Source: an uncultured Eubacteriales bacterium (GTDB lineage: Bacteria > Bacillota > Clostridia > Oscillospirales > Acutalibacteraceae). From it: a DNA stretch of 48,037 nt. A model generated the notes under the pieces. That model saw only the letters and a program-made list of their open reading frames with translations. It did no database searches and was not told where the DNA came from. The stretch covers positions 1 through 48,037 of the forward strand of contig CAYUTE010000008.1 of assembly GCA_964447545.1 (NCBI GenBank), read 5' to 3'. Made by a program: the position numbers and the translations under genes. Positions within the stretch are counted from its first letter, which is position 1. Each line of letters begins with the position of its first letter. Of the stretch, positions 1-48,037 are shown piece after piece.

Positions 1-1
1 A

Positions 2-901
2 GTTGAGGCTTGTCGTAATTTTGCAAATAAAATTTGGAATGCCGCAAGGTATATACACATGAATATTGATGGGATTGAAGTAAGTGATGAACTCCCATCA
101 AATATGGATATAACCGATGAATGGATAGTTGGCCGTGTAAATGAGGTTACAAGAGATGTTACAGAGCTTATTGATAAATTTGAGCTTGGAATAGCAGCAC
201 AAAAGCTCTATGATTTTGTCTGGGACGAATTTTGTGATTGGTATATAGAGTTTTCTAAGATTTCAGGTAGCAAGAGTGTGCTTATCTGGGCGTTTAAAAA
301 CATCTTAAAACTTTTACATCCTTTTATGCCTTTTATTACTGAAAAAATTTGGGGTTCTTTTGCAAATGACGGCAGTATGCTTATATTATGTGAGTATCCT
401 GAATTTAAAGAGGACCTTGTATTTGAAAAATCTAAAAAAGATACCGAAATATTAATGTCAGTTATAAAATCCTTGCGCAATATGCGTAGAGAAATGAATG
501 TAGATCATGGCAGAAAAATTGCCATCTTTGCAGAAGCTAATAACGATAACGTACATGAGGTTTTAGAAAAATATAGTAATATAATTTTAAAATTCTCTGG
601 CGCAAAGAGTTTGAATGTGGGTTCGAGTTTTAATATTAACGATGCCGTTACTGTTATAAATGATTACGTTAAAATTTACGTTCCTATAGATGATTTGGTT
701 GATAGGGCTGCGGAAATTTTAAGACTTGAAAAAGAGCGCAAAAACGTTTTGGCTCAGCTTGAACAAGTTGAAGCTAAACTTAAAAATGAAAAGTTTATTT
801 CTAGAGCTCCAAAAAATATAATAGACGGTGCAAAAGAAAACGCTGCAAAATTGAAAGATAAATTAAATAAGATAGAAAAAAGTTTATCTGAATTAAAATA
901 A
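2..901 (+). CDS. valS: Valyl-tRNA synthetase, 3' end. The CDS starts upstream of the window.
   Basis: The frame is open from base 2 (VEACRNFANKIWNAARY, an anticodon-binding-domain motif). The C-terminal coiled coil KFISRAPKNIIDGAKENAAKLKDKL is typical of ValRS. A terminator follows. Confidence 0.9.
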   Translation, partial: VEACRNFANKIWNAARYIHMNIDGIEVSDELPSNMDITDEWIVGRVNEVTRDVTELIDKFELGIAAQKLYDFVWDEFCDWYIEFSKISGSKSVLIWAFKNILKLLHPFMPFITEKIWGSFANDGSMLILCEYPEFKEDLVFEKSKKDTEILMSVIKSLRNMRREMNVDHGRKIAIFAEANNDNVHEVLEKYSNIILKFSGAKSLNVGSSFNINDAVTVINDYVKIYVPIDDLVDRAAEILRLEKERKNVLAQLEQVEAKLKNEKFISRAPKNIIDGAKENAAKLKDKLNKIEKSLSELK

Positions 902-937
902 TATTTCAGCGACCTAATTTTACAAAATAATCAAATA

Positions 938-975
938 AAAGCATTTACTATGTAATTAGTAAATGCTTTTTTGTT
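938..975 (+). terminator. Rho-independent terminator after valS
   Basis: Perfect 10-bp stem GCATTTACTA/TAGTAAATGC (941-950 / 957-966) followed by TTTTTTGTTTTG. Confidence 0.8.
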
Positions 976-1092
976 TTGTAGGACAGGCTTTTTAAAATTT
1001 CTTATGAATATTTAAAAGATTTACGGAAATACTATATTGGTTACCAAATATAAGTATTAGACTTTACTTGATATGGAGGTTATACGATTTAA

Positions 1093-1401
1093 ATGAGTGT
1101 AAAAATTTTAATGGAAAAAACCGAAGGCATACCACTGGCAAAAATAGATGGTGATATAGACCATCATACAGCAAAAGAAATACGTGAAAAAATCGATGAT
1201 TACATAACAAGCAGAAGGCCCAAGGCTATTTATTTGGATTTTCAAGAAGTACGATTTATGGATAGTTCTGGTATAGGACTTATAATGGGTAGATTTAAAC
1301 TTATTAAATCTATGGGTGGACAATTAAAAGTTGTAAATGTTCCTAGAAATCTTGAAAGAATGATAAAACTTTCGGGGTTAACAAAACTTGGTATTTTTTA
1401 G
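1093..1401 (+). CDS. spoIIAA: Anti-sigma-F factor antagonist SpoIIAA (STAS domain)
   Basis: 102 aa. It has the DHHTA...FMDSSGIGLIMG motif (phosphorylatable Ser context) and is first gene of a spoIIAA-spoIIAB-sigF arrangement. Confidence 0.85.
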   Translation: MSVKILMEKTEGIPLAKIDGDIDHHTAKEIREKIDDYITSRRPKAIYLDFQEVRFMDSSGIGLIMGRFKLIKSMGGQLKVVNVPRNLERMIKLSGLTKLGIF

Positions 1402-1422
1402 TGAGAAAGGATTTTAAATAAA

Positions 1423-1872
1423 ATGGCAGAAGTAATAAATGAAATGAATATTAATTTTCTTAGCAGATCATATAACGAGAGTTTAGCAAGAACTGTTGTG
1501 GCATCTTTTGTTTCTCAGCTTGACCCAACGATTGAAGAGTTGGCAGATATAAAAACTGCGGTTTCGGAGGCTGTAACTAATTGTATAGTTCATGGTTATA
1601 AAGCCGGAGTGGGGAAGATCTATATTTCTTCAAAAATATATGATAACGGAAAAATCACTATCAGGATTAAAGATAGGGGGTGCGGAATAGAAAACGTAGA
1701 GCAAGCAATGGAACCGCTTTTCACAACCGGCGGAAGCGAGAGGTCCGGTTTAGGATTTGCGGTTATGCAGAGTTTTATGGATAAAATAAGAGTAATTTCG
1801 AAGGTTGGTAAGGGTACTACGGTGAGTCTTGAAAAACGTATAATACGTAGGCCTGTAAGAAATGAAAAATAA
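1423..1872 (+). CDS. spoIIAB: Anti-sigma-F factor / serine protein kinase SpoIIAB
   Basis: 149 aa with HATPase_c motifs (EAVTNCIVHG, DRGCGIE, RSGLGFAV). Its position between spoIIAA and a sigma factor gene supports the call. Confidence 0.9.
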   Translation: MAEVINEMNINFLSRSYNESLARTVVASFVSQLDPTIEELADIKTAVSEAVTNCIVHGYKAGVGKIYISSKIYDNGKITIRIKDRGCGIENVEQAMEPLFTTGGSERSGLGFAVMQSFMDKIRVISKVGKGTTVSLEKRIIRRPVRNEK

Positions 1873-2551
1873 AAGTAGTTGTGAAATTTCTAAAGATGCT
1901 TTTAAAATAAACCCGGAAGAACATATAAATCTTGTACATGCGTGTTGCCAGAGATTTAGAAAAAGGGGCATAGATTATGACGATATTTTTCAAACCGGGT
2001 GTATGGGACTGCTAAAAGCTATTAAAAATTTTGAACCCGACAGGGGAGTTAAATTTTCTACTTATGCGGTTCCTGCAATATTAGGAGAAATAAAAACTTT
2101 GTTTCGCTGCAATACCTATTTAAAAATAGGACGTACTATGCAAGAGCTATGTGCTAAAATTAATTATGAACGAGAAAAATATATAAGAATTAATGAAACA
2201 GAGCCAACGATTAGTCAATTGGCCGATATGTTATCTGTTAGCGAAGAACAAATCATAGAAGCAACTGATGTTTTAAAAAATCCTGTTTCTATCGATGCCC
2301 CATTAAGTCATGATTCAGAAAATCTTACTTTTGAGATTCCGGTGGAATTCGAAGATGAAAAAATTAATACAAAGATCTCTATAATGAATGCTATGAAGGA
2401 TTTTGATAAAAAAGATAAAAACTTAATATATTTAAGATTTTTTAAAGGAATTACGCAGTCCGAAATAGGTGATAAACTCGGTATGACTCAGGTTCAAGTT
2501 TCTCGTAGAGAAAAGTTTTTGTTACATGTGTTAAGAAAAAAGATGGCTTGA
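1862..2551 (+). CDS. sigF: Sporulation sigma factor, sigma-F type
   Basis: Sigma-70 region 2 (DIFQTGCMGLLKAIKNFEP, FSTYAVPAILGEI) and a region 4 HTH (ITQSEIGDKLGMTQVQVSRREK). It overlaps the spoIIAB stop by 11 nt. The sigF assignment rests on operon context. Confidence 0.85.
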   Translation: MKNKSSCEISKDAFKINPEEHINLVHACCQRFRKRGIDYDDIFQTGCMGLLKAIKNFEPDRGVKFSTYAVPAILGEIKTLFRCNTYLKIGRTMQELCAKINYEREKYIRINETEPTISQLADMLSVSEEQIIEATDVLKNPVSIDAPLSHDSENLTFEIPVEFEDEKINTKISIMNAMKDFDKKDKNLIYLRFFKGITQSEIGDKLGMTQVQVSRREKFLLHVLRKKMA

Positions 2552-2572
2552 TTTTTTCAAGTCATCTTTTTG
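2536..2572. terminator. Bidirectional hairpin embedded in the convergent 3' ends of sigF and whiA
   Basis: 12-bp stem AAGATGGCTTGA/TCAAGTCATCTT with one G-U pair. It has an A-run on one side and a T-run on the other. The two stop codons are only 5 nt apart. Confidence 0.6.
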
Positions 2573-3459
2573 GATATCTCCATTAATTTTGAAAGTCTGT
2601 GGTTTAACCCAGATCTGGTTATTTTAAAATTTGAAATTTTTACTAGTTCATTTAAAGATAGATAGGGATTGTTTAATCTTAAAATAGCCGTTTCGCGTAG
2701 AGAGTCCGGCAAGAAATCTAATCCTTTCAGTTTTTTTATAGTTTTTATGGCGTCAATCTGCTCTGCCGATGACGATGCGGTTTTAGACATATTTGCCGTT
2801 TCAAAATTAGTAGTTCTGTTTATATTGTTTCTTACTTCTTTTATCATTTTTTCTTGTATAAAACTCATCGCACAATTTTGCGCACCTATAAAAACTAAGA
2901 AATCCGTTATTTTTTCGCTATCTTTAAAATATATTATATAACTGTTTCTTCTTTTGGTTACCTTAGGATTCAAAGATACAGTTTTTATAGAATTTATAAT
3001 TTTTAGTAGGGAATCGCATAACTCTTTTGATGGAATACAAAATTCCATGTGGTACTCTACTTGAGGATTAGCTATGCTTGCACAAGCTAAAAAAGCGCCT
3101 CTTAAAAAAGCCGGTAAATTGCCGGGTTCTATGTTTGATAGATTGTCCGGTTCGATTTTTAAAGGGACATCTAAAGAAATTGTATTATTATTGTCTATGA
3201 CTTTGTGTTTCTCGTTTGTATTGATTTTTATATTTAGCTTATATTTTTTGCTTTGATTTATATTTCCTAGAATAAAATTACATAAAATTAATATTCTCTT
3301 GGTTAAAAAATTGTTTTGACGTTGTATGTAAAAAGTGTCTTTACTTTGTTTTTCTGCACCCAATATTAGAGCTCCAAAAAGTTCATAGTATACGCTTTTA
3401 CACGATTCGAGTGGTAAAGATGATAGTTCATCTTTTGCTTTTTTCGAAAAAGATTCCAT
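2557..3459 (-). CDS. whiA: DNA-binding sporulation/cell-division regulator WhiA
   Basis: 300 aa. N-terminal part is like a degenerate LAGLIDADG domain (FLRGAFLACASI). C-terminal HTH is LSLNELVKISNFKITRSGLNHRLSKL. Confidence 0.85.
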   Translation of the reverse strand: MESFSKKAKDELSSLPLESCKSVYYELFGALILGAEKQSKDTFYIQRQNNFLTKRILILCNFILGNINQSKKYKLNIKINTNEKHKVIDNNNTISLDVPLKIEPDNLSNIEPGNLPAFLRGAFLACASIANPQVEYHMEFCIPSKELCDSLLKIINSIKTVSLNPKVTKRRNSYIIYFKDSEKITDFLVFIGAQNCAMSFIQEKMIKEVRNNINRTTNFETANMSKTASSSAEQIDAIKTIKKLKGLDFLPDSLRETAILRLNNPYLSLNELVKISNFKITRSGLNHRLSKLMEISKKMT

Positions 3460-3478
3460 TAAACCACCTCAAAATAGT

Positions 3479-4459
3479 TTATAGGGTTATATTACCAAGA
3501 GTTTTTATTTCGCATTCGAGTGTTACACCTGATTTTTTATATACAGTTTCTTTTATTATTTTTATAAGGTCAGCGACGTCTTTTGCTGTTGCTTTGCCGG
3601 TGTTTACTATAAATCCGGCGTGTTTTGGACTAACCATAGCTCCACCAACAGAAACTCCTTTAAGACCGGAGTCTTGGATTAGAGTTCCGGCATAATATCC
3701 TCCTCCGGGTCTTTTGAAAACGCTTCCGGCATTAGGAAATTCGAGCGGTTGCTTGGATTTTCTTTTAGTCATATTTTCGTGCATTTTTGAGCGAATAGTT
3801 AAATTGTCAGAAGTTCTTAGGCGCAATTTTAATGATAAAATTATATTTGAATTTTCTGAATAGCAACTTTTTCTATAAGATAGTCTCATTTGTGACGCCG
3901 GAATAATTTCAATTTTTCCTGATGGCGTCATGTGTTTGCTTTCTTTTACTACATATGATATGTCTTCGCCGTAAGCTCCTGCGTTCATAAATAACGCTCC
4001 TCCGCAAGAACCCGGTATTCCCCAAGCAAATTCTAACCCTGATAAATTGTTTTCTAATGCAAATACACAAACTTTTGTAAGAGGGAGACCTGCAGAACAA
4101 ATTATAGTGTTTTCACCCTCGAGTTTTAGTATTTTTTCGCTTTCTAACAAGCTCAATACAACACCGTCATATCCGTTATCATCAACTAAAAGATTTGTTC
4201 CGTTGCCCAGAACAAAATATGGTATTTTGTTTTTATTTATGAACTCTATGATTGTTTGCAGGGAGCTGTCGTTATTAATATATATAAAAAGTTTTGCCGG
4301 CCCACCTACTTTAAACGAGGTGTGCTTTTTTAACGGTTCATTTTCTAGTACTGTGCAACCTAGAGATTGCGCTATGTTTTTTAATTCGGTGTAGTTACTG
4401 TTAATTATAGTAACCTCCTCAAATGATTTTTTATTTAAAAAAGTTAGTATGTTGTTCAA
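3479..4459 (-). CDS. murB: UDP-N-acetylenolpyruvoylglucosamine reductase MurB
   Basis: FAD-binding motifs HTSFKVGGPA, LGNGTNLL, GIPGSCGGA and NAGSVFKRP. The 5' end overlaps the upstream PHP gene by 29 nt. Confidence 0.9.
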   Translation of the reverse strand: MNNILTFLNKKSFEEVTIINSNYTELKNIAQSLGCTVLENEPLKKHTSFKVGGPAKLFIYINNDSSLQTIIEFINKNKIPYFVLGNGTNLLVDDNGYDGVVLSLLESEKILKLEGENTIICSAGLPLTKVCVFALENNLSGLEFAWGIPGSCGGALFMNAGAYGEDISYVVKESKHMTPSGKIEIIPASQMRLSYRKSCYSENSNIILSLKLRLRTSDNLTIRSKMHENMTKRKSKQPLEFPNAGSVFKRPGGGYYAGTLIQDSGLKGVSVGGAMVSPKHAGFIVNTGKATAKDVADLIKIIKETVYKKSGVTLECEIKTLGNITL

Positions 4460-5147
4460 GATATTTTTTGAATCTTGAAACGTCTGCGTTTATTATTAAT
4501 TCTTCAGGGAAATCGATTTCTTCCAGAAGCTTTATACATTTATCAAATTTACCAATTTGCATGCAAAAATGAGCATCTGAATTTATTATAACGCTAACAC
4601 CGTGTTTTTTACATACTTCTGCTATTTTCTTGCAGTTCCCGTTAGAACCCTTTCTTACCGCAAACGAACTATTGTTTATTTCAATCAGTTTGTTGTTTTC
4701 TCCAAAAATCGGAATTACTTTCTCGTAGTCATAAACATAGTTAGGCAGACCACTGTGACCTATAACGTTAACTTTTGGGTTTTTAGCAATGTTTAACCAT
4801 GCATTGGTGCAAGAATCTATGTCTTGATTATCCGAATAAGCGGCATCGTGTATAGATGCTACTACCCAATCGAAATTAACGCCATCGGGGAGGTCTAAAT
4901 CTCCATTACTGTTAAGAACATTGGCTTCTATGCCTTTAAGTATATTTACACCGTCTATAGATTTGGGCAAAATTTGCAAATTGCCAAAGTACCATTGACC
5001 CGGAGGATTTGGCATTGTGCGCCCGTGATCTGTTATTGCAATTGCGTATAAGCCTTGCTTTTTTGCTTCTGTTATATTTTCCATTATAGTACTGTATGCA
5101 TGCCCTGATGCTACTGTGTGACAATGAGTATCTGCAATTATCTTCAT
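4431..5147 (-). CDS. PHP-domain metal-dependent phosphoesterase (YcdX-like)
   Basis: MKIIADTHCHTVASGHAY...ITDHG...SDAH. These are the His/Asp metal ligands characteristic of the PHP fold. Confidence 0.75.
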   Translation of the reverse strand: MKIIADTHCHTVASGHAYSTIMENITEAKKQGLYAIAITDHGRTMPNPPGQWYFGNLQILPKSIDGVNILKGIEANVLNSNGDLDLPDGVNFDWVVASIHDAAYSDNQDIDSCTNAWLNIAKNPKVNVIGHSGLPNYVYDYEKVIPIFGENNKLIEINNSSFAVRKGSNGNCKKIAEVCKKHGVSVIINSDAHFCMQIGKFDKCIKLLEEIDFPEELIINADVSRFKKYLEQHTNFFK

Positions 5148-5231
5148 GTTATAAAATTGTTATGCTCGCTTATTAATCTTAAGCACACAACAACAATCCA
5201 CAACCTTTCTAAATTAATATATTATATAGGA

Positions 5232-6203
5232 TTAAATATCCCAAATGCATTTTCTTATTTCTGTGTTTTCTGATGGGTTTGGATATTCCATTCCTAGATT
5301 TACAAATAATTCTTTTGCGGCGTTATAACCCATTTTGCGTTGGCGATTATTCATAGCAGCAACTTCTATTATAACTGCCAGGTTTCGGCCAGGTCTAACA
5401 GGTATATTTATGTATGGAACACGCACTCCTAATATCTCTGTATGTATACTTTCTGCTCCCATACGGTCATAATCTTTAGTGTTATCCCAAGTTTCAAGGT
5501 TTACAACTATGTCTATTGTTTCGCTTGATTTTACAGCTCCAATTCCGAAAATTCTTCTGGCATTTATTATTCCTATTCCTCTTACCTCAACAAAATGACG
5601 AATGTTTTCAGGTGCGGAACCTATTAAAGTGTTTTCATGTATTTTTTTTATTTCTACTAAATCGTCTGCAATGAGCTTATGGCCACGTTTTAATAGCTCA
5701 ACTGCAGTTTCACTTTTTCCTATACCGCTTTCTCCGATTAATAGTATGCCTTCTCCGTGTACATTCATAAGTCCGCCTGAACGTGTTATACGTGGTGCCA
5801 GTTTCAAATCTAAAAACGGAGTCAGTTCTGCAGCGACATCCGCTGTACTACTTTGTGAGGTTATTACCGGTATTTTATACTTTGATGCTACGTCGATTAT
5901 TTCTTGTATTGGTTTTATTCCACGTGCCACTACTAGAAATGGTGGTTTAAGAGATAATACAGCATCTACAGATTTATAAATTTCGTCGTGAGAAAGTTCA
6001 GAAAGAAAATATCCTTCACTTTCTCCCATTACCATTATTCTTCTATTGTCAAAATGTTCTATTGGCCCAATCAGTTCAAGCCCCAAACGATTTATATTTC
6101 TGGTATGAACTTTAACTGTTCTGGGATTTACAGGCATGAGTGCCGATTTGTACGGGAATTTGTTCATAATTTCTTCTAAAGTCACATAAAATCTATTAAT
6201 CAA
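5232..6203 (-). CDS. hprK: HPr kinase/phosphorylase
   Basis: Walker A GESGIGKSETAVELLKRGHKLIADD, then the signature VEVRGIGIIN. TTG start 7 nt after GGTGAG. Confidence 0.9.
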   Translation of the reverse strand: MINRFYVTLEEIMNKFPYKSALMPVNPRTVKVHTRNINRLGLELIGPIEHFDNRRIMVMGESEGYFLSELSHDEIYKSVDAVLSLKPPFLVVARGIKPIQEIIDVASKYKIPVITSQSSTADVAAELTPFLDLKLAPRITRSGGLMNVHGEGILLIGESGIGKSETAVELLKRGHKLIADDLVEIKKIHENTLIGSAPENIRHFVEVRGIGIINARRIFGIGAVKSSETIDIVVNLETWDNTKDYDRMGAESIHTEILGVRVPYINIPVRPGRNLAVIIEVAAMNNRQRKMGYNAAKELFVNLGMEYPNPSENTEIRKCIWDI

Positions 6204-6301
6204 AATATCTCACCGCCTTATTTTAATTTGTACTGTGTAATTATAACACTAAAACTAATTTTTTTAAACATAAAATGAAATTATTAAATTTAGCCTTACT
6301 A

Positions 6302-6330
6302 TTGACACATAAAAAATAAAATGGTAAAAT
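6302..6330 (+). promoter_or_regulatory. Sigma-A type promoter of rpsF-ssb-rpsR
   Basis: TTGACA (6302-6307), 17-nt spacer, TGgTAAAAT (extended -10, hexamer 6325-6330). It lies about 80 nt upstream of rpsF. Confidence 0.7.
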
Positions 6331-6409
6331 TTTAGAGGTTGCTTTTTGTAGCCGTGAACCTTATCTCTTATATTTTAAGAGGTCATAGTCCAAAAGGAGG
6401 TGCAGAAAG

Positions 6410-6700
6410 ATGCAGGAACAAAAGAATTCTTATGAGTTCGTATTGGTAGTTTCAACTAAAGTCGGAGAAAAAACAGACGAAATTATAAACAAGTTCAAAG
6501 ATCTTATTTCTTCAAAAGCAGAACTGGTTAATATGAATGATTGGGGAAAGAAAAAGCTTGCATACTTGATCAATAAGGAAAGCGAAGGGAATTACGTGAT
6601 ATTCGAATTTAACAGCGATACTGAATTTCCTAAAGAGCTCGACCGTATTTGCCAGATTACAGATGGTGTTTTAAGATCTATGATTGTTAAAAATTCTTAA
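6410..6700 (+). CDS. rpsF: 30S ribosomal protein S6
   Basis: 96 aa, strong SD AAGGAGGTG, conserved rpsF-ssb-rpsR order. Confidence 0.95.
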   Translation: MQEQKNSYEFVLVVSTKVGEKTDEIINKFKDLISSKAELVNMNDWGKKKLAYLINKESEGNYVIFEFNSDTEFPKELDRICQITDGVLRSMIVKNS

Positions 6701-6721
6701 GAAAAGGAATGACAATAAATT

Positions 6722-7183
6722 ATGCTGAATGTTGTTGTACTTACCGGAAGGCTTGTTGCAGACCCAGAACTTAGGCATACATCAAACGACCTTGCTGTTA
6801 CATCTTTTACGATCGCTGTAAATCGCAGATATTCTCGTTCAGCAGAGGAACGTAATACAGACTTTATAGATATTGTTGCTTGGAGAAATACTGCTGAATT
6901 TGTTTGTAAATATTTCGGTAAAGGTAACCTTATTGCTATTGAAGGTTCTATTCAAACAAGAACTTACCAGGATAAAGAGGGTAACAATCGTAAGGCATTT
7001 GAAATTGTTGCAAGCAATGTAGATTTTGTTGAGTCTAAGAAAAACAGTGAAAACTCGGGTTCTTACGCTCAGCAGGATTATAGTGATAACGATAATTCTA
7101 AAGGTACGGCCGGTGATTCTTATTCAAGTGGAAACGATGAAGATTTCCAAATGACGGATAATGATGATGACTTACCATTTTAA
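6722..7183 (+). CDS. ssb: Single-stranded DNA-binding protein
   Basis: OB fold (MLNVVVLTGRLVADPELR), acidic tail ending DDDLPF. Confidence 0.95.
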   Translation: MLNVVVLTGRLVADPELRHTSNDLAVTSFTIAVNRRYSRSAEERNTDFIDIVAWRNTAEFVCKYFGKGNLIAIEGSIQTRTYQDKEGNNRKAFEIVASNVDFVESKKNSENSGSYAQQDYSDNDNSKGTAGDSYSSGNDEDFQMTDNDDDLPF

Positions 7184-7209
7184 TTTTTAAAGTTTAGGAG
7201 GGAATACTA

Positions 7210-7515
7210 GTGCCTGAAAACGTAGAAAAGACTGATAACTCTACAAAATCCGAAGCTAAGTCAGAGAAACCTGTTAGAACTGACAGACGTAGAGATAATT
7301 TCCGCAGAAAGAAAAAACCGTGTCAGTTTTGTGTAGCTAAAGACGCAGCAAAAATTGATTATAAAGATGCGGCAAAACTTAGACGTTTTATATCTGAAAG
7401 AGCAAAAATATTACCACGCAGAGTAACAGGAGCATGCGCTAAACATCAACGTGAACTTACTGTTGCAATTAAGCGCGCAAGATATATTGCGCTTCTTCCA
7501 TACGCAAAAGACTAA
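7210..7515 (+). CDS. rpsR: 30S ribosomal protein S18
   Basis: GTG start 8 nt after AGGAGGG. KKPCQFC...IDYKD...[18 protein letters not shown] is typical of S18. Confidence 0.95.
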
Positions 7516-7533
7516 TAAAGTTTGATTGCTTTT

Positions 7534-7570
7534 AAGCCGCCCAGATTTATTGGACGGCTTTAAATTTTTA
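7534..7570 (+). terminator. Rho-independent terminator after rpsR
   Basis: Stem AAGCCGCCCA/TGGACGGCTT (one mismatch) followed by a T-rich tract. Confidence 0.7.
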
Positions 7571-7610
7571 TAATATAAGTTTAAAACACAATTCTCTTCA
7601 CGAGGTATTT

Positions 7611-8894
7611 ATGGATTTTTATATACACACATTCGGTTGTAAAGTTAATCAGTGCGATTCTGGAGATATTGATAAGCAGATGATAGAATCCGGGTTTGAA
7701 AGGTCATCGGATTTTAAATCTTCTGATATAGTTATAGTTAATTCTTGTGCTGTCACGTTTGAAAGCGTTAGAAAACTTAGGCATATGCTTAACAGGGTAA
7801 GAAAAGAAAACCCTAATTGCATATTGGTTCTAACGGGGTGTGCAGCTCAGGCTGATATTTCTGAGGTTAATTTTGATGATATAGATATAATTGTCGGAAA
7901 TTCTGATAAACACAAGGTTTCTTTGGTTGTAAAAGATTATATAAAAAACAAGAAAAATATAGTGAAAATTAACCCTATATTTGATATAGATACTTTTCAA
8001 AATTATAAAATCGATCATACATTGAATAAATCACGAGCTTTTTTGAAAATCGAAGATGGATGTAATAGATTTTGCAGCTATTGTATTATTCCGTATGCCA
8101 GAGGTAAAGTCCGTTCTAAAAGTATAGATTCAATAATTAATGAGACCAAGCAACTTGCCGAAAGCGGATACAAAGAGATAGTTTTGGTAGGAATAAATCT
8201 TTCTTGTTATGGGTCCGACTTAGGAGTTGATTTGGCCGATGCCGTAGATGCTGTCGGTTCGTGCGATGGCATTGAAAGAATAAGATTGGGTTCTTTGGAG
8301 CCGGATTTAACAACTCCGGAGTTAATTTCTAGATTTTCCGCTCAACCTAAATTTTGCCCTCAGTTTCATATGTCGCTTCAAAGCGGGTCGGACGTTGTTC
8401 TAAAAAATATGAGGCGTCATTATACGCACAGCGAGTACTTATCGGTATGCGAAAACATACGTAAATATTTCCCGAACGCAACGTTTACTACTGATTTAAT
8501 GGTAGGGTTTCCGGGCGAAACAGAAGATGATTTTAAAGAGTCTTTGAAAATAATAAAAGAAGTCAAATTTTTAAAAGTTCATGTATTCCCATATTCTCCA
8601 CGCCCAGGCACGTTGGCGGCTAAGTTTGATAATCAAATACCGTCTAGTGTAAAATCGCAAAGGGTTAGGAAGGCTATTGAAAAATCAAATATAAGTTGTA
8701 AAATGGTATTTAATGAGTTCTTGGGCAAAAAATACGATGTGCTTTATGAAAATATCGATAAAAACGGTTTTTACTGTGGTTATACAAAGGAATATTTGCC
8801 TGTCAAAACTAAAAGCGAAAATAATATATCAGGGGATATCGTTTCTACGGAACTTTGTAGCATTGAAGACGATTGCATTATAGGCTGTGTTTAA
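7611..8894 (+). CDS. mtaB: Radical-SAM tRNA methylthiotransferase, MtaB/MiaB family
   Basis: N-terminal UPF0004 cysteines (FGCKVN...NSCAV...GC), radical SAM CNRFCSYCIIPYARG and a C-terminal TRAM-like region. MtaB versus MiaB is a family-level guess. Confidence 0.75.
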   Translation: MDFYIHTFGCKVNQCDSGDIDKQMIESGFERSSDFKSSDIVIVNSCAVTFESVRKLRHMLNRVRKENPNCILVLTGCAAQADISEVNFDDIDIIVGNSDKHKVSLVVKDYIKNKKNIVKINPIFDIDTFQNYKIDHTLNKSRAFLKIEDGCNRFCSYCIIPYARGKVRSKSIDSIINETKQLAESGYKEIVLVGINLSCYGSDLGVDLADAVDAVGSCDGIERIRLGSLEPDLTTPELISRFSAQPKFCPQFHMSLQSGSDVVLKNMRRHYTHSEYLSVCENIRKYFPNATFTTDLMVGFPGETEDDFKESLKIIKEVKFLKVHVFPYSPRPGTLAAKFDNQIPSSVKSQRVRKAIEKSNISCKMVFNEFLGKKYDVLYENIDKNGFYCGYTKEYLPVKTKSENNISGDIVSTELCSIEDDCIIGCV

Positions 8895-8957
8895 GAATAA
8901 ATTTAATATTATATTGGTAAAATATAAATGACTTGATTTTAGAAAGGGAGAGTGACT

Positions 8958-9341
8958 ATGGGAATTGTTGCAAAAAATAATATAGTTGACGCAAAGGATT
9001 TCAAAGAAAATATTAGTAATGGTCAAGGTTTGTTTATAGTTGACTTTTTTGCCACTTGGTGTATGCCGTGCAAGATGTTGGCTCCGGTTTTGCAGATAAT
9101 GGAAGAAAAATATAGTAATATAAAATTTGTAAAAGTTGATATTGATGAATGCCAAGACTTAGCGCAAGAGTATAGTATTATGTCGGTCCCTACACTTCTA
9201 TTTTTCCGTTCTGGCGAGCTTGTCGGTAGGGAAGTAGGATTTAAATCCGAAGCGGACCTAGATGAAATAATACGCAATGTATTCGGCGATTTTATAGAAG
9301 AATCTCCAAAAAATGTAGAGTCTAATACGTACAGCAAATAA
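8958..9341 (+). CDS. Thioredoxin-fold protein with non-canonical WCMPC active site
   Basis: FFATWCMPCKMLAP...VPTLLFF. ATG at 8958 is preferred over the GTG at 8952 because AAGGGAG lies 7-8 nt upstream. It is followed by trxB. Confidence 0.8.
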   Translation: MGIVAKNNIVDAKDFKENISNGQGLFIVDFFATWCMPCKMLAPVLQIMEEKYSNIKFVKVDIDECQDLAQEYSIMSVPTLLFFRSGELVGREVGFKSEADLDEIIRNVFGDFIEESPKNVESNTYSK

Positions 9342-9373
9342 ACATGAATTTTAATAAGGTTGTGTACTAATTT

Positions 9374-10285
9374 ATGAATACAGATGTTGCCATAATAGGG
9401 GCCGGACCGGCAGGTATAGCCGCAGCTGTTTACGCTCTCAGAGCGGGAGTGTCAGTAACAATTTGCGAGCGAAATATATATGGCGGTCAGACTTCAATTA
9501 TAGAAAATATAGAAAATTATCCTGGAATTAAAAGAATATCCGGTATTGAGTTTGCAAAATCTCTTTATGACCAAGCTAAAAGTTTGGGAGCAAACTTTGT
9601 TTTTGATGAAGTAATAGATTTAAATATTAGTGAGAATTCAAAAGAGATAATTTTAAAGAGTTCAGAAAAACTTATATGCAAATCTATTGTTATATCTAAC
9701 GGACTTAAACGTAGAAAGCTGGGTTGCGAAGGAGAATTTGAATTTTCCGGCAAAGGTGTTTCATATTGTGCTACGTGTGACGGCGCCTTTTTCAAGGGTA
9801 AAGATGTTATTGTAGTAGGCGGCGGTAATACAGCCGTTGCTGATGCGCTTTATCTTTCGAATATTTGTAATAGTGTCACGTTGGTAGTTAGAAAAGATTA
9901 TTTTAGAGCTGAACGATTTTTAACTGAAGCAATAAAAAATAAGAATAATATCAAAATTGAGTTTAAAAGCCGGATTTCTAAAATAATGGGCGATAAAACC
10001 GTAAATTCTGTTATTATAAAGAATGAATTATCAGAAGAATGTGAGAAAAAAATAGACGGAGTTTTTATCGCAATAGGATATAAACCGGATAGTGACATTT
10101 ACAAAAACAAAATAGATATGAATGAGAGCGGCTATTTTGTAGCCGGAGAAGACTGCAAGACTAATGTGCCGGGTGTTTTCGTTGCAGGAGATTGCAGGAC
10201 AAAAGAGTTGAGACAAATAGCGACAGCGGTTTCTGATGGAGCTGTTGCGGGTAATTCTTCGGCAACATGGTGTTTTACTCACTAA
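9374..10285 (+). CDS. trxB: Thioredoxin-disulfide reductase (low-Mr type)
   Basis: FAD motif GAGPAGIAAAVYA, redox CATCDG, second dinucleotide motif GGGNTAVADALYL, and GDCR near the C-terminus. Confidence 0.85.
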   Translation: MNTDVAIIGAGPAGIAAAVYALRAGVSVTICERNIYGGQTSIIENIENYPGIKRISGIEFAKSLYDQAKSLGANFVFDEVIDLNISENSKEIILKSSEKLICKSIVISNGLKRRKLGCEGEFEFSGKGVSYCATCDGAFFKGKDVIVVGGGNTAVADALYLSNICNSVTLVVRKDYFRAERFLTEAIKNKNNIKIEFKSRISKIMGDKTVNSVIIKNELSEECEKKIDGVFIAIGYKPDSDIYKNKIDMNESGYFVAGEDCKTNVPGVFVAGDCRTKELRQIATAVSDGAVAGNSSATWCFTH

Positions 10286-10319
10286 TAAAAATATGATTTT
10301 TCTGTAATAATAAGTATTA

Positions 10320-10368
10320 AACAAAGCAGCCAGTTTAATTATTGGCTGCTTTGTCTTTGTTTGTTTTA
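10320..10368. terminator. Bidirectional terminator between convergent trxB and thrS
   Basis: Perfect 11-bp stem CAAAGCAGCCA/TGGCTGCTTTG (10322-10332 / 10342-10352) with T-rich flanks. Confidence 0.8.
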
Positions 10369-10380
10369 AATATAGTTGGT

Positions 10381-12144
10381 TTATTCTCTATTATCTATTT
10401 GATTTTTTATTATATTTAAAAATTCTTCCAGAGTCATGTTATTAGTTTCATCTGTGTCGCGGTTACGTACAGAAATAGTTCTAGTTTCAATTTCTTTTTT
10501 GCCGACTATTATCATATACGGTGTACGATTGATTTGACGTGCTTCACGAATTTTATATCCAATTTTTTCGTTTCTGTCATCTAGCACACATCTAATTCCA
10601 GAAAGTTTGAGTTCTTTGTAAATTTCATTTGCAAATGCGTCGTCTGTTCCTGGAAGAGTTAGAACTGCCGCCTGTGTCGGTGCAAGCCAAACAGGGAATT
10701 TGCCGGCATAGTGTTCGGTTAAAATCCCTATAAATCTTTCAATCGACCCAAAGCAAACTCTGTGAACCATTATTGGACGTTCTTTTTCGCCTTTTTCGTT
10801 TGTGAATTCAAGTTGGAAATTAAGCGGCATCTGGAAATCCAGCTGTACTGTTCCGCATTGCCAGGTTCTTCCAAGAGAATCTTCAAGATGGAAGTCAATT
10901 TTAGGGCCATAAAATGCTCCGTCGCCTTCGTTTATCCTATATGGCATATTCAATTTTTCTAGAGCTTTTATAAGACCTTCGGTGGCGGCTTCCCAGTCTT
11001 CATCGCTGCCCATGCTGTCTTCCGGTCTGGTTGAAAGTTCTACAAAATATTTAAACCCGAATTTTGAATAGACTTCATTTATAAGCTTTACAACGCCGAT
11101 TATTTCATCTGTAATCTGATTACGATGCATAAATATATGAGCATCATCTTGCGTGAAACATCTTACTCTGAAAAGTCCGTGTAAAGCGCCTTTTAGCTCA
11201 TGACGATGTACTATTCCGAGTTCTGCGGCTCGTATTGGTAAGTCACGATAGCTATGTAAGTGATTTTTATAGACCAATACTCCGCCGGGGCAATTCATGG
11301 GTTTAACGCAGTAAATATCGTCATCTATGGTTGTTGAGTACATATTATCTTTGTAATGATCCCAATGCCCGCTTATTTTCCAGAGATGTTGGTTCATTAT
11401 TAGAGGAGTAGAAATTTCGACATAATTTTCACGTCTATGAATCTCTCTCCAATAGTCTATAAGTGCGTTTTTCACTTTTATGCCATTTGGTAAAAAGAAC
11501 GGAAATCCCGGAGCTTCTTCGGAGAACATAAACAGATCCATTTCTTTTCCGATTTTTCTATGATCTCTTTTTTCAGCTTCTTCCATAAGTTTTAAGTAGT
11601 CTTCCATTTCTTCGTTTGAGTTGAATGCAAGACCGTTTATACGAGTAAGCATTTTGTTGTTTTTATCGTTTTTCCAATAAGCACCGGATTGCCCCGTTAT
11701 TTTAAAAGCTTTAAGACCTTTGGTGTAGCATAAGTGTGGGCCTACGCACATATCGATATAGTCGCCTTGCTGATAAAAACTTATAATAGCATCTTCCGGT
11801 AAATCGCCAATGTGTTCAACTTTGTATTTTGCTCCACGTTCTTCCATTAGCTTTACTGCTTCTTCACGAGGCAGTATGAATGGTTTGATAGGAAGATTCT
11901 CTTTTACTATTTTTTTCATCTCATTTTCTATTTTTACAAGATCATCATCTGTTAATTTTTTGTCACCTAGGTCAACATCATAGTAAAATCCTCGTTCTGT
12001 TGCAGGACCATATCCAAAGTCTGCGTTAGGGAATAATCTGCTTATTGCTTGCGCCATAATATGTGCAGCTGTGTGTCTTATTACCTGTGGTTCAATGTCT
12101 TTAGGACATTCTTCAATTTTGCCGTCTTTGTAAATAATTTTCAT
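10381..12144 (-). CDS. thrS: Threonyl-tRNA synthetase (short form, N-terminal TGS domain largely absent)
   Basis: Editing-domain HTAAHIMAQA and CVGPHL, class II core FRVRCFTQDDAHIF, C-terminal anticodon-binding domain. The second ATG (12144) is preferred because GAAGGAG lies 9 nt upstream. The ORF track starts at 12150. Confidence 0.9.
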   Translation of the reverse strand: MKIIYKDGKIEECPKDIEPQVIRHTAAHIMAQAISRLFPNADFGYGPATERGFYYDVDLGDKKLTDDDLVKIENEMKKIVKENLPIKPFILPREEAVKLMEERGAKYKVEHIGDLPEDAIISFYQQGDYIDMCVGPHLCYTKGLKAFKITGQSGAYWKNDKNNKMLTRINGLAFNSNEEMEDYLKLMEEAEKRDHRKIGKEMDLFMFSEEAPGFPFFLPNGIKVKNALIDYWREIHRRENYVEISTPLIMNQHLWKISGHWDHYKDNMYSTTIDDDIYCVKPMNCPGGVLVYKNHLHSYRDLPIRAAELGIVHRHELKGALHGLFRVRCFTQDDAHIFMHRNQITDEIIGVVKLINEVYSKFGFKYFVELSTRPEDSMGSDEDWEAATEGLIKALEKLNMPYRINEGDGAFYGPKIDFHLEDSLGRTWQCGTVQLDFQMPLNFQLEFTNEKGEKERPIMVHRVCFGSIERFIGILTEHYAGKFPVWLAPTQAAVLTLPGTDDAFANEIYKELKLSGIRCVLDDRNEKIGYKIREARQINRTPYMIIVGKKEIETRTISVRNRDTDETNNMTLEEFLNIIKNQIDNRE

Positions 12145-12159
12145 GTTCATCTACTCCTT

Positions 12160-12410
12160 CTGTTAAAGTAAAAACACCCTCGGCAAAAGAGTGTTAAACT
12201 CCTTTGTCAAGGGTGCATATATATGCACGGTTCCACCTTGATTTTTAACTTTTAATCCTATTTACGCAAGGATTACGTCGGCACTTACTAAAATTTTCTG
12301 CACCGCAGCTCCGGAGTGGTTTTCGCTTATGCTTCCCATAGAAAACTTTCAGCAGATGTTTTCCTCTCTTGTATGCTTTGCATAAGTTACTCGTTCCATC
12401 ATAGCCTTTT
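12160..12410 (-). promoter_or_regulatory. T-box leader (Thr, ACC specifier) controlling thrS
   Basis: Read on the minus strand: stem I start GATGGAACGAGTA; specifier-loop context GCGAAAACCACTCC, with ACC at 12318-12320 followed by A; T-box motif AATCAAGGTGGAACCGTGC (about 12225-12243); terminator AACACTCTTTTGCCGAGGGTGTTTTTAC just before the thrS SD. Confidence 0.85.
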
Positions 12411-12417
12411 CACATAT

Positions 12418-12446
12418 ATATTATACTTAATTTTTGATATTGTCAA
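12418..12446 (-). promoter_or_regulatory. Candidate sigma-A promoter of the thrS T-box leader, lying in the last codons of the upstream ylbJ-like gene
   Basis: Minus strand: TTGACA (12441-12446), 17 nt, TAATAT. Alternatively 15 nt, then TATAAT at 12420-12425. Confidence 0.55.
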
Positions 12447-13614
12447 CACTATAATTTTTTTTAATTTTTTTATTGCAAAATTTATTCGATACTACCGGAT
12501 GTTTGAAAACCCTAACACTTGCCGTGAAGAATATACATAATATTAGTAAAAGCAAACTGCTTGTGGGGAAAATGCCGGGTTGCGGTTTGTGCGAAACTTT
12601 AAATGCGGTATAGGTTTGTATGCAAATTTCTTCGTTCTTGAAAATTATTAGAGAAAGCAAAACAGAAATTATTCCGTTTAAAACTCTATAACAAAAAAAC
12701 TTTTTATGACTGAATTTTGTTTTACTAAGCGCCGAAATAACTTGCATATGGCCACAAATACCCCCAAAGCCTATAATCCAAGATATTAGCCAAAGAGGTG
12801 CTTTTAATTCGGCCGATTTTAAGCAGCCTTGAGTTATTTCGAGAAATCCCGCAAAAAATACTTTTAAATAATTGATAATCAATTGATTGGGCAAAAGATT
12901 ATTTATAAGAAATTCGATTGCCCAAAAATTGTTTATAATACTTGTTATAGCGAAAAATGCTACAATTACAGCGCATATGATTATTATAGATTCGCATGCA
13001 TATTGGCAAGAATCTATAAATAACTCGCTAATAGAAAAATTGTAATTTGAATTTGTTTCTTTACCCGAATAAATATTATTTTTATTTATTCTTTCATTAA
13101 CTGCACTTATTAAAGCGATTATTAAAGAAGAAAAAACTTGAATTAAAAATAGCCAAACTCCGATTTTTTGATTTTTTAGTATCGTATTCCCCAGCGTTGT
13201 TATTATAAATCCGGGTCCGGCATTAACGCAAAAACTCATTAATCTATTTACTTGTTTTGAATCGATTTTCTTTTCTTTATAAAGTTCATTTACACAATAT
13301 GCCCCCACCGAGTATCCGCCAATTATGCTCATTAAGATAGTAGGGAATGTGTACCCCGGCATATAAAACAAGAAGTTTATGGGCTTTTCTAAAATTTTTG
13401 ATAATTTATTTGCTATTCCGGATTTTATTATTATCGATGATATTATCATAAACGGGAACATCGAGGGTATGACTATATTTATACAACAGGAAATACCATT
13501 TAATATTCCGTATCTTATACCGGTAGAAAAATTTAAAATACATACGCAAGAAAATGCTAATGTTATTAAAAGAAGTGTGATTTTTATTTTGTTTTTGACT
13601 CCTGATTTTATCAA
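12427..13614 (-). CDS. ylbJ: Polytopic membrane protein, YlbJ-like (sporulation integral membrane protein / nucleoside-recognition-domain family)
   Basis: 395 aa with about 10 hydrophobic segments. The length and pattern recall YlbJ. The family assignment is from recall of sequence character and sporulation-gene context, not a search. Confidence 0.55.
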   Translation of the reverse strand: MIKSGVKNKIKITLLLITLAFSCVCILNFSTGIRYGILNGISCCINIVIPSMFPFMIISSIIIKSGIANKLSKILEKPINFLFYMPGYTFPTILMSIIGGYSVGAYCVNELYKEKKIDSKQVNRLMSFCVNAGPGFIITTLGNTILKNQKIGVWLFLIQVFSSLIIALISAVNERINKNNIYSGKETNSNYNFSISELFIDSCQYACESIIIICAVIVAFFAITSIINNFWAIEFLINNLLPNQLIINYLKVFFAGFLEITQGCLKSAELKAPLWLISWIIGFGGICGHMQVISALSKTKFSHKKFFCYRVLNGIISVLLSLIIFKNEEICIQTYTAFKVSHKPQPGIFPTSSLLLLILCIFFTASVRVFKHPVVSNKFCNKKIKKNYSVDNIKN

Positions 13615-13641
13615 AATACTTTTACCTCCTATAAAATATGG

Positions 13642-13671
13642 GTCATTTTTATTTATATTTACTCATATATA
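13642..13671 (+). promoter_or_regulatory. Candidate mother-cell (sigma-E/K-like) promoter upstream of yqfC-yqfD
   Basis: GTCATTTT (13642-13649), 14 nt, CATATATA (13664-13671). It resembles the TCATATT-N14-CATACAnT class. Pattern match only. Confidence 0.3.
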
Positions 13672-13722
13672 ATTTATGTAACTATATAAGAAACGTTTTG
13701 GTTAAAAATAAGGAGTTTTCGA

Positions 13723-14013
13723 GTGAATTTTAAAAACAAAATTTGTTTTGCTAATGATAAGTTTGATGCCAAAAAAATAAAAAGTTATATTTCCGATAAT
13801 TTTTTAAATTCGTTGCATATGGAGTTCAAAGGGAACAGAGAAATTGTAGTTGAAGGGTGCAGGTCAATAGAGGAATACGATGAAAATATAATAAAAATAA
13901 AAGTTAAAAATATGATTGTTTCTTTTTTTGGCCGTAATTTGGGCATAAAATGCTTGACTTCGGACTCCCTCATAATTTTTGGATTTATAACCTCTGTTGA
14001 GTTCTTAACTTAA
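13723..14013 (+). CDS. yqfC: YqfC/YabP-family sporulation protein
   Basis: 96 aa, GTG start 7 nt after AAGGAG. REIVVEGCRSIEEYDENIIKIKV is typical of the YabP/YqfC fold. It sits immediately upstream of a yqfD-like gene, as in Bacillus. Confidence 0.6.
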   Translation: MNFKNKICFANDKFDAKKIKSYISDNFLNSLHMEFKGNREIVVEGCRSIEEYDENIIKIKVKNMIVSFFGRNLGIKCLTSDSLIIFGFITSVEFLT

Positions 14014-14052
14014 CTTGCTAGTTTTATTAGAGGGTAAAAAGGGGGACGTGGT

Positions 14053-15249
14053 GTGGTTTTATATATAATAAGAAAACTTTTTGGATATATTTCGTTCAAG
14101 GTCAGTGGCGGAAATCCGGATAAATTTTTAAATCTTCTGGCCAAGAACGGATTTAACGTTTGGAATATTAAAAAAGAAAACGGCGACCTTACTGCTAAAA
14201 CTATCGCTACTGAATTTGAATCCGTTTGTAAGTTGGCAGGTAAATCTAATTCTCAAATTGAGATTTTAAAAAAGAGCGGAATTCCGTTTTGGGTGAAAAA
14301 ATATAAAAACAGATTTGGGTTTTTAGTTGGATTTTTTTGTTTTATTATAATTTTATTGATGATGCCGATGTATGTTTGGAAAGTGGAAGTAAAAGGCTGT
14401 AATAATATGAGTGAAGACGAAGTGAAAAAAATTATGTGCGATTTAGGTGTATGGCCGGGAGCATTAAAAAACAGTATAAATTTTCCTCTTGCTCAGCAAA
14501 ATGCTATGTCTAGACTCGGAGCGGTATCGTGGGTTTCTTTAAATCTTAAGGGTAGCACTGTGGAAGTTTTGATTAAAGAAAAAGTAATCCCTCCCGAAAA
14601 AAACGAGCCGGAAGATACCGGCCTTTGTAATATTACGGCGGCAGCTAGTGGAGTAATAGAGAGGACGGAAACATATCGTGGAGCGGCAGTTGTAAAGCCC
14701 GGTGACGTTGTTAGTGATGGTCAGCTTTTGATAAGCGGGATTATAGAAAACCCGTCTGGCGGCAATGAGTTTGTAAGTGCTGATGGCAAGGTTTATGCTA
14801 AGACATTAAGAAAAATTTCTTTAAAAGAAAAAGTAAATCAAATTTGTATTTGTGATACAGGCAAAACTACTCAGCGTTGTCGCATAAAAATTTTCTCATT
14901 TGAAATACCGCTCAGCTTTGCGAAGAAAATGCAAGGAGATCATCGATATGAATTCTCGGAGCGGCACGTAGACTTTTTAGGAGCAAGATTACCAATAACT
15001 GTTTTTAGGGAAAAAGGATATGAGCAACAGCAGATAGAAAAAAATCTGGATATAGAACAAGCGAAATCGGCGTTAGAGAAAAAGTTTGAGGAGTTTGAGA
15101 AAGATAATTTTGGTGACGATTTAAAAATCATTAATAAATCGATGGGGGAAGTCAGAAAATCCGAAAACGGAGAGGAATACGTTCAAGAGTGTCAGTACGA
15201 ATGCTTGGAAAATATTGCAAAAAAACAGCAGATGATATTTGAAAATTAG
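14053..15249 (+). CDS. yqfD: YqfD-like sporulation protein (stage IV-type, single TM)
   Basis: 398 aa. It has an N-terminal cytoplasmic part, one TM (FLVGFFCFIIILLMMPMYVW) and a C-terminal domain. Synteny is yqfC-yqfD-ybeY-dgkA-era-recO. Confidence 0.6.
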   Translation: MVLYIIRKLFGYISFKVSGGNPDKFLNLLAKNGFNVWNIKKENGDLTAKTIATEFESVCKLAGKSNSQIEILKKSGIPFWVKKYKNRFGFLVGFFCFIIILLMMPMYVWKVEVKGCNNMSEDEVKKIMCDLGVWPGALKNSINFPLAQQNAMSRLGAVSWVSLNLKGSTVEVLIKEKVIPPEKNEPEDTGLCNITAAASGVIERTETYRGAAVVKPGDVVSDGQLLISGIIENPSGGNEFVSADGKVYAKTLRKISLKEKVNQICICDTGKTTQRCRIKIFSFEIPLSFAKKMQGDHRYEFSERHVDFLGARLPITVFREKGYEQQQIEKNLDIEQAKSALEKKFEEFEKDNFGDDLKIINKSMGEVRKSENGEEYVQECQYECLENIAKKQQMIFEN

Positions 15250-15308
15250 TTGTACAAAAATGCACAAATTTAAATAAATAATTTGCTGATATTTTGGATA
15301 ATTTTTAT

Positions 15309-15337
15309 TTGACATAAAATTGACAATACTTTATAAT
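15309..15337 (+). promoter_or_regulatory. Perfect-consensus sigma-A promoter in the yqfD/ybeY intergenic region
   Basis: TTGACA (15309-15314), exactly 17 nt, TATAAT (15332-15337). It is about 180 nt upstream of the ybeY start. Confidence 0.7.
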
Positions 15338-15422
15338 TAATGTTTAGGAGATATTTCAAGAATATTCTGCTACAATTAAAAAACAGTGATATGGATGTTT
15401 ACACGTTGATTAAGAAACAAGG

Positions 15423-15449
15423 GTATTTGTTTCTTTTATATATACCTTA
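15423..15449 (+). terminator. Weak hairpin plus U-run (possible attenuator or sRNA 3' end) downstream of the consensus promoter
   Basis: 8-bp stem AGAAACAA/TTGTTTCT (15423-15430 / 15437-15444) followed by TTTTAT. The stem is AT-rich and therefore weak. Confidence 0.3.
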
Positions 15450-15518
15450 TTTATTGTCACGATATATATGAAATTATTCTCTAAAAACGAATTATAATTT
15501 TTAGGAAGGATGAAACCA

Positions 15519-16028
15519 ATGGTTGTCGATAAAACCAGAGTTATTATAGTAAATAGACAGAAAGAAGTAAAAGTTCCTACCGGAATTCGTATGTTAATAA
15601 GAAGATGCTGTAATGCAGTTCTTAAAATGGAAAAATTTAAAGGATCAGCCGAAGTTAGCGTAACAATGGTTGATAATTCATATATACAAAGTCTTAATAA
15701 GCAATATAGAGATAAAGATGTTCCTACTGATGTGCTTTCGTTCCCAATGATGAAAGATGGCAGTTATGAAATCGACCCTGATACTAACTCCCAAATTTTG
15801 GGCGATATAATTATATCGATGGAAAAAGTTTTAGAGCAAAGTGAAACTTATGGGCATTCTTTCAGACGTGAGGTTACATATTTGGTAGCTCATGGCATGC
15901 TTCACCTTTTGGGTTATGACCACGAAAAAGGCGGCATCGAAAAAATGCGTATGAGAGAAAAAGAAGATAAAGTTCTTGATTTGCTTGGATTTTCTACTTC
16001 TGCTACGTATGCTCGTGAATCGGAATAG
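15519..16028 (+). CDS. ybeY: rRNA maturation endoribonuclease YbeY
   Basis: Zinc motif HGMLHLLGYDHE. The ATG at 15519 is preferred (9 nt after GGAAGG). The ATG at 15510 abuts the SD. Confidence 0.9.
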   Translation: MVVDKTRVIIVNRQKEVKVPTGIRMLIRRCCNAVLKMEKFKGSAEVSVTMVDNSYIQSLNKQYRDKDVPTDVLSFPMMKDGSYEIDPDTNSQILGDIIISMEKVLEQSETYGHSFRREVTYLVAHGMLHLLGYDHEKGGIEKMRMREKEDKVLDLLGFSTSATYARESE

Positions 16029-16037
16029 ATTTTTACT

Positions 16038-16538
16038 ATGAAAAAGTTATTTAAAAGCTTCATGTATGCTTTTAACGGCATAAAGTATGCGATAAGAAAT
16101 GAAAGAAACACAAGAATACACACTGTTGCTGTATTTTATGTGACGGTGTTTTCTATGTTTTTTAATTTCAGCGCGGAAAAATATGCGATACTTTTTTTAA
16201 CCATGGCTTTTGTTATTTCTTCAGAGATGCTTAACACTTCTATTGAAGAGGCTGTTGATATTTGCGCCAAAGATTATAACCCTAAAGCCAAAGCGTCCAA
16301 AGATGTCGCTGCCGGAGCAGTTCTTTTGTCTTCCATCGCTTCTGTATTTGTTGGTGTGTTTTTGTTTTGTGACGCTTCAGCTTACGTTCGTATGTGGGAA
16401 TTCTTTTGCCACAGACCACTGGCAATTTTTTTACTTGGTTTGTCTTTTGTTTTGTGTTTGATTTATGTCGGGTCTGGCATGACACCTATTATAAACAAGT
16501 TAAAATCTGTGATTAAGTTTATGAATCCTAAAAAATAA
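16038..16538 (+). CDS. dgkA: Diacylglycerol/undecaprenol kinase family membrane protein
   Basis: GIKYAIRNERNTRIH...NTSIEEAVD motifs of the DgkA family. It has an extra C-terminal hydrophobic extension (166 aa). Confidence 0.75.
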   Translation: MKKLFKSFMYAFNGIKYAIRNERNTRIHTVAVFYVTVFSMFFNFSAEKYAILFLTMAFVISSEMLNTSIEEAVDICAKDYNPKAKASKDVAAGAVLLSSIASVFVGVFLFCDASAYVRMWEFFCHRPLAIFLLGLSFVLCLIYVGSGMTPIINKLKSVIKFMNPKK

Positions 16539-16562
16539 AATTAATTTTTTTAAGAGGTAAAA

Positions 16563-17471
16563 ATGGAATCTAAAAATAAAAAATCTTTGTTTATGTCTAT
16601 TGTGGGTAGGCCTAATGTTGGTAAGTCTTCTATACTAAATATGCTTTTAGGTTCAAAAATATCAATAGTTTCTCCAAAACCGCAGACTACCAGAAATAAA
16701 ATTACCGGCATACTTACACTTGATGATACTCAACTTGTTTTTTTAGATACCCCGGGAATTCATAAGCCACATACTCGTCTTGGCGGATATATGATTAATC
16801 AAATTAATGACTCTTTTTGCGGCGCAGAATCCATAATGCATGTAATAGATGCAGAAAAAGGCTTACGTGATGAAGATTTGAAGTTCATTAAAAGATTTAA
16901 AGATATGAATTTGCCTGTTGTTTTGGTAATCAATAAAATTGATTTGCTCAAAGATAAGTCAATGATTATGAATCTTATACAGGATGCTGTAGAGCTTTTT
17001 AGTTATACAGCAGTGGTTCCTATTTCTGCGATAAATTCAGATGGGCGCAGAGAACTTATTTCTGAAATTGTTAAACTTGCCAAGCCTTCGGTTTTCTTTT
17101 TTGCCGAAGATGATATAACAGACCAATCCGAACGTACTATTGTATCAGAAATAATAAGAGAAAAAATGCTTTATCTTCTTGATAAAGAAATACCTCACGG
17201 TGTAGCTATTTCTATAGAAAAATTTCACGAAAGTAAAAATGAAATTCTAAATATAGATGCCGTGATAAATTGTGAGCGTAATAATCATAAGGCCATTATA
17301 ATAGGGCATAAAGGCAATATGATTAAAAAAATAGGCACGGAATCCCGTAAAGAACTGGAAAGAATTTTTGATGTTAAAATAAATCTTCAGCTGTGGGTTA
17401 AAGTGAAGGAAAACTGGAGAAACCGTGCTTCTAATTTAAAAGATTTCGGCTATATATTAGAGAAAAACTAA
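16563..17471 (+). CDS. era: GTPase Era
   Basis: G1 GRPNVGKSS, G3 DTPG, G4 NKID, and a C-terminal KH domain (IIIGHKGNMIKKIG). Confidence 0.95.
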   Translation: MESKNKKSLFMSIVGRPNVGKSSILNMLLGSKISIVSPKPQTTRNKITGILTLDDTQLVFLDTPGIHKPHTRLGGYMINQINDSFCGAESIMHVIDAEKGLRDEDLKFIKRFKDMNLPVVLVINKIDLLKDKSMIMNLIQDAVELFSYTAVVPISAINSDGRRELISEIVKLAKPSVFFFAEDDITDQSERTIVSEIIREKMLYLLDKEIPHGVAISIEKFHESKNEILNIDAVINCERNNHKAIIIGHKGNMIKKIGTESRKELERIFDVKINLQLWVKVKENWRNRASNLKDFGYILEKN

Positions 17472-17593
17472 AGGGTTATTCATTTATCATAAATTTATTT
17501 TAAAATTATGAAAAATTACTATCTTTTAATCAAAAAACGATATATAATAAGGCATATTGAACACAAAGTTTTTTGAAAAAGAAGGTAATTGAT

Positions 17594-17764
17594 ATGGCTG
17601 TAGATTTTGCTAATAATAAAGAAAAAAGCTGGCAAAAATTTATTTCAACAGGCAGTGTTTTAGATTACTTAAACTATTCATATAACAATAAAGAAATATT
17701 TTTTAAAAATCTTGGAGAAACGTTTAAAGATGCGAATAAAAGGGATAGTTATAAGAAAGATTAA
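17594..17764 (+). CDS. yqzL: YqzL-like small protein
   Basis: 56 aa. WQKFISTGSVLDYLNY resembles the YqzL family, and its position between era and recO matches Bacillus. ATG at 17594 lies 8 nt after AGAAGG. It overlaps the recO start. Confidence 0.45.
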   Translation: MAVDFANNKEKSWQKFISTGSVLDYLNYSYNNKEIFFKNLGETFKDANKRDSYKKD

Positions 17765-18470
17765 TTTAAGTAGTGATAATAATCTTGTGAATATTTTTAC
17801 ACAGGATATGGGTGTCATTTCAGCTATAGTCCCTTGTAACCGTGGTAGGAACAAAGGGAGGCTTTCTGCACTCTCGGTGTTATCTTATTGCGATTTTTCG
17901 CTTTTTGAGAATCGCTCGGGGTATATTGTTAATGATGCGGAAATTCTTAATGTTTTTTGGAATATAAAGAACGATATAAAATCGTTGACCATATCGCAAT
18001 ATTTATGCGAGTTATGTTTTGCTCTTTCTTGTGAAAACGATTTGTCCCAAGATTTTTTTAGACTTTTTTTAAATTCTCTTTTTTATATTTCAAAAGGTAT
18101 TAAATCTCCGGAATTTGTAAAATTGATTTTTGAAATTAGATCAAGTTCGTTGTGTGGATATATGCCAGACATAGTTTGTTGTGATAAATGCGGGAAATAC
18201 GAAGATGAAAATATGTATTTCGATTTGAAATCCGGCAAGCTCTTTTGTGAAAATTGTGCAAAAGAGTGTGGAGATTTTTGTGTTTCGTTAAGTCTTGGAA
18301 TGGTTAAGGCTTTGCGTCATATTGTTTATTCGCCTATTGAAAAATTGTTTTTATTTAATCTTTCAGAGAAAGCGCTGAAAATCCTGAACGAATTATCTGA
18401 AAAATATATTGTTTACCATGTGCAATCGGATTTCAAAAGTCTGAAATTTTACAACGAGGTATGTTTATAG
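17730..18470 (+). CDS. recO: DNA repair protein RecO
   Basis: MRIKGIVIRK... OB-fold N-terminus and zinc motif CDKCGK...CENC. ATG at 17730 lies 10 nt after GGAGAA. The ORF track begins at a TTG at 17712. Confidence 0.85.
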   Translation: MRIKGIVIRKINLSSDNNLVNIFTQDMGVISAIVPCNRGRNKGRLSALSVLSYCDFSLFENRSGYIVNDAEILNVFWNIKNDIKSLTISQYLCELCFALSCENDLSQDFFRLFLNSLFYISKGIKSPEFVKLIFEIRSSSLCGYMPDIVCCDKCGKYEDENMYFDLKSGKLFCENCAKECGDFCVSLSLGMVKALRHIVYSPIEKLFLFNLSEKALKILNELSEKYIVYHVQSDFKSLKFYNEVCL

Positions 18471-19202
18471 AACCAAATTTATGAGTTTTAATATATTGCA
18501 AGTTAAGAAACACATTATTAAGCCGACGACTGTAGGTAATATAAAAGCTACGATAGTCCACTTTATACTGTTTGTTTCTTTTTTTATTGTTAAACACGTG
18601 GTTCCGCACGGAAAGTGCATAAGCGAAAACATCATTGTGCAAATCGCTGTTATATAAGTCCAGCCATGAGAAACAAGGAGTTCTTTTAATTCAAATAAAG
18701 ATTCTGTTTCCATTATGCTGCCGGTACACATATAGCACATTATTATTATTGGGAATACTATTTCGTTTGCAGGGAACCCCAGTATAAACGCCATTAGTAT
18801 TACGCCATCGAGCCCTATCAATTTGGCAAAAGGGTCTAAAAATTGTGCGCAGTGCATCAGAACGCTTATATCATTTATTTTTATGTTTGCCATAAGCCAT
18901 ATTACTAATCCTGCAGGCGCCGCTACTGCTACCGCTCTGCCTAGCACGAAAATTGTTCTGTCGGCGATTGATCTTATCAGTATTTTGCCTATTTGAGGCT
19001 TTCTATATGGTGGGAGTTCCAATATAAATGATGAGGGTTCGCCTTTAAGCAATGTTACTGATAGTAGTTTTGATGTTAAAAATGTAACCACAAGCCCTAA
19101 AAGTATGAACATTGTGAGTATAGCCGCAGATATAAAAGAGCTGGCTCCTAAAAAATTTGAACCTAAAAAGAACATTGAAATTATTGAAATAAGCAGAGGG
19201 AA
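18465..19202 (-). CDS. feoB: feoB 3' segment (C-terminal membrane part of ferrous iron transporter B); split gene with no start signals of its own
   Basis: The frame is open from 19202 (FPLLISIISMFFLGS...). It contains LELPPYRKP and GFPANEIVFPIIIM, typical of the FeoB C-terminal Gate/nucleoside-recognition region. It continues exactly where the 28950..30386 fragment stops being FeoB-like. No SD precedes the internal Met at 19175. Confidence 0.85.
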   Translation of the reverse strand, partial: FPLLISIISMFFLGSNFLGASSFISAAILTMFILLGLVVTFLTSKLLSVTLLKGEPSSFILELPPYRKPQIGKILIRSIADRTIFVLGRAVAVAAPAGLVIWLMANIKINDISVLMHCAQFLDPFAKLIGLDGVILMAFILGFPANEIVFPIIIMCYMCTGSIMETESLFELKELLVSHGWTYITAICTMMFSLMHFPCGTTCLTIKKETNSIKWTIVAFILPTVVGLIMCFLTCNILKLINLVL

Positions 19203-19220
19203 TACACAGTTTAAACATGG
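19186..19220. other. Left junction (attL-like) of the feoB-intervening segment
   Basis: Plus strand: GCAGAGGG (feoB side), AAT core (19201-19203), then element arm TACACAGTTTAAACAT (19203-19218). Octamer CAGTTTAA is at 19207-19214, 4 nt from the AA core. Confidence 0.6.
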
Positions 19221-19226
19221 AAAGTT

Positions 19227-20567
19227 TTATTTAAAATATATTTTTAATGCTTCTCCATCCCATACGATTTCTTTTATAGTGCTATTTATAAATTCTTGCT
19301 TAATGTTTATTGGAGTTTTATCAAAAAAATCTTCGTGTTTTAAATACGGCATTATTTTTTCTAATTTTTTGCTTTTAGACTGAGATAAAAGTTTTTTAAC
19401 GCAACCGGTGAATACTTCTTTATCGACCTTTACACCGTTAAGATTTTTACATTGGCAAAAATTTAAACCTTTGTATATTTTATTGCTACAAATATAGTCG
19501 AAGCAAAATTTGCTTTTTGTATTTCTGATCTTAGTTAACATTTTGCCACCACATTTTTTGCATTTTATATATCCGGAAAGTATAGAATATTTTTCGGATT
19601 TTTTATTATGGGATTTATTTTTAGATATGTTAGATATGATTTTTTGAGTTTTAATCCAATTGCGCCCCGATATTATTCCGGTGTGTGTTCCAACTGATAT
19701 AATCCATTTTGAGTAATCGTTCGTACTTGCACAGTTTTTTTGATAGTGATATTTATTGTAAGAAAAAACCCCGAATTTATCGCTCCAATTGTTTTCGGTA
19801 AAACATATATCGGCATTTACTTTCTTAAAAAAATTAAAAGCATCTTTGTCTGCGATGCAATAAATAGGGTTGCGCAGTATTTTTTTTATTCCGGTGATTG
19901 AAAAATTCTTTAAGTTTGAATTTGGCTTTTCTAGATATCTTTTTACTTCCGAAAATGATTGTGTTTTAAGAAATATAGAATAAATTATTTTTATGTTGTC
20001 TATTTTTGATTCATCGGTTCTTAGATTAAATTTGTGTTTGACTTTGCCATACGAGTCTTTGGTAGTGATTTTAACCGATTTTAATCCATAAGGTGTTGTA
20101 CCGCCTAGCCACTGGGCGTTTTTAGCAAGCATCATCATGTTGTCTTTTACACGTTCTGCTATTGTTTCTCGTTCTAACTGAGAAAATACTGAAGCTATGT
20201 ACATCATTGCTCTGCCAATTGGGACCGATGTATCAAATTGTTCCTTTATACAAACGAATGATATATTATAAGAAATTAATTTTTCTATTAAATTTGAAAA
20301 ATCATTTATATTGCGACTTATCCTATCAAGTTTATAGCAGATAATATATGAAAACATATTGTTTTTTAAATCAGACATCATTTTTTGAAATCCCGGTCGT
20401 TCTGTGTTTTTCCCAGAAAACCCTTCGTCTTTGTAAATTAATATATCTGATTTTTTCAAGTTTGGTATATGATTAAGAGCGTATTCTTGGCACATATTTA
20501 TCTGGTTTTCTGCCGATTCTCCTTTATCGGTAAATTTGGATTTTCTGCTGTATATTGCAACTTTCAT
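19227..20567 (-). CDS. Large serine recombinase (resolvase catalytic domain + recombinase domain + zinc ribbon)
   Basis: N-terminal IYSRKSKFTDKGESAENQ (catalytic Ser context), YKLDRISRN, GRAMMYIASVFSQLERETIAERV. Zinc ribbon YIKCKKCGGKM...FCQC. 446 aa. Confidence 0.9.
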   Translation of the reverse strand: MKVAIYSRKSKFTDKGESAENQINMCQEYALNHIPNLKKSDILIYKDEGFSGKNTERPGFQKMMSDLKNNMFSYIICYKLDRISRNINDFSNLIEKLISYNISFVCIKEQFDTSVPIGRAMMYIASVFSQLERETIAERVKDNMMMLAKNAQWLGGTTPYGLKSVKITTKDSYGKVKHKFNLRTDESKIDNIKIIYSIFLKTQSFSEVKRYLEKPNSNLKNFSITGIKKILRNPIYCIADKDAFNFFKKVNADICFTENNWSDKFGVFSYNKYHYQKNCASTNDYSKWIISVGTHTGIISGRNWIKTQKIISNISKNKSHNKKSEKYSILSGYIKCKKCGGKMLTKIRNTKSKFCFDYICSNKIYKGLNFCQCKNLNGVKVDKEVFTGCVKKLLSQSKSKKLEKIMPYLKHEDFFDKTPINIKQEFINSTIKEIVWDGEALKIYFK

Positions 20568-20650
20568 TTGCAGATTTGTTCTCCTAATAATAAATATAAC
20601 TAATGTTCTACATCTAGATATATTGTGTTATTTGGCGTTTTTATGCAAAC

Positions 20651-20700
20651 AAATATCCCCACTGCTTTCCGTAGTTTGAATAGCAGTGGATATTGTTTTT
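20651..20700 (-). terminator. Hairpin separating fhs from the recombinase gene (works in either direction)
   Basis: Stem ATATCCCCACTGCT / AGCAGTGGATAT (20653-20666 / 20682-20693) with T-rich tracts on both sides. It lies 31 nt downstream of the fhs stop. Confidence 0.6.
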
Positions 20701-20730
20701 AGATTTTTGTTATAGCTTTTTATTTATTGT

Positions 20731-22398
20731 TTAGAACAGTCCTGAAATTTCTCCGTTTTTATTTATGTCAATGTTTTCGGCAGCAGGGTGTAGTGGAAGC
20801 CCCGGCATTCTTAATATGTTGCCCATAATAACAACTATGTATCCGGCACCATTTGAAAGATAAATGTTTTTTACTGTTACGGTAAAGTCTGATGGTGCTC
20901 CTAATTTTTGTGGGTCGTCAGATAGAGAATATTGAGTTTTTGCTACGCAAATAGGCAAGTTGGTTTTTCCTATATTTTCGATTTTTAATATATCTTTTTC
21001 TGCTTGCGGGGTATAGTATACATCTTTTGCGTGATAAATCTCTTTTGCAACTTTCTCTATTTTTTCTTTAATAGGAATATTAAGAGGGTAGATGGGGGAA
21101 AAGTTTTCCGGCTCATCACAAGCTTTTATTACGTCTTTAGCAAGTTCTTTGCCGCCTTCGCCACCTTTAGCAAACACTTCTGATACTGAAATTTTGCAGT
21201 TTAATTTTTTACAAAGCTCTTTTACTATATTTATTTCATCAGTAGTGTCTGTTTGAAATTTATTTATGGTTACAACAACAGGTACTCCGTATTTTTTCAT
21301 ATTTAAAATGTGCGATTTAAGATTACAAATACCTAATTTAAGAGCTTCTATATTTTCATTCTTTAAATTTTCTAATTTTTCTTTACCGTTGTATTTAAGT
21401 GCTCTTATTGTTGCAACTATAACGATACATGAAGGTTTTAAATCTGCTAATCTGCATTTAATATCTAAAAACTTTTCTGCACCTAGGTCGGCGCCGAACC
21501 CGGCTTCTGTGATGCAGTAATCTCCAAGTTTTAACGCAAGCTTTGTTGCCCTTACTGAATTGCATCCGTGTGCGATGTTTGCAAACGGTCCGCCGTGCAT
21601 TATTACCGGCGACTCTTCGATTGTTTGAACAAGATTTGGCTTTATTGCCTCTTTAAGTAGTGTGGCCATAGCACCTTGTATATTTAAATCTTTTGCATAT
21701 AGAGGATTCCCGCTATAATCATAAGCAATTAAAATTTCCCCAAGTTTTAATTTTAAATCTTCTAAATTTTCTGCCATACAGAGTATTGCCATTATTTCTG
21801 TTGCAACAGTTATTACAAAGCCATCTTCACGTGGGAATCCGTTAATTTCTCCACCAAGTCCTACTACAATATTTCTAAGCGCACGGTCGTTTATATCTAG
21901 ACAGCGTTTTACCAAAATTCTTCGTGGATCTATTTTAATTTTATTTCCTTGATGAATATGGTTGTCTATTACAGCGCACAGAAGATTGTTTGCAGCTGTG
22001 ATTGCATGCATATCTCCGGTAAAATGCAGGTTTATATCTTCCATAGGTAGCACTTGCGAATATCCGCCACCTGTTGCGCCTCCTTTAATTCCAAAAACCG
22101 GTCCTAAAGATGGTTCTCTTAGTGCGATTACGGTTTTTTTACCAAGCGAGTTCAGAGCTTGACCTAATCCTATTGTAATTGTAGTTTTGCCTTCTCCGGC
22201 AGGAGTAGGGTTAACCGCTGTTACCAGTACTAGTTTGCCGTCTTTTTTATTTTTAGATTTTTCAAAAACTTGTTCCGATATTTTAGCCTTATATTTACCG
22301 TAGTTTTCTATATCCTCTGCATAAAGTCCTAGTTTCTCTGCTATTTTAATTATAGGTTTAATATCTGCTTTTTGAGCGATTTCAATATCTGAGAGCAT
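20731..22398 (-). CDS. fhs: Formate--tetrahydrofolate ligase
   Basis: 555 aa. [11 protein letters not shown]..., nucleotide loop [14 protein letters not shown], full-length FTHFS pattern. Confidence 0.95.
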
Positions 22399-22418
22399 AT
22401 CTTATTACCTCCTGAAGA

Positions 22419-23624
22419 TTATTTTAAGAGTTTTTGAATTACCTTGTATATGTTTTTTAAGCAATCTGATTTATCGAATTTTTGACAGTTGAGTTTCATG
22501 GCATTTAGTCTTTTAGGGTCGGTTAATAAATTTTCTATAATCTTTATATCATACTTTCCACCGGTTAATCTAACTGCCATATTGTTTTTTACTAAAAAGT
22601 TGGCGTTTTCTTCTTCTTGGCCCGGTATTGCGTTAAAAAGTGCCATAGGCAAGTTGCAAGCTAATGCTTCGCTTACAGTCAGTCCTCCGGGTTTAGTGAT
22701 TATTAAATCAGATGATTGCATATATTTGCTTACTTCATTTGTAAAGTATATTACTTTGGTCTTTTTACGATTATCTTTATTATCAAAACTCAATTTTTTT
22801 GGTTTTTTTATTAATCTTAATTTTTTTAAATTTAAATGTTTTAGGATGAATTTTCTTTTTTTGATTTCTTCTCCAGAAGCTAGCATACGTATGTTATTAT
22901 ATAATTTTTGGTTTTTGCCGGTTATTATTATTATTTGTACATCTGTTTTTAATGATTGTAATTTTTCATAAATTTCTGCTATGTTTGCAATACCGCCGCA
23001 TCCTGCCATCATCAAAATTGTGGGGACGCCCTGAGAAAACCCTATGCTTTTTAAGACTTCTTCTTTGTTTTTAGGAGAGTGAAAGTCTTCGTTGATGGGT
23101 ATTCCAAACGGATAAATTATTTTTGGATCCACGCCGATTTCTTCCATAGGTTTTATCATTTGATCATTTGCAACTATATAGGCATCGGTTTTATCGTTAA
23201 TCCATGTCCTGTGCGGTGCGTAGTCTGTCATTACGCATACAAGTGGCACAGTTATCTTTCCGGCTGATTTTAAGCTTGAAATCATTTCCGCCGCAAATGG
23301 GTGAGTTACGATTATAATATCCGGATTAAAATCATTAATACTGGGCAATAGCTTTTTACTTATAGTGCCGTTAACAGTAGCAACCAATTTACTTACAGCC
23401 GCTTGGTTATTTGATGTATCATACATTAATTTCCAAAGATGTTTATGGCTTTTGGCTATGTGACCATATATTTCAATAACCGTTTTATTTAATATACGAC
23501 TGATGGTTTCTATGGTGTCTAGCATTTTTACTTCGGCACCATTGTTTTTTAGATATTCGTTTATTGCTTTTGCGGCACTTATATGCCCGCCGCCTGTTTT
23601 AGCTGATAATATAATAACTTTCAC
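22419..23624 (-). CDS. GT28/MGDG-synthase-family glycolipid glycosyltransferase (UgtP-like)
   Basis: N-terminal SAKTGGGH, C-terminal DLIITKPGGLTVSEALA...PGQEEENA. It has a Lys-rich insertion of roughly 35 aa between the two Rossmann halves. GTG start 6 nt after AGAGG. Confidence 0.75.
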   Translation of the reverse strand: MKVIILSAKTGGGHISAAKAINEYLKNNGAEVKMLDTIETISRILNKTVIEIYGHIAKSHKHLWKLMYDTSNNQAAVSKLVATVNGTISKKLLPSINDFNPDIIIVTHPFAAEMISSLKSAGKITVPLVCVMTDYAPHRTWINDKTDAYIVANDQMIKPMEEIGVDPKIIYPFGIPINEDFHSPKNKEEVLKSIGFSQGVPTILMMAGCGGIANIAEIYEKLQSLKTDVQIIIITGKNQKLYNNIRMLASGEEIKKRKFILKHLNLKKLRLIKKPKKLSFDNKDNRKKTKVIYFTNEVSKYMQSSDLIITKPGGLTVSEALACNLPMALFNAIPGQEEENANFLVKNNMAVRLTGGKYDIKIIENLLTDPKRLNAMKLNCQKFDKSDCLKNIYKVIQKLLK

Positions 23625-23625
23625 T

Positions 23626-24573
23626 TTATACCTCTGGAATATTATTATTTTCGCCGAGTATAGTTTTTCCTGTTAGCTTGTTTCCTCTTGTAAAGTCTGC
23701 TGCAGACATACGTTTTTTACCCGCTATTTGAACTTCTTCAAGCTCTAAACTTGTATTATTCCCACAGCCGATAATTAGGGGATTGACGCTTATAATTTGA
23801 CCGGGATTACAAATTCTTTTATCGCTTATTTTAGCTTTATAAATTTTGAAAAGTGTTTTGTTTAATGCTGTATACGCTATAGGCCACGGGTTTAGCCCCC
23901 TTATTAAATTGTTGATTTCAGTAGCAGATTTAATCCAATCTATTTTTCCGAGCGATTTATCTAATGGTGGAGAAAATGTCGCTTCTGACTCATTTTGTTT
24001 TATGCGCTTTATAGTGCCTTGTTCAATCTCCGATATGGTTTTAATAAGAAGGTCTGCGCCTATTTGTGAAAGACGCAATTTTAATTCTTCAGACGTTTCA
24101 TTTTCATATATGGGAGTTTTTTCTTGTAGAAGGATATCGCCTGTATCTAAGCCCTCGTTCATAAACATGGTAGTAATTCCGGTTACGCTGTCGCCATTTA
24201 TTATGCTCCATTGTATAGGCGCTGCTCCTCTATACTTTGGCAAAAGCGAGCCATGGACGTTAATGCAACCGTATTTAGGGAAATCTAATATATTTTTTTT
24301 CAATATTTTTCCGTATGCAACAACTACTATTAATTCTGGATTTAATTTTTTTACTATATCAAAAACTTCCGGGTCTTTCAAATTTTCAGGTTGATAAACT
24401 GCAATACTGTTTTCCTCTGCATAAATTTTTACAGGTGGAGGAGTTATTATCATTTTCCGTCCTTGTGGCTTGTCCGGTTTTGTGAATACTGCGCATATCT
24501 CGTGATTATTTTTTATTAGTGCTTTTAAAGATGGAACTGCGAATTCAGGAGTCCCCATAAAAAGTATTTTCAA
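23626..24573 (-). CDS. fmt: Methionyl-tRNA formyltransferase
   Basis: MKILFMGTPEFAVPSL, HGSLLPKYRGAAPIQWSIING, C-terminal OB-like domain. Confidence 0.95.
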   Translation of the reverse strand: MKILFMGTPEFAVPSLKALIKNNHEICAVFTKPDKPQGRKMIITPPPVKIYAEENSIAVYQPENLKDPEVFDIVKKLNPELIVVVAYGKILKKNILDFPKYGCINVHGSLLPKYRGAAPIQWSIINGDSVTGITTMFMNEGLDTGDILLQEKTPIYENETSEELKLRLSQIGADLLIKTISEIEQGTIKRIKQNESEATFSPPLDKSLGKIDWIKSATEINNLIRGLNPWPIAYTALNKTLFKIYKAKISDKRICNPGQIISVNPLIIGCGNNTSLELEEVQIAGKKRMSAADFTRGNKLTGKTILGENNNIPEV

Positions 24574-24754
24574 ATTTATTTCACCTCAGAGCGTTCAAGC
24601 TGTTTCTTTTGCTTTTTAAAATATATAAATTATGATATTACATTTTAGAAGTATTTTCAATAATCCTGTATGTATAGCCGGTTCTCTATTTATAATAAGC
24701 TCAATATGTGATATAATTATTTTTAGAGTTTTAAAAAAACCGAGGGGGATTAGT

Positions 24755-25822
24755 GTGTTTAAACGTCTTGAAAATATACAAAAAAGATATAATGAAGTTA
24801 ACGAAGCGTTGTGTGATACAAAGATTTTATCTGACCAGCAAGAATATAAAAAATTTATGAAAGAGTATAAAAATCTAACTCCTATAATAGAAAAATACGC
24901 AGAATATAAAAAAGAAGAAGCTAGCGCTCTAGAGGCAAAAGAGTTACTATCGGACAATGATTGTGACAAAGAATTTAAAGATATGGCACAAGCTCAGCTT
25001 GACTCTTCAAAAGAAAATATTCAAAAAATTTCTGAAGAACTTAAAATCTTGCTTTTGCCCAAAGACCCCAATGATGAAAAAAATGTAATTATGGAGATAC
25101 GTGGCGGAGCAGGCGGAGAAGAAGCAGCTTTGTTTTCTAGTGTTCTGTTCAGAATGTATAATATGTATTCTCAGGCTAAACACTGGAAAGTAGAAATTCT
25201 CAATGCAAACGAAACACAGCTTGGTGGATATAAAGAGATAAGTTTTATGGTTTCCGGAGAAGGAGCATATTCAAAGTTAAAATTTGAAAGCGGTGTTCAC
25301 AGAGTTCAAAGAGTGCCTGATACAGAAACTCAAGGGCGTGTTCATACGTCAACGGTTACAGTAGCAGTTTTGCCGGAGGCAGATGATGTTGAAATTGAGA
25401 TAAATCCAAGTGATTTACAAATAGATACATATAGATCCGGCGGAGCAGGTGGCCAACACGTAAATAAAACTGAATCGGCAATAAGAATAACTCATATTCC
25501 TACAGGTCTTGTAGTAGAATGCCAAGATGAGCGCAGCCAGTATAAAAACAAAGATAAAGCTATGAAGGTTCTAAAATCAAGATTACTTGACTTAAAACGT
25601 TCTGAACAAGAATCTGCTGTTGCTCAGGAACGTCGTTCACAAGTTGGAACGGGTGACCGTTCGGAGCGTATAAGAACATATAATTATCCGCAGAGCAGAG
25701 TTACAGACCATAGAATAGGTTTAACACTTTATAGACTTGAAGATGTTCTAAATGGCGATTTAGATGAAATTATTGACAGTTTAATAACAGCGGATCGTGC
25801 AGCAAAACTTGCAGGAAATTAA
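24755..25822 (+). CDS. prfA: Peptide chain release factor 1
   Basis: GTG start 6 nt after GAGGGGGA gives a 355-aa protein starting [15 protein letters not shown]. It has the GGQ motif [12 protein letters not shown] and [14 protein letters not shown]. The ORF-track start at 24632 adds a non-homologous extension. Confidence 0.95.
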
Positions 25823-25851
25823 ATTTATCTATTTGGTGAAAGGAAATAAAT

Positions 25852-26862
25852 TTGAAAACTAAGATTTTAAATTCAAATCAAACGGATATTGCGGCAGATA
25901 TTTTAAAATCCGGTGGATTAGTTGCAATACCGACTGAAACAGTTTATGGTTTGGCCGCAAGCGCATACAAACCGCAGTCTATAAAAAATATTTTTATTGC
26001 CAAAGGTCGCCCTATGGATAACCCTTTAATAGTCCATATCGCTGATATAAAAAATATTTATGAAGTGGTTTCAGAGTTCCATGAAACAGCTCAAAAATTG
26101 GCAGAAAAATTTTGGCCCGGCCCTCTTACTATGATATTACCTAAAAATTCTAAAATCCCAAACGAAGTCTGCGCAGGGCTTAGCTCTGTGGCTGTTAGAT
26201 TCCCATCAAATAAAATAGCTCAAGAAATAATTTTGAAAACGGGAGAACCTCTTGTTGCTCCGTCGGCCAATCTTTCGGGTAAGCCGAGCCCGACCAAGTT
26301 CGAACACGTTTTTGAAGATTTAAATAGTAAAATTGATGCGATTGTAGACGGTGGAGATTGTACTGTGGGGCTTGAGTCAACCGTTGTTTCGCTTTTGGAA
26401 GAAATTCCAAGAATACTAAGACCCGGGGCTATAAGCGCTGACGATATAAAAAACACTGTTGGATGCGTTAAAATTGACGATGCAGTGTTTAAAAAATCAA
26501 AAGCCGGAGAAAAAGTTCTTTCACCCGGAATGAAATATAAGCATTATTCTCCAAAAACTCCGGTAACTATGATTATTAGTAGCGCAGAGAAATATTCCGA
26601 ATTTATAAATTCAAAGAAAAACGATAATATAATAGCACTTTGCTTTAATGAAGACATTCAAAACATAAATGTGCCATATGTATCATATGGAGGGTCTGAT
26701 GACGTTAAAACGCAGGCTCAAAAATTATTTGGTGCGTTAAGAGATGCCGATAAACTTCAAGGAACTCATATTTATGCCCATTATAAGGATGTTAATGGAT
26801 TTAGTGTTGCAGTTTATAATCGGCTGGTAAGGGCTGCGGGATTTGATATTATAAATCTATAA
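25852..26862 (+). CDS. tsaC: L-threonylcarbamoyladenylate synthase (TsaC/YwlC/Sua5 long form)
   Basis: YrdC domain IPTETVYGLAA...SANLSGKPS, plus a Sua5 C-terminal domain. TTG start after GAAAGGAA. Confidence 0.9.
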   Translation: MKTKILNSNQTDIAADILKSGGLVAIPTETVYGLAASAYKPQSIKNIFIAKGRPMDNPLIVHIADIKNIYEVVSEFHETAQKLAEKFWPGPLTMILPKNSKIPNEVCAGLSSVAVRFPSNKIAQEIILKTGEPLVAPSANLSGKPSPTKFEHVFEDLNSKIDAIVDGGDCTVGLESTVVSLLEEIPRILRPGAISADDIKNTVGCVKIDDAVFKKSKAGEKVLSPGMKYKHYSPKTPVTMIISSAEKYSEFINSKKNDNIIALCFNEDIQNINVPYVSYGGSDDVKTQAQKLFGALRDADKLQGTHIYAHYKDVNGFSVAVYNRLVRAAGFDIINL

Positions 26863-26872
26863 GAAAAGGGGT

Positions 26873-27454
26873 GTGTGCAGCATAGATATAAAATCAAAGA
26901 AACGAATAATTAGCTTAGTTTTTGTTTTATCTCTAGTACTTTTTGGATTGATTGTTATATATAAAGGTTCCAAGTCCATATTTAAATATTTTTATCCTAT
27001 AAACTACGAGGATATAGTAACTGAAGCTTCAAATAAGTATGGCGTTGAAAAAGAGTTAATATATGCTATAATTAAGTGTGAAAGCGGATTTGATAAATCA
27101 GCACATTCGCATGCAGATGCGGTGGGGTTGATGCAAATAACCCCAGGAACTTTTAAATGGCTTAGGGATAAATCGAAAGATGATTTAAGCAGCTATTCTG
27201 ATATTTCTGATCCGCGTACAAATATCATGTGCGGAACATATTTGATTTCGTTTTTAAGAAATAGGTATAAAAATTTAGATGTTGCGCTTTGTGCGTACAA
27301 TGCAGGTATTACCACGACTGATAAATGGATTAGAACAAATAAAATATCTAAGGATAATATGGATTATTCTGAAATTCCATATAATGAAACCAAAAATTAT
27401 GTAAAGCGTGTTAAACGTGCCAGAGAGATTTATAAAAAATTATATTTTAGTTGA
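26873..27454 (+). CDS. Membrane-anchored lytic transglycosylase (SLT domain)
   Basis: N-terminal TM, catalytic CESGFD, GLMQI, AYNAG. The start codon is uncertain because the SD is very close to the GTG at 26873. Confidence 0.75.
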   Translation: MCSIDIKSKKRIISLVFVLSLVLFGLIVIYKGSKSIFKYFYPINYEDIVTEASNKYGVEKELIYAIIKCESGFDKSAHSHADAVGLMQITPGTFKWLRDKSKDDLSSYSDISDPRTNIMCGTYLISFLRNRYKNLDVALCAYNAGITTTDKWIRTNKISKDNMDYSEIPYNETKNYVKRVKRAREIYKKLYFS

Positions 27455-27477
27455 TTTTAAAGAAAGGAACTGGATTT

Positions 27478-28881
27478 ATGAACACAAACAAAAATTCAAG
27501 CTCAGAACTTAAAGAAAAACTGTTTTTAAATAAGAAAAACGGTGCAAACCGCATAGGTGAATCAGAACTTAAAAAGAGTTTTGATTTTGCAGAAGGATAT
27601 AAAGATTTTTTGAACACTTGCAAAACAGAAAAAGAATGTGTGCGTTATGCAATTAATGAAGCTAAAAAATTAGGATTTGAAGAATTTGACAGCTCTAAAA
27701 AATATAAAGCAGGAGATAAAGTATATAAAATAAATAGAGATAGAAATATAGTTCTGGCTATTATCGGAAAAGACGGCACCAAAAACGGAATAAATTTAGC
27801 TGTTGCTCATGCCGATGCTCCACGCCTAGACCTTAAGCCAAATCCATTATTAGAAAACAATGAGCTTGCAATACTTAAAACTCATTATTATGGAGGAATT
27901 AAAAAGTATCAGTGGACAGTTCTTCCGCTTTCTTTACACGGCCGTATAGTAAAACGTGATGGAAGCTATGTTGATGTTTGTATTGGTGAAAATGATGATG
28001 AACCGTGCTTTTGCGTGACTGATTTGTTACCACATCTTGCTCGTGAGCAAATGTCTAAAAAGATGTCTGAAGGAATACTTGGAGAAAATTTAAATCTATT
28101 AGTTGGTAGTATTCCATTCGCTGATGCTGAGGGTTCTGAATTAGTTAAGCTCAATATTTTAAAAATATTGAATGATAAATATGGCATAGTTGAAGAAGAT
28201 CTTATATCTTCTGACCTTGAGCTTGTTCCCGCTTATAAAGCTAAAGATTTAGGGTTTGACAGGAGCTTAATTGGGGGATACGCTCACGATGATAGATCTT
28301 GTTGCTACCCATGTTTAAGAGCTATACTAGAGTCTAAAGATCCGAAAAAAACTACTGTGGTCATGTTAACGGATAAGGAAGAAATCGGAAGCGACGGAAA
28401 TACAGGTTCTCAATCTAAGTTTTTAGAGTATTTTATAGCTGACCTAGCAGATCAAGATGGAGTAAATTTACGTGATGTATTGACAAAAACCAAATGTCTT
28501 TCAGCAGATGTAAATGCAGCATACGACCCTACGTACCCTTCAAGTTTTGAACCCGCCAACAGTTCTTATATAAATAGGGGAGTAGTTGTTACAAAATATA
28601 CCGGAAGTGGCGGAAAATACGGGACATCTGATGCTACGGCCGAATTTACCGGTGAGGTCTGCAAGATTTTTAATGATAATGATGTTTTGTGGCAAAGCGG
28701 CGAGCTTGGAAAAGTAGATAATGGTGGCGGCGGAACCATTGCAAAATACATTGCCAATTTGAATGCAGATGTTATAGATGTTGGTGTTCCTGTATTGTCT
28801 ATGCACGCACCGTTTGAGGTGATTTCTAAAATAGATTTATATATGACGTTTAAAGCAATATTCTCATTTTTTAAAGCATAG
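27478..28881 (+). CDS. M18-family aminopeptidase
   Basis: VAHADAPRLDLKP, GYAHDDRSCCY, DKEEIGS, MHAP motifs of M18 aminopeptidases. ATG at 27478 lies 8 nt after AAAGGAA. Confidence 0.8.
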   Translation: MNTNKNSSSELKEKLFLNKKNGANRIGESELKKSFDFAEGYKDFLNTCKTEKECVRYAINEAKKLGFEEFDSSKKYKAGDKVYKINRDRNIVLAIIGKDGTKNGINLAVAHADAPRLDLKPNPLLENNELAILKTHYYGGIKKYQWTVLPLSLHGRIVKRDGSYVDVCIGENDDEPCFCVTDLLPHLAREQMSKKMSEGILGENLNLLVGSIPFADAEGSELVKLNILKILNDKYGIVEEDLISSDLELVPAYKAKDLGFDRSLIGGYAHDDRSCCYPCLRAILESKDPKKTTVVMLTDKEEIGSDGNTGSQSKFLEYFIADLADQDGVNLRDVLTKTKCLSADVNAAYDPTYPSSFEPANSSYINRGVVVTKYTGSGGKYGTSDATAEFTGEVCKIFNDNDVLWQSGELGKVDNGGGGTIAKYIANLNADVIDVGVPVLSMHAPFEVISKIDLYMTFKAIFSFFKA

Positions 28882-28927
28882 GTCTATTAAATGGATCAAA
28901 TATAAAAAATAATTAAATATTAGAAAT

Positions 28928-28959
28928 AAAAGCTCTTAAAATAGGGCTTTTATTTTTTT
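28928..28959 (+). terminator. Rho-independent terminator after the aminopeptidase gene, just inside the right end of the element
   Basis: Stem AAAGCTC/GGGCTTT (28929-28935 / 28944-28950, one G-U) followed by TATTTTTTT. Confidence 0.65.
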
Positions 28960-30386
28960 GCAATATTAAACTGCGCTAATCTGCCGTTGCAAGGAACAAA
29001 ATTATTTGTTAAAAGTGCAATTAATCTTTCTCTTGGCGAATCTATTATTCTGCATCCAATAACGCCACAGGCGTTACAACCAAACCCCATACAAGTGGTT
29101 AGCGCTTGCTTTCCGTGAGCTCCGCATTTATTGAATGAATTATCTAAACTAAAGGCTATTCTTGGCAAATATCCTACGTCTTCCAAGAATGTAAATAGCG
29201 GGAAAAATATGGCCATAGGCGGTAGCATTACTGAAACCACCCAAGCAAGTGTTCTGTACATACCTTCAACAAAAAGGCCGTTAATCCACTGCGGGCAAGA
29301 GTGCGATATTAGAATAGCTGTTAATTTTTCCTGAATATTAAATAGCACCGATGCTATAATTTCAGATGGGTAGTTTGCACCTGATATTGTTATCCAAAAT
29401 ATCCCCATAAGTAGGAGTATCATTATAGGTATTCCTGTTGTTTTGGAGGTTAAAACGTGGTCAATTTTTCTATCTTTTTTGTCATATGATTTGTTTTCAA
29501 TATGTACGCATAATCGGCTTATTTGTTCAGATTTGTTTATTAAAGACTTTACTATGATTTTTTTAATTGATTCTTGAGTTATGTTTTTTTTATTTAAAAT
29601 ATCTTTTTCTGATTCTATTATTTCTTTTACTGACGGATTGGTGTAAATTTCATTAAACTCATTTTTTATTTTTCCCTCTAGTTTTTTATCGTTTTCTAGA
29701 ATTTTAAGTGCGTGCCAGCGTGAGTTTGTGTTTTTTGATATAAAAGGGGAAATCGCAGCAGAAACATTTTCTAAGCAAGAATTTAAAGGGTCTGGATAGT
29801 TTATTGTTGTTCCAAATGTTTTGCGTTTTTTTAGAGCTACATCGTTTACAGCTTGCATAAGTTTTTTTATTCCTTGTTTTTTTCGGGCGTTTGTGTATAC
29901 AACGGGTACTCCAAGTTGTAATGAAAGTTCGTCTAAATCTATATAAATCTTTTTTTTCTTAGCTTCATCGATTAAGTTTACGCATATTACAACGTTTTTT
30001 GTCATTTCTAATATTTGTAAGGCTAAGTTTAGATTTCTTTCTAGACATGTTGCATCCATTACTACTATTATTGCATCTAGGTTTGAAAAACAAATGAAAT
30101 CTCTTGCTATTTCTTCTTCCGGCGAATTAGACATCAATGAGTATGTGCCGGGAATGTCTGTAATTTTAAAAGTATTGCCGTTGTAACAGTATTTTCCTTG
30201 AGCACACTCCACAGTTTTTCCGGGCCAGTTTCCTGTGTGCTGTTTCATGCCGGTAAGAACATTAAATACTGTACTTTTACCAACGTTGGGGTTGCCTGCA
30301 ATGGCAATGTTTTTAAAATTAATATTTTTGATTGTTTTTTTATTAAAATATTTAATTTTAGAAATAGAACTTTTTATAATGTTCAT
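28950..30386 (-). CDS. feoB: feoB 5' segment (G-domain, helical domain and first membrane segments). FeoB homology ends at 28980; the last 9 codons and the stop are element-encoded.
   Basis: G1 GNPNVGKST, G3 DIPGTYSL, NLID, membrane part up to ...RERLIALLTNNFVPCNGR. Then comes a non-FeoB tail LAQFNIAKK and the stop. Confidence 0.9.
   Translation of the reverse strand: MNIIKSSISKIKYFNKKTIKNINFKNIAIAGNPNVGKSTVFNVLTGMKQHTGNWPGKTVECAQGKYCYNGNTFKITDIPGTYSLMSNSPEEEIARDFICFSNLDAIIVVMDATCLERNLNLALQILEMTKNVVICVNLIDEAKKKKIYIDLDELSLQLGVPVVYTNARKKQGIKKLMQAVNDVALKKRKTFGTTINYPDPLNSCLENVSAAISPFISKNTNSRWHALKILENDKKLEGKIKNEFNEIYTNPSVKEIIESEKDILNKKNITQESIKKIIVKSLINKSEQISRLCVHIENKSYDKKDRKIDHVLTSKTTGIPIMILLLMGIFWITISGANYPSEIIASVLFNIQEKLTAILISHSCPQWINGLFVEGMYRTLAWVVSVMLPPMAIFFPLFTFLEDVGYLPRIAFSLDNSFNKCGAHGKQALTTCMGFGCNACGVIGCRIIDSPRERLIALLTNNFVPCNGRLAQFNIAKK
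28962..28995. other. Right junction (attR-like) of the feoB-intervening segment
   Basis: Plus strand: element arm AATATTAAACTGCGCT (28962-28977), AAT core (28978-28980), then the feoB side TCTGCCGTTGCAAGG. TTAAACTG at 28966-28973 is the inverted copy of the left-arm octamer at the same 4-nt distance from the core. Confidence 0.6.
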
Positions 30387-30440
30387 TTAAAACGACACAT
30401 CTCCAAACTAAAATTTTTGAAATTAATTTTAATATGATTT

Positions 30441-30683
30441 TTAAATCTCATAAACTATTATGTCTTTGATGTCATCGTTCCTGAGTGCGATCACTGCTCC
30501 GCGTATTAAGTAAGCAGTTAAATTTTTTGAAGGGTCATTATGTAGAGCTTTAATTTTTGTGCCTTCCACTAAGCCCAAATCCATAAATCTACGCAACAAA
30601 AAATCATCTTTTGCACTAACTTTAATTATTTTATACTCGTGATTGAGTTTGCAATTGTTTAGACGTACAAATATAGTCTTCAA
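30441..30683 (-). CDS. feoA: FeoA-family protein
   Basis: 80 aa, SH3-like FeoA pattern (RRFMDLGLVEGTKIKAL...GAVIALRNDD), directly upstream of feoB. TTG start. Confidence 0.8.
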   Translation of the reverse strand: MKTIFVRLNNCKLNHEYKIIKVSAKDDFLLRRFMDLGLVEGTKIKALHNDPSKNLTAYLIRGAVIALRNDDIKDIIVYEI

Positions 30684-30703
30684 TTTGTTTCAGTCCTTCG
30701 CAA

Positions 30704-30724
30704 CATAATTTTTAACAAATTATG
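30704..30724. promoter_or_regulatory. Perfect 8-5-8 palindrome in the feoAB upstream region (candidate operator)
   Basis: CATAATTT-TTAAC-AAATTATG, 21-41 nt upstream of the feoA start. The half-sites are AT-rich ATAAT-type. Confidence 0.4.
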
Positions 30725-30745
30725 CATTTGCTCAATTTTTTGATA

Positions 30746-30787
30746 CTAAAAAAACAAAACACACACCATAAGTTTGGTATGTGTTTT
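30746..30787 (-). terminator. Rho-independent terminator of the repeat-protein gene, upstream of feoA
   Basis: Minus strand: AAAACACATACC-loop-GGTGTGTGTTTT followed by GTTTTTTT. Confidence 0.75.
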
Positions 30788-30836
30788 GCTGGCTAATTAT
30801 TATATTTAATAATATATTTGCTTATTATTTGTCTGT

Positions 30837-31490
30837 TTAGTCTTCGGTTTCACTTTCACTTGCGCTATCGCTTTTTGAAGTTACTTGGGGTTTAGTTGTT
30901 TCTTTAGGTTGCTCTTCTTTAGGTTGTTCTTCTTTAGGTTGTTCTTCCGTAGGTTGTTCTTCCGTAGGTTGTTCTTCTAGAACAACAGCTGAATCATCAG
31001 CTGAATCATCAAAAAGAGCAGGAAAATGTTTTTTACAATAATCTTTGGTTAACTTCTTAGAAGCTTCTTCATCGGCTTTCATTACCTGATATGCGAACCA
31101 TTGTTCAGTAATTATTCTGTTTGCCCAACGTCCATTGCCGCTTTTTTTGGTTGAATGCAAACGTAAAATTCTGCTTTCGTTTTTTTCAAATATTACTTCT
31201 GGTTCTTGAGTTATTTCACCGGTTTGAGCAAATACTAATTTTTTCTGTACAACAGGTGTTAAACTGCCGTGGGCTACTTGATTCCAACTTTGTGCTGCTT
31301 CTCTTACTTTTTCATCGCTGCTGTGTGCTTTAAACAAATTGAAAACTGCGCGAGGTACGTTAGGTGTGGCTGCAACAACCATAGTAGTTCCTTCTACTGC
31401 GGCTAATGTTCCTATTACTGCTGCAGATATTACTAATGCTGTTGTTCCAACCTTAAATTTTACTGTTTTTACAATATTGGATACTGACAT
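30837..31490 (-). CDS. Hypothetical membrane-anchored protein with C-terminal EEQP(T/K) pentapeptide repeats and an acidic Ser-rich tail
   Basis: It has an N-terminal hydrophobic segment (TTALVISAAVIGTLAAV) and no family I recognise. The second ATG (31490) is preferred, 10 nt after AAGGA. The ORF track starts at 31499. Confidence 0.5.
   Translation of the reverse strand: MSVSNIVKTVKFKVGTTALVISAAVIGTLAAVEGTTMVVAATPNVPRAVFNLFKAHSSDEKVREAAQSWNQVAHGSLTPVVQKKLVFAQTGEITQEPEVIFEKNESRILRLHSTKKSGNGRWANRIITEQWFAYQVMKADEEASKKLTKDYCKKHFPALFDDSADDSAVVLEEQPTEEQPTEEQPKEEQPKEEQPKETTKPQVTSKSDSASESETED
30902..30976. repeat. Tandem repeat, 5 x 15 bp, in-frame (encodes EEQPT/EEQPK)
   Basis: Units CTTTAGGTTGCTCTT / CTTTAGGTTGTTCTT x2 / CCGTAGGTTGTTCTT x2, head to tail. 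Confidence 0.9.
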
Positions 31491-31532
31491 TCTTAACATT
31501 TCCTTTCAAACAAAAATTTGTAAAACAAATTA

Positions 31533-31567
31533 CAATGATAAATTATCATTATACTTTAAGTTTGTCA
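31533..31567 (-). promoter_or_regulatory. Candidate promoter with overlapping Fur-box-like palindrome upstream of the repeat-protein gene
   Basis: Minus strand: TTGACA (31562-31567), 17 nt, TAATTT (31539-31544) preceded by TGA. A perfect 8-1-8 palindrome AATGATAA-A-TTATCATT (31533-31549) covers the -10. Confidence 0.45.
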
Positions 31568-31614
31568 ATGGTTTTTGCCATATATACTGAGCATAAAAAC
31601 AGCATTTTAAAAAT

Positions 31615-32220
31615 TTATATTTCGCTACGACCTTCCAGCGCTCTTGAAAGTGTAACCTCATCTGCATATTCAAGTGAGGCGCCTACAGGCACGCCGTAGG
31701 CCAATCTGGTTACTTTTATACCCAATGGTTTTAAGAGCTTGGAAATATACATAGCAGTGGCTTCGCCCTCTACTGTGGGATTAGTGGCAAGAATTACTTC
31801 TTTGATTTCCTCTTTGGAAATTCGTCCAATTAATTCTTTAATGTGCAAATGCTCCGGACCAATACCGCCAATAGGGGAGAGAACGCCATGTAAAACATGA
31901 TATTTACCTTTATATTCGTCTGTTCGTTCAATAGCATCTACATCTTTAGGGTCTTCTACAACGCAAACAGTTGAGGAATCTCTTGAATTATCAGAACATA
32001 TATTGCAAATTTTTTCTCCTGTAAAATTACAACATCTATCGCAATATTTTATGTTTTTTTTGGCTTCGATTATTGAATTAGCAAAAGTTTGAGCTTTTTC
32101 ATCTGACATTTTTAAAACACAATAAGCAAGCCTGGCGGCGCTTTTGTGTCCGATGCCGGGCAATGATTCAAAGCATTCGCGTAATTCTGTAAGTGGTAAA
32201 AAATTACTGCTTTTTTGCAT
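31615..32220 (-). CDS. recR: Recombination protein RecR
   Basis: HhH ([13 protein letters not shown]), zinc finger [16 protein letters not shown], Toprim [12 protein letters not shown]. dnaX-ybaB-recR synteny. Confidence 0.95.
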
Positions 32221-32221
32221 A

Positions 32222-32566
32222 TTAAAACATTCCCGGAATATTTAATCCGTTTGTAATTGAGCCAAGTGAAGATTCTTTTTCTTCGTTTGCTTTTGATATT
32301 GCGTTATTAGTTGCTAAAACTATCATGTCTGATAAAAATTCAAGATCATTTACGTCAACTATTTCTGGGTTTATATCAATTTTTTTAAGTTCGGGTTTTC
32401 CGGATACGGTTACAGTAACTTCCCCGCCACCAGATGAACTTGTGTATTCTTTCTCATCTAATTGCGCAGTGATTTGTTCCATTTGCGCTTGGGCTTCTTG
32501 TGCCTGTTTGGCTAATTTTTGAAAATTCATTCCGCCCATTCCTTGATTTGGTACTCTTGCTTTCAT
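32222..32566 (-). CDS. ybaB: Nucleoid-associated protein YbaB/EbfC
   Basis: 114 aa. It has the MQ-rich N-terminus, the [11 protein letters not shown] core, and a position between dnaX and recR. Confidence 0.9.
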
Positions 32567-32577
32567 TAAAAATCCTC

Positions 32578-34059
32578 CTAATTTATAGTTATATCAACAC
32601 CGCTAGATTTAGCGTTATTTATTAATTCGTCTAACGGATTGTTTATTTTTTCTTTGCTACCGGCTTTATTGGATTCTGGCGTATAAGGTCCAAGATTATA
32701 TTGTTTTCCTGTGATTTCTTTTATTATGTTTTTTATTTCTCTACGATAGTCACTGTTTCTTAAAAGTTCAAATGCCATTGCGTTTTGAGAATCTATTAGT
32801 ATATAGTTCTTTTTCTGATACGCCGTTGAATCTTTCAAAGAAATATAAAGCGATTTTAAGTTTTTCTGGTTTTTAAGTTTTTCTATTATGTCGTGCCAAG
32901 ACTCAAAAACGTTATCGGGAGCAGTGTTTATTATCTCTATTGGGCTTACATCTTTAATTGTTTCTTTTTTAGGAGAAACTTTTGCAACCGGTTTCTGAGA
33001 TTTTTTCTCTTTTTTTGGAACACTGTCGCCGAAAATTCCGCATAATTTTACTACAGCGATTTCCATTTCTAGTTTTGAATTTACTCCGGAAGAAATGTTT
33101 TTATAGGAATTTTGTAAAATATCTAAAGAATTCAAGATTTTATTAATGTCTAAATTATTATTCTCGCTTGCTACTTGTTTAATCATTAAATTCCTGAAAT
33201 ACTGCATTATTTCCTCACAAAACAATGCCATGTTTTTAGATTGCATATAAATTTTATCTAGGAAATCCAATCCGTTTTTACAGTCAGAATTAAAAACATA
33301 GTTTATGAATTCATCAAAACAATCGCTATCGGCAATACCTAGGATTTTTTGAACCGATTGCTTTGTTATATTGTTTTCGCACGAATTTGCACATTGGTCT
33401 AGTAGTGATAGTGCGTCACGCATTCCTCCGTCCGCATACTTTGCAATTATTTTGCTTGCTTCAGGTTCTATTTTTATAGATTCTTTTTTACAAATGAAAT
33501 TTATTCTATCTATAATTTCGTTTTGAGAGATTCTGTGAAAATCAAAACGTTGGCACCTGGAAATTATAGTTGCGGGAATTTTTTGAATTTCAGTTGTGGC
33601 TAAGATGAATATAACGTGGGCAGGGGGTTCTTCTAGAACTTTTAAAAAAGCATTAAAGGCCCCGGTAGAAAGCATATGAACTTCATCTACGATATAAACT
33701 CTATATTTACATCTTGCCGGTGTAAACATTACCTCTTCACGCATAGAACGAATATTTTCTACACCGTTATTACTTGCGGCATCGATTTCGGATATATCCG
33801 TGGCGTTTTCTGATTGCAAATATGAACATATGTCACATTTACCGCATGGATTGCCATTTTTTGGCGAAGAACAGTTTACGGCTTTAGCAAAAATTTTTGC
33901 ACATGTTGTTTTGCCGGTCCCACGAGGACCTGTAAATAGGTAGGCGTGAGAAATTCTGTTTGAACTTATCTCACTTTCTAATGTTTGGGTAATATGATTT
34001 TGCCCTATTACATCTTCAAATGTTTTTGGACGCCATTTTCTGTATAATGCTTGATACAC
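32578..34059 (-). CDS. dnaX: DNA polymerase III subunit gamma/tau
   Basis: ALYRKWRP, Walker A GPRGTGKTT, zinc module CGKCDIC, DEVHMLS, SRCQRF. GTG start 9 nt after GAGG. 493 aa. Confidence 0.9.
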   Translation of the reverse strand: MYQALYRKWRPKTFEDVIGQNHITQTLESEISSNRISHAYLFTGPRGTGKTTCAKIFAKAVNCSSPKNGNPCGKCDICSYLQSENATDISEIDAASNNGVENIRSMREEVMFTPARCKYRVYIVDEVHMLSTGAFNAFLKVLEEPPAHVIFILATTEIQKIPATIISRCQRFDFHRISQNEIIDRINFICKKESIKIEPEASKIIAKYADGGMRDALSLLDQCANSCENNITKQSVQKILGIADSDCFDEFINYVFNSDCKNGLDFLDKIYMQSKNMALFCEEIMQYFRNLMIKQVASENNNLDINKILNSLDILQNSYKNISSGVNSKLEMEIAVVKLCGIFGDSVPKKEKKSQKPVAKVSPKKETIKDVSPIEIINTAPDNVFESWHDIIEKLKNQKNLKSLYISLKDSTAYQKKNYILIDSQNAMAFELLRNSDYRREIKNIIKEITGKQYNLGPYTPESNKAGSKEKINNPLDELINNAKSSGVDITIN

Positions 34060-34101
34060 AGGCTATTACCTCACTTATTAAATTTGTTTTTATAATAGAT
34101 T

Positions 34102-34237
34102 GTGTAACTCAACATGCAGCTGAAAGAATTAACCAAATCGCACGGAACATATTGTTTAATGCTGCTCGGTTCCCCGCCTGACATGGTTCACAATCATCCG
34201 TCGCATGGCACCCATTCAACTGCATGTTGAATTACAC
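34102..34237 (-). ncRNA. ffs: Signal recognition particle RNA, small (4.5S-like) type
   Basis: Minus strand carries the domain IV signature GTCAGG-CGG-GGAA-CCG-AGCAGC at the tip of a long hairpin. The hairpin is closed by a 23-bp stem (GTGTAATTCAACATGCAGTTGAA / TTCAGCTGCATGTTGAGTTACAC, two G-U). It lies immediately upstream of dnaX, as in many Firmicutes. A TATAAT sits about 8 nt upstream of the stem. The ends are approximate. Confidence 0.75.
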
Positions 34238-34332
34238 ATTCTTTAATTATAAAATGTATTTTACAAAGTTTATTATATATTAGTAAACAAAAAAACTCAA
34301 TACCTAATTTTTTGTTATGGAGGGTTTTTGAT

Positions 34333-35475
34333 TTGGAAATAAAAATAGCACATTGTGCAGATATACATATTGGCGCCAGTTATACGGAGCTTGGTGAAAA
34401 ATCGTCAGTTATATCTCAGGAAATAAAAGATTCTTTTTTTAACATCCTAAACATATGCAAAAATGAAAATGTAGATGCTTTATTAATAGCAGGGGATCTG
34501 TTTGATGATGTAGACGTTTCTCAAAATGATGTAAAGCAAATCATTGGGCATATGGAAAATTGTGATTATAAAATTTTTATATCGCCGGGAAATCATGACC
34601 CATTTACAATAAATTCGCCTTATCAAATGTACAAGTGGCCGGAAAATGTTACAATTTTTGGTAGCAAAGAACTTGAACACGTGGAAATAAAAGATAAAAA
34701 CACATTGATTTGGGGCTGTGGATTTCAAGATAGGTATGAATACGAAAGTTTGTTAAAATCTGCAGGCGAAAAAGTGAAAGAATATAGCGATTATTTGAAT
34801 ATTTGTGTTATGCATGCAGATATAAACAATTCTGGTAGTAGTGATTATAATCCTATAACGATTTCCGAAATAAAAGATAGTAAATTCGATTATATCGCAT
34901 TAGGCCACGTTCATAAGAGAAGTGAAATTTCAAATCAATTTTTAACACACTATGCTTATTGTGGCAACCCTCAAGGTAGTGGATTTGACGAAACGGGAGA
35001 AAAAGGATTTTATATAGGTACAGTTAAAAAAGGCGTTTGTAATATTAATTTTATGAAGTTAAGTGAAAGAACTTTTGAAAACTTATCTATAGATATTTCA
35101 GACATAGAATATTTTGATTATGTGTATGAAAAAATCATAGGTTTTTTAAAAGAAAATTTCAAAGATACTTATAATTCAAACGCATATAGAATCACTTTAG
35201 AGGGAGCTATACCGGAAGATTTGGTAATAGATAAGGTGCTGCTAGAGCAGAAACTTCAAAAAGATATTTTTTATGTTAAAATTATCGATAATTCAGAAAT
35301 TAAAATAGATGAGAAAAAATTACAATTGAGAAAAGATTTAAAAAGTATATTTATTAGAAACATGCTTAATAAAATTCATAATTCGGCTGATAGTTCTGAA
35401 GTGAAAATAGCTAAAGAAGCACTTAAAATCGGGATTAAAGCTTTTAGAAAAGATGTGAAATATATTGATAATTAA
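34333..35475 (+). CDS. Metallophosphoesterase DNA-repair exonuclease, SbcD/YhaO-like
   Basis: HCADIHIG, GDLFD, GNHD, GHVH motifs. TTG start at 34333 lies 7 nt after GGAGGG. The ORF track starts at 34312. Confidence 0.75.
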   Translation: MEIKIAHCADIHIGASYTELGEKSSVISQEIKDSFFNILNICKNENVDALLIAGDLFDDVDVSQNDVKQIIGHMENCDYKIFISPGNHDPFTINSPYQMYKWPENVTIFGSKELEHVEIKDKNTLIWGCGFQDRYEYESLLKSAGEKVKEYSDYLNICVMHADINNSGSSDYNPITISEIKDSKFDYIALGHVHKRSEISNQFLTHYAYCGNPQGSGFDETGEKGFYIGTVKKGVCNINFMKLSERTFENLSIDISDIEYFDYVYEKIIGFLKENFKDTYNSNAYRITLEGAIPEDLVIDKVLLEQKLQKDIFYVKIIDNSEIKIDEKKLQLRKDLKSIFIRNMLNKIHNSADSSEVKIAKEALKIGIKAFRKDVKYIDN

Positions 35476-38074
35476 AAAAGTAAATATTAACTCATTCGGT
35501 AAAATTCATAATTACTCTCTTGATTTTTCTTCGGGCTTAAATGTGGTGTACGGTGAAAACGAATACGGAAAAACAACTATAATGAATTTTATAAAATTAA
35601 TGTTTTATGGCAAATGTGAAAAATCAAAAGTTTTAAGAGAAAAATATTTGCCATGGGACGGCTCGCAGATGTGTGGCAATATTGAATTTGAGCATGATAA
35701 AAAAATATATAGAGTGCAAAAAGAAATACATTCTCAAAGTCCATCTAAAGATAAAGTGCTTTTTCAAAATCTATCCTTAGGCGAAATTGTAAAATTAGGC
35801 AAAGGCCAAGAGGTTGGAGAATATCTTTTTGGAATAGATGTAAAATGTTTTGAAAGAAGCGCATATATAGCCAATATATCAAACATAGATTTTGCTATTA
35901 AATCGGGTGCCAAATCAAAAGATACGCTAAATGATAAAATTCTCTCAAACCTATCTGAAAGTGGGGAAGAAGATGTTTCTAAGAGCGACGTTATCAAGCG
36001 AATTAATGAAGCAATTACTGATTTGCGTGCTAAAAGAGGTTCTGGCGGGAAAATAGATATAGCAGAAATAGAAATCAGAAATTTAAAGCAAAAAATAAGC
36101 GATTTCGAAAATTTTGAAAAGTCCTCAAAAAATATAATAGAAGAGTTAAAAGATATAGAGAGCCTTAGAAAGGAAAGAGAAGAATTATCGGAAAAGCTCA
36201 GTTGTTTAGAAAGGGCTCACAAAAAAGAAAATATCAAAAAACTTATCTTGCTTTCACAGCAAAAAAGTGAACTTGAAAATCAGTTATTTAAGAGCGGATT
36301 TAAAAAAGATAATATTGAAAATCAATTATCTGAACTTAACAAACTTAAAGAAGAACTATTTTATGCGAAAAACGAGTTAAAAAACATTGAAAATTTAGTT
36401 GAGAAAAGCAAAAATGAGTTTTTAGAAATCTCGCCCCAAGAAAAAGAAAAATTGGCCACAAGTGTTAAAAAATCAGATAGTTTAAATCAGCGAATAAAAA
36501 AACTGCAGTATATTTTTGGTTTAGATATTGAGCAAACTCAAAGTTTTATTAAATCCGATTTTGGCTCTGAATCTCTTTTAGATGAAAACATACAAGAGAT
36601 ATTCAAAGAGTATAATAATCTAAAACGTACCGAGACTTTGGATGCAGAAACTGCAAATGATTTATCTAAAAAAATACAACAAAAAGAAAATCAGAGAATT
36701 CAAAAATTAGAACAAGTTTTAAAAGCCAAATCTTCATTTAATTCAAAAAAATTAGTTATAGTTTCATCGTTGGTAATATCAGTTATTTTGTCTTTAACTC
36801 TTATTTTTAGTGGATTAACCACGGCCGGATATTGCTTTTTGGCAATTACTATGTTGCTCGGATTTATAGGTGTGCTTTTTTTAAATAAGAATTTTAAAAC
36901 CCTAAAAGATCTAGAAAACGATATAGAATTAATAAATAATGAATTTGACAGTATGAATAATAAAGTTTCTGATGTGGATTTGAAAAACTCTGAAAGTCAG
37001 GCTGTTATTAATAACCTAATAAACAACTTAAAAATTAAAGAAAACATGTTAATCGAGAACGCAAAGTTGGAACTTTATGAAATTGATTCTGTAATCCAAA
37101 ACCTTTTATATGAGAAAAAATGCAGTAGTGTTGATGAGTTTTATTCGCAGTTCGCTAAAACAGAAAATTTCAAATTATTACTGAAGTCGAGAGAAGATTG
37201 CACCAAAAAAATAGATTTGATATATACAAAGTGTAAAGAGTATTCTAAATCAGAATCGCTTAATATAAATTTTGAAGATTTTTGCAATGAGATAGATCGC
37301 TTTGATAAATTGAATCGTAAATTAGAAGAAACTCAAAAATATATACAAAATTATTCCAAAGTTATTGGCATAAAAGAAGACGAACTATCTAATATAAAAG
37401 AAACCGACTACAACAATGATGAACGTTCGGAAACAGAAAATTTATCTGTAAACATATCCGAAATAAAAGAAAAATTAAACTACTTAAAAAGCTTGAATCT
37501 TGATGATAAATATTTGGATTTAAAAAATCAATTAGAGTATCATGGCGAAAGCGGACAATCTTTAAAAAATAAGCTTGTTGTTCAAAACCAAAAATTAGAG
37601 AGCATGAAAAGCTATTTTACTAGCTTAGAATTAGCGCTAGAAATATTGGAAGAATCTTCAGATGAACTGAAAAAAGGGTTTAATTCAAAACTTGATTTAA
37701 GAGCATCGCAGATATTTAAAAGTTTAACAAGCGGGAAATACGAAAAAGTATATATACAAAAAAATTATGGGTTATCAGTCGAGAGTGATGGAATAGTAAG
37801 GCTCTCAAACTCTTTCAGCAGTGGAACGGTCGACCAAGCTTATATTGCACTTAGAATAGCAATTAGCGAGTTTATATCTCCTGAAAATTCAATGCCGTTT
37901 TTGTTTGACGATTCATTCATGCAATGCGATGATGCCAGATTAAAAAATGCTATCGATTTTCTGAAAAACTACACTAAAAAAGAAAATCGGCAAGCGATAA
38001 TTTTCACTTGCCACAGTTATGTATCTAAACTCTGTGAGAACGATGTCCAAAATATTATGAATCTTCCCGCTTAA
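35465..38074 (+). CDS. SbcC/YhaN-like AAA ATPase with long coiled coil and a central pair of hydrophobic helices
   Basis: Walker A GENEYGKTT, C-terminal signature SSGTVDQ and Walker B FLFDDSFMQCD, heptad-rich middle. It overlaps the upstream nuclease gene by 11 nt. Confidence 0.7.
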   Translation: MIIKKVNINSFGKIHNYSLDFSSGLNVVYGENEYGKTTIMNFIKLMFYGKCEKSKVLREKYLPWDGSQMCGNIEFEHDKKIYRVQKEIHSQSPSKDKVLFQNLSLGEIVKLGKGQEVGEYLFGIDVKCFERSAYIANISNIDFAIKSGAKSKDTLNDKILSNLSESGEEDVSKSDVIKRINEAITDLRAKRGSGGKIDIAEIEIRNLKQKISDFENFEKSSKNIIEELKDIESLRKEREELSEKLSCLERAHKKENIKKLILLSQQKSELENQLFKSGFKKDNIENQLSELNKLKEELFYAKNELKNIENLVEKSKNEFLEISPQEKEKLATSVKKSDSLNQRIKKLQYIFGLDIEQTQSFIKSDFGSESLLDENIQEIFKEYNNLKRTETLDAETANDLSKKIQQKENQRIQKLEQVLKAKSSFNSKKLVIVSSLVISVILSLTLIFSGLTTAGYCFLAITMLLGFIGVLFLNKNFKTLKDLENDIELINNEFDSMNNKVSDVDLKNSESQAVINNLINNLKIKENMLIENAKLELYEIDSVIQNLLYEKKCSSVDEFYSQFAKTENFKLLLKSREDCTKKIDLIYTKCKEYSKSESLNINFEDFCNEIDRFDKLNRKLEETQKYIQNYSKVIGIKEDELSNIKETDYNNDERSETENLSVNISEIKEKLNYLKSLNLDDKYLDLKNQLEYHGESGQSLKNKLVVQNQKLESMKSYFTSLELALEILEESSDELKKGFNSKLDLRASQIFKSLTSGKYEKVYIQKNYGLSVESDGIVRLSNSFSSGTVDQAYIALRIAISEFISPENSMPFLFDDSFMQCDDARLKNAIDFLKNYTKKENRQAIIFTCHSYVSKLCENDVQNIMNLPA

Positions 38075-39278
38075 AATCAGAAAGTTTTAATTTGTCTATA
38101 TTCTGAATACCAAGAACATAAATTTTGTGGTCAGATATAGGCAATATTTTTTTGTAGTTTTCATCTGATTCAATATAACCATCGTAAGTTCCGTTAGTGT
38201 TATATGATATTATTTTGTCTCTCATTAAACATATTATTTTTTGGCCTGAAAATGTTAAGTCGGTAAAGTTATAGTTGGATTTTATATGTAAAGTTTCTTT
38301 TGCCTTCTCATCTAACCCAATTATTAAGTTTTCGGCATTCTCGTTTATTGATGATGCCAAATTTAAAAGTATAGAACCATCTTCATAGATCCTATAACAT
38401 TTAAGCGATTTTTCACCATAGTTTTTATTATATATTTGTTTGGAGTTAGGGTCTATAACTGCACAATATTCGTTTCCTATTGCAACAAAGTTGCCATCTA
38501 AAAAGTATTTTACTTTATTTACTATATTATCTTTTAGCTCGAACTGAGATTTTACTTTTTTTGATGCTGTATTTATCACAAATACATTAGAAAATGGATT
38601 GCCATTACGTGATGAAATTCCTGCTACTATTAATTCTGAAGATAAACTATTAAAATCTATATCTGTTATATAATGTTCGGAAAATGGAAGTTTGAATTTT
38701 AAAACATTGTTTTTATTGTAAACATTTAGCTCATACAGATATTTTTGAGATCGAGTTACCAGAGCATAGTCTCCGCCTTCAGATATTGCAGCTCCCATAA
38801 TTTCGTGTTCGGTTGTGCCACTATGAATGTTGCGAGCCATACCGACTATTTTAAAACTTTTTCCACCAAGGTCGAATATGATACTTCTATTACCGGACGA
38901 TTTTAAAATTGGTGTGCTAAAATTATGTTTTTCTTCTAACATTTTTTTGCCTTTTTTTGAAAACACGTTAAACGAATTATTACTCAAAGCCAATATGTAA
39001 CCATTTTTAAACTGGAAGTTTTCGGCCATTACTTTTTCGCCTTCAAACCTGCAAGGAAACTCGGATTTAACCGAGAAAGATTTTATCTTAGATTCAGACC
39101 ACAAAATTAAGTTATCTGGGTATAAATTCACTCTATTTGCCCAAGCAATTAAAAACAAGAAAGTTAATCCTAAAATAAAAATCACTTTTTTAATATCTTG
39201 AAAAACCTCGGACTCTTTTAGCTTTATTTTTAATGATTTTATATTTCTAATTAAATCTTCTTTCTGCAATTTTATCAC
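38055..39278 (-). CDS. Hypothetical membrane-anchored protein with repetitive beta-strand-rich (propeller-like) ectodomain
   Basis: 407 aa with one N-terminal TM (VIFILGLTFLFLIAWA). I can see no catalytic motif. The 3' end overlaps the convergent ATPase gene by 20 nt. Confidence 0.45.
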   Translation of the reverse strand: MIKLQKEDLIRNIKSLKIKLKESEVFQDIKKVIFILGLTFLFLIAWANRVNLYPDNLILWSESKIKSFSVKSEFPCRFEGEKVMAENFQFKNGYILALSNNSFNVFSKKGKKMLEEKHNFSTPILKSSGNRSIIFDLGGKSFKIVGMARNIHSGTTEHEIMGAAISEGGDYALVTRSQKYLYELNVYNKNNVLKFKLPFSEHYITDIDFNSLSSELIVAGISSRNGNPFSNVFVINTASKKVKSQFELKDNIVNKVKYFLDGNFVAIGNEYCAVIDPNSKQIYNKNYGEKSLKCYRIYEDGSILLNLASSINENAENLIIGLDEKAKETLHIKSNYNFTDLTFSGQKIICLMRDKIISYNTNGTYDGYIESDENYKKILPISDHKIYVLGIQNIDKLKLSDFKREDS

Positions 39279-39292
39279 ACCTTTTATTTTTA

Positions 39293-40063
39293 TTAATAAA
39301 AAACTTTGTTTAAATACAATCCTTGCGCCGGAGCCGTGGGTCCTGCGAGGCTGCGATTTTTAGCTTCTATTATTTTAGGTATATCATCGGGGGTTATTTT
39401 ATTTTGAGCAACTCTTAAAAGTGTGCCCACTATTATTCTTACCATATTATATAAAAAGCCGTCAGCAGTTACTCTTATTTCTATAATATCGCCTAACTTT
39501 TTTATATCAAATTCTTTAATGGTTCTTTCCATATTTTTGGGTTCTCTGGAATCGAGTGTTGCAAAAGAAGTAAAATCATGTTTGCCGTAAAAATGTTTTG
39601 AGGCCGATTTTAATTTTTCTATATCTATAGGGTACCAATAATGTAAAGCTCGTCCGCTTAAAAAAGGATTTTTGATTTTATTATTCCATATTTTATAAAT
39701 GTATTCTTTACCTTTACAAGAGTATCTTGCATGAAAATCTATGTTTTTTTCTTTACAATCTTTTACACAGATATCATCTGGTAAATGTCTGTTTAAAGCA
39801 AAAATAAAATTATCGCAGCTCATTTTGCTAATAGTTTTAAAGTTTATGATGTACATATTTGCGTGCACGCCGGTATCGGTGCGACTGCAACCTTTTATAT
39901 CTACTTTTTCTCCAATAACTTTATAAAGAGCGTTTTGAAAAATTTCTTGCACCGTTATAGCGTTTTTTTGAATTTGCCACCCGTGATAGTTTGTGCCAAC
40001 ATACGATATATTCAGGGCTATATTACGCTCTAAGTTGGTCAAATTTTTAATATTTTGTTGCAT
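39293..40063 (-). CDS. truA: tRNA pseudouridine(38-40) synthase TruA
   Basis: YVGTNYHGWQIQ, catalytic GCSRTDTGVHA, FLYNMVRIIVG. The exact start is uncertain. Confidence 0.9.
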   Translation of the reverse strand: MQQNIKNLTNLERNIALNISYVGTNYHGWQIQKNAITVQEIFQNALYKVIGEKVDIKGCSRTDTGVHANMYIINFKTISKMSCDNFIFALNRHLPDDICVKDCKEKNIDFHARYSCKGKEYIYKIWNNKIKNPFLSGRALHYWYPIDIEKLKSASKHFYGKHDFTSFATLDSREPKNMERTIKEFDIKKLGDIIEIRVTADGFLYNMVRIIVGTLLRVAQNKITPDDIPKIIEAKNRSLAGPTAPAQGLYLNKVFY

Positions 40064-40836
40064 ATCAAAACTCCAAAAATTATTAGCATGAATATTATAA
40101 AAAATATTATATCATATTTTTTGAATTTCAATTTTTTAAATTGCGTTCTTGGTGCATTGGGGTCATAACCACGTGAAGCCAACGCTTCTGAAAGGTTCAT
40201 TGCTTTTTTTACCGATAAAGCTATAACGGGTGGTATGATTTTTAAATATGCCCTGATTTTTTTGATAAGATTTTTATCTTTAAAGTTTGCTCCCCGAGTT
40301 TTTTGCGATATTATTACATTGCCAGTTTCGTTAGCTATTTCGGGAATGAATTTTAAAGCAATTGTAATGGTTGCTGTTATTTCTTGAACATTTATCTTAA
40401 AAAAGCCAAGCGGTTTCATAAAAAAATTCAACGCATCTTTAATTTGTTCTGTTGTGGTAGTAAAGACAAGTACTGAATTAGTAAAAATTAAACATAGTAT
40501 TCTAAAAAATATAACTAATGAATTAATGGTTATACTGGGTAAATCGACTTTTTGTTTGAACATATCAGATAAAAAGCTCGCTACCGCCATAAACAGCGCT
40601 GTAAAAACAAAAATGGAATTATACCGAAAAAACCGTCTTATAGGTAACAAAGAAAGCAAAACTAAGACTACTGAAATTAAAAATAATGCAGTTATTACAA
40701 ATAAGTCTTTTGGGAAAAATACGATTGCTGTAAAAATCCCAAATGATAAGATTTTAATTCTAGGGTCAAGTTTATGTATTATTGATTTTTTGCATAATAA
40801 ATCGTTTAAATTAGAATCTAAAATCAGTATCATCAT
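40039..40836 (-). CDS. ecfT: ECF transporter transmembrane (T) component
   Basis: 265 aa. HKLDPRIKIL start, multiple TMs, ARG-type coupling motif (SQKTRGANF...ALASRG). ecfA1-ecfA2-ecfT-truA synteny. Confidence 0.85.
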   Translation of the reverse strand: MMILILDSNLNDLLCKKSIIHKLDPRIKILSFGIFTAIVFFPKDLFVITALFLISVVLVLLSLLPIRRFFRYNSIFVFTALFMAVASFLSDMFKQKVDLPSITINSLVIFFRILCLIFTNSVLVFTTTTEQIKDALNFFMKPLGFFKINVQEITATITIALKFIPEIANETGNVIISQKTRGANFKDKNLIKKIRAYLKIIPPVIALSVKKAMNLSEALASRGYDPNAPRTQFKKLKFKKYDIIFFIIFMLIIFGVLICNKILKI

Positions 40837-41665
40837 CTCCAGACTTAAGTATTTTTAAAACTTTATCTTTAGCTTCATCAAGGGTAATAGCTACATTGGA
40901 TAAATCCTTATTATTTAGTTTATTATTTAATACGCGAGTTACTTTTTCTATTTGTGGCACATCTAGCCCTATTTGTTTTAATTCTTTGTACATACATAAA
41001 ATGTTTTTTGTGGGACCGTGTAAAAACTTTTCCCCGTTATTCATAACTAATATTTTATCAGATATTTCTGCAATTTCTTCTATAAAGTGAGATATGAAAA
41101 TTATAATGCATTTTTCTTGTTTATGGTATGCTTTCAAAGATTCAATCAAAGATTTTCTGGCATAGCCATCAAGCCCCGCTGTGGGTTCATCTAAAATAAG
41201 AATTTTAGGTTTTAAAGCTATTGCTCCGGCAATTGCGCACTTATGTTTTTCTCCGCCTGAAAGCAAGAACGGGGAACGATTGAGTAAATTTTTATCAATG
41301 TTCATAAGTTTAGCTGCTTCGTGTACTATTTTTTCTATTTCTTGTTTGCTTTTTCCTTGATTTTTTGGGCCAAAAGCAATATCTTCATACACAGTGTTTT
41401 CAAGCAACTGGACTTCCGGCGTTTGAAAAACTATAGATGTCCTGGGAGTGATATCGTTTTGGTTTGTTATATCTTTACCAAAAACATATACTTTACCGGA
41501 GTTTGGTTTTATTATTCCGGCTACAATATTTGCAAAAGTAGATTTACCGCAGCCGCTACGTCCTACAACACCCAATATTTCATTGGTGTCGATTTTCAAA
41601 TTTAAATTATTTACACCAAAACCGGCGTTGTTATAAGAATAATAAACATTTTTAAACTCTATCAT
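40811..41665 (-). CDS. ecfA2: ECF transporter ATPase component A2
   Basis: Walker A GRSGCGKST, signature LSGGEKHK, Walker B ILILDEPTAGLD. Confidence 0.9.
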   Translation of the reverse strand: MIEFKNVYYSYNNAGFGVNNLNLKIDTNEILGVVGRSGCGKSTFANIVAGIIKPNSGKVYVFGKDITNQNDITPRTSIVFQTPEVQLLENTVYEDIAFGPKNQGKSKQEIEKIVHEAAKLMNIDKNLLNRSPFLLSGGEKHKCAIAGAIALKPKILILDEPTAGLDGYARKSLIESLKAYHKQEKCIIIFISHFIEEIAEISDKILVMNNGEKFLHGPTKNILCMYKELKQIGLDVPQIEKVTRVLNNKLNNKDLSNVAITLDEAKDKVLKILKSGDDDTDFRF

Positions 41666-42525
41666 TTGTTTTTTACCATTACCTTAAGAATTTCATTTGC
41701 GCAATCATCTGCAGTTGCAGAGTTATGCAAATTTACGTTATATCCATGAGTTTTTATAAAATCCAGCAATAACGTTGATTCAAGCGGGAAAATATTTGAG
41801 GATTTTAAAAGATCTAAATCTGTAAATATATTGTTTGGAGTGTCAATTTTTTTGGTTTCTCCGTTATCTATTACAAGTATTTTTTTCGCCCTAATAGCTT
41901 CTGAAAGATTGTGGGTGATAAGAATAACAGTTATGTTTTTATTTTTATTTAAATCTTCAACTAGGTTCATTAGATTTTTTCTTTCTTGCGGGTCTAACAT
42001 CGATGTTGCTTCATCTAAAACTAATATATTCGGTTCCATGGCCAATATAGAGGCAAGTGTTAGTCTTTGTTTTTCTCCGCCTGAAAGAGAACTTGTGCTT
42101 CTCGATTCAAACCCAGTGAGATTAACCTGCGGAAGCACTTCTTTAATTTTTTTACTTATGTTTTCCGGGGGCATTCTAAGGTTTTCAAGCCCAAACGCGA
42201 TTTCTTCTTCAACATTTGAAGCGATAATTTGGTCATTGGGGTTTTGAAACATGAATCCAACAGTTTTAGGTATTTCTGGATAATTTTTAATATCCTTGGT
42301 GTTCATTCCATTTACAAACACGTCGCCAAAAGTTGGTAATAAAAGCCCGTTAATGTGTTTAACAAGTGTAGATTTACCACAACCCGTCGGCCCCATGATA
42401 CAAATAAAATCGCCCTGGTTTAACTGAAAATTTATTCTTTTTAAAATCGTTTTTTGACCGGTTTGATATGTTACATTTCTAAATTCAATAATAGGCAGAT
42501 TTGTTTTTAATGAGCGTTTTTCTAT
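41662..42525 (-). CDS. ecfA1: ECF transporter ATPase component A1; likely initiates at a non-canonical ATA codon
   Basis: Walker A GPTGCGKST, signature LSGGEKQR, Walker B ILVLDEATSMLD. The first Met (42396) lies inside the P-loop strand. The frame is open upstream to 42525 (IEKRSLKTNLPIIEFRNVTYQTG...), where ATA lies 5 nt after GAGGTGA and just after an in-frame TAA. Confidence 0.8.
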   Translation of the reverse strand: MEKRSLKTNLPIIEFRNVTYQTGQKTILKRINFQLNQGDFICIMGPTGCGKSTLVKHINGLLLPTFGDVFVNGMNTKDIKNYPEIPKTVGFMFQNPNDQIIASNVEEEIAFGLENLRMPPENISKKIKEVLPQVNLTGFESRSTSSLSGGEKQRLTLASILAMEPNILVLDEATSMLDPQERKNLMNLVEDLNKNKNITVILITHNLSEAIRAKKILVIDNGETKKIDTPNNIFTDLDLLKSSNIFPLESTLLLDFIKTHGYNVNLHNSATADDCANEILKVMVKNK

Positions 42526-42537
42526 TTAAATCACCTC

Positions 42538-43407
42538 TTAAAACTTATCTTTGTGCCAAATTGCAGTAGCTCCCGCGGGCATGGCGATACCAGATGAAGT
42601 AACGGGAATACCTATTTCATCAACAGTCACGTATCCGCCGCGTTTCTTTTGAATAATTGATGATAGTAAATATCCCATAACAGAAGGGGAGAGGCCCGCT
42701 GAATATGAATTTATTACAAAAAACTTGGCATCATCTGAAAGTACTTTCTCACAAAGCGATACAAACGAATAAATATTTTCTTCTATTTTCCAAATCTCAC
42801 CTTTTGGACCTCTGCCATAAGAAGGAGGGTCCATTATCAATCCATCATATGTATTTCCTCGTTTTATTTCACGAGTAACAAACTTTTCGCAGTCATCAAC
42901 CATCCAGCGAATTTCATCTCCGGCGAGCCCCGAAAGGGCTGCATTTTCTTTTGCCCACAACGTCATACCTTTAGAGGCGTCTACATGGCAAACTTTTGCC
43001 CCTGCTTTAGCACATGCTACGCTGGCGGCACCGGTATAAGCAAACAAGTTTATTATATTTAATTTTTTGTTTTGATTTTTAATTATATTTCTAACCAAAT
43101 CCCAGTTTACGGCTTGCTCTGGAAATATTCCGGTATGTTTGAAGTTCATAAGTTTAATATTAAATTTTAAGTCTTTATATGATATACTCCATGATTCCGG
43201 AATTTTATTTTTTATTTTCCACTTTCCACCGCCTGTATTAGACCTATAATATATGGCATCATAATCATTCCAAAGCGGATTATCTTTGGGAGTGTTCCAT
43301 ATTATTTGTGGGTCGGGGCGCACTAGAATTATATTGCCCCAACGTTCCAAACGTTGGCCGCTTGAGGTATCGATTAATTCATAGTCTTTCCAAGATGTAG
43401 CTCTCAT
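42538..43407 (-). CDS. Class I SAM-dependent methyltransferase (RlmI/RlmK-like catalytic domain, no PUA)
   Basis: SAM-binding NLFAYTGAASVA, catalytic DPPSYG. 289 aa. Confidence 0.7.
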   Translation of the reverse strand: MRATSWKDYELIDTSSGQRLERWGNIILVRPDPQIIWNTPKDNPLWNDYDAIYYRSNTGGGKWKIKNKIPESWSISYKDLKFNIKLMNFKHTGIFPEQAVNWDLVRNIIKNQNKKLNIINLFAYTGAASVACAKAGAKVCHVDASKGMTLWAKENAALSGLAGDEIRWMVDDCEKFVTREIKRGNTYDGLIMDPPSYGRGPKGEIWKIEENIYSFVSLCEKVLSDDAKFFVINSYSAGLSPSVMGYLLSSIIQKKRGGYVTVDEIGIPVTSSGIAMPAGATAIWHKDKF

Positions 43408-43408
43408 A

Positions 43409-44770
43409 TTACAAATTTTCCTTTATATTATTTATTGCTTCTTCCATCAAAGTATTTAGCATTTCAGTGTTTTCATGCTCAATCATTACGCGTATTTTTG
43501 GTTCTGTGCCAGATTCTCTAATTACTGCTTTACCTTTATTTCCGATTTTTTCTTTTAGATTTTTAATATAATCTTGAATTTTATCGTTATTTTTTAAAGC
43601 GCCTTTTTGACCGGGGAGTATGTCTATCGTTTTTAAAACTTGCGGATACTTTTTCATTAAATCTCTAATTTCAGATGCTTTTTTGCCGGAGTTAGAGATT
43701 ATATTTAAAACTTGAACTGCTGTAAGTTCTCCATCTCCGGTGGTTGAGTAATCCAAGAAAATCATATGCCCTGATTGCTCTGCACCTACGCAGAAACCGC
43801 CCTCCAACATTCTTTGAAGAACATATCTATCGCCAACTTTGGTTTCTTCGAGATTTATTGAGTTTTCGTCACAGAATTTTTTTAATCCGGCATTGGACAT
43901 TATAGTTCCTACGGCAGTATTGTTTTTTAGTTTGTTTTGATTTTTTAGATGTTTGGCACATATAGCAAGAATTATGTCTCCATCTATAATTCTTCCTGTT
44001 TCGTCTGTCATCAAACATCTGTCTGCATCTCCATCAAAAGCTATGCCTAAATCGTAACCATTGCCTACAACGTATTCGGCTAATTTTTCTATGCAGGTTG
44101 AACCACAACTTTCGTTTATGTTTTTGCCGTCCGGAGTGATATTTAAAAATGTTAAATTATCCACTCCCACTAGGGTAAATATTTGCTTTGCCGTAGCAGA
44201 TGCGGAACCGTTTGAACAATCTATTGCAATTTTCATATTAGTATTTATTTTTTCGTCTACAGTTCCCGCTACGTAATTAACGTAATCGTTTACGGCTTGA
44301 CTGTGTATATTTTCAGAATTATAAACTTCTTTGTTATTATGTTTATTGCAGGTTAATGAACTTAATTCCTCATCTATTATTTTTTCAATTTCGTTTTCGG
44401 TTTCATCAGGGAGTTTAAACCCGTTTCTATCAAATATTTTTATTCCGTTAAATTGATATGGGTTGTGTGATGCGGAAATCATAATTCCTGCATCTGCGTT
44501 GTATTTTTTGACCAAGAACGCAACTGCCGGAGTAGGGACGACGCCCAACGAAACACCTTCCGCGCCTTCTTGGGTTATTCCTTCTAAAAGAGCAGATTCA
44601 AGCATATCTCCGGATTCACGAGTGTCTTTTCCTATTAGAATCTTGGCTTTTTTATCTTTTGTGTTTGTTAAAACTTTTGATACTCCTTTTCCTGTAGCAA
44701 GCGCAAGCTCATAAGAAAGTTCTTCTCCTGCAATTCCTCTTATTCCGTCTGTTCCAAAATATTTACCCAC
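43409..44770 (-). CDS. glmM: Phosphoglucosamine mutase
   Basis: MGKYFGTDGIRG, active-site SASHNP, DGDADR, GEQSGH. Confidence 0.95.
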   Translation of the reverse strand: MGKYFGTDGIRGIAGEELSYELALATGKGVSKVLTNTKDKKAKILIGKDTRESGDMLESALLEGITQEGAEGVSLGVVPTPAVAFLVKKYNADAGIMISASHNPYQFNGIKIFDRNGFKLPDETENEIEKIIDEELSSLTCNKHNNKEVYNSENIHSQAVNDYVNYVAGTVDEKINTNMKIAIDCSNGSASATAKQIFTLVGVDNLTFLNITPDGKNINESCGSTCIEKLAEYVVGNGYDLGIAFDGDADRCLMTDETGRIIDGDIILAICAKHLKNQNKLKNNTAVGTIMSNAGLKKFCDENSINLEETKVGDRYVLQRMLEGGFCVGAEQSGHMIFLDYSTTGDGELTAVQVLNIISNSGKKASEIRDLMKKYPQVLKTIDILPGQKGALKNNDKIQDYIKNLKEKIGNKGKAVIRESGTEPKIRVMIEHENTEMLNTLMEEAINNIKENL

Positions 44771-44803
44771 TGTAATTTATTCCTCCAAAATTTTATTACT
44801 TAT

Positions 44804-45850
44804 CTAATTTTTATCTAAAAAACTGATTTGCTCGCCTGATTTGTTTGGGTTTTTATATCCTAAATGTAAGTACGCTGCAGGCGTCGCACAGCGCCCCCTG
44901 GGAGTTCTACTCAGAAACCCGATTTGCATTAAAAACGGCTCGTATATATCTTCTATGGTTACTGTTTCTTCTCCAATAGAAGCTGCTAAGGTTTCTAATC
45001 CGACAGGCCCTCCGCCATAAAAAGAAATCATGGTTTCAAGAAGTCTTCTATCGTTTGAATCTAATCCCAACTCGTCTATTTCCATTTTCGTTAAAGCGGT
45101 TTTTGCAATTTTATAGTCTATTTCTCCACTACCAACGACCAAAGCGAAATCTCTAACCCTTTTTAATAATCTGTTTGCAATTCTGGGGGTGCCTCTGGAG
45201 CGAGACGCAATTTCAAGAGCGCCTTCTTGATTTATTCTTATTTTTAAAATTTTTGCGCTTCTGGTTACTATTTTTGCAAGTTCTTCCGGCGTATACATTT
45301 CTAATCTTAAAACCATACCAAAACGGTCACGCAAAGGCGCCGTTAATTGACCTGCACGAGTTGTTGCTCCAACAAGGGTGAATTTCGGTAAAGGTAGGTG
45401 ATATGACGTTGCCATTTGTCCTTTACCTGTTACTATATCTATTGAAAAATCTTCCATTGCAGGATACAAGATTTCTTCTACGCTTCTGGGCAAACGATGA
45501 ATCTCATCTATAAATAGCACGTCGCCTTCGGAGAGATTGGTTAGTAGAGCAGCTAAATCGCCCGGTTTTTCTATTGCAGGGCCGGATGTGATTCTTATAT
45601 TTACTCCCATTTCATTAGCTATAATCATAGAAAGAGTAGTTTTGCCGAGCCCCGGAGGGCCATAAAGAAGAACATGGTCAAGGGGCTCTTTTCGTATTTT
45701 TGCTGCTTCTATAAATACAGAAAGATTTTCTTTAACTTTTTCTTGCCCTATATAATCACTTAACGATTTGGGGCGTAAAGGATTATCGGTTTCTGCATCT
45801 TCTATCATTTCGGCCGGATTTAAAATTTGATTTTCCGATTCCGTGTTCAT
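44804..45850 (-). CDS. ruvB: Holliday junction branch migration helicase RuvB
   Basis: [12 protein letters not shown], Walker [26 protein letters not shown]. Confidence 0.95.
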
Positions 45851-45852
45851 AT

Positions 45853-46461
45853 CTATACTCCTTTACTCATACACTTTAATACTTTTTCTATTAATTTTTC
45901 TACCGGTAAGTCTTTATCTTCATCCGATAAACATGGTAGTATATCTTGCTCAGAATACCCTAAAACCGCAAGCGCTCTTTTTGCCTCTTGTATATTTGCA
46001 CTGCTAACACTAAATTTAAAACTTTGATTTGGCAAATTTTCAATTTGAGGAGATATTTTCAATATTTTATCTTTTAGTTCTAAAACTATTCTTTGTGCAG
46101 TTTTTATTCCTATTCCGGAGGCTTCGGTTAGAGACTTCGCATCTCCAAAAGATACAAATCTTGATATCTGAGCAGGGGAAAAACTAGAGAGAATAGAAAG
46201 TGCAGCTTTGGGGCCCACTCCGGATACAGCAGTTAGAAGTTTAAAACATTCAAGCTCAGTTTTTTCTGCAAATCCAAAAAGGTCAACTGCATCTTGTCTG
46301 ACGTTCATTAGAGTATAAACCATAACTGTTTGACCAATTTTTTCGTTTAATTTTGATTGTGTGTACATTGAAGACATACATTTGTATCCGACTCCGGAGC
46401 ATTCAATTACAATAAAACTATTTTCAATTAGCAGTAAAGTTCCATTAAGACTATAAATCAT
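45853..46461 (-). CDS. ruvA: Holliday junction DNA-binding protein RuvA
   Basis: MIYSLNGTL start 9 nt after AGGAGAG. The ORF-track start at 46500 adds 13 non-homologous residues. HhH motifs GVGPKAAL and [10 protein letters not shown]. Confidence 0.9.
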
Positions 46462-46496
46462 ATTAAAAAACTCTCCTAAAACAAATAATATTAAAA

Positions 46497-46997
46497 TCAA
46501 GCCCGAAGCTTATTATATACATATTGTATTCCTAGTGAATTGGCGTGGCATATTGCAATTGCCAGTGCATCTGCAGTATCATCAGGTTTTGGGATTTCTT
46601 TAAGCTTTAAGAGGCGTTGCGTCATTACCATAACCTGCGGTTTCATCGCTTTACCGTATCCGGTAACAGCTGTTTTTACTTGTAGGGGAGTATATTCGAA
46701 TATAGGCACTTTGTATTTTTTTGCCGCAAGCATTATAACGCCCCTTGCTTGAGCAACGTCTATTGCCGTTTTGTGATTGTTCTGAAAGTAAAGTTTTTCT
46801 ATGGAAACAGCATCAGGTTTATACTTCTTTAAAACTTCACATAATTTATCGAATATTATTTCTAATCTATCTGAAAATTTTTCGTTTGCACTAGTAAATA
46901 TAGCCCCATGTTCAACCGGTATATATTTACCGCACTTAAACTCAATAATTCCGTATCCAACTATTGCATAGCCGGGGTCTATACCTAAAATTTTCAT
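46497..46997 (-). CDS. ruvC: Crossover junction endodeoxyribonuclease RuvC
   Basis: MKILGIDPGYAIVGYG, EKLYF, DDTADALAIAICH catalytic acidic residues. Confidence 0.9.
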   Translation of the reverse strand: MKILGIDPGYAIVGYGIIEFKCGKYIPVEHGAIFTSANEKFSDRLEIIFDKLCEVLKKYKPDAVSIEKLYFQNNHKTAIDVAQARGVIMLAAKKYKVPIFEYTPLQVKTAVTGYGKAMKPQVMVMTQRLLKLKEIPKPDDTADALAIAICHANSLGIQYVYNKLRA

Positions 46998-47202
46998 TCA
47001 GATCACCTCTAACCCAATAATTATATCACGTCGTTATTTAAAAATAAAATATTTAAATATATATTTTCTATTGTTTTTTCAAAACACGATATAAAATGAA
47101 ATCATACCGGTATGTTTTACGGTTTTTAAAACACTTCGAAGACAAGTTGGTTTTTGATTTAAAAAACTAAAAATAGGGGAGAAAACGCGGCGAGATTTTT
47201 TC

Positions 47203-47232
47203 TTGACTTTGAATCATAAAAAGTTGTATAAT
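47203..47232 (+). promoter_or_regulatory. Sigma-A promoter of tRNA-Pro
   Basis: TTGACT (47203-47208), 18 nt, TGTATAAT (hexamer 47227-47232). It is 10 nt upstream of the tRNA 5' end. Confidence 0.7.
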
Positions 47233-47242
47233 ACCAATGTAT

Positions 47243-47319
47243 CTGGGTGTGGCGCAGTTTGGTAGCGCGCTTGAATGGGGTTCAAGAGGCCGCTGGTTCG
47301 ATTCCAGTCACTCAGACCA
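47243..47319 (+). tRNA. tRNA-Pro (anticodon GGG), CCA-encoded
   Basis: Hand-folded cloverleaf. Acceptor CTGGGTG/CACTCAG (C1-G72, A73), D arm GCGC/GCGC, anticodon stem CTTGA/TCAAG with loop AT-GGG-GT (G37), T arm GCTGG-TTCGATT-CCAGT, 3' ACCA. 77 nt. Confidence 0.9.
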
Positions 47320-47382
47320 TAGTATAGTCTGCTTTAGACCAAACGTTTTATTTCTATATTAAATATGACACTTTATGTAACA

Positions 47383-47422
47383 AAAGTACTCTAAGCATCT
47401 TTAACGTTAGAGTACTTTTTTA
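47383..47422. terminator. Bidirectional terminator between tRNA-Pro and the convergent hypothetical gene
   Basis: Stem AAAGTACTCTAA/TTAGAGTACTTT (47383-47394 / 47407-47418). It has a T-run on the plus strand and an A-run upstream, which reads as a T-run on the minus strand. Confidence 0.75.
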
Positions 47423-47503
47423 TATTACTGATTATAATCAAGTATTAACATTGGATCTATAAACTTTTTGTCATAAGTTGGTTTAATTATGCCCAACTGC
47501 CGC

Positions 47504-48004
47504 TCACCAAACACCGCCGCTCGTCAAATATATACATTTTACTATATTATTTTCATCAAATTGAAATTCTATCCATGTTTCACCTTCGCATACTTGTATA
47601 TGATCTTCCTTTGACCATTTTATTTTATGTCTGTAAACACTCTCTACTTCTTTTCTGGTAGAACCTACTCCAATTTTCCACATTCCAAACCTATATTGCT
47701 TTCCTGCTACTTTTACATATTCTAAAGCGCCTGATTTTATGCAAGTATATCCAAATTCCAATCCATCATAGTGTACAACATGTCCCCAGCCATTTTTTTC
47801 TTCTATTCTCAACGGTTCGCCCATTTTTTCTACTACTGATTCATATAATTTAGCACGCGGAAGCCCTACTTTGCCAAAATAGTCTTTTTCATAACGAAAT
47901 ATCGGATGTCTTAATAAATATATTCCAAATATTAAGATTAAACAGGATATTATGCTGAATATTATGCGTACTTTTTTATTTAATTTTATTTTTAATTTTT
48001 TCAT
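47504..48004 (-). CDS. Hypothetical membrane-anchored protein
   Basis: 166 aa, Lys-rich N-terminus then one TM (IIFSIISCLILIFGIYLL). I recognise no motif. Confidence 0.4.
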   Translation of the reverse strand: MKKLKIKLNKKVRIIFSIISCLILIFGIYLLRHPIFRYEKDYFGKVGLPRAKLYESVVEKMGEPLRIEEKNGWGHVVHYDGLEFGYTCIKSGALEYVKVAGKQYRFGMWKIGVGSTRKEVESVYRHKIKWSKEDHIQVCEGETWIEFQFDENNIVKCIYLTSGGVW

Positions 48005-48037
48005 TTTACTAACTCTCCGTTTTTATATTTCACCAAT

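Follow-up and report, generated by a model that had tools for sequence, protein, structure and literature searches.

A feoB gene split in frame by a recombinase gene and a block of core genes in a spore-forming gut Clostridium

We analyzed a stretch of 48,037 nucleotides from an uncultured Eubacteriales bacterium (GCA_964447545.1 CAYUTE010000008.1:1-48037), referred to here as the window. Its host is a spore-forming gut Clostridium, and feoB, a general ferrous-iron transporter gene, lies in two pieces around a 9.8-kb segment (Table 1). The host had been described as carrying sporulation genes in this window, and YqfD is indeed present; YabP, Spo0A, and SpoIVB were found in relatives. An operator-like palindrome lies upstream of feoA, over its promoter, and suggests ordinary metal regulation of the operon.

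Table 1. Features of the split feoB locus, in coordinates of the window. L093 and L095 are loci of relatives with unsplit and split feoB, respectively.
Feature	Position	Strand	Remarks
feoA	30441..30683	-	First gene of the feoAB operon; Pfam FeoA recorded for the identical product
feoB N-terminal part	28980..30386	-	469 codons; G domain, helical domain, first Gate domain; ends ...NNFVPCNGR
attL	28953..29004	-	feoB arm GGCAGA, TT core (28979-28978), element arm AGCGCAGTTTAATATTGCAAAAAAAT
Foreign tail of N-half	28950..28979	-	Nine codons and stop, from the P' arm of the attachment site
Intervening segment	19203..28979	.	9,777 bp; recombinase and seven-gene host block
M18 aminopeptidase (cargo)	27451..28881	+	70% identity to L093, 77-79% to L095
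SLT-domain lytic transglycosylase (cargo)	26873..27454	+	Domain match and relatives
L-threonylcarbamoyladenylate synthase TsaC/Sua5 (cargo)	25852..26862	+	TIGR00057 above cut-off
Peptide chain release factor 1, prfA (cargo)	24755..25822	+	Equivalog above cut-off; start codon approximate
Methionyl-tRNA formyltransferase, fmt (cargo)	23626..24573	-	TIGR00460 above cut-off
MGDG-synthase-type glycosyltransferase (cargo)	22419..23624	-	Domain/profile matches
Formate-tetrahydrofolate ligase, fhs (cargo)	20731..22398	-	Domain/profile matches
Hairpin	20659..20689	-	CCACTGCT...AGCAGTGG, then a T-rich run; between fhs and the recombinase gene
Large serine recombinase (LSR)	19227..20567	-	446 aa; 24 bp from feoB C-half/attR
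attR	19176..19227	-	Element arm ...TTTAAACTGTGTA, TT core (19202-19201), feoB arm CCCTCTGCTTATT
feoB C-terminal part	18465..19202	-	245 codons; FeoB_C and second Gate domain

The preliminary description had read the minus-strand ORF 30386..28950 as FeoB up to ...LLTNNFVPCNGR, with its last codon ending at 28980, followed by LAQFNIAKK and a stop, and had placed the start of the C-terminal frame (FPLLISIISMFFLG...) at 19202 and its stop at 18465. Both readings hold, and joining 28980 to 19202, which removes the 9,777 bp in between (19203-28979), does yield a single 714-codon ORF with one terminal stop. The two pieces proved to be complementary rather than paralogous, as had been proposed. In profile searches they occupied successive ranges of the NCBIfam feoB model TIGR00437 (positions 1 to 403 for the N piece and 415 to 594 for the C piece), and the fused 714-aa protein matched FeoB proteins of 707 to 722 aa with 60 to 70% identity over 96 to 100% of the length. 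FeoB was unbroken across the split point in the top 120 homologues of a search with the fused protein, and in all 82 uninterrupted feoB loci that we fetched the motif CNG[RK][FL]P read straight through it (CNGRFP in 76 of them). As it stands, the truncated N-half product is ended by nine arm-encoded codons and a stop, with an equivalent tail (LPQFKIAKK...) in L095, and upstream of codon 10 the C-half lacks both a start codon and a Shine-Dalgarno sequence of its own.

The segment is flanked by attL and attR. The junctions have ATT in common, and the placement of the boundary is free by 0 to 3 nt while the length stays 9,777 bp; the crossover is likely at the TT core of each site. This core is common to attL and attR and is kept in all three lineages in which we found the split (the window, L095, and L096/L097; see below), and the element arm of attL is nearly identical to that of L095 (ACCGCAGTTTAAAATAGCAAAAAAAT). 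The rebuilt attP, TTAAACTG-TGTA-TT-AGCG-CAGTTTAA, is dyad-symmetric about TT, with a perfect 8-bp inverted repeat centered on it (chance at a random junction, 2.5e-4); attP of L095 has a 9-bp repeat, with 12/14 positions complementary. The predicted products of excision are a fused attB junction, CAACGGCAGATTCCCTCTGC, and a circle attP junction, AAACTGTGTATTAGCGCAGTTT. Neither was found in JGI contigs, in IMG/VR, or by exact look-ups of the fused protein, a result of little weight because the organism is probably absent from these collections.

The gene next to attR encodes a protein with Resolvase, Recombinase, and Zn_ribbon_recom domains (PF00239, E value 2.5e-34; PF07508 and PF13408 above cut-offs), and is a large serine recombinase (LSR), with the recombinase and zinc-ribbon domains on the C-terminal side of the long E helix. 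The catalytic domain of TP901-1 integrase also matched it (E value, 7e-19), and its AF2 model (mean pLDDT, 82.6) had Bxb1, PhiC31, and LI integrase as best Foldseek matches. All residues that 88 homologues share without exception are retained in the LSR, among them the catalytic R8 and S10 and four zinc-ribbon cysteines; D81, R82, and R85 likewise lie in invariant columns. In serine integrases, a coiled-coil motif inserted in the zinc-ribbon domain controls synapsis and direction, and it is needed for recombination in those studied so far (A118/LI, PhiC31). This motif is absent from the LSR of the window: the alignment shows a gap of ∼95 aa exactly where 541-aa homologues bear it, and the model has only short helices from residue 394 to the terminal hairpin. 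The recombinases of L095, L096, and P0206 have the identical deletion. An LSR of this kind may be inactive or may work by an undescribed route. Its gene has its own AGGAGA ribosome-binding site and is probably insulated by the hairpin that separates it from fhs; in L095 and L096, too, a hairpin of this kind precedes the recombinase. The upstream regions of the recombinase genes of the three lineages showed no conserved promoter of the sigma-E or sigma-K type, and we found no candidate for a directionality factor, as the 9,777 bp hold no unassigned ORF beyond the eight genes.

Annotation of the 9,777 bp revealed no phage, conjugation, or replication genes, and the G+C content of the segment resembles that of its flanks. 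In relatives with an intact feoB, the same seven genes occur in the same order between spo0A and a PBP5-type gene, with no recombinase near the block. They are as divergent from the window as host genes are. The prfA gene of the window is 81 to 82% identical to that of both L093 and L095. Because these seven housekeeping genes lie together as a syntenic block on the chromosome of relatives and diverge as host genes do, the cargo is native core chromosome and not phage DNA or a prophage remnant. The cargo genes are presumably single-copy and probably represent essential chromosome. What points to a phage origin of the element itself is its recombinase family together with a phage-like element at another locus, L099, described below.

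We found feoB split at the same codon in two more lineages, L095 and L096/L097, whose LSRs are about 52% identical to that of the window. L095 matches the window in codon and in gene order (feoB-N, M18 aminopeptidase through fhs, LSR, feoB-C). A small ORF adjoins attL in L095 and has no counterpart in the window. L096/L097 is syntenic with the window from the LSR and feoB-C through recO, era, DAGK, ybeY, and yqfD; in L096, unknown ORFs, not fhs, adjoin the recombinase. The feoB N piece of the window is 64% identical to that of L095, and the C piece is 68 to 69% identical to the L096 copy, which is fully open. Although the window, L095, and unsplit L093 are about equidistant from one another in the cargo genes, a single ancient insertion would be the parsimonious reading of the shared split. 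Further, the CNGR/FP site of feoB (the slash marks the split) is a recurrent integration target. L099 has a phage-like element at the same feoB codon and TT core, with a 541-aa LSR that bears the coiled coil and with SSB, ParA/ParB, and methyltransferase genes, and in L098 two different recombinase elements lie in one feoB.

Between lineages, feoB-C had a pS of 0.68 and a pN of 0.20 (dN/dS, about 0.13), and feoB-N had a pS of 0.76, which is saturated, and a pN of 0.25. The dN/dS of the recombinase was 0.09 to 0.15. For comparison, era and fhs had values of 0.11 and 0.08, and the split feoB thus resembles its neighboring genes. Within species, 7 feoB single-nucleotide polymorphisms (SNPs) were synonymous versus 3 non-synonymous, compared with a synonymous-site fraction of 0.22. 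Of the nine codons from the junction to the first ATG of the C-half, five changed synonymously and one non-synonymously across the three lineages. Because these changes are almost only synonymous, the nine codons appear to be translated within the fused protein. As judged from the substitution patterns, both feoB halves and the recombinase are under purifying selection. The split state, which L095 and L096 share, is probably vertically inherited, with its halves kept by selection. The preliminary description had held that relatives with degraded halves would count against a repairable gene; instead, the halves in L095 and L096/L097 are open and under purifying selection.

That divergent relatives share the split with both halves conserved as coding argues that feoB is not dead but would be rebuilt by precise excision. 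The earlier proposal that feoB is split but can still be repaired through site-specific excision, and is not decaying into a pseudogene, thus gains support from the LSR and its attachment sites, the conserved open halves, the mostly synonymous SNPs, and the conserved junction codons. We favor, with somewhat better than even confidence, an old, domesticated, skin-like intervening element whose excision would probably take place in the sporulation mother cell. In an ancestor of this lineage, a phage-type integrative element aimed at the feoB site (codons ...CNGR/FP...) would have become fixed; it would then have been pared down to a recombinase gene and two attachment sites, and its original cargo exchanged for the core block of fhs, the glycosyltransferase gene, fmt, prfA, tsaC, and the genes for the SLT transglycosylase and the M18 aminopeptidase. 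In the inherited chromosome feoB is split, and feoA and the N-half would be transcribed as far as the stop and a hairpin inside attL. The recombinase would bind attL and attR, which are directly oriented and 9.8 kb apart, cut both at the central TT, and swap strands. The 9,777-bp segment would leave as a non-replicating circle, and an exact, in-frame feoB would remain. Because this circle carries prfA, tsaC, and fmt, which are expected to be needed for growth, excision should be tolerable only for a cell with no further divisions ahead of it. The sporulation mother cell is the most likely candidate, as for skin in sigK, and the forespore would retain the split copy. It is important to note that we infer both the excision and its mother-cell timing, the link to sporulation coming from this analogy and from the cargo argument; feoB is not known to be a mother-cell gene.

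The loss of the coiled coil and the lack of a directionality-factor gene suggest that the recombinase is an excision-only or direction-blind enzyme under its own promoter, which would make it independent of a directionality factor. In its most specific form, our proposal is that a domesticated, coiled-coil-less recombinase, working without a directionality factor, strips the mother-cell genome of a 9.8-kb piece of core chromosome, with prfA, fmt, and tsaC, and so rebuilds an iron-transporter gene. We put this forward tentatively, as a version that is somewhat more apt to be wrong than right. We know of no described programmed DNA rearrangement of this kind. If the proposal is true, the essential cargo would act as a lock, with germline loss of the segment lethal and the split permanently fixed; the element would be the first in Clostridia aimed at a non-sporulation gene, and its enzyme the first natural LSR shown to work without a coiled coil.

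The same features of the enzyme could instead give bidirectional recombination, and the segment might then be a reversible switch in growing cells, similar to active lysogeny at comK, in which a direction-blind recombinase excises and re-integrates it and feoB is on in a subpopulation, for instance under iron limitation. The palindrome over the feoA promoter, which suggests vegetative, metal-responsive expression, would agree with such a switch, as would the recombinase upstream region, where no sporulation-type promoter was found. However, the circle has no replication functions, and a division before re-integration would leave a daughter without prfA, tsaC, and fmt. Frequent vegetative switching would be costly for this reason, and we regard the switch as unlikely.

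It is also quite unlikely, in our judgment, that feoB is plainly disrupted, each lineage having received a mobile feoB-targeting serine-integrase element in a separate and rather recent insertion and the inactive gene having had too little time to decay. The recurrent use of CNGR/FP by the elements of L099 and L098 fits this explanation, and no excision product was found in the collections searched. In contrast, mobility, replication, and phage genes are absent from the elements of the window and L095, which carry host core genes only. Cargo order, att arms, and the coiled-coil deletion are common to the two, but synonymous sites in recombinase and cargo are saturated between them, so the arrangement must be old. 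Moreover, the excess of synonymous over non-synonymous SNPs arose within split-bearing species.

Purifying selection on both halves would also be expected if these were made separately and assembled into a working FeoB, with the recombinase a relic or serving another role. The ATG at codon 10 of the C-half, kept in all three lineages, could serve as a start, but in none of them is it preceded by a Shine-Dalgarno sequence or a conserved upstream start. The nine codons upstream of this ATG, which cannot be translated from it, are nevertheless conserved at the protein level. Nor would a two-piece transporter account for conservation of the att dyad and of the recombinase with its catalytic residues, or for the position of the split within a motif that runs unbroken through all other FeoB proteins we examined. 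We consider it very unlikely. Finally, the window comes from a metagenome-type assembly, and the preliminary description had counted misassembly at 19.2 or 28.98 kb among the findings that would argue against its proposal. A chimeric contig is effectively refuted, however, because the junctions recur in contigs of other species and from other assemblers. The recombinase/feoB-C junction (attR) is crossed by an independent Logan contig (L088) with 99.5% identity, one ENA contig from another species holds both junctions and the whole segment, and a Logan contig and an NCBI contig of the third lineage reproduce attR.

As with developmentally excised elements, a host ORF is interrupted here, and removal of the segment in silico gives an exact in-frame FeoB. 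Among the closest parallels to the element we propose are skin in sigK of Bacillus subtilis (recombinase SpoIVCA) and skinCd of Clostridioides difficile. Like these, it splits a germline gene whose exact ORF excision would restore, carries an LSR gene at one end, appears to derive by vertical inheritance and degeneration from an integrative phage, and has a spore-forming host. However, skin and skinCd split a sporulation sigma factor gene and are phage remnants, whereas here an iron transporter gene is split by core, probably essential chromosome. Excision there has directionality factors (Skr for skin and CD1234 in skinCd); here the recombinase lacks the coiled coil, and no directionality factor was found. 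Elements bounded by a serine recombinase are likewise precisely removed from genes in Bacilli: SPbeta from spsM (SprA/SprB), and others from gerE, spoVFB, and spoVR. They are functional or decayed prophages of 10 to 130 kb, with a directionality factor under sigma-E/sigma-K control and interrupted genes that act in the mother cell; the segment in feoB has no phage genes and yielded no directionality-factor candidate, and feoB is not a known mother-cell gene.

Restoration of a non-sporulation gene by excision is known from active lysogeny (phi10403S in comK of Listeria and SpyCIM1 in mutL), but in those cases an excised phage or phage-like episome persists or replicates and later re-integrates, while the segment in feoB has host core genes and no replication or phage genes. 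The feoB-targeting temperate-phage integrases (L099-type) share the recombinase family, the feoB codon, and the TT core with the element of the window, but have a 541-aa coiled-coil recombinase and phage genes in place of the 446-aa coiled-coil-less enzyme and host genes only. TnpX of Tn4451, TndX of Tn5397, and CcrAB of SCCmec are also LSRs and excise a circle without a separate directionality factor. Unlike the segment in feoB, these elements are mobile, carry accessory genes, and restore no split host gene. CcrA, CcrB, and CcrC were weak NCBIfam matches of the LSR (70 to 101 bits versus cut-offs of 700 to 900).

In terminally differentiated cells of heterocystous cyanobacteria, the serine recombinase XisF, which requires XisH and XisI, excises the fdxN element from a gene; phylum and cell type differ from those here. 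XisF (NF041201) was the best NCBIfam match of the LSR, but the score of 114.3 bits was below the curated equivalog cut-off of 375, which rules out an XisF orthologue. The nearest named phage integrases are those of Terrisporobacter phage TPELB_ph1 and Clostridium phages HM T and CP51, which are about 41% identical to the LSR.

The feoB gene of the window is present as two intact pieces of one gene. The minus-strand open reading frame (ORF) from 30386 to 28950 encodes FeoB through ...NNFVPCNGR, with the last feoB codon ending at 28980, and then runs through nine foreign codons into a stop; the C-terminal feoB frame starts at 19202 with FPLLISIISMFF... and reaches its stop at 18465. Taking out the intervening 9,777 bp yields one 714-codon feoB ORF with a single terminal stop, as the preliminary description had proposed. 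Its reading of the pieces as complementary, and not as paralogues, also held, with positions 1 to 403 of the NCBIfam feoB model matching the N piece and positions 415 to 594 the C piece. The fused product aligns with FeoB proteins of 707 to 722 amino acids over 96 to 100% of the length (identity up to 70%), and the motif CNG[RK][FL]P is uninterrupted at the split point in all 82 intact feoB loci fetched. Because the two pieces cover the full model, match full-length FeoB proteins when joined, and meet within a motif that is contiguous in intact loci, they are parts of one gene. In a GTDB scan with the fused FeoB, the best 80 loci were all uninterrupted; split loci would rank lower, beyond the reach of the scan. 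The closest relatives with an intact feoB (L001 and L002; 70% identity) differ in synteny from the recO-feoB-feoA order of the window, and no exact match turned up for either the window recombinase or the 236-aa ORF of the C-half. feoB and recO converge, with a 6-nt overlap of their 3' ends, and meet equally tightly in L096, a Logan contig of another lineage.

At the C-half end of the segment, 24 bp from the junction, lies a gene for a large serine recombinase (LSR) of 446 aa, in which Resolvase, Recombinase, and zinc-ribbon domains are recognized. All residues invariant among 88 homologues are retained, among them the catalytic R8 and S10 and the cysteines of the zinc ribbon, and the fold predicted for the protein matches those of the Bxb1, PhiC31, and LI integrases. 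The attL, attR, attP, and attB sequences of the element are all defined. When attP is rebuilt from both element-side arms, it contains a perfect 8-bp inverted repeat (TTAAACTG / CAGTTTAA) symmetric about the common TT; among random pairs of junctions sampled from the window, the fraction with a run that long was 2.5e-4. The segment is not bordered by long direct repeats, in keeping with a crossover of 2 bp. Judged by these sequences, the anatomy of the att sites is what a serine integrase with a 2-bp crossover should show. The sole noncoding single-nucleotide polymorphism (SNP) between the window and L088, a near-identical Logan contig, lies in the attR element arm, 2 nt from the TT core (position 19204; T to C on the minus strand), and raises the dyad symmetry of the rebuilt attP.

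Attachment sites and other features of the window (window coordinates)
Feature	Position	Strand	Sequence or context
attL		minus	...GGCAGA-TT-AGCGCAGTTTAATATTGCAAAAAAAT
attR		minus	...GTTTAAACTGTGTA-TT-CCCTCTGCTT
Predicted attB junction			CCTTGCAACGGCAGATTCCCTCTGCTTATT
Predicted attP junction			GTTTAAACTGTGTATTAGCGCAGTTTAATA
T-box leader	12206-12411		upstream of threonyl-tRNA synthetase gene; ordinary feature
feoB-recO overlap	18465-18470		3' ends of convergent genes
LSR gene	19227-20567	minus	446 aa
Divergent intergenic region	24574-24754		about 180 bp, remaining after loss of vanY
Palindrome	30704-30724		CATAATTT-GTTAA-AAATTATG; perfect, over likely feoAB promoter
Terminator	30753-30790		strong
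Indel and substitution cluster	30833-30949		L089 (Logan contig) versus window
Repeat-tail ORF	30837-31499	minus	220 aa
SRP RNA	34119-34217		upstream of dnaX-ybaB-recR; ordinary feature
tRNA-Pro(GGG)	47243-47319		ordinary feature

The remaining 8.2 kb of the segment is made up of seven genes: fhs, an MGDG-synthase-type glycosyltransferase gene, fmt, prfA, tsaC/sua5, and genes for an SLT transglycosylase and an M18 aminopeptidase. The 9,777 bp carry no genes for phage functions, conjugation, or replication and no spare ORF left as a candidate directionality factor; the G+C content equals that of the flanks, and composition carries no signal. All seven genes keep their order and orientation in relatives of about 70% identity (L093, on a contig of 652 kb, and L094), where spoIVB-spo0A borders the block at one end, a PBP5-type gene borders it at the other, and neither a recombinase nor feoB is near. 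Identity between the cargo of these relatives and that of the window is 51 to 81%, matching FeoB and fmt homologues generally. On the grounds of this shared order and ordinary host-level identity, the cargo consists of the lineage's own core chromosomal genes and not of foreign extra copies. Neither recombinase remnants nor att-like sites were found beside the block in L092, L093, and L094. The cargo genes of the window, of the split locus L095, and of the unsplit L093 are about equidistant, which fits either of two histories: the block may have moved into feoB once, or the unsplit lineages may have lost the arrangement. A vanY-type D-Ala-D-Ala carboxypeptidase gene lies between prfA and fmt in relatives (L093 9188-9962; L095 5400-6011) and has been lost in the window.

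The same split is found in other lineages. By sequence motifs, the nearest relatives of the window LSR are the recombinases P0187, P0175, and P0206, all short, and genomic context was obtained for two. L095, a 78-kb ENA contig, encodes an LSR about 52% identical to that of the window. Its N-side junction reads feoB-N ...NNFVPCNGR-TT-ACCGCAGTTTAAAATAGC... and is followed by M18 aminopeptidase, SLT, sua5, prfA, vanY, fmt, glycosyltransferase, fhs, and LSR genes, after which the C-side junction, ...TAAACTGCGCT-TT-CCCACTA..., leads into feoB-C. The split codon, TT core, and cargo order are identical to those of the window, and the att arms are homologous. The second case, L096/L097 (a Logan contig and an NCBI contig; LSR likewise about 52% identical), has the order LSR, TT, feoB-C, recO, era, DAGK, ybeY, and yqfD, syntenic with the window, and its feoB C-half is complete, has 248 open codons, and shares about 69% identity with that of the window. 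In the place that fhs takes in the window and L095, three ORFs (225 aa, 259 aa, and a third cut by the contig end) adjoin the LSR gene (L096 1-2476; the same in L097); none has a Pfam or PHROG match, and they may be leftover element genes, varied cargo, or a later insertion. L095 has a small acidic ORF (45 to 55 aa; 845-1012) between attL and the aminopeptidase gene, with no family match and no counterpart in the window, which is a weak candidate for an accessory or directionality factor of that lineage.

The halves are open and under purifying selection in these other lineages, which supports the earlier reading of the split gene as maintained and not decaying. At this divergence, a stretch of 245 codons free of selection would be riddled with stops; the chance of its staying open is roughly 1e-8 (an estimate for 33% G+C and about 7% stops per random codon). 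Inside the species of the window, the split feoB carries 7 synonymous and 3 nonsynonymous SNPs, at a synonymous-site fraction of 0.22.

Divergence of the split gene, recombinase, cargo, and neighbours between lineages
Gene	pS	pN	dN/dS
feoB-C	0.68	0.20	about 0.13
feoB-N	0.76 (saturated)	0.25	not computable
LSR	0.73-0.74	0.22-0.32	0.09-0.15
era (neighbour)	0.72	0.23	0.11
fhs (cargo)	0.73	0.19	0.08
recO (neighbour)	0.63	0.33	0.31

We propose that recombination between attL and attR at the TT would let the recombinase delete the 9,777-bp segment, leaving an intact feoB and a nonreplicating circle, and we consider it likely that feoB is rebuilt in this way. Because the circle would carry prfA, tsaC, and fmt, only a cell with no further division ahead of it should be able to afford excision. 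Sporulation genes are present in the host lineage (YqfD in the window; YabP, Spo0A, and SpoIVB in relatives), and together with the nondividing requirement they would make the sporulation mother cell the obvious candidate site, as in skin/sigK. Timing to the mother cell, drawn from that analogy, is a tentative suggestion to which we give slightly less than an even chance. The explanation as a whole, a skin-type domesticated intervening element in feoB, seems reasonably probable. No matches were found to the fused attB 30-mer or the element P' arm in JGI metagenome contigs, to a degenerate attP pattern in IMG/VR, or, in exact look-ups, to the fused 714-aa protein and two strain variants, all in collections seemingly without this organism. 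A hairpin and its own ribosome-binding site precede the recombinase gene of each lineage, and upstream of that gene sigma-E- or sigma-K-type promoters gave only weak, nonconserved matches in three lineages.

It is also possible that feoB is under a reversible vegetative switch, which would be workable if the recombinase were direction-blind but costly, with essential cargo on the circle. A misassembled contig is excluded by independent contigs with the same junctions: L088, from a different sample and with 9 mismatches in 1,813 bp, crosses the recombinase/feoB-C junction, and contigs of other species carry these junctions too. A two-piece FeoB made from separate halves is contradicted by the start of the C-half. 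Across three lineages, the nine codons from the junction to the first C-half ATG have synonymous changes at five and a nonsynonymous change at one, and no Shine-Dalgarno sequence or conserved upstream start for the C-half was found. This pattern argues that the nine codons are read as protein, which is possible only in fusion with the N-half, and the conservation of the recombinase and att sites also speaks against separate halves. Young, independent insertions into feoB are contradicted by the lack of mobility genes in the segment, the shared derived cargo at saturated divergence, and the within-species feoB SNP pattern. Inversion is excluded as the cause of the split, the halves being colinear.

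Excision as we propose it would depend on an unusual enzyme. In serine integrases that have been studied, a coiled coil favours synapsis of attP with attB and prevents recombination of attL with attR until a directionality factor acts, and this motif has been reported as required for serine-integrase recombination as such. Compared with 541-aa homologues, the window LSR lacks about 95 residues exactly at the coiled-coil position, and its structure model has no long helical hairpin there. The coiled coil is likewise absent from the L095, L096, and P0206 recombinases, and the coiled-coil-less LSR is conserved under selection in at least three lineages (four by sequence). This conserved loss, with no factor gene nearby, suggests a clade re-tuned for unassisted excision, and it bears on direction control in serine integrases and hence on genome-engineering tools. 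The missing coiled coil is the main mechanistic uncertainty of the excision model. Two other coiled-coil-less recombinases, P0138 and P0150, have unrelated genomic contexts. P0138 (456 aa) shares one 90% identity cluster with the full-length P0376 (541 aa), so coiled-coil loss also arises recently and independently elsewhere in the family.

Scanning IMG/VR with the recombinase clade alignment gave two informative loci. In L099 (IMGVR_UViG_3300029498_000050, 1-12414), a phage-like element that ends in a 541-aa LSR gene, whose product has the coiled coil and is 51% identical to the window's LSR, shares the feoB insertion codon of the window (...GGTGGCGCA-TT-CCCCACACTC); it carries genes for a phage-type SSB, ParA/ParB, a MazG-like enzyme, two DNA methyltransferases, and an IS110 transposase, and its feoB C-half is open, with groEL downstream. 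In L098 (IMGVR_UViG_3300012083_000064, 208-3680), two recombinase elements lie within one feoB. The first is related to the L099 element and uses the same site, but the arm beside its 538-aa LSR joins ...NNFVPCNGR-TT- in the opposite orientation, implying a flipped attP core; the second LSR, of 546 aa and with a DUF4368 tail, stops 10 nt short of feoB codon ~429, 41 codons upstream of the first site. The attB is a strongly conserved coding segment (TT in 77 of 82 loci), which explains why elements integrate here repeatedly. With such a hot spot in feoB, split feoB calls in gut Clostridia MAGs are not all pseudogenes. From these comparisons, the window-type element is best understood as having descended from feoB-targeting integrative elements and become fixed and stripped down.

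To our knowledge, the known gene-intervening elements in Firmicutes all split sporulation genes and are all phage relics. The unusual traits of the feoB element are its iron-transporter target, its core (probably essential) cargo, and its conserved coiled-coil-less recombinase: phage DNA appears to have been swapped for housekeeping genes expected to be needed during growth, yet the arrangement has long been kept in evolution. Essential genes can apparently be carried on excised DNA, and this points to a simple route by which an element could become locked in place and no longer be lost. Should excision be confirmed, spore-formers would be editing their genomes during development at more than sporulation genes.

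Upstream of feoA, between that gene and the terminator, the palindrome looks like a putative metal-regulator operator in which the canonical 7-1-7 Fur-box spacing is absent. The 220-aa ORF beyond it has no Pfam match and ends in an EEQP(T/K) repeat tail; the indel and substitution cluster of L089 falls within this ORF region and suggests that repeat length varies between strains.

Follow-up and report, generated by a model that had tools for sequence, protein, structure and literature searches.

The paired junctions found in the window (the entire 48,037-nucleotide stretch of DNA that was analyzed) are probably the attL and attR sites of an element that resides in feoB, has a large serine recombinase (LSR) gene at its boundary and would, on excision, let the split gene be rebuilt. 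Removal of the 9,777 bp between the AAT triplets at 19201-19203 and 28978-28980 joins two feoB fragments in frame to give a 714-aa FeoB, and the rebuilt protein is 70% identical to intact orthologues (719-720 aa) across 99% of the length. The N-terminal part of feoB (28980..30386, minus strand) encodes the G domain, the helical domain and the first Gate (Pfam FeoB_N, FeoB_Cyto and Gate); the C-terminal part (18465..19202, minus strand) encodes FeoB_C and the second Gate domain (Pfam) and is in frame from the Phe codon at 19200-19202, the first two bases of which are the core. The element interrupts feoB at the Arg-Phe codon pair of the conserved CNGRFP motif, which is divided into CNGR and FP. 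In the unrebuilt state, the N-terminal ORF runs on through the P arm of the element to a stop at 28950. Counterparts of both parts are found in related lineages, with 65% identity to the N-part of lineage L042 and 66-69% identity to the C-parts of L043 and L046. The first gene in the interrupted feoAB operon is feoA (30441..30683, minus strand; Pfam FeoA), and a terminator was called upstream of it, at 30753-30790, in a sigma-70 and terminator scan that returned no more sites than were found in shuffled sequence.

When the sequence was re-read, the left junction was GCAGAGGG-AAT-ACACAGTTTAAACAT and the right junction was AATATTAAACTGCGCT-AAT-CTGCCGTTGC, as described earlier from the sequence alone, and AAT is indeed the sole identity common to the two. 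The sequence-only reading had also noted inverted arms on the insert side, CAGTTTAA at 19207-19214 and TTAAACTG at 28966-28973, both 4 nt from the AA; we reproduced these arms, together with their reported match at 10 of 16 positions, and the match rises to 14 of 21 when the arms are extended. The view that such a match is hard to ascribe to chance was borne out, in that 14 or more matches out of 21 have a p of about 4e-4 among random position pairs from the same window. The crossover had been left as either AA or AT; the dyad (14/21) is centered on AA, but only 4 of 21 positions match around AT. Similarly, when the assumed center was slid along the rebuilt attP, 14 matches were obtained at offset 0 (the AA) and 1-9 at all other offsets, and the AA/TT dyad center is the same in L042 and in arm family C. 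The 2-bp core AA is identical at 19201-19202 and 28978-28979, at the dyad center of attP. The predicted outcome is deletion, not inversion, as had been proposed, because the sites are in direct repeat and the AA core is non-palindromic. The host inverted repeat GCAGA-TTCCC-TCTGC, which had been singled out as a feature of the reconstructed site, is present in the window, but it is off-center from the core and is missing from natural empty sites, for example those of L049, L050 and L001 (GGAAGATTTCCACTAC and similar), and is best read as chance or as a by-product of coding sequence.

We delimit attL as 19176..19227 (no strand assigned), consisting of the host B' arm (19176-19200), the AA at 19201-19202 and the insert P' arm (19203-19227, with CAGTTTAA), and attR as 28953..29004 (no strand assigned), consisting of the insert P arm (28953-28977, with TTAAACTG), the AA at 28978-28979 and the host B arm (28980-29004). 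The predicted attB after deletion is ...TGCAACGGCAGA-TT-CCCTCTGCTTATT..., and the predicted attP on the excised circle is ...TTTAAACTGTGTA-TT-AGCGCAGTTTAAT.... A 19-nt sequence from the P arm occurs once in the window, compared to an expectation of 0.02; a search of IMG/VR for a free attP junction (pattern AAACYGYGYWTTASCGCAGTTTA) found none. In the geometry described in PMC3783163, the zinc-ribbon motif lies ∼5 bp nearer the core in attB than in attP; in L046, the 11-mer TTAATTGCAAT occupies P' positions 12-22 and B' positions 8-18, a 4-bp shift as read by eye, with the other B arm giving no clean fit. The P' arm has diverged further in the window (TGGAAA) than in the relatives (TTGCAA), a difference that could weaken binding.

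The LSR gene (19227..20567, minus strand; 446 aa) is intact and ends 24 nt from the left core. Its catalytic domain matches PF00239 (E = 2.5e-34) and the TP901-1 catalytic domain (7e-19), and it also carries the recombinase domain PF07508 (1e-10) and the zinc ribbon PF13408 (9e-07). In a comparison of 36 homologues that included the window LSR, residues Y6, R8, S10, D81, R82, S84 and R85 were invariant, as were the zinc-ribbon cysteines C336, C339, C360 and C371. Foldseek matches to an AlphaFold2 model of the protein include Bxb1 (9iu2, 1.6e-15), PhiC31 (9rah) and LI (4kis). No exact match to the window LSR is on record; it is alone in its cluster, and identity to the next relative is 53%. In a plasmid database, the best match has 43.5% identity and carries no annotation beyond ‘recombinase family protein’.

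LSRs have a long coiled-coil hairpin, inserted in the zinc-ribbon domain, that governs synapsis and direction. The window LSR lacks this hairpin; its coiled-coil motif is down to about 25 residues. The segment from the NLNG motif to the terminal Trp is 57 aa, compared to 75-78 aa in the closest relatives at feoB and 144-148 aa in the 541-aa relatives; the AlphaFold2 model has only short turns at 395-419 and no coiled-coil hairpin, and the relative P0067 retains a single 17-aa helix in this region. Deletion of the coiled coil from LI integrase leaves attL x attR excision within one molecule working and abolishes integration (PMC3783163). Because the LI deletion mutant acts in this way, the near-absence of the coiled coil points to the window LSR being a one-way excisionase that would need no helper. 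We saw no directionality factor within the element, and TndX alone is described as enough for excision, in work cited in PMC4430133.

The remainder of the insert is a cargo block (20731..28881) of seven core chromosomal genes, assigned by Pfam, some of which are normally essential. Three of these genes are on the minus strand, fhs (20731-22398), a gene for an MGDG-synthase-like glycosyltransferase (22419-23624) and fmt (23626-24573), and four are on the plus strand, prfA (24632-25822), sua5/tsaC (25852-26862), the SLT transglycosylase gene slt (26873-27454) and a gene for an M18 aminopeptidase (27451-28881). Pfam searches recognized no phage or conjugation genes within the insert, with no module of VirB4-like ATPase, relaxase or coupling protein, and no replication functions on the predicted circle. 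The element is unusual in that its removable segment contains housekeeping genes that are normally essential. The seven-gene block occurs in the same order in L042, within feoB and beside a recombinase, and in L003, outside feoB and without a recombinase. Around the recombinase-free block of L003, we recognized no att remnants, and nothing but IS-like repeats and a duplicated piece of the M18 gene. A recent horizontal transfer of the cargo was considered and rejected, because any two of the three sets of cargo proteins (window, L042, L003) are separated by about the same distance.

The element in the window is one of a large family of LSR elements that target feoB in gut Clostridia; the family includes conjugative elements of the Tn916 type. 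A related LSR is found at the same feoB codon in at least 20 other lineages, and many gut Clostridia have feoB split in this way. In L042, the order is feoB-N, the same cargo, an LSR 53% identical to that of the window, the TT core and feoB-C; LSRs are also found at this codon in L046, L043/L044 and L045. Junctions at the attL position are found in 32 metagenome loci, which make up 16 junction clusters, and in 4 further genomes; 48 metagenome loci have no LSR-to-feoB-C junction, and in 37 of the 48 the sequence extends 1.2 kb or more downstream. In the many genomes in which the ends of homologous elements were compared, these ends share the feoB codon, the TT/AA core and related arms, and there are three arm families, each with dyad symmetry about TT. 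The sequence-only reading had named the ends of homologous elements as a check on itself, and their coincidence with these positions counts in its favor. In some relatives (L057, for example), the LSR ends a Tn916-type conjugation module (AAA_10, TcpE, ArdA, Rep_trans, FtsK, DUF961). The suggestion that all relatives of this LSR target feoB was rejected, as P0030 (L041) and the 541-aa P0006 (L047) sit outside feoB and as the 37 loci with such downstream sequence show no junction to feoB-C.

A natural empty site is found in L049, which is syntenic, with feoA, an intact feoB, recO, era, dagK, ybeY, yqfD and yabP in order, and whose unoccupied site reads TGCAACGGAAGA-TT-TCCACTACTAATTGCAAT. This intact-feoB lineage is nested among split lineages, a placement that would be explained either by one loss or relocation of the element or by two gains. 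Among 120 FeoB matches, there was no near-identical intact FeoB from the species of a split lineage, of the kind that would reveal polymorphism or excision, the best being 77% identical. Thus, the earlier assignment of the junctions as attL and attR is supported by the in-frame rebuilding of feoB, the adjoining LSR gene, the AA-centered dyad, the matching ends elsewhere and the empty site.

Across lineages, the identity of the LSR follows that of host proteins, and the window copy is, judging by these comparisons, an old, vertically inherited derivative without transfer genes. Every well-covered lineage keeps the two feoB halves open and conserved; for feoB-C, dN/dS is about 0.09 between two split lineages (dS 1.19), and for the LSR it is about 0.10-0.14. 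The non-coding P arm is identical at 23 of 26 positions (88%) between the window and L042. Beyond it, identity falls to 10/26, 9/26 and 7/18, with 35-39% in the adjoining 70 nt; a conserved footprint that gives way to background identity in this manner indicates that an attP half-site of about 25 bp is under constraint. The excision system seems to be still in use, because the split feoB, the LSR and the non-coding arm are all conserved and because selection on a split gene requires that the gene be rebuilt.

If the system were instead a dead scar, with a former attL and attR no longer used, feoB permanently inactive and the recombinase decaying, we would have an explanation for the loss of most of the LSR coiled coil, the lack of a directionality factor in the element, the diverged P' arm of the window and the broken recombinase or feoB-C in the low-coverage relatives L102, L104 and L108. 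Heritable excision would, moreover, be lethal given the essential cargo. We nevertheless consider such a scar quite unlikely, given that both feoB halves remain open and conserved in well-covered lineages at this low dN/dS with dS above 1, that the LSR is under purifying selection with its catalytic and zinc residues all kept, and that the 26-bp arm is conserved next to DNA at background. Conservation of both feoB parts would also be expected if no excision were needed, that is, if the two halves of FeoB were made separately and assembled into a working transporter, the sites marking a historical junction; the split point does fall between the two Gate-domain repeats. However, the 25 nt preceding the first feoB-C Met contain no Shine-Dalgarno sequence in the window, L042, L043 or L046, intact FeoBs have this Met as an internal residue of their own, and conservation of the recombinase and of the non-coding P arm is left unexplained. 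Separate synthesis of the halves is, in our judgment, very improbable.

A different use of the same sites would be a reversible switch in growing cells, like Listeria comK active lysogeny, in which feoB is on when the segment is out and the segment then re-integrates. The relatives of the LSR are integrases of mobile Tn916-type elements, which both integrate and excise, and the essential cargo could serve as an anti-loss device, since a cell that lost the circle would die. On the other hand, LI integrase needs its coiled coil, most of which is missing from the window LSR, for intermolecular integration (PMC3783163), and the circle has no replication functions; a switch of this type is therefore unlikely. 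Finally, the 3-nt identity at both ends could mimic a target-site duplication, and the junctions might then not be recombinase sites at all, reflecting chance similarity, a chimeric assembly or a DDE transposon whose inverted repeats are flanked by a 3-bp target duplication, AAT. This view is effectively refuted by the comparison across genomes and has almost no probability left: dozens of independent assemblies have these junctions, the third shared base varies among lineages (the window has A and L042 has T) while TT is constant, the inverted repeats do not reach the ends but begin 3-4 nt within them, and the element has no DDE transposase.

If the junctions are attL and attR, we would expect the recombinase encoded at 19227-20567 to bind the four half-sites and to cut the AA/TT dinucleotide in both sites. 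Recombination between the directly repeated sites would then delete 9,777 bp, leaving an intact feoB of 714 codons and a 9.8-kb circle with a rebuilt attP, and the LSR, nearly devoid of a coiled coil, would act one way and need no helper. With prfA, fmt and tsaC on the circle, productive excision would be limited to cells without descendants; the likeliest such cell would be the sporulating mother cell, as for skin in sigK. Excision in the mother cell is our leading guess as to timing, one that we hold with reserve. As with the sporulation-type intervening elements (skin, SPbeta, vfbin, vrin and gin), the host forms endospores, and the element lies in a coding gene that would be made whole by its excision; the window encodes YqfD (stage IV sporulation), and sporulation genes are also found in its relatives (YabP and YqfD in the syntenic relatives, Spo0A and SpoIVB in L003). 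There is a precedent for mother-cell expression in C. difficile, where expression of feoA-feoB (CD1518-17) falls to 0.05 of the wild-type level in a sigK mutant, and there is a sigma-K promoter (PMC3789822). Upstream of feoA, a conserved CATAAnnTGTTAAAAA motif is found in the window, L001 and L050. Strict sigma-E and sigma-K patterns gave no match upstream of feoA or the LSR gene of the window, and neither gene has a canonical sigma-70 promoter; L042 and L046 have promoter-like motifs (CATATAAT) upstream of their LSR genes, but these are ambiguous and also contain TATAAT.

Among the closest parallels are skin/SpoIVCA in sigK (Bacillus subtilis, Clostridioides difficile) and SPbeta/SprA-SprB in spsM, in which an LSR element likewise interrupts a coding gene of an endospore former, the frame is rebuilt by precise deletion and the element is inherited vertically in the germ line (PMC4191935, PMC5025042, PMC5499854). 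The feoB element differs in its target, a gene with no known role in sporulation in this group, in its cargo of core, normally essential genes rather than prophage remnants, and in having no visible directionality factor and a largely missing coiled coil; sporulation-specific excision is, for the feoB element, a proposal. The gin element (GirC/GirX) in gerE of Bacillus cereus is also a non-prophage gene-intervening element; it is flanked by serine recombinase sites, its attP is an inverted repeat and cleavage is predicted at an AA dinucleotide (PMC5595907). However, gin requires the helper GirX and was transferred recently, since it is nearly identical between strains. The feoB element, by contrast, has diverged along with its hosts, down to about 50% identity in the recombinase, and its cargo is housekeeping genes.

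Some relatives of the window LSR adjoin Tn916-type conjugation modules, as does the LSR TndX of the Tn916-family element Tn5397, which we compared by its published description; there, TndX is reported to be sufficient by itself for excision and integration. Tn5397 uses a GA core and targets Fic-domain genes, but the window element has an AA core, targets feoB and carries no conjugation genes. The Listeria A118/LI integrase, which integrates into the coding gene comK, is of similar size with the same three-domain fold, in spite of low sequence identity, and its attP is pseudo-palindromic with half-sites of about 25 bp, as at the feoB element. In LI, a 75-aa coiled coil enforces direction, and it is the engineered deletion of this coiled coil that the window LSR resembles. 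In Anabaena heterocysts, a serine recombinase, XisF, likewise removes a gene-intervening element, the fdxN element, in a terminally differentiated cell, although phylum, cell type and target all differ from those here. XisF requires XisH and XisI.

Full-text searches of a collection of papers gave no report in which serine recombinases, serine integrases or intervening elements are connected with feoB. If our reading holds, feoB joins the genes rebuilt by excision, sigK, spsM, gerE, spoVFB, spoVR, nifD, fdxN and hupL, and would be the first transporter gene among the targets of programmed excision. The window LSR would be a natural counterpart to the engineered coiled-coil deletion, making it testable that loss of the coiled coil yields a dedicated excisionase. 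In practical terms, the family offers several matched sets of recombinase and sites (the three arm families) for one conserved 50-bp target in gut Firmicutes. It appears that a family of mobile elements, partly of the Tn916 type, can settle in a host gene, shed its transfer genes and fill with core genes. As a tentative and broader proposal, many gut Clostridia may share a conserved, programmed rearrangement in which feoB is split in the germ line and rebuilt by a domesticated serine recombinase that, having lost its coiled coil, would be a one-way excisionase, probably in the mother cell. If this is true, the DNA that this lineage discards would include essential translation genes (prfA, fmt and tsaC), a form of somatic genome processing that only a terminal cell could survive and that would lock the element permanently in place.

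The two ends of the 9,777-bp segment that splits feoB are, by mechanism, an attL/attR pair of a serine integrase. The sequence-only reading had proposed this geometry from two junction strings, and both are as it gave them, with AAT at 19201-19203 and 28978-28980. The octamers that it placed 4 nt from AA are indeed there (CAGTTTAA at 19207-19214 and TTAAACTG at 28966-28973), and the match of 10/16 that it counted between the insert arms P and P' grows to 14/21 on extension. Read outward from AA, the half-sites are AGCGCAGTTTAATATTGCAAAA for P, TACACAGTTTAAACATGGAAAG for P', CCCTCTGCTTATTTCAATAATT for the host half-site on the feoB-C side (here B, elsewhere B') and TCTGCCGTTGCAAGGAACAAAA for the other host half-site (here B'). 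The 14/21 dyad has a p of about 4e-4 compared to random position pairs drawn from the window, and a scan of its centre along the rebuilt attP scored 14 at AA and 1-9 at 22 other offsets. Because of these dyad statistics and the offset scan, the P/P' symmetry is real and non-random, and the crossover is fixed at AA; the AT core that had been allowed as an alternative scores just 4/21. The small host palindrome, which had been read as a feature of the site, is off-centre from the core and missing in natural empty sites, and we treat it as incidental. The base 5' of the TT core (recombinase strand) is identical in attL and attR in 3/3 lineages in which both ends are seen: A/A in the window (19200-19203, 28978-28981), T/T in the related locus L042 (816-819, 11395-11398) and A/A in the metagenome loci L094-L100 (L095:3572-3575, 10862-10865). 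Each time, therefore, attL and attR share 3 nt, although a core of 2 nt is implied by the dyad centre.

The ends of homologous elements coincide with those in the window, the outcome that the sequence-only reading had required, and they share its feoB codon, a TT core and related arms. The closest relative of the recombinase is 53% identical in a search of 5.8 billion proteins. L042 reads feoB-N, M18, SLT, Sua5, PrfA, VanY, Fmt, MGDG synthase, Fhs, recombinase P0067 (53% identical to that of the window), feoB-C; L046 has the order Fhs, recombinase, feoB-C, RecO, Era; and in L043/L044 and L045 the recombinase is followed by feoB-C, with different cargo. On the recombinase strand, the junction from feoB-N to the insert is GCAACGGCAGA-TT-AGCGCAGTTTAATATTGCAAAAAAAT in the window and GCAACGGCCGT-TT-ACCGCAGTTTAAAATAGCAAAAAAAT in L042, and that from the insert to feoB-C is AAACTGTGTA-TT-CCCTCTGC and AAACTGCGCT-TT-CCCACTAT, respectively; codon and core are identical and the arms related. 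When metagenomes were scanned with the C-terminal part of these recombinases, 80 loci were found. In 32 of them (16 junction clusters at 95% identity) the recombinase gene runs directly into feoB-C, with the join at the same Phe codon; in 3 further loci the recombinase gene adjoins feoB-N. At loci that show both ends (L090, L094-L100), the arms are dyad-symmetric about TT (for L094-L100, P CCCGCCACCGGAGAAAGGGCAAAT and P' TGGGCCACCGGGGGAAGGGCAAAC). An unoccupied target, TGCAACGGAAGA-TT-TCCACTACTAATTGCAAT, is present in L049, where feoA, an intact 719-aa feoB, recO, era, dagK, ybeY, yqfD and yabP are syntenic with the left flank of the window, L043 and L046. The attL/attR assignment is thus borne out by the dyad at AA, the shared ends, this empty site and the feoB gene rebuilt below.

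The position of the recombinase gene varies within the family, since in L051, L053 and L054 it borders on feoB-N or has the opposite orientation with respect to the core; L053, for instance, has the P arm TGCGCCACCAGCCAAAGGGCAAC beside a reversed feoB-N fragment, together with a second, distant recombinase-like ORF. Several element contigs, among them L042:1-11506 (contig start) and L044, break less than ∼120 bp from the recombinase gene or inside feoB-C, which could reflect assembly-graph branching, possibly from mixed excised and integrated forms, or equally coincidence.

By their domains, the ORFs at 28950-30386 (minus strand; FeoB_N, FeoB_Cyto, Gate) and 18465-19175 (minus strand; FeoB_C, Gate) are the N- and C-terminal parts, respectively, of one FeoB. 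In silico excision of the 9,777 bp, with one AAT retained, yields an open 714-aa frame reading ...NNFVPCNGR-FPLLISIISMFF... across the joint, which is 70% identical to intact FeoBs of 719-720 aa over 99% of the length. Between L043 and L046, both split, feoB-C has dN 0.11, dS 1.19 and dN/dS 0.09; the ratio for split versus intact genomes is 0.08, the same as between split genomes, and that of the recombinase is 0.10-0.14. The P arms of the window and L042 are identical at 23/26 positions, compared to 10/26, 9/26 and 7/18 in the next windows; this footprint of ∼26 bp has the length expected for a half-site of a serine integrase (PMC3783163). These comparisons indicate that feoB-C, the recombinase and the non-coding P arm are each under selection. 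In intact FeoBs, the first Met of feoB-C is present as a native internal residue; no Shine-Dalgarno sequence precedes this Met in four lineages, and separate translation of the halves is improbable. The system looks functional, and it is very unlikely that the split gene is a dead scar. The simplest reading is that excision would restore feoB often enough for selection to persist.

The recombinase (19227-20567, minus strand; 446 aa; Resolvase, Recombinase and Zn_ribbon_recom domains) retains all catalytic and zinc-binding residues, and its model matches the Bxb1, PhiC31 and LI integrases. From the NLNG motif to the terminal Trp there are 57 residues, compared to 75-78 in the closest feoB relatives and 144-148 in 541-aa relatives; the structure model has no helical hairpin, and P0067 retains one short helix. 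By sequence and model, the coiled coil is nearly lost. Deletion of the coiled coil of LI integrase abolishes integration between separate molecules, and the same mutant acts 'as an unregulated resolvase' that excises within one molecule whatever the site pair, attL x attR among them (PMC3783163); TndX of Tn5397 is enough by itself for excision, according to a reference cited in PMC4430133. Because of the reduced coiled coil and these precedents, we propose that the recombinase would delete one-way at AA with no helper, which agrees with the lack of a directionality-factor candidate among the seven cargo genes. A possible directionality factor in L042 is a 55-aa acidic ORF (LKPIEVKILGMEKNEYFKREVADFF...; 845-1012, minus strand) located in the interval from the P arm to the M18 gene; in the window, the M18 stop is 96 nt from the core, which leaves no room for such an ORF.

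An excised circle would hold prfA, fmt and tsaC and lack replication genes, so that heritable excision is expected to be lethal if prfA, fmt and tsaC are single-copy; excision would thus occur in a terminal cell or be transient and reversible. That the element is a reversible switch is unlikely. Timing to the mother cell is a tentative reading, to which we give somewhat less than an even chance: the host encodes sporulation proteins, intervening elements of spore-formers classically lie in mother-cell genes (PMC4191935, PMC5595907), and a feoA-feoB operon of C. difficile depends strongly on sigma-K, with a sigma-K promoter and expression at 0.05 of wild type in a sigK mutant (PMC3789822). At the sequence level, promoter evidence for mother-cell timing is weak: the recombinase gene of L042 and L046 is preceded by CATATAAT, and the window lacks strict sigma-E and sigma-K patterns. 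Upstream of feoA (∼40 nt), CATAAnnTGTTAAAAA is conserved in the window (30684-30752, minus strand), L001 (9640-9720) and L050 (9610-9688), with CAC 17 nt further upstream in L001 and L050, an arrangement that resembles a sigma-K promoter; this region of the window has no canonical sigma-70 promoter, and a strong terminator (30753-30790) lies just upstream.

The recombinase gene opens the insert, its stop codon 24 nt off the core, and is joined by fhs, an MGDG-synthase-like glycosyltransferase gene, fmt, prfA, sua5/tsaC, an SLT transglycosylase gene and an M18 aminopeptidase gene. Judged by gene content, this cargo is not mobile-element material, and both flanks (dnaX, ybaB, recR, a 220-aa protein gene and feoA; recO, era, dagK, ybeY and yqfD) are ordinary chromosome. 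The prfA ORF (24632-25822, 396 aa) starts ∼40 codons earlier than its relatives (355-359 aa); the VanY-type carboxypeptidase gene that separates fmt from prfA in L003 and L042 is absent in the window (24574-24750 region). The 220-aa protein between recR and feoA (30837-31499, minus strand) has C-terminal EEQPxEEQP repeats, a Ser/Glu-rich tail and no Pfam match.

Recombinase identity tracks host-protein identity: among L042, L043 and L046 it is 62-65% (RecO 69%, Era 78%, Fhs 91%), and against the window 53-54% (RecO 50-51%, Era 63-65%, Fhs 70-73%). The window copy is old and vertically inherited. L003, a genome bin of the Ruminococcaceae, carries the seven-gene block with order and orientation kept, outside feoB and without a recombinase. 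The window, L042 and L003 cargo proteins are about equidistant (Fhs 70, 70, 69%; PrfA 81, 81, 88%), which indicates that the block was already inside the feoB element before the window and L042 lineages split; these near-equal distances rule out recent cargo transfer. The L043 group has a nearer relative in L049, with its intact feoB, than in the window, which implies that the element was either precisely lost or relocated once or gained a second time. In L003, ∼1-1.7 kb of non-coding DNA on both sides of the block (2990-3994 and 13036-14800) carries IS-like repeats in inverted orientation and a duplicated 3' fragment of the M18 gene (13450-13530), which may be scars of block movement. In the more distant L006 (5170-12955) and L007 (2108-9880), prfA, sua5 and the M18 gene adjoin divergent sbcD-sbcC homologues; the window sbcDC (34312-38074) lies 5.3 kb past attR, which hints that the block was near sbcDC before it entered feoB.

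Cargo sampled at 13 loci includes, at several, Tn916-type conjugation genes (ArdA, DUF961, AAA_10, Rep_trans, FtsK, TcpE), confirmed at L057 when examined singly, and host-like genes: ldh and a malic enzyme gene in the 4.8-kb L090 element, and genes for a Na/H exchanger, a TetR regulator and a BlaR1-like peptidase in the 7.3-kb L095 element. Because of this mix, we conclude that feoB is the preferred target of a recombinase clade that has diversified and comprises both true conjugative elements and reduced, non-mobile derivatives. In full-text searches, no relevant work connected feoB with serine recombinases, serine integrases or intervening elements. The systems that the element biologically resembles most include skin/SpoIVCA, SPbeta/SprA and especially gin/GirC, which is non-prophage with a predicted AA core; TndX, like the relatives of the window recombinase, is a Tn916-family element integrase. 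The feoB element differs from all of these in its target and deep co-divergence with the host, in carrying core genes, and in having a recombinase that has almost lost its coiled coil. The att-site claim is ordinary once confirmed; its context is unusual.

Follow-up and report, generated by a model that had tools for sequence, protein, structure and literature searches.

A segment of 9,777 bp, inserted between two in-frame halves of the iron-transporter gene feoB at positions 19203–28979 of the window (the whole 48-kb stretch of DNA analysed, to which all coordinates refer), is most likely a sporulation-type cut-and-rejoin switch of the skin, SPbeta and gin kind, in which the removable piece consists of host housekeeping genes. 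Searches with Pfam and NCBIfam profiles found one large serine recombinase (LSR) gene and about 8 kb of core genes in the insert and nothing else (Table 1), in agreement with the cargo gene identities and exact positions given in an initial annotation. The same nested arrangement is present in independent assemblies (loci L001 and L092), and is thus not an assembly artefact.

Table 1. Features of the split feoB locus and its insert (positions in the window)
Feature	Position	Strand	Evidence or remarks
feoB 3' part (FeoB_C and second Gate domain)	18465..19202	-	Pfam PF07664, PF07670
attR-like junction, element/feoB 3' part	19177..19227	-	Crossover TT 19202-19201; element-side arm TTTAAACTGTGTA
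Large serine recombinase, 446 aa, short form	19227..20567	-	Pfam Resolvase, Recombinase, Zn_ribbon_recom
fhs terminator hairpin, then recombinase upstream region and RBS	20568..20730	-	Degenerate sigmaE-like motif only, AATAT-N15-CATTAGTT
Cargo sub-block fhs, GT28, fmt	20731..24573	-	Collinear with L009, L010, L001
fhs	20731-22398	-	911 bits vs cut-off 652 (Pfam/NCBIfam)
MGDG-synthase/GT28 glycosyltransferase	22419-23624	-	Under equivalog cut-offs
fmt	23626-24573	-	Formyltransferase; TIGR00460, 336 vs cut-off 201
Cargo sub-block prfA, sua5/tsaC, SLT, M18	24755..28881	+	Also in L001, L009, L010, L011; partly in L093
prfA (release factor 1)	True start near 24755, end 25822	+	TIGR00019, 540 vs cut-off 423
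sua5/tsaC, threonylcarbamoyl-AMP synthase (Sua5/TsaC-type; t6A)	25852-26862	+	TIGR00057, 208 vs cut-off 123
SLT-domain protein (SLT transglycosylase)	26873-27454	+	Pfam/NCBIfam
M18 aminopeptidase	27478-28881	+	PRK02256, 650 vs cut-off 529
feoB 5' part, 478 aa (G domain, helical domain, first Gate domain)	28950..30386	-	Pfam FeoB_N, FeoB_Cyto, Gate
attL-like junction, feoB 5' part/element	28955..29005	-	Crossover TT 28979-28978; element-side arm AGCGCAGTTTAATATTGCAAAAAAA
feoA	30441..30683	-	Pfam PF04023
sigmaK-like promoter remnant upstream of feoA	30717..30745	-	-10 = CATAATTT; -35 = TC, AC in relatives

The 5' part of feoB, in which the G1, G3 and G4 motifs can be read intact, stops nine codons past the junction, and the 3' part converges on, and overlaps, recO. 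Joining the two in silico across the shared TT yields an in-frame FeoB of 714 aa, which is 60–70% identical to intact FeoBs in alignments that span 96–100% of the length. The 3' part by itself shows 66–71% identity to its orthologues, whether split or intact, and the similarity of the split halves to intact FeoBs equals that of intact FeoBs to one another. Between two split lineages dN/dS is ~0.09 for the feoB 3' part; the recombinase gives 0.10–0.13, against 0.05–0.14 for era and recO, all of these being NG86 values that are rough owing to saturated dS.

The crossover falls at the same position in every member of the recombinase family. The arm motif TAAAC[TC]G[CT]G occurs at the two junctions only, and the two element arms, when joined, form an imperfect palindrome (TTAAACTGTG / CGCAGTTTAA). 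The reconstructed attP, TTAAACTGTGTA-TT-AGCGCAGTTTAA, has inverted-repeat arms around a central dinucleotide, as in the attP sites of LSRs. These non-coding arms are conserved; the attL-like element arm and that of L001 are identical at 24 of 28 positions. Purifying selection appears, from these comparisons, to act on the recombinase, on both feoB halves and on the att arms. A search for long direct repeats at the element ends returned only low-complexity chance matches, as expected if the enzyme is an LSR. An exact search with the recombinase gave no hit, and the collections searched yielded, for this species, neither an excised allele nor a circle junction; among the retrieved proteins, every intact FeoB was at most 76% identical to the split lineages.

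The recombinase has an N-terminal resolvase catalytic domain (PF00239, E 2.5e-34), in which S10 of the YSRKS motif is invariant among 55 sequences, followed by Recombinase and zinc-ribbon domains (PF07508, PF13408) with invariant Cys ligands. In Foldseek it matches the Bxb1, SPbeta-type and phiC31 integrases best (E 1e-12 to 1e-15), and its best NCBIfam match, far below threshold, is XisF. The LSR coiled-coil motif is missing: alignment with the 541-aa relatives leaves a gap of 85–95 aa in its place, and the AF2 model (pLDDT 81) contains only short helices there (378–394 and 420–430) and lacks the long helical hairpin. No candidate gene for a recombination directionality factor (RDF) was found in the element. 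phiC31 integrase cannot do without its coiled-coil (PMC10754689). LI integrase from which this motif has been removed performs low-level attL x attR deletion without an RDF, and acts weakly on PxB and LxR substrates alike (PMC5499577). A phage origin of the element was considered and rejected, as PHROGs returned only the integrase family for the recombinase and no matches for the neighbours of related recombinases, and the nearest phage integrases are 41% identical.

The family to which this recombinase belongs is large, and its members in Clostridia are found at this feoB codon in nearly every case. The crossover TT in feoB is fixed across it, at the codons ...NGR|FP..., and in 43 of 57 long-form loci the feoB 3' part lies directly downstream of the recombinase gene. 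The long forms (L012–L091), from gut, fermentation and other metagenomes, are 541-aa recombinases, 50–55% identical to that of the window, that have kept the coiled-coil. Their elements carry 3–9 kb of accessory cargo (a LytTR two-component system with ABC transporters, an ECF sigma factor, or NTase-HEPN) and, at the nine loci whose sequence extends to the far end of the element, a conserved gene of 66–69 aa, preceded at seven of the nine by a sigmaE-like promoter; this is a putative directionality-factor gene. The short-form subfamily of the window lacks both this gene and the coiled-coil. The window element thus shares the crossover TT with the long forms but differs from them in the coiled-coil, the 66–69 aa gene and the small accessory cargo; its own cargo genes are found in none of the 80 other family loci. 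A literature search found no paper linking feoB to serine recombinases or intervening elements. feoB is a previously undescribed target, and the feoB-specific LSR family in Clostridia is undescribed so far.

The cargo has the character of native chromosome. The Pfam and NCBIfam searches gave no matches in the insert to phage, conjugation, replication or toxin families, which bears out the earlier statement that phage and ICE genes are lacking, and the partner genes def and prmC, also reported missing, are indeed found nowhere within the 48-kb window. With housekeeping families only and a composition that is not foreign, the segment does not qualify as a prophage, ICE or mobilisable island. The prfA product has the GGQ motif. 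GC content, GC3 and codon usage of the cargo equal those of the flanks. The cargo is collinear with an orthologous block in L009 at 67–72% nucleotide identity, the same as for recO and era, so that cargo and flanks are equally divergent. Given this collinearity and the flank-like identity and composition, the genes are unlikely to be extra paralogues, one of three options raised earlier; capture of a chromosomal block fits best.

The nested arrangement is shared by the window and by two other, divergent species, L001 and L092; among the three the cargo proteins are just 64–81% identical. A single scan of genome contigs returned one relative, L001. In trees these three do not form a clade, and L009, L011, L093 and L004 nest among them. 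One genome (L009/L006) has the block beside recO with no recombinase gene; its feoB is unsplit and lies at a distance of 24 kb. The initial annotation had named such an arrangement as a sign of a simple rearrangement history, and it does exist, but in the trees this genome falls within a group in which the nested arrangement is found on the deeper and the sister branches, so that a secondary loss appears likelier here than an ancestral state. In L096/L011 an intact feoB adjoins recO and the block is elsewhere. No att scars were seen beside the block in the recombinase-free genomes (L009, L011, L093 and L096). Starting from an order of recO, block and recR with feoB elsewhere, no single LSR reaction produces the nested form. 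The simplest path would lead from an empty site (L007/L096 type) through integration of a circle carrying recombinase plus block to later losses.

Several features connect the locus with sporulation. The orthologous recombinase upstream regions in L001 and L092 contain the sigmaE-like motif GTAATAA-N14-TCATATAAT, and a sigmaE-like promoter precedes the recombinase gene in 4 of 7 short forms versus 4 of 75 long forms. Upstream of feoA, the sigmaK-like promoter AC-N16/17-CATAnnnT is present in five of six relatives (L006, L007, L012, L052 and L090), against a background rate of 0.02–0.03 per 100 nt. In the window itself, the recombinase upstream region and the feoA -35 are imperfect matches to the sporulation consensus. 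The window contains spoIIAB-like, sigF-like and yqfD genes, a small set from which the ability to sporulate is suggested, and yabP-yqfD is present in relatives. In Clostridium difficile, feoA-feoB is sigmaK-dependent (PMC3789822). The initial proposal that excision is confined to the terminal mother cell gains indirect support from the sporulation genes, from the C. difficile operon and from the promoters of relatives; no excised allele was found in the collections searched.

We propose, with moderate confidence, that mother-cell-specific excision rebuilds feoB and that essential cargo can be tolerated, as excision takes place in a terminal cell. An LSR-family element would have integrated at the fixed TT of feoB and become fixed in an ancestor of the lineage, its accessory cargo and small putative directionality-factor gene having been lost or replaced; the recombinase gene and the far att arm today enclose the native block fhs-GT28-fmt / prfA-sua5-SLT-M18. 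In vegetative cells and the forespore the segment would remain integrated and feoB split. During sporulation the mother cell would express the coiled-coil-less recombinase, in the sister species from a sigmaE-type promoter; the enzyme would recombine the two junctions and free a 9.8-kb circle, restoring a sigmaK-type feoAB operon. The spore, as the germ line, would keep prfA, fmt and tsaC; as the mother cell undergoes no further division and could still transcribe the circle, their presence on the circle would cost nothing. The cargo would thus have no special role and simply be tolerated, vegetative excision being strongly counter-selected; that it makes the segment self-stabilising is speculation. 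More tentative, and possible rather than probable, is the full proposition that a coiled-coil-less, RDF-independent recombinase under mother-cell control excises an essential prfA/fmt/tsaC segment to rebuild a sporulation-specific feoB, and that this has been stable across genus-level divergence in spore-forming Clostridia.

Alternatively, the locus may be a trapped relic, in which later rearrangements placed essential genes between the ends of an LSR element in feoB, excision became lethal and ceased, feoB stayed split for good and lost its function, and the recombinase gene survives as a remnant or serves some other purpose. The joint absence of RDF gene and coiled-coil, the failure to find an excised allele among the retrieved proteins and collections, the weak promoter matches in the window and the loss of flanking pieces in other lineages (L009, L093, L011/L096) would all fit. 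We nevertheless consider this unlikely, as intact feoB-half and recombinase ORFs persist in at least three to four lineages that are 30–45% divergent in protein sequence, with dN/dS of ~0.1, the non-coding att arms are conserved, and a dead half would not match intact orthologues as well as these match one another. Less probable still is a reversible vegetative switch, in which a recombinase without coiled-coil and without directionality would catalyse both the release and the re-insertion of the circle and so toggle feoB, iron limitation being one conceivable cue; the lethality of circle loss would stabilise the element. The bidirectional activity of truncated LI integrase and the missing RDF gene are compatible with this, and the layout of L096/L011 suggests at least one germ-line excision and relocation in evolution; however, a non-replicating circle with prfA, fmt and tsaC would be lost by one daughter at every division, the recombinase upstream motifs of L001 and L092 are sigmaE-like and not sigmaA-like, and the feoA promoters of relatives look sigmaK-type.

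Two further explanations have very little probability. The absence of def and prmC nearby could indicate that the cargo is a set of dispensable extra copies on a horizontally mobile island, but relatives show just one visible block of these genes, with which the cargo is collinear and which lies on the same side of recO in L009 and of recR in L093, and its flank-like divergence and composition, together with its absence from the other family loci, argue against this. It is equally improbable that the FeoB halves are translated separately and then assemble, so that DNA rearrangement is unneeded. Both halves are conserved and an ATG lies nine codons inside the 3' part; yet no Shine-Dalgarno sequence precedes it in the window, L001, L004 or L092, the corresponding Met is also conserved in intact FeoBs, and the idea gives no account of why recombinase and att arms are conserved.

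To our knowledge, all gene-intervening elements described carry foreign DNA, namely prophages, prophage remnants or the gin island. The presence of a host's own, probably essential, genes as intervening DNA would indicate that a recombination module can persist after the mobile element itself is gone, with a content that drifts freely. If excision is real, a leak in dividing cells should be lethal and strict confinement to a terminal cell is needed; bacteria would then offer a first case of programmed 'somatic' excision that removes core, essential chromosome, and a natural proof of how tightly excision is held to that cell. Ferrous-iron uptake would also be linked to the late development of the mother cell in a host other than C. 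difficile. The junctions reveal the att sites of the feoB-specific LSR family in gut Clostridia, a point of interest for the integrase toolbox, and a natural coiled-coil-less branch bears on the control of LSR directionality.

As in skin (sigK) and SPbeta (spsM) of Bacillus subtilis and skinCd of C. difficile, a segment with an LSR gene at one end splits a gene, joining restores the frame precisely (here in silico), the host is probably a spore-former (to judge from its genes) and the target is plausibly a late mother-cell gene. As the initial annotation held, however, the arrangement differs from skin and SPbeta, the cargo being native housekeeping genes whereas those elements are (defective) prophages. 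In addition, the RDF gene they possess (SprB, CD1234) was not found in the window element, its recombinase lacks the coiled-coil, its target is feoB, and its excision is a proposed one. The heterocyst-specific nifD, fdxN (XisF) and hupL elements of cyanobacteria likewise carry non-phage cargo and undergo programmed excision in a cell that has differentiated terminally; XisF requires XisH and XisI. The proposed terminal-cell excision and the non-phage cargo are shared with these, although phylum and cell type differ, and we know of no heterocyst element with essential translation genes as cargo. A further parallel may be drawn with gin in gerE of Bacillus cereus, an exogenous low-GC island of 28.6 kb with 31 mostly unknown genes, three recombinases including the LSR GirC, and a small RDF, GirX (PMC5595907). 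Like the window element, gin is a non-phage intervening element with an LSR, and it shows that non-viral cargo is possible (PMC5595907). Unlike that of gin, the cargo described here matches its own chromosome in composition, has orthologues among the chromosomal genes of relatives and is probably essential.

The segment between the two halves of feoB (19203–28979) is 9,777 bp long; its genes and their neighbours are listed in the table. The initial annotation had described its cargo as core translation and one-carbon genes, with no phage, conjugation, replication or toxin genes. This observation is correct at its coordinates, as ORF listing, family scans and NCBIfam cut-offs agree: fhs, fmt, prfA, the TsaC/Sua5-type enzyme and the aminopeptidase surpass curated NCBIfam cut-offs, and family scans of the element gave no match to phage, conjugation, replication or toxin families. 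The prfA ORF as listed, from 24632, is over-extended, the conserved start lying near 24755. The 220-aa protein encoded between feoA and recR (30837–31499, minus strand) has no family match and carries a C-terminal run of EEQPT/EEQPK repeats; its gene is missing from a related locus, L093, where recR directly abuts the M18 gene.

Features of the window and of example long-form loci from metagenomes (coordinates are those of the window or of the locus named)
Feature	Coordinates	Strand	Basis or content
recO	17712-18470	+	ORF listing and family scans
feoB 3' part	18465-19202	-	ORF listing and family scans
Large serine recombinase	19227-20567	-	ORF listing and family scans
fhs, GT28/MGDG-synthase-like glycosyltransferase, fmt	20731-24573	all -	ORF listing and family scans
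prfA, sua5/tsaC, SLT transglycosylase, M18 aminopeptidase	24755-28881	all +	ORF listing and family scans
feoB 5' part	28950-30386	-	ORF listing and family scans
feoA, unknown 220-aa protein, then recR, ybaB, dnaX	beyond feoB 5' part		
Joined feoB junction, predicted after excision			...TGCAACGGCAGATTCCCTCTGCTTATT...
Circle junction, predicted after excision			...TTTAAACTGTGTATTAGCGCAGTTTAAT...
Long-form example, L035	2600-11700		LytTR response regulator, GHKL kinase, two ABC transporters
Long-form example, L090	6900-11700		
Long-form example, L069	1-3483		NTase-HEPN pair
Long-form cargo, L059			ECF sigma factor
66–69 aa gene, L035	2816-3025	-	
66–69 aa gene, L090	7004-7213	-	
66–69 aa gene, L069	251-451	-	

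On the sense strand, the feoB 5' part reads ...AACGGCAGA-TT-AGCGCAGTTTAATATTGC and the 3' side ...TTTAAACTGTGTA-TT-CCCTCTGCTT. When the two are joined in silico at the TT, they form one open frame for a 714-aa FeoB (...NNFVPCNGR/FPLLISIISMFF...), which is 60–70% identical to many intact FeoBs over 96–100% of its length. The element-side arms around the TT form an imperfect palindrome (TTAAACTGTG / CGCAGTTTAA), and a repeat search found no long direct repeats at the element ends. Palindromic arms without such repeats are characteristic of an attP/attB pair used by a large serine recombinase, here a predicted one. The far att arm is identical at 24 of 28 positions in the window and L001, a relative, and the arm motif is absent elsewhere in the examined loci of the window and its relatives.

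A protein search returned thousands of relatives of the recombinase at ~50% identity, mostly of 541 aa, and a metagenome scan gave 80 loci of the family (L012–L091), from gut, fermentation and other metagenomes. The feoB 3' part lies immediately after the recombinase in 43 of the 57 long-form loci that extend far enough downstream, and the 5' part, convergent with the recombinase, is found in three further long-form loci. In L069, L012, L014 and L052 the recombinase adjoins, and converges on, the feoB 5' part, which indicates that the element interior is inverted relative to the att sites when compared with most loci. The crossover is at the same fixed TT of feoB in all feoB-linked loci of the family. 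Complete long-form elements are small (3–9 kb) and carry accessory cargo; the housekeeping block was found in none of the 80 loci scanned. These 541-aa, feoB-targeting serine recombinases apparently constitute a large, undescribed family, and literature searches gave no paper in which feoB is connected with serine recombinases or intervening elements.

Nine loci (the three in the table plus six more) have, at the element end away from the recombinase, a conserved gene encoding a 66–69 aa protein with no Pfam match. In seven of the nine, GTAATAGG-N14-16-TCATAcAAT is present at -41 to -46 of this gene, and fits the sigmaE pattern derived from Clostridium difficile (-35 ATA, -10 CATAnnnT; PMC3789822). 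By analogy with CD1234, SprB and GirX (PMC5025042, PMC4191935, PMC5595907), the protein is a candidate recombination directionality factor.

The recombinase of the window has only 446 aa, and further short forms occur in L001, L092, L004/L005 and L003 (459–475 aa), and also in L002 and P0018 (456–475 aa over the whole set). On alignment, the short forms lack a segment of 85–95 residues that follows the zinc ribbon in long forms, and the AlphaFold model of the window protein (pLDDT 81) shows no long helical hairpin at this point. In structure, the model most closely resembles the Bxb1, SPbeta-type and phiC31 integrases. The missing part is therefore the coiled-coil motif, which in large serine recombinases controls synapsis and directionality. 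The occurrence of short forms in several loci, one of which (L002) is outside feoB, indicates that they form a subfamily and do not stem from an isolated truncation. LI integrase deprived of its coiled-coil loses directionality but can still carry out weak deletion, with PxB and LxR substrates alike (PMC5499577); in phiC31 integrase the motif is essential (PMC10754689). The 66–69 aa gene is absent from the complete elements of the window and L001, and from the available parts of those in L092 and L004. The branch to which the window belongs is thus a pared-down form of the family, with neither the coiled-coil nor the 66–69 aa gene.

The interpretation in the initial annotation is supported in part: of the options that it named, a captured chromosomal block is borne out and a set of extra paralogs is not. 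In L009, on a 232-kb contig of a relative (ERZ27247193 k141_325536), ybeY-dgkA-era-recO is followed directly by fhs-GT28-fmt-(VanY)-prfA-sua5-SLT-M18 in the window's orientation, with no recombinase or feoB pieces. Nucleotide identity between the window and L009 is 67–72% for the block and 67–68% for era and recO. In L093, another relative, sua5-SLT-M18 directly adjoins recR-ybaB-dnaX, which is how the right-hand side of the window would look if the feoB 5' part, feoA and the 220-aa gene were taken out. The block equals the other 37 window genes in GC, GC3 and codon usage, and the recombinase gene is also within their range. Collinearity, equal divergence and equal composition together argue that the cargo consists of the lineage's own orthologs and not imported paralogs.

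A VanY-type D-Ala-D-Ala carboxypeptidase gene is present between fmt and prfA in L001, L009 and L010 (L009:6483-7097, L001:5391-6002) and missing from the window, so the block itself has changed since divergence. An empty-site relative has a lone prmC without prfA (L007/L008:2109-2969), 7 kb upstream of intact feoA-feoB; uncoupling of prfA and prmC is thus general in the group, not confined to the window. In L011 (5822-7055), prfA-sua5-SLT-M18 lies away from feoB, just downstream of a BppU_N (phage baseplate-like) protein and a 95-aa ORF, which hints that the new neighbourhood may be mobile DNA.

The window's order recurs in L001 (Clostridia MAG, SRR10912533), as feoB-5', M18 ... fhs, recombinase, feoB-3', and in part in L092 (SRR33322312), as fhs-recombinase-feoB-3'-recO-era. 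Compared with the window, cargo proteins are 55–81% identical, the feoB 5' part 65% and the recombinase 53–56%. A neighbour-joining tree of era, recO and feoB-3', rooted on the empty-site L007, reads (window,(L009,(L092,L004))); one of sua5, SLT and M18 sets the window apart, and groups L001 with L011 (84%) and L009 with L093 (92%). By these topologies, the lineages with the nested arrangement do not form a clade. On the simplest vertical reading, the arrangement would predate the group and have been lost or modified later in L009, L093 and L011. The initial annotation had held that the same block without a recombinase, and an unsplit feoB elsewhere, would imply a simple rearrangement history. 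This combination does exist, as intact feoA-feoB (L006) lies ~24 kb further on the contig of L009, but the L009 state looks derived by phylogeny. Intact feoB adjoining recO is found in L096, the probable genome-mate of L011. Integration of a hypothetical recombinase-plus-block circle into an empty site would be the route to the nested form with the fewest steps.

NG86 dN/dS values, which are rough as dS is saturated, are 0.09 for the feoB 3' part between two split lineages (L092 and L004), 0.10–0.13 for the recombinase, 0.14 for recO and 0.05 for era. The split halves share 66–71% identity with intact FeoBs, which is also the level among the intact FeoBs themselves. The nested arrangement thus looks old and maintained by selection.

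Several observations suggest a link to sporulation. Genes for a spoIIAB-like anti-sigma kinase and a sigF-like sigma factor lie in the window, as does yqfD; in relatives, yabP-yqfD is found next to the same recO cluster. The feoA-feoB genes of C. difficile (CD1518-CD1517) have a sigmaK promoter and drop to 0.05 in a sigK mutant (PMC3789822). AC-N15-18-CATAnnnT is present upstream of feoA in five of six relatives examined, against a background of 0.02–0.03 per 100 nt per strand; in the window, the homologous -10 (CATAATTT) is retained but the -35 has TC. Both L001 and L092 have GTAATAA-N14-TCATATAAT in the region preceding the recombinase. A sigmaE-like pattern is found there in 4/7 short forms versus 4/75 long forms, the window having only a degenerate match. 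These promoters of feoA and the recombinase are putative, being consensus matches. A sigmaK-like match (ACTTCTAAAATGTAATATCATAATTT) 79 nt upstream of fmt, in the divergent fmt/prfA intergenic region (24574–24754), may be due to chance. Only one window gene other than fmt has a clean sigmaE/sigmaK-like motif within the 150 nt upstream of it. This gene (12427–13614, minus strand) adjoins yqfD and encodes a 395-aa membrane protein, which has a weak Gate domain and may be YlbJ-like.

The best explanation, with roughly an even chance of being right, is a sporulation-type intervening-element system targeting late mother-cell feoAB. In the window's lineage, the intervening DNA would have become native housekeeping genes, and control would have shifted from a directionality factor to the recombinase itself. 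Essential cargo would be harmless if excision were limited to the terminal mother cell, and such confinement, raised in the initial annotation, is plausible. A trapped relic with no excision is an unlikely alternative: low dN/dS, intact-like halves and conserved, unique att arms are not expected of a feoB that is non-functional for good and a recombinase that no longer acts. A reversible vegetative switch is more doubtful still. Dispensable paralogs on a mobile island are scarcely credible given the orthologous block in L009, and a FeoB made as two pieces is equally improbable. As a sporulation-type intervening element, the segment would represent a known kind of system, but with a new target gene, feoB, and an unusual enzyme, a large serine recombinase without the coiled-coil.
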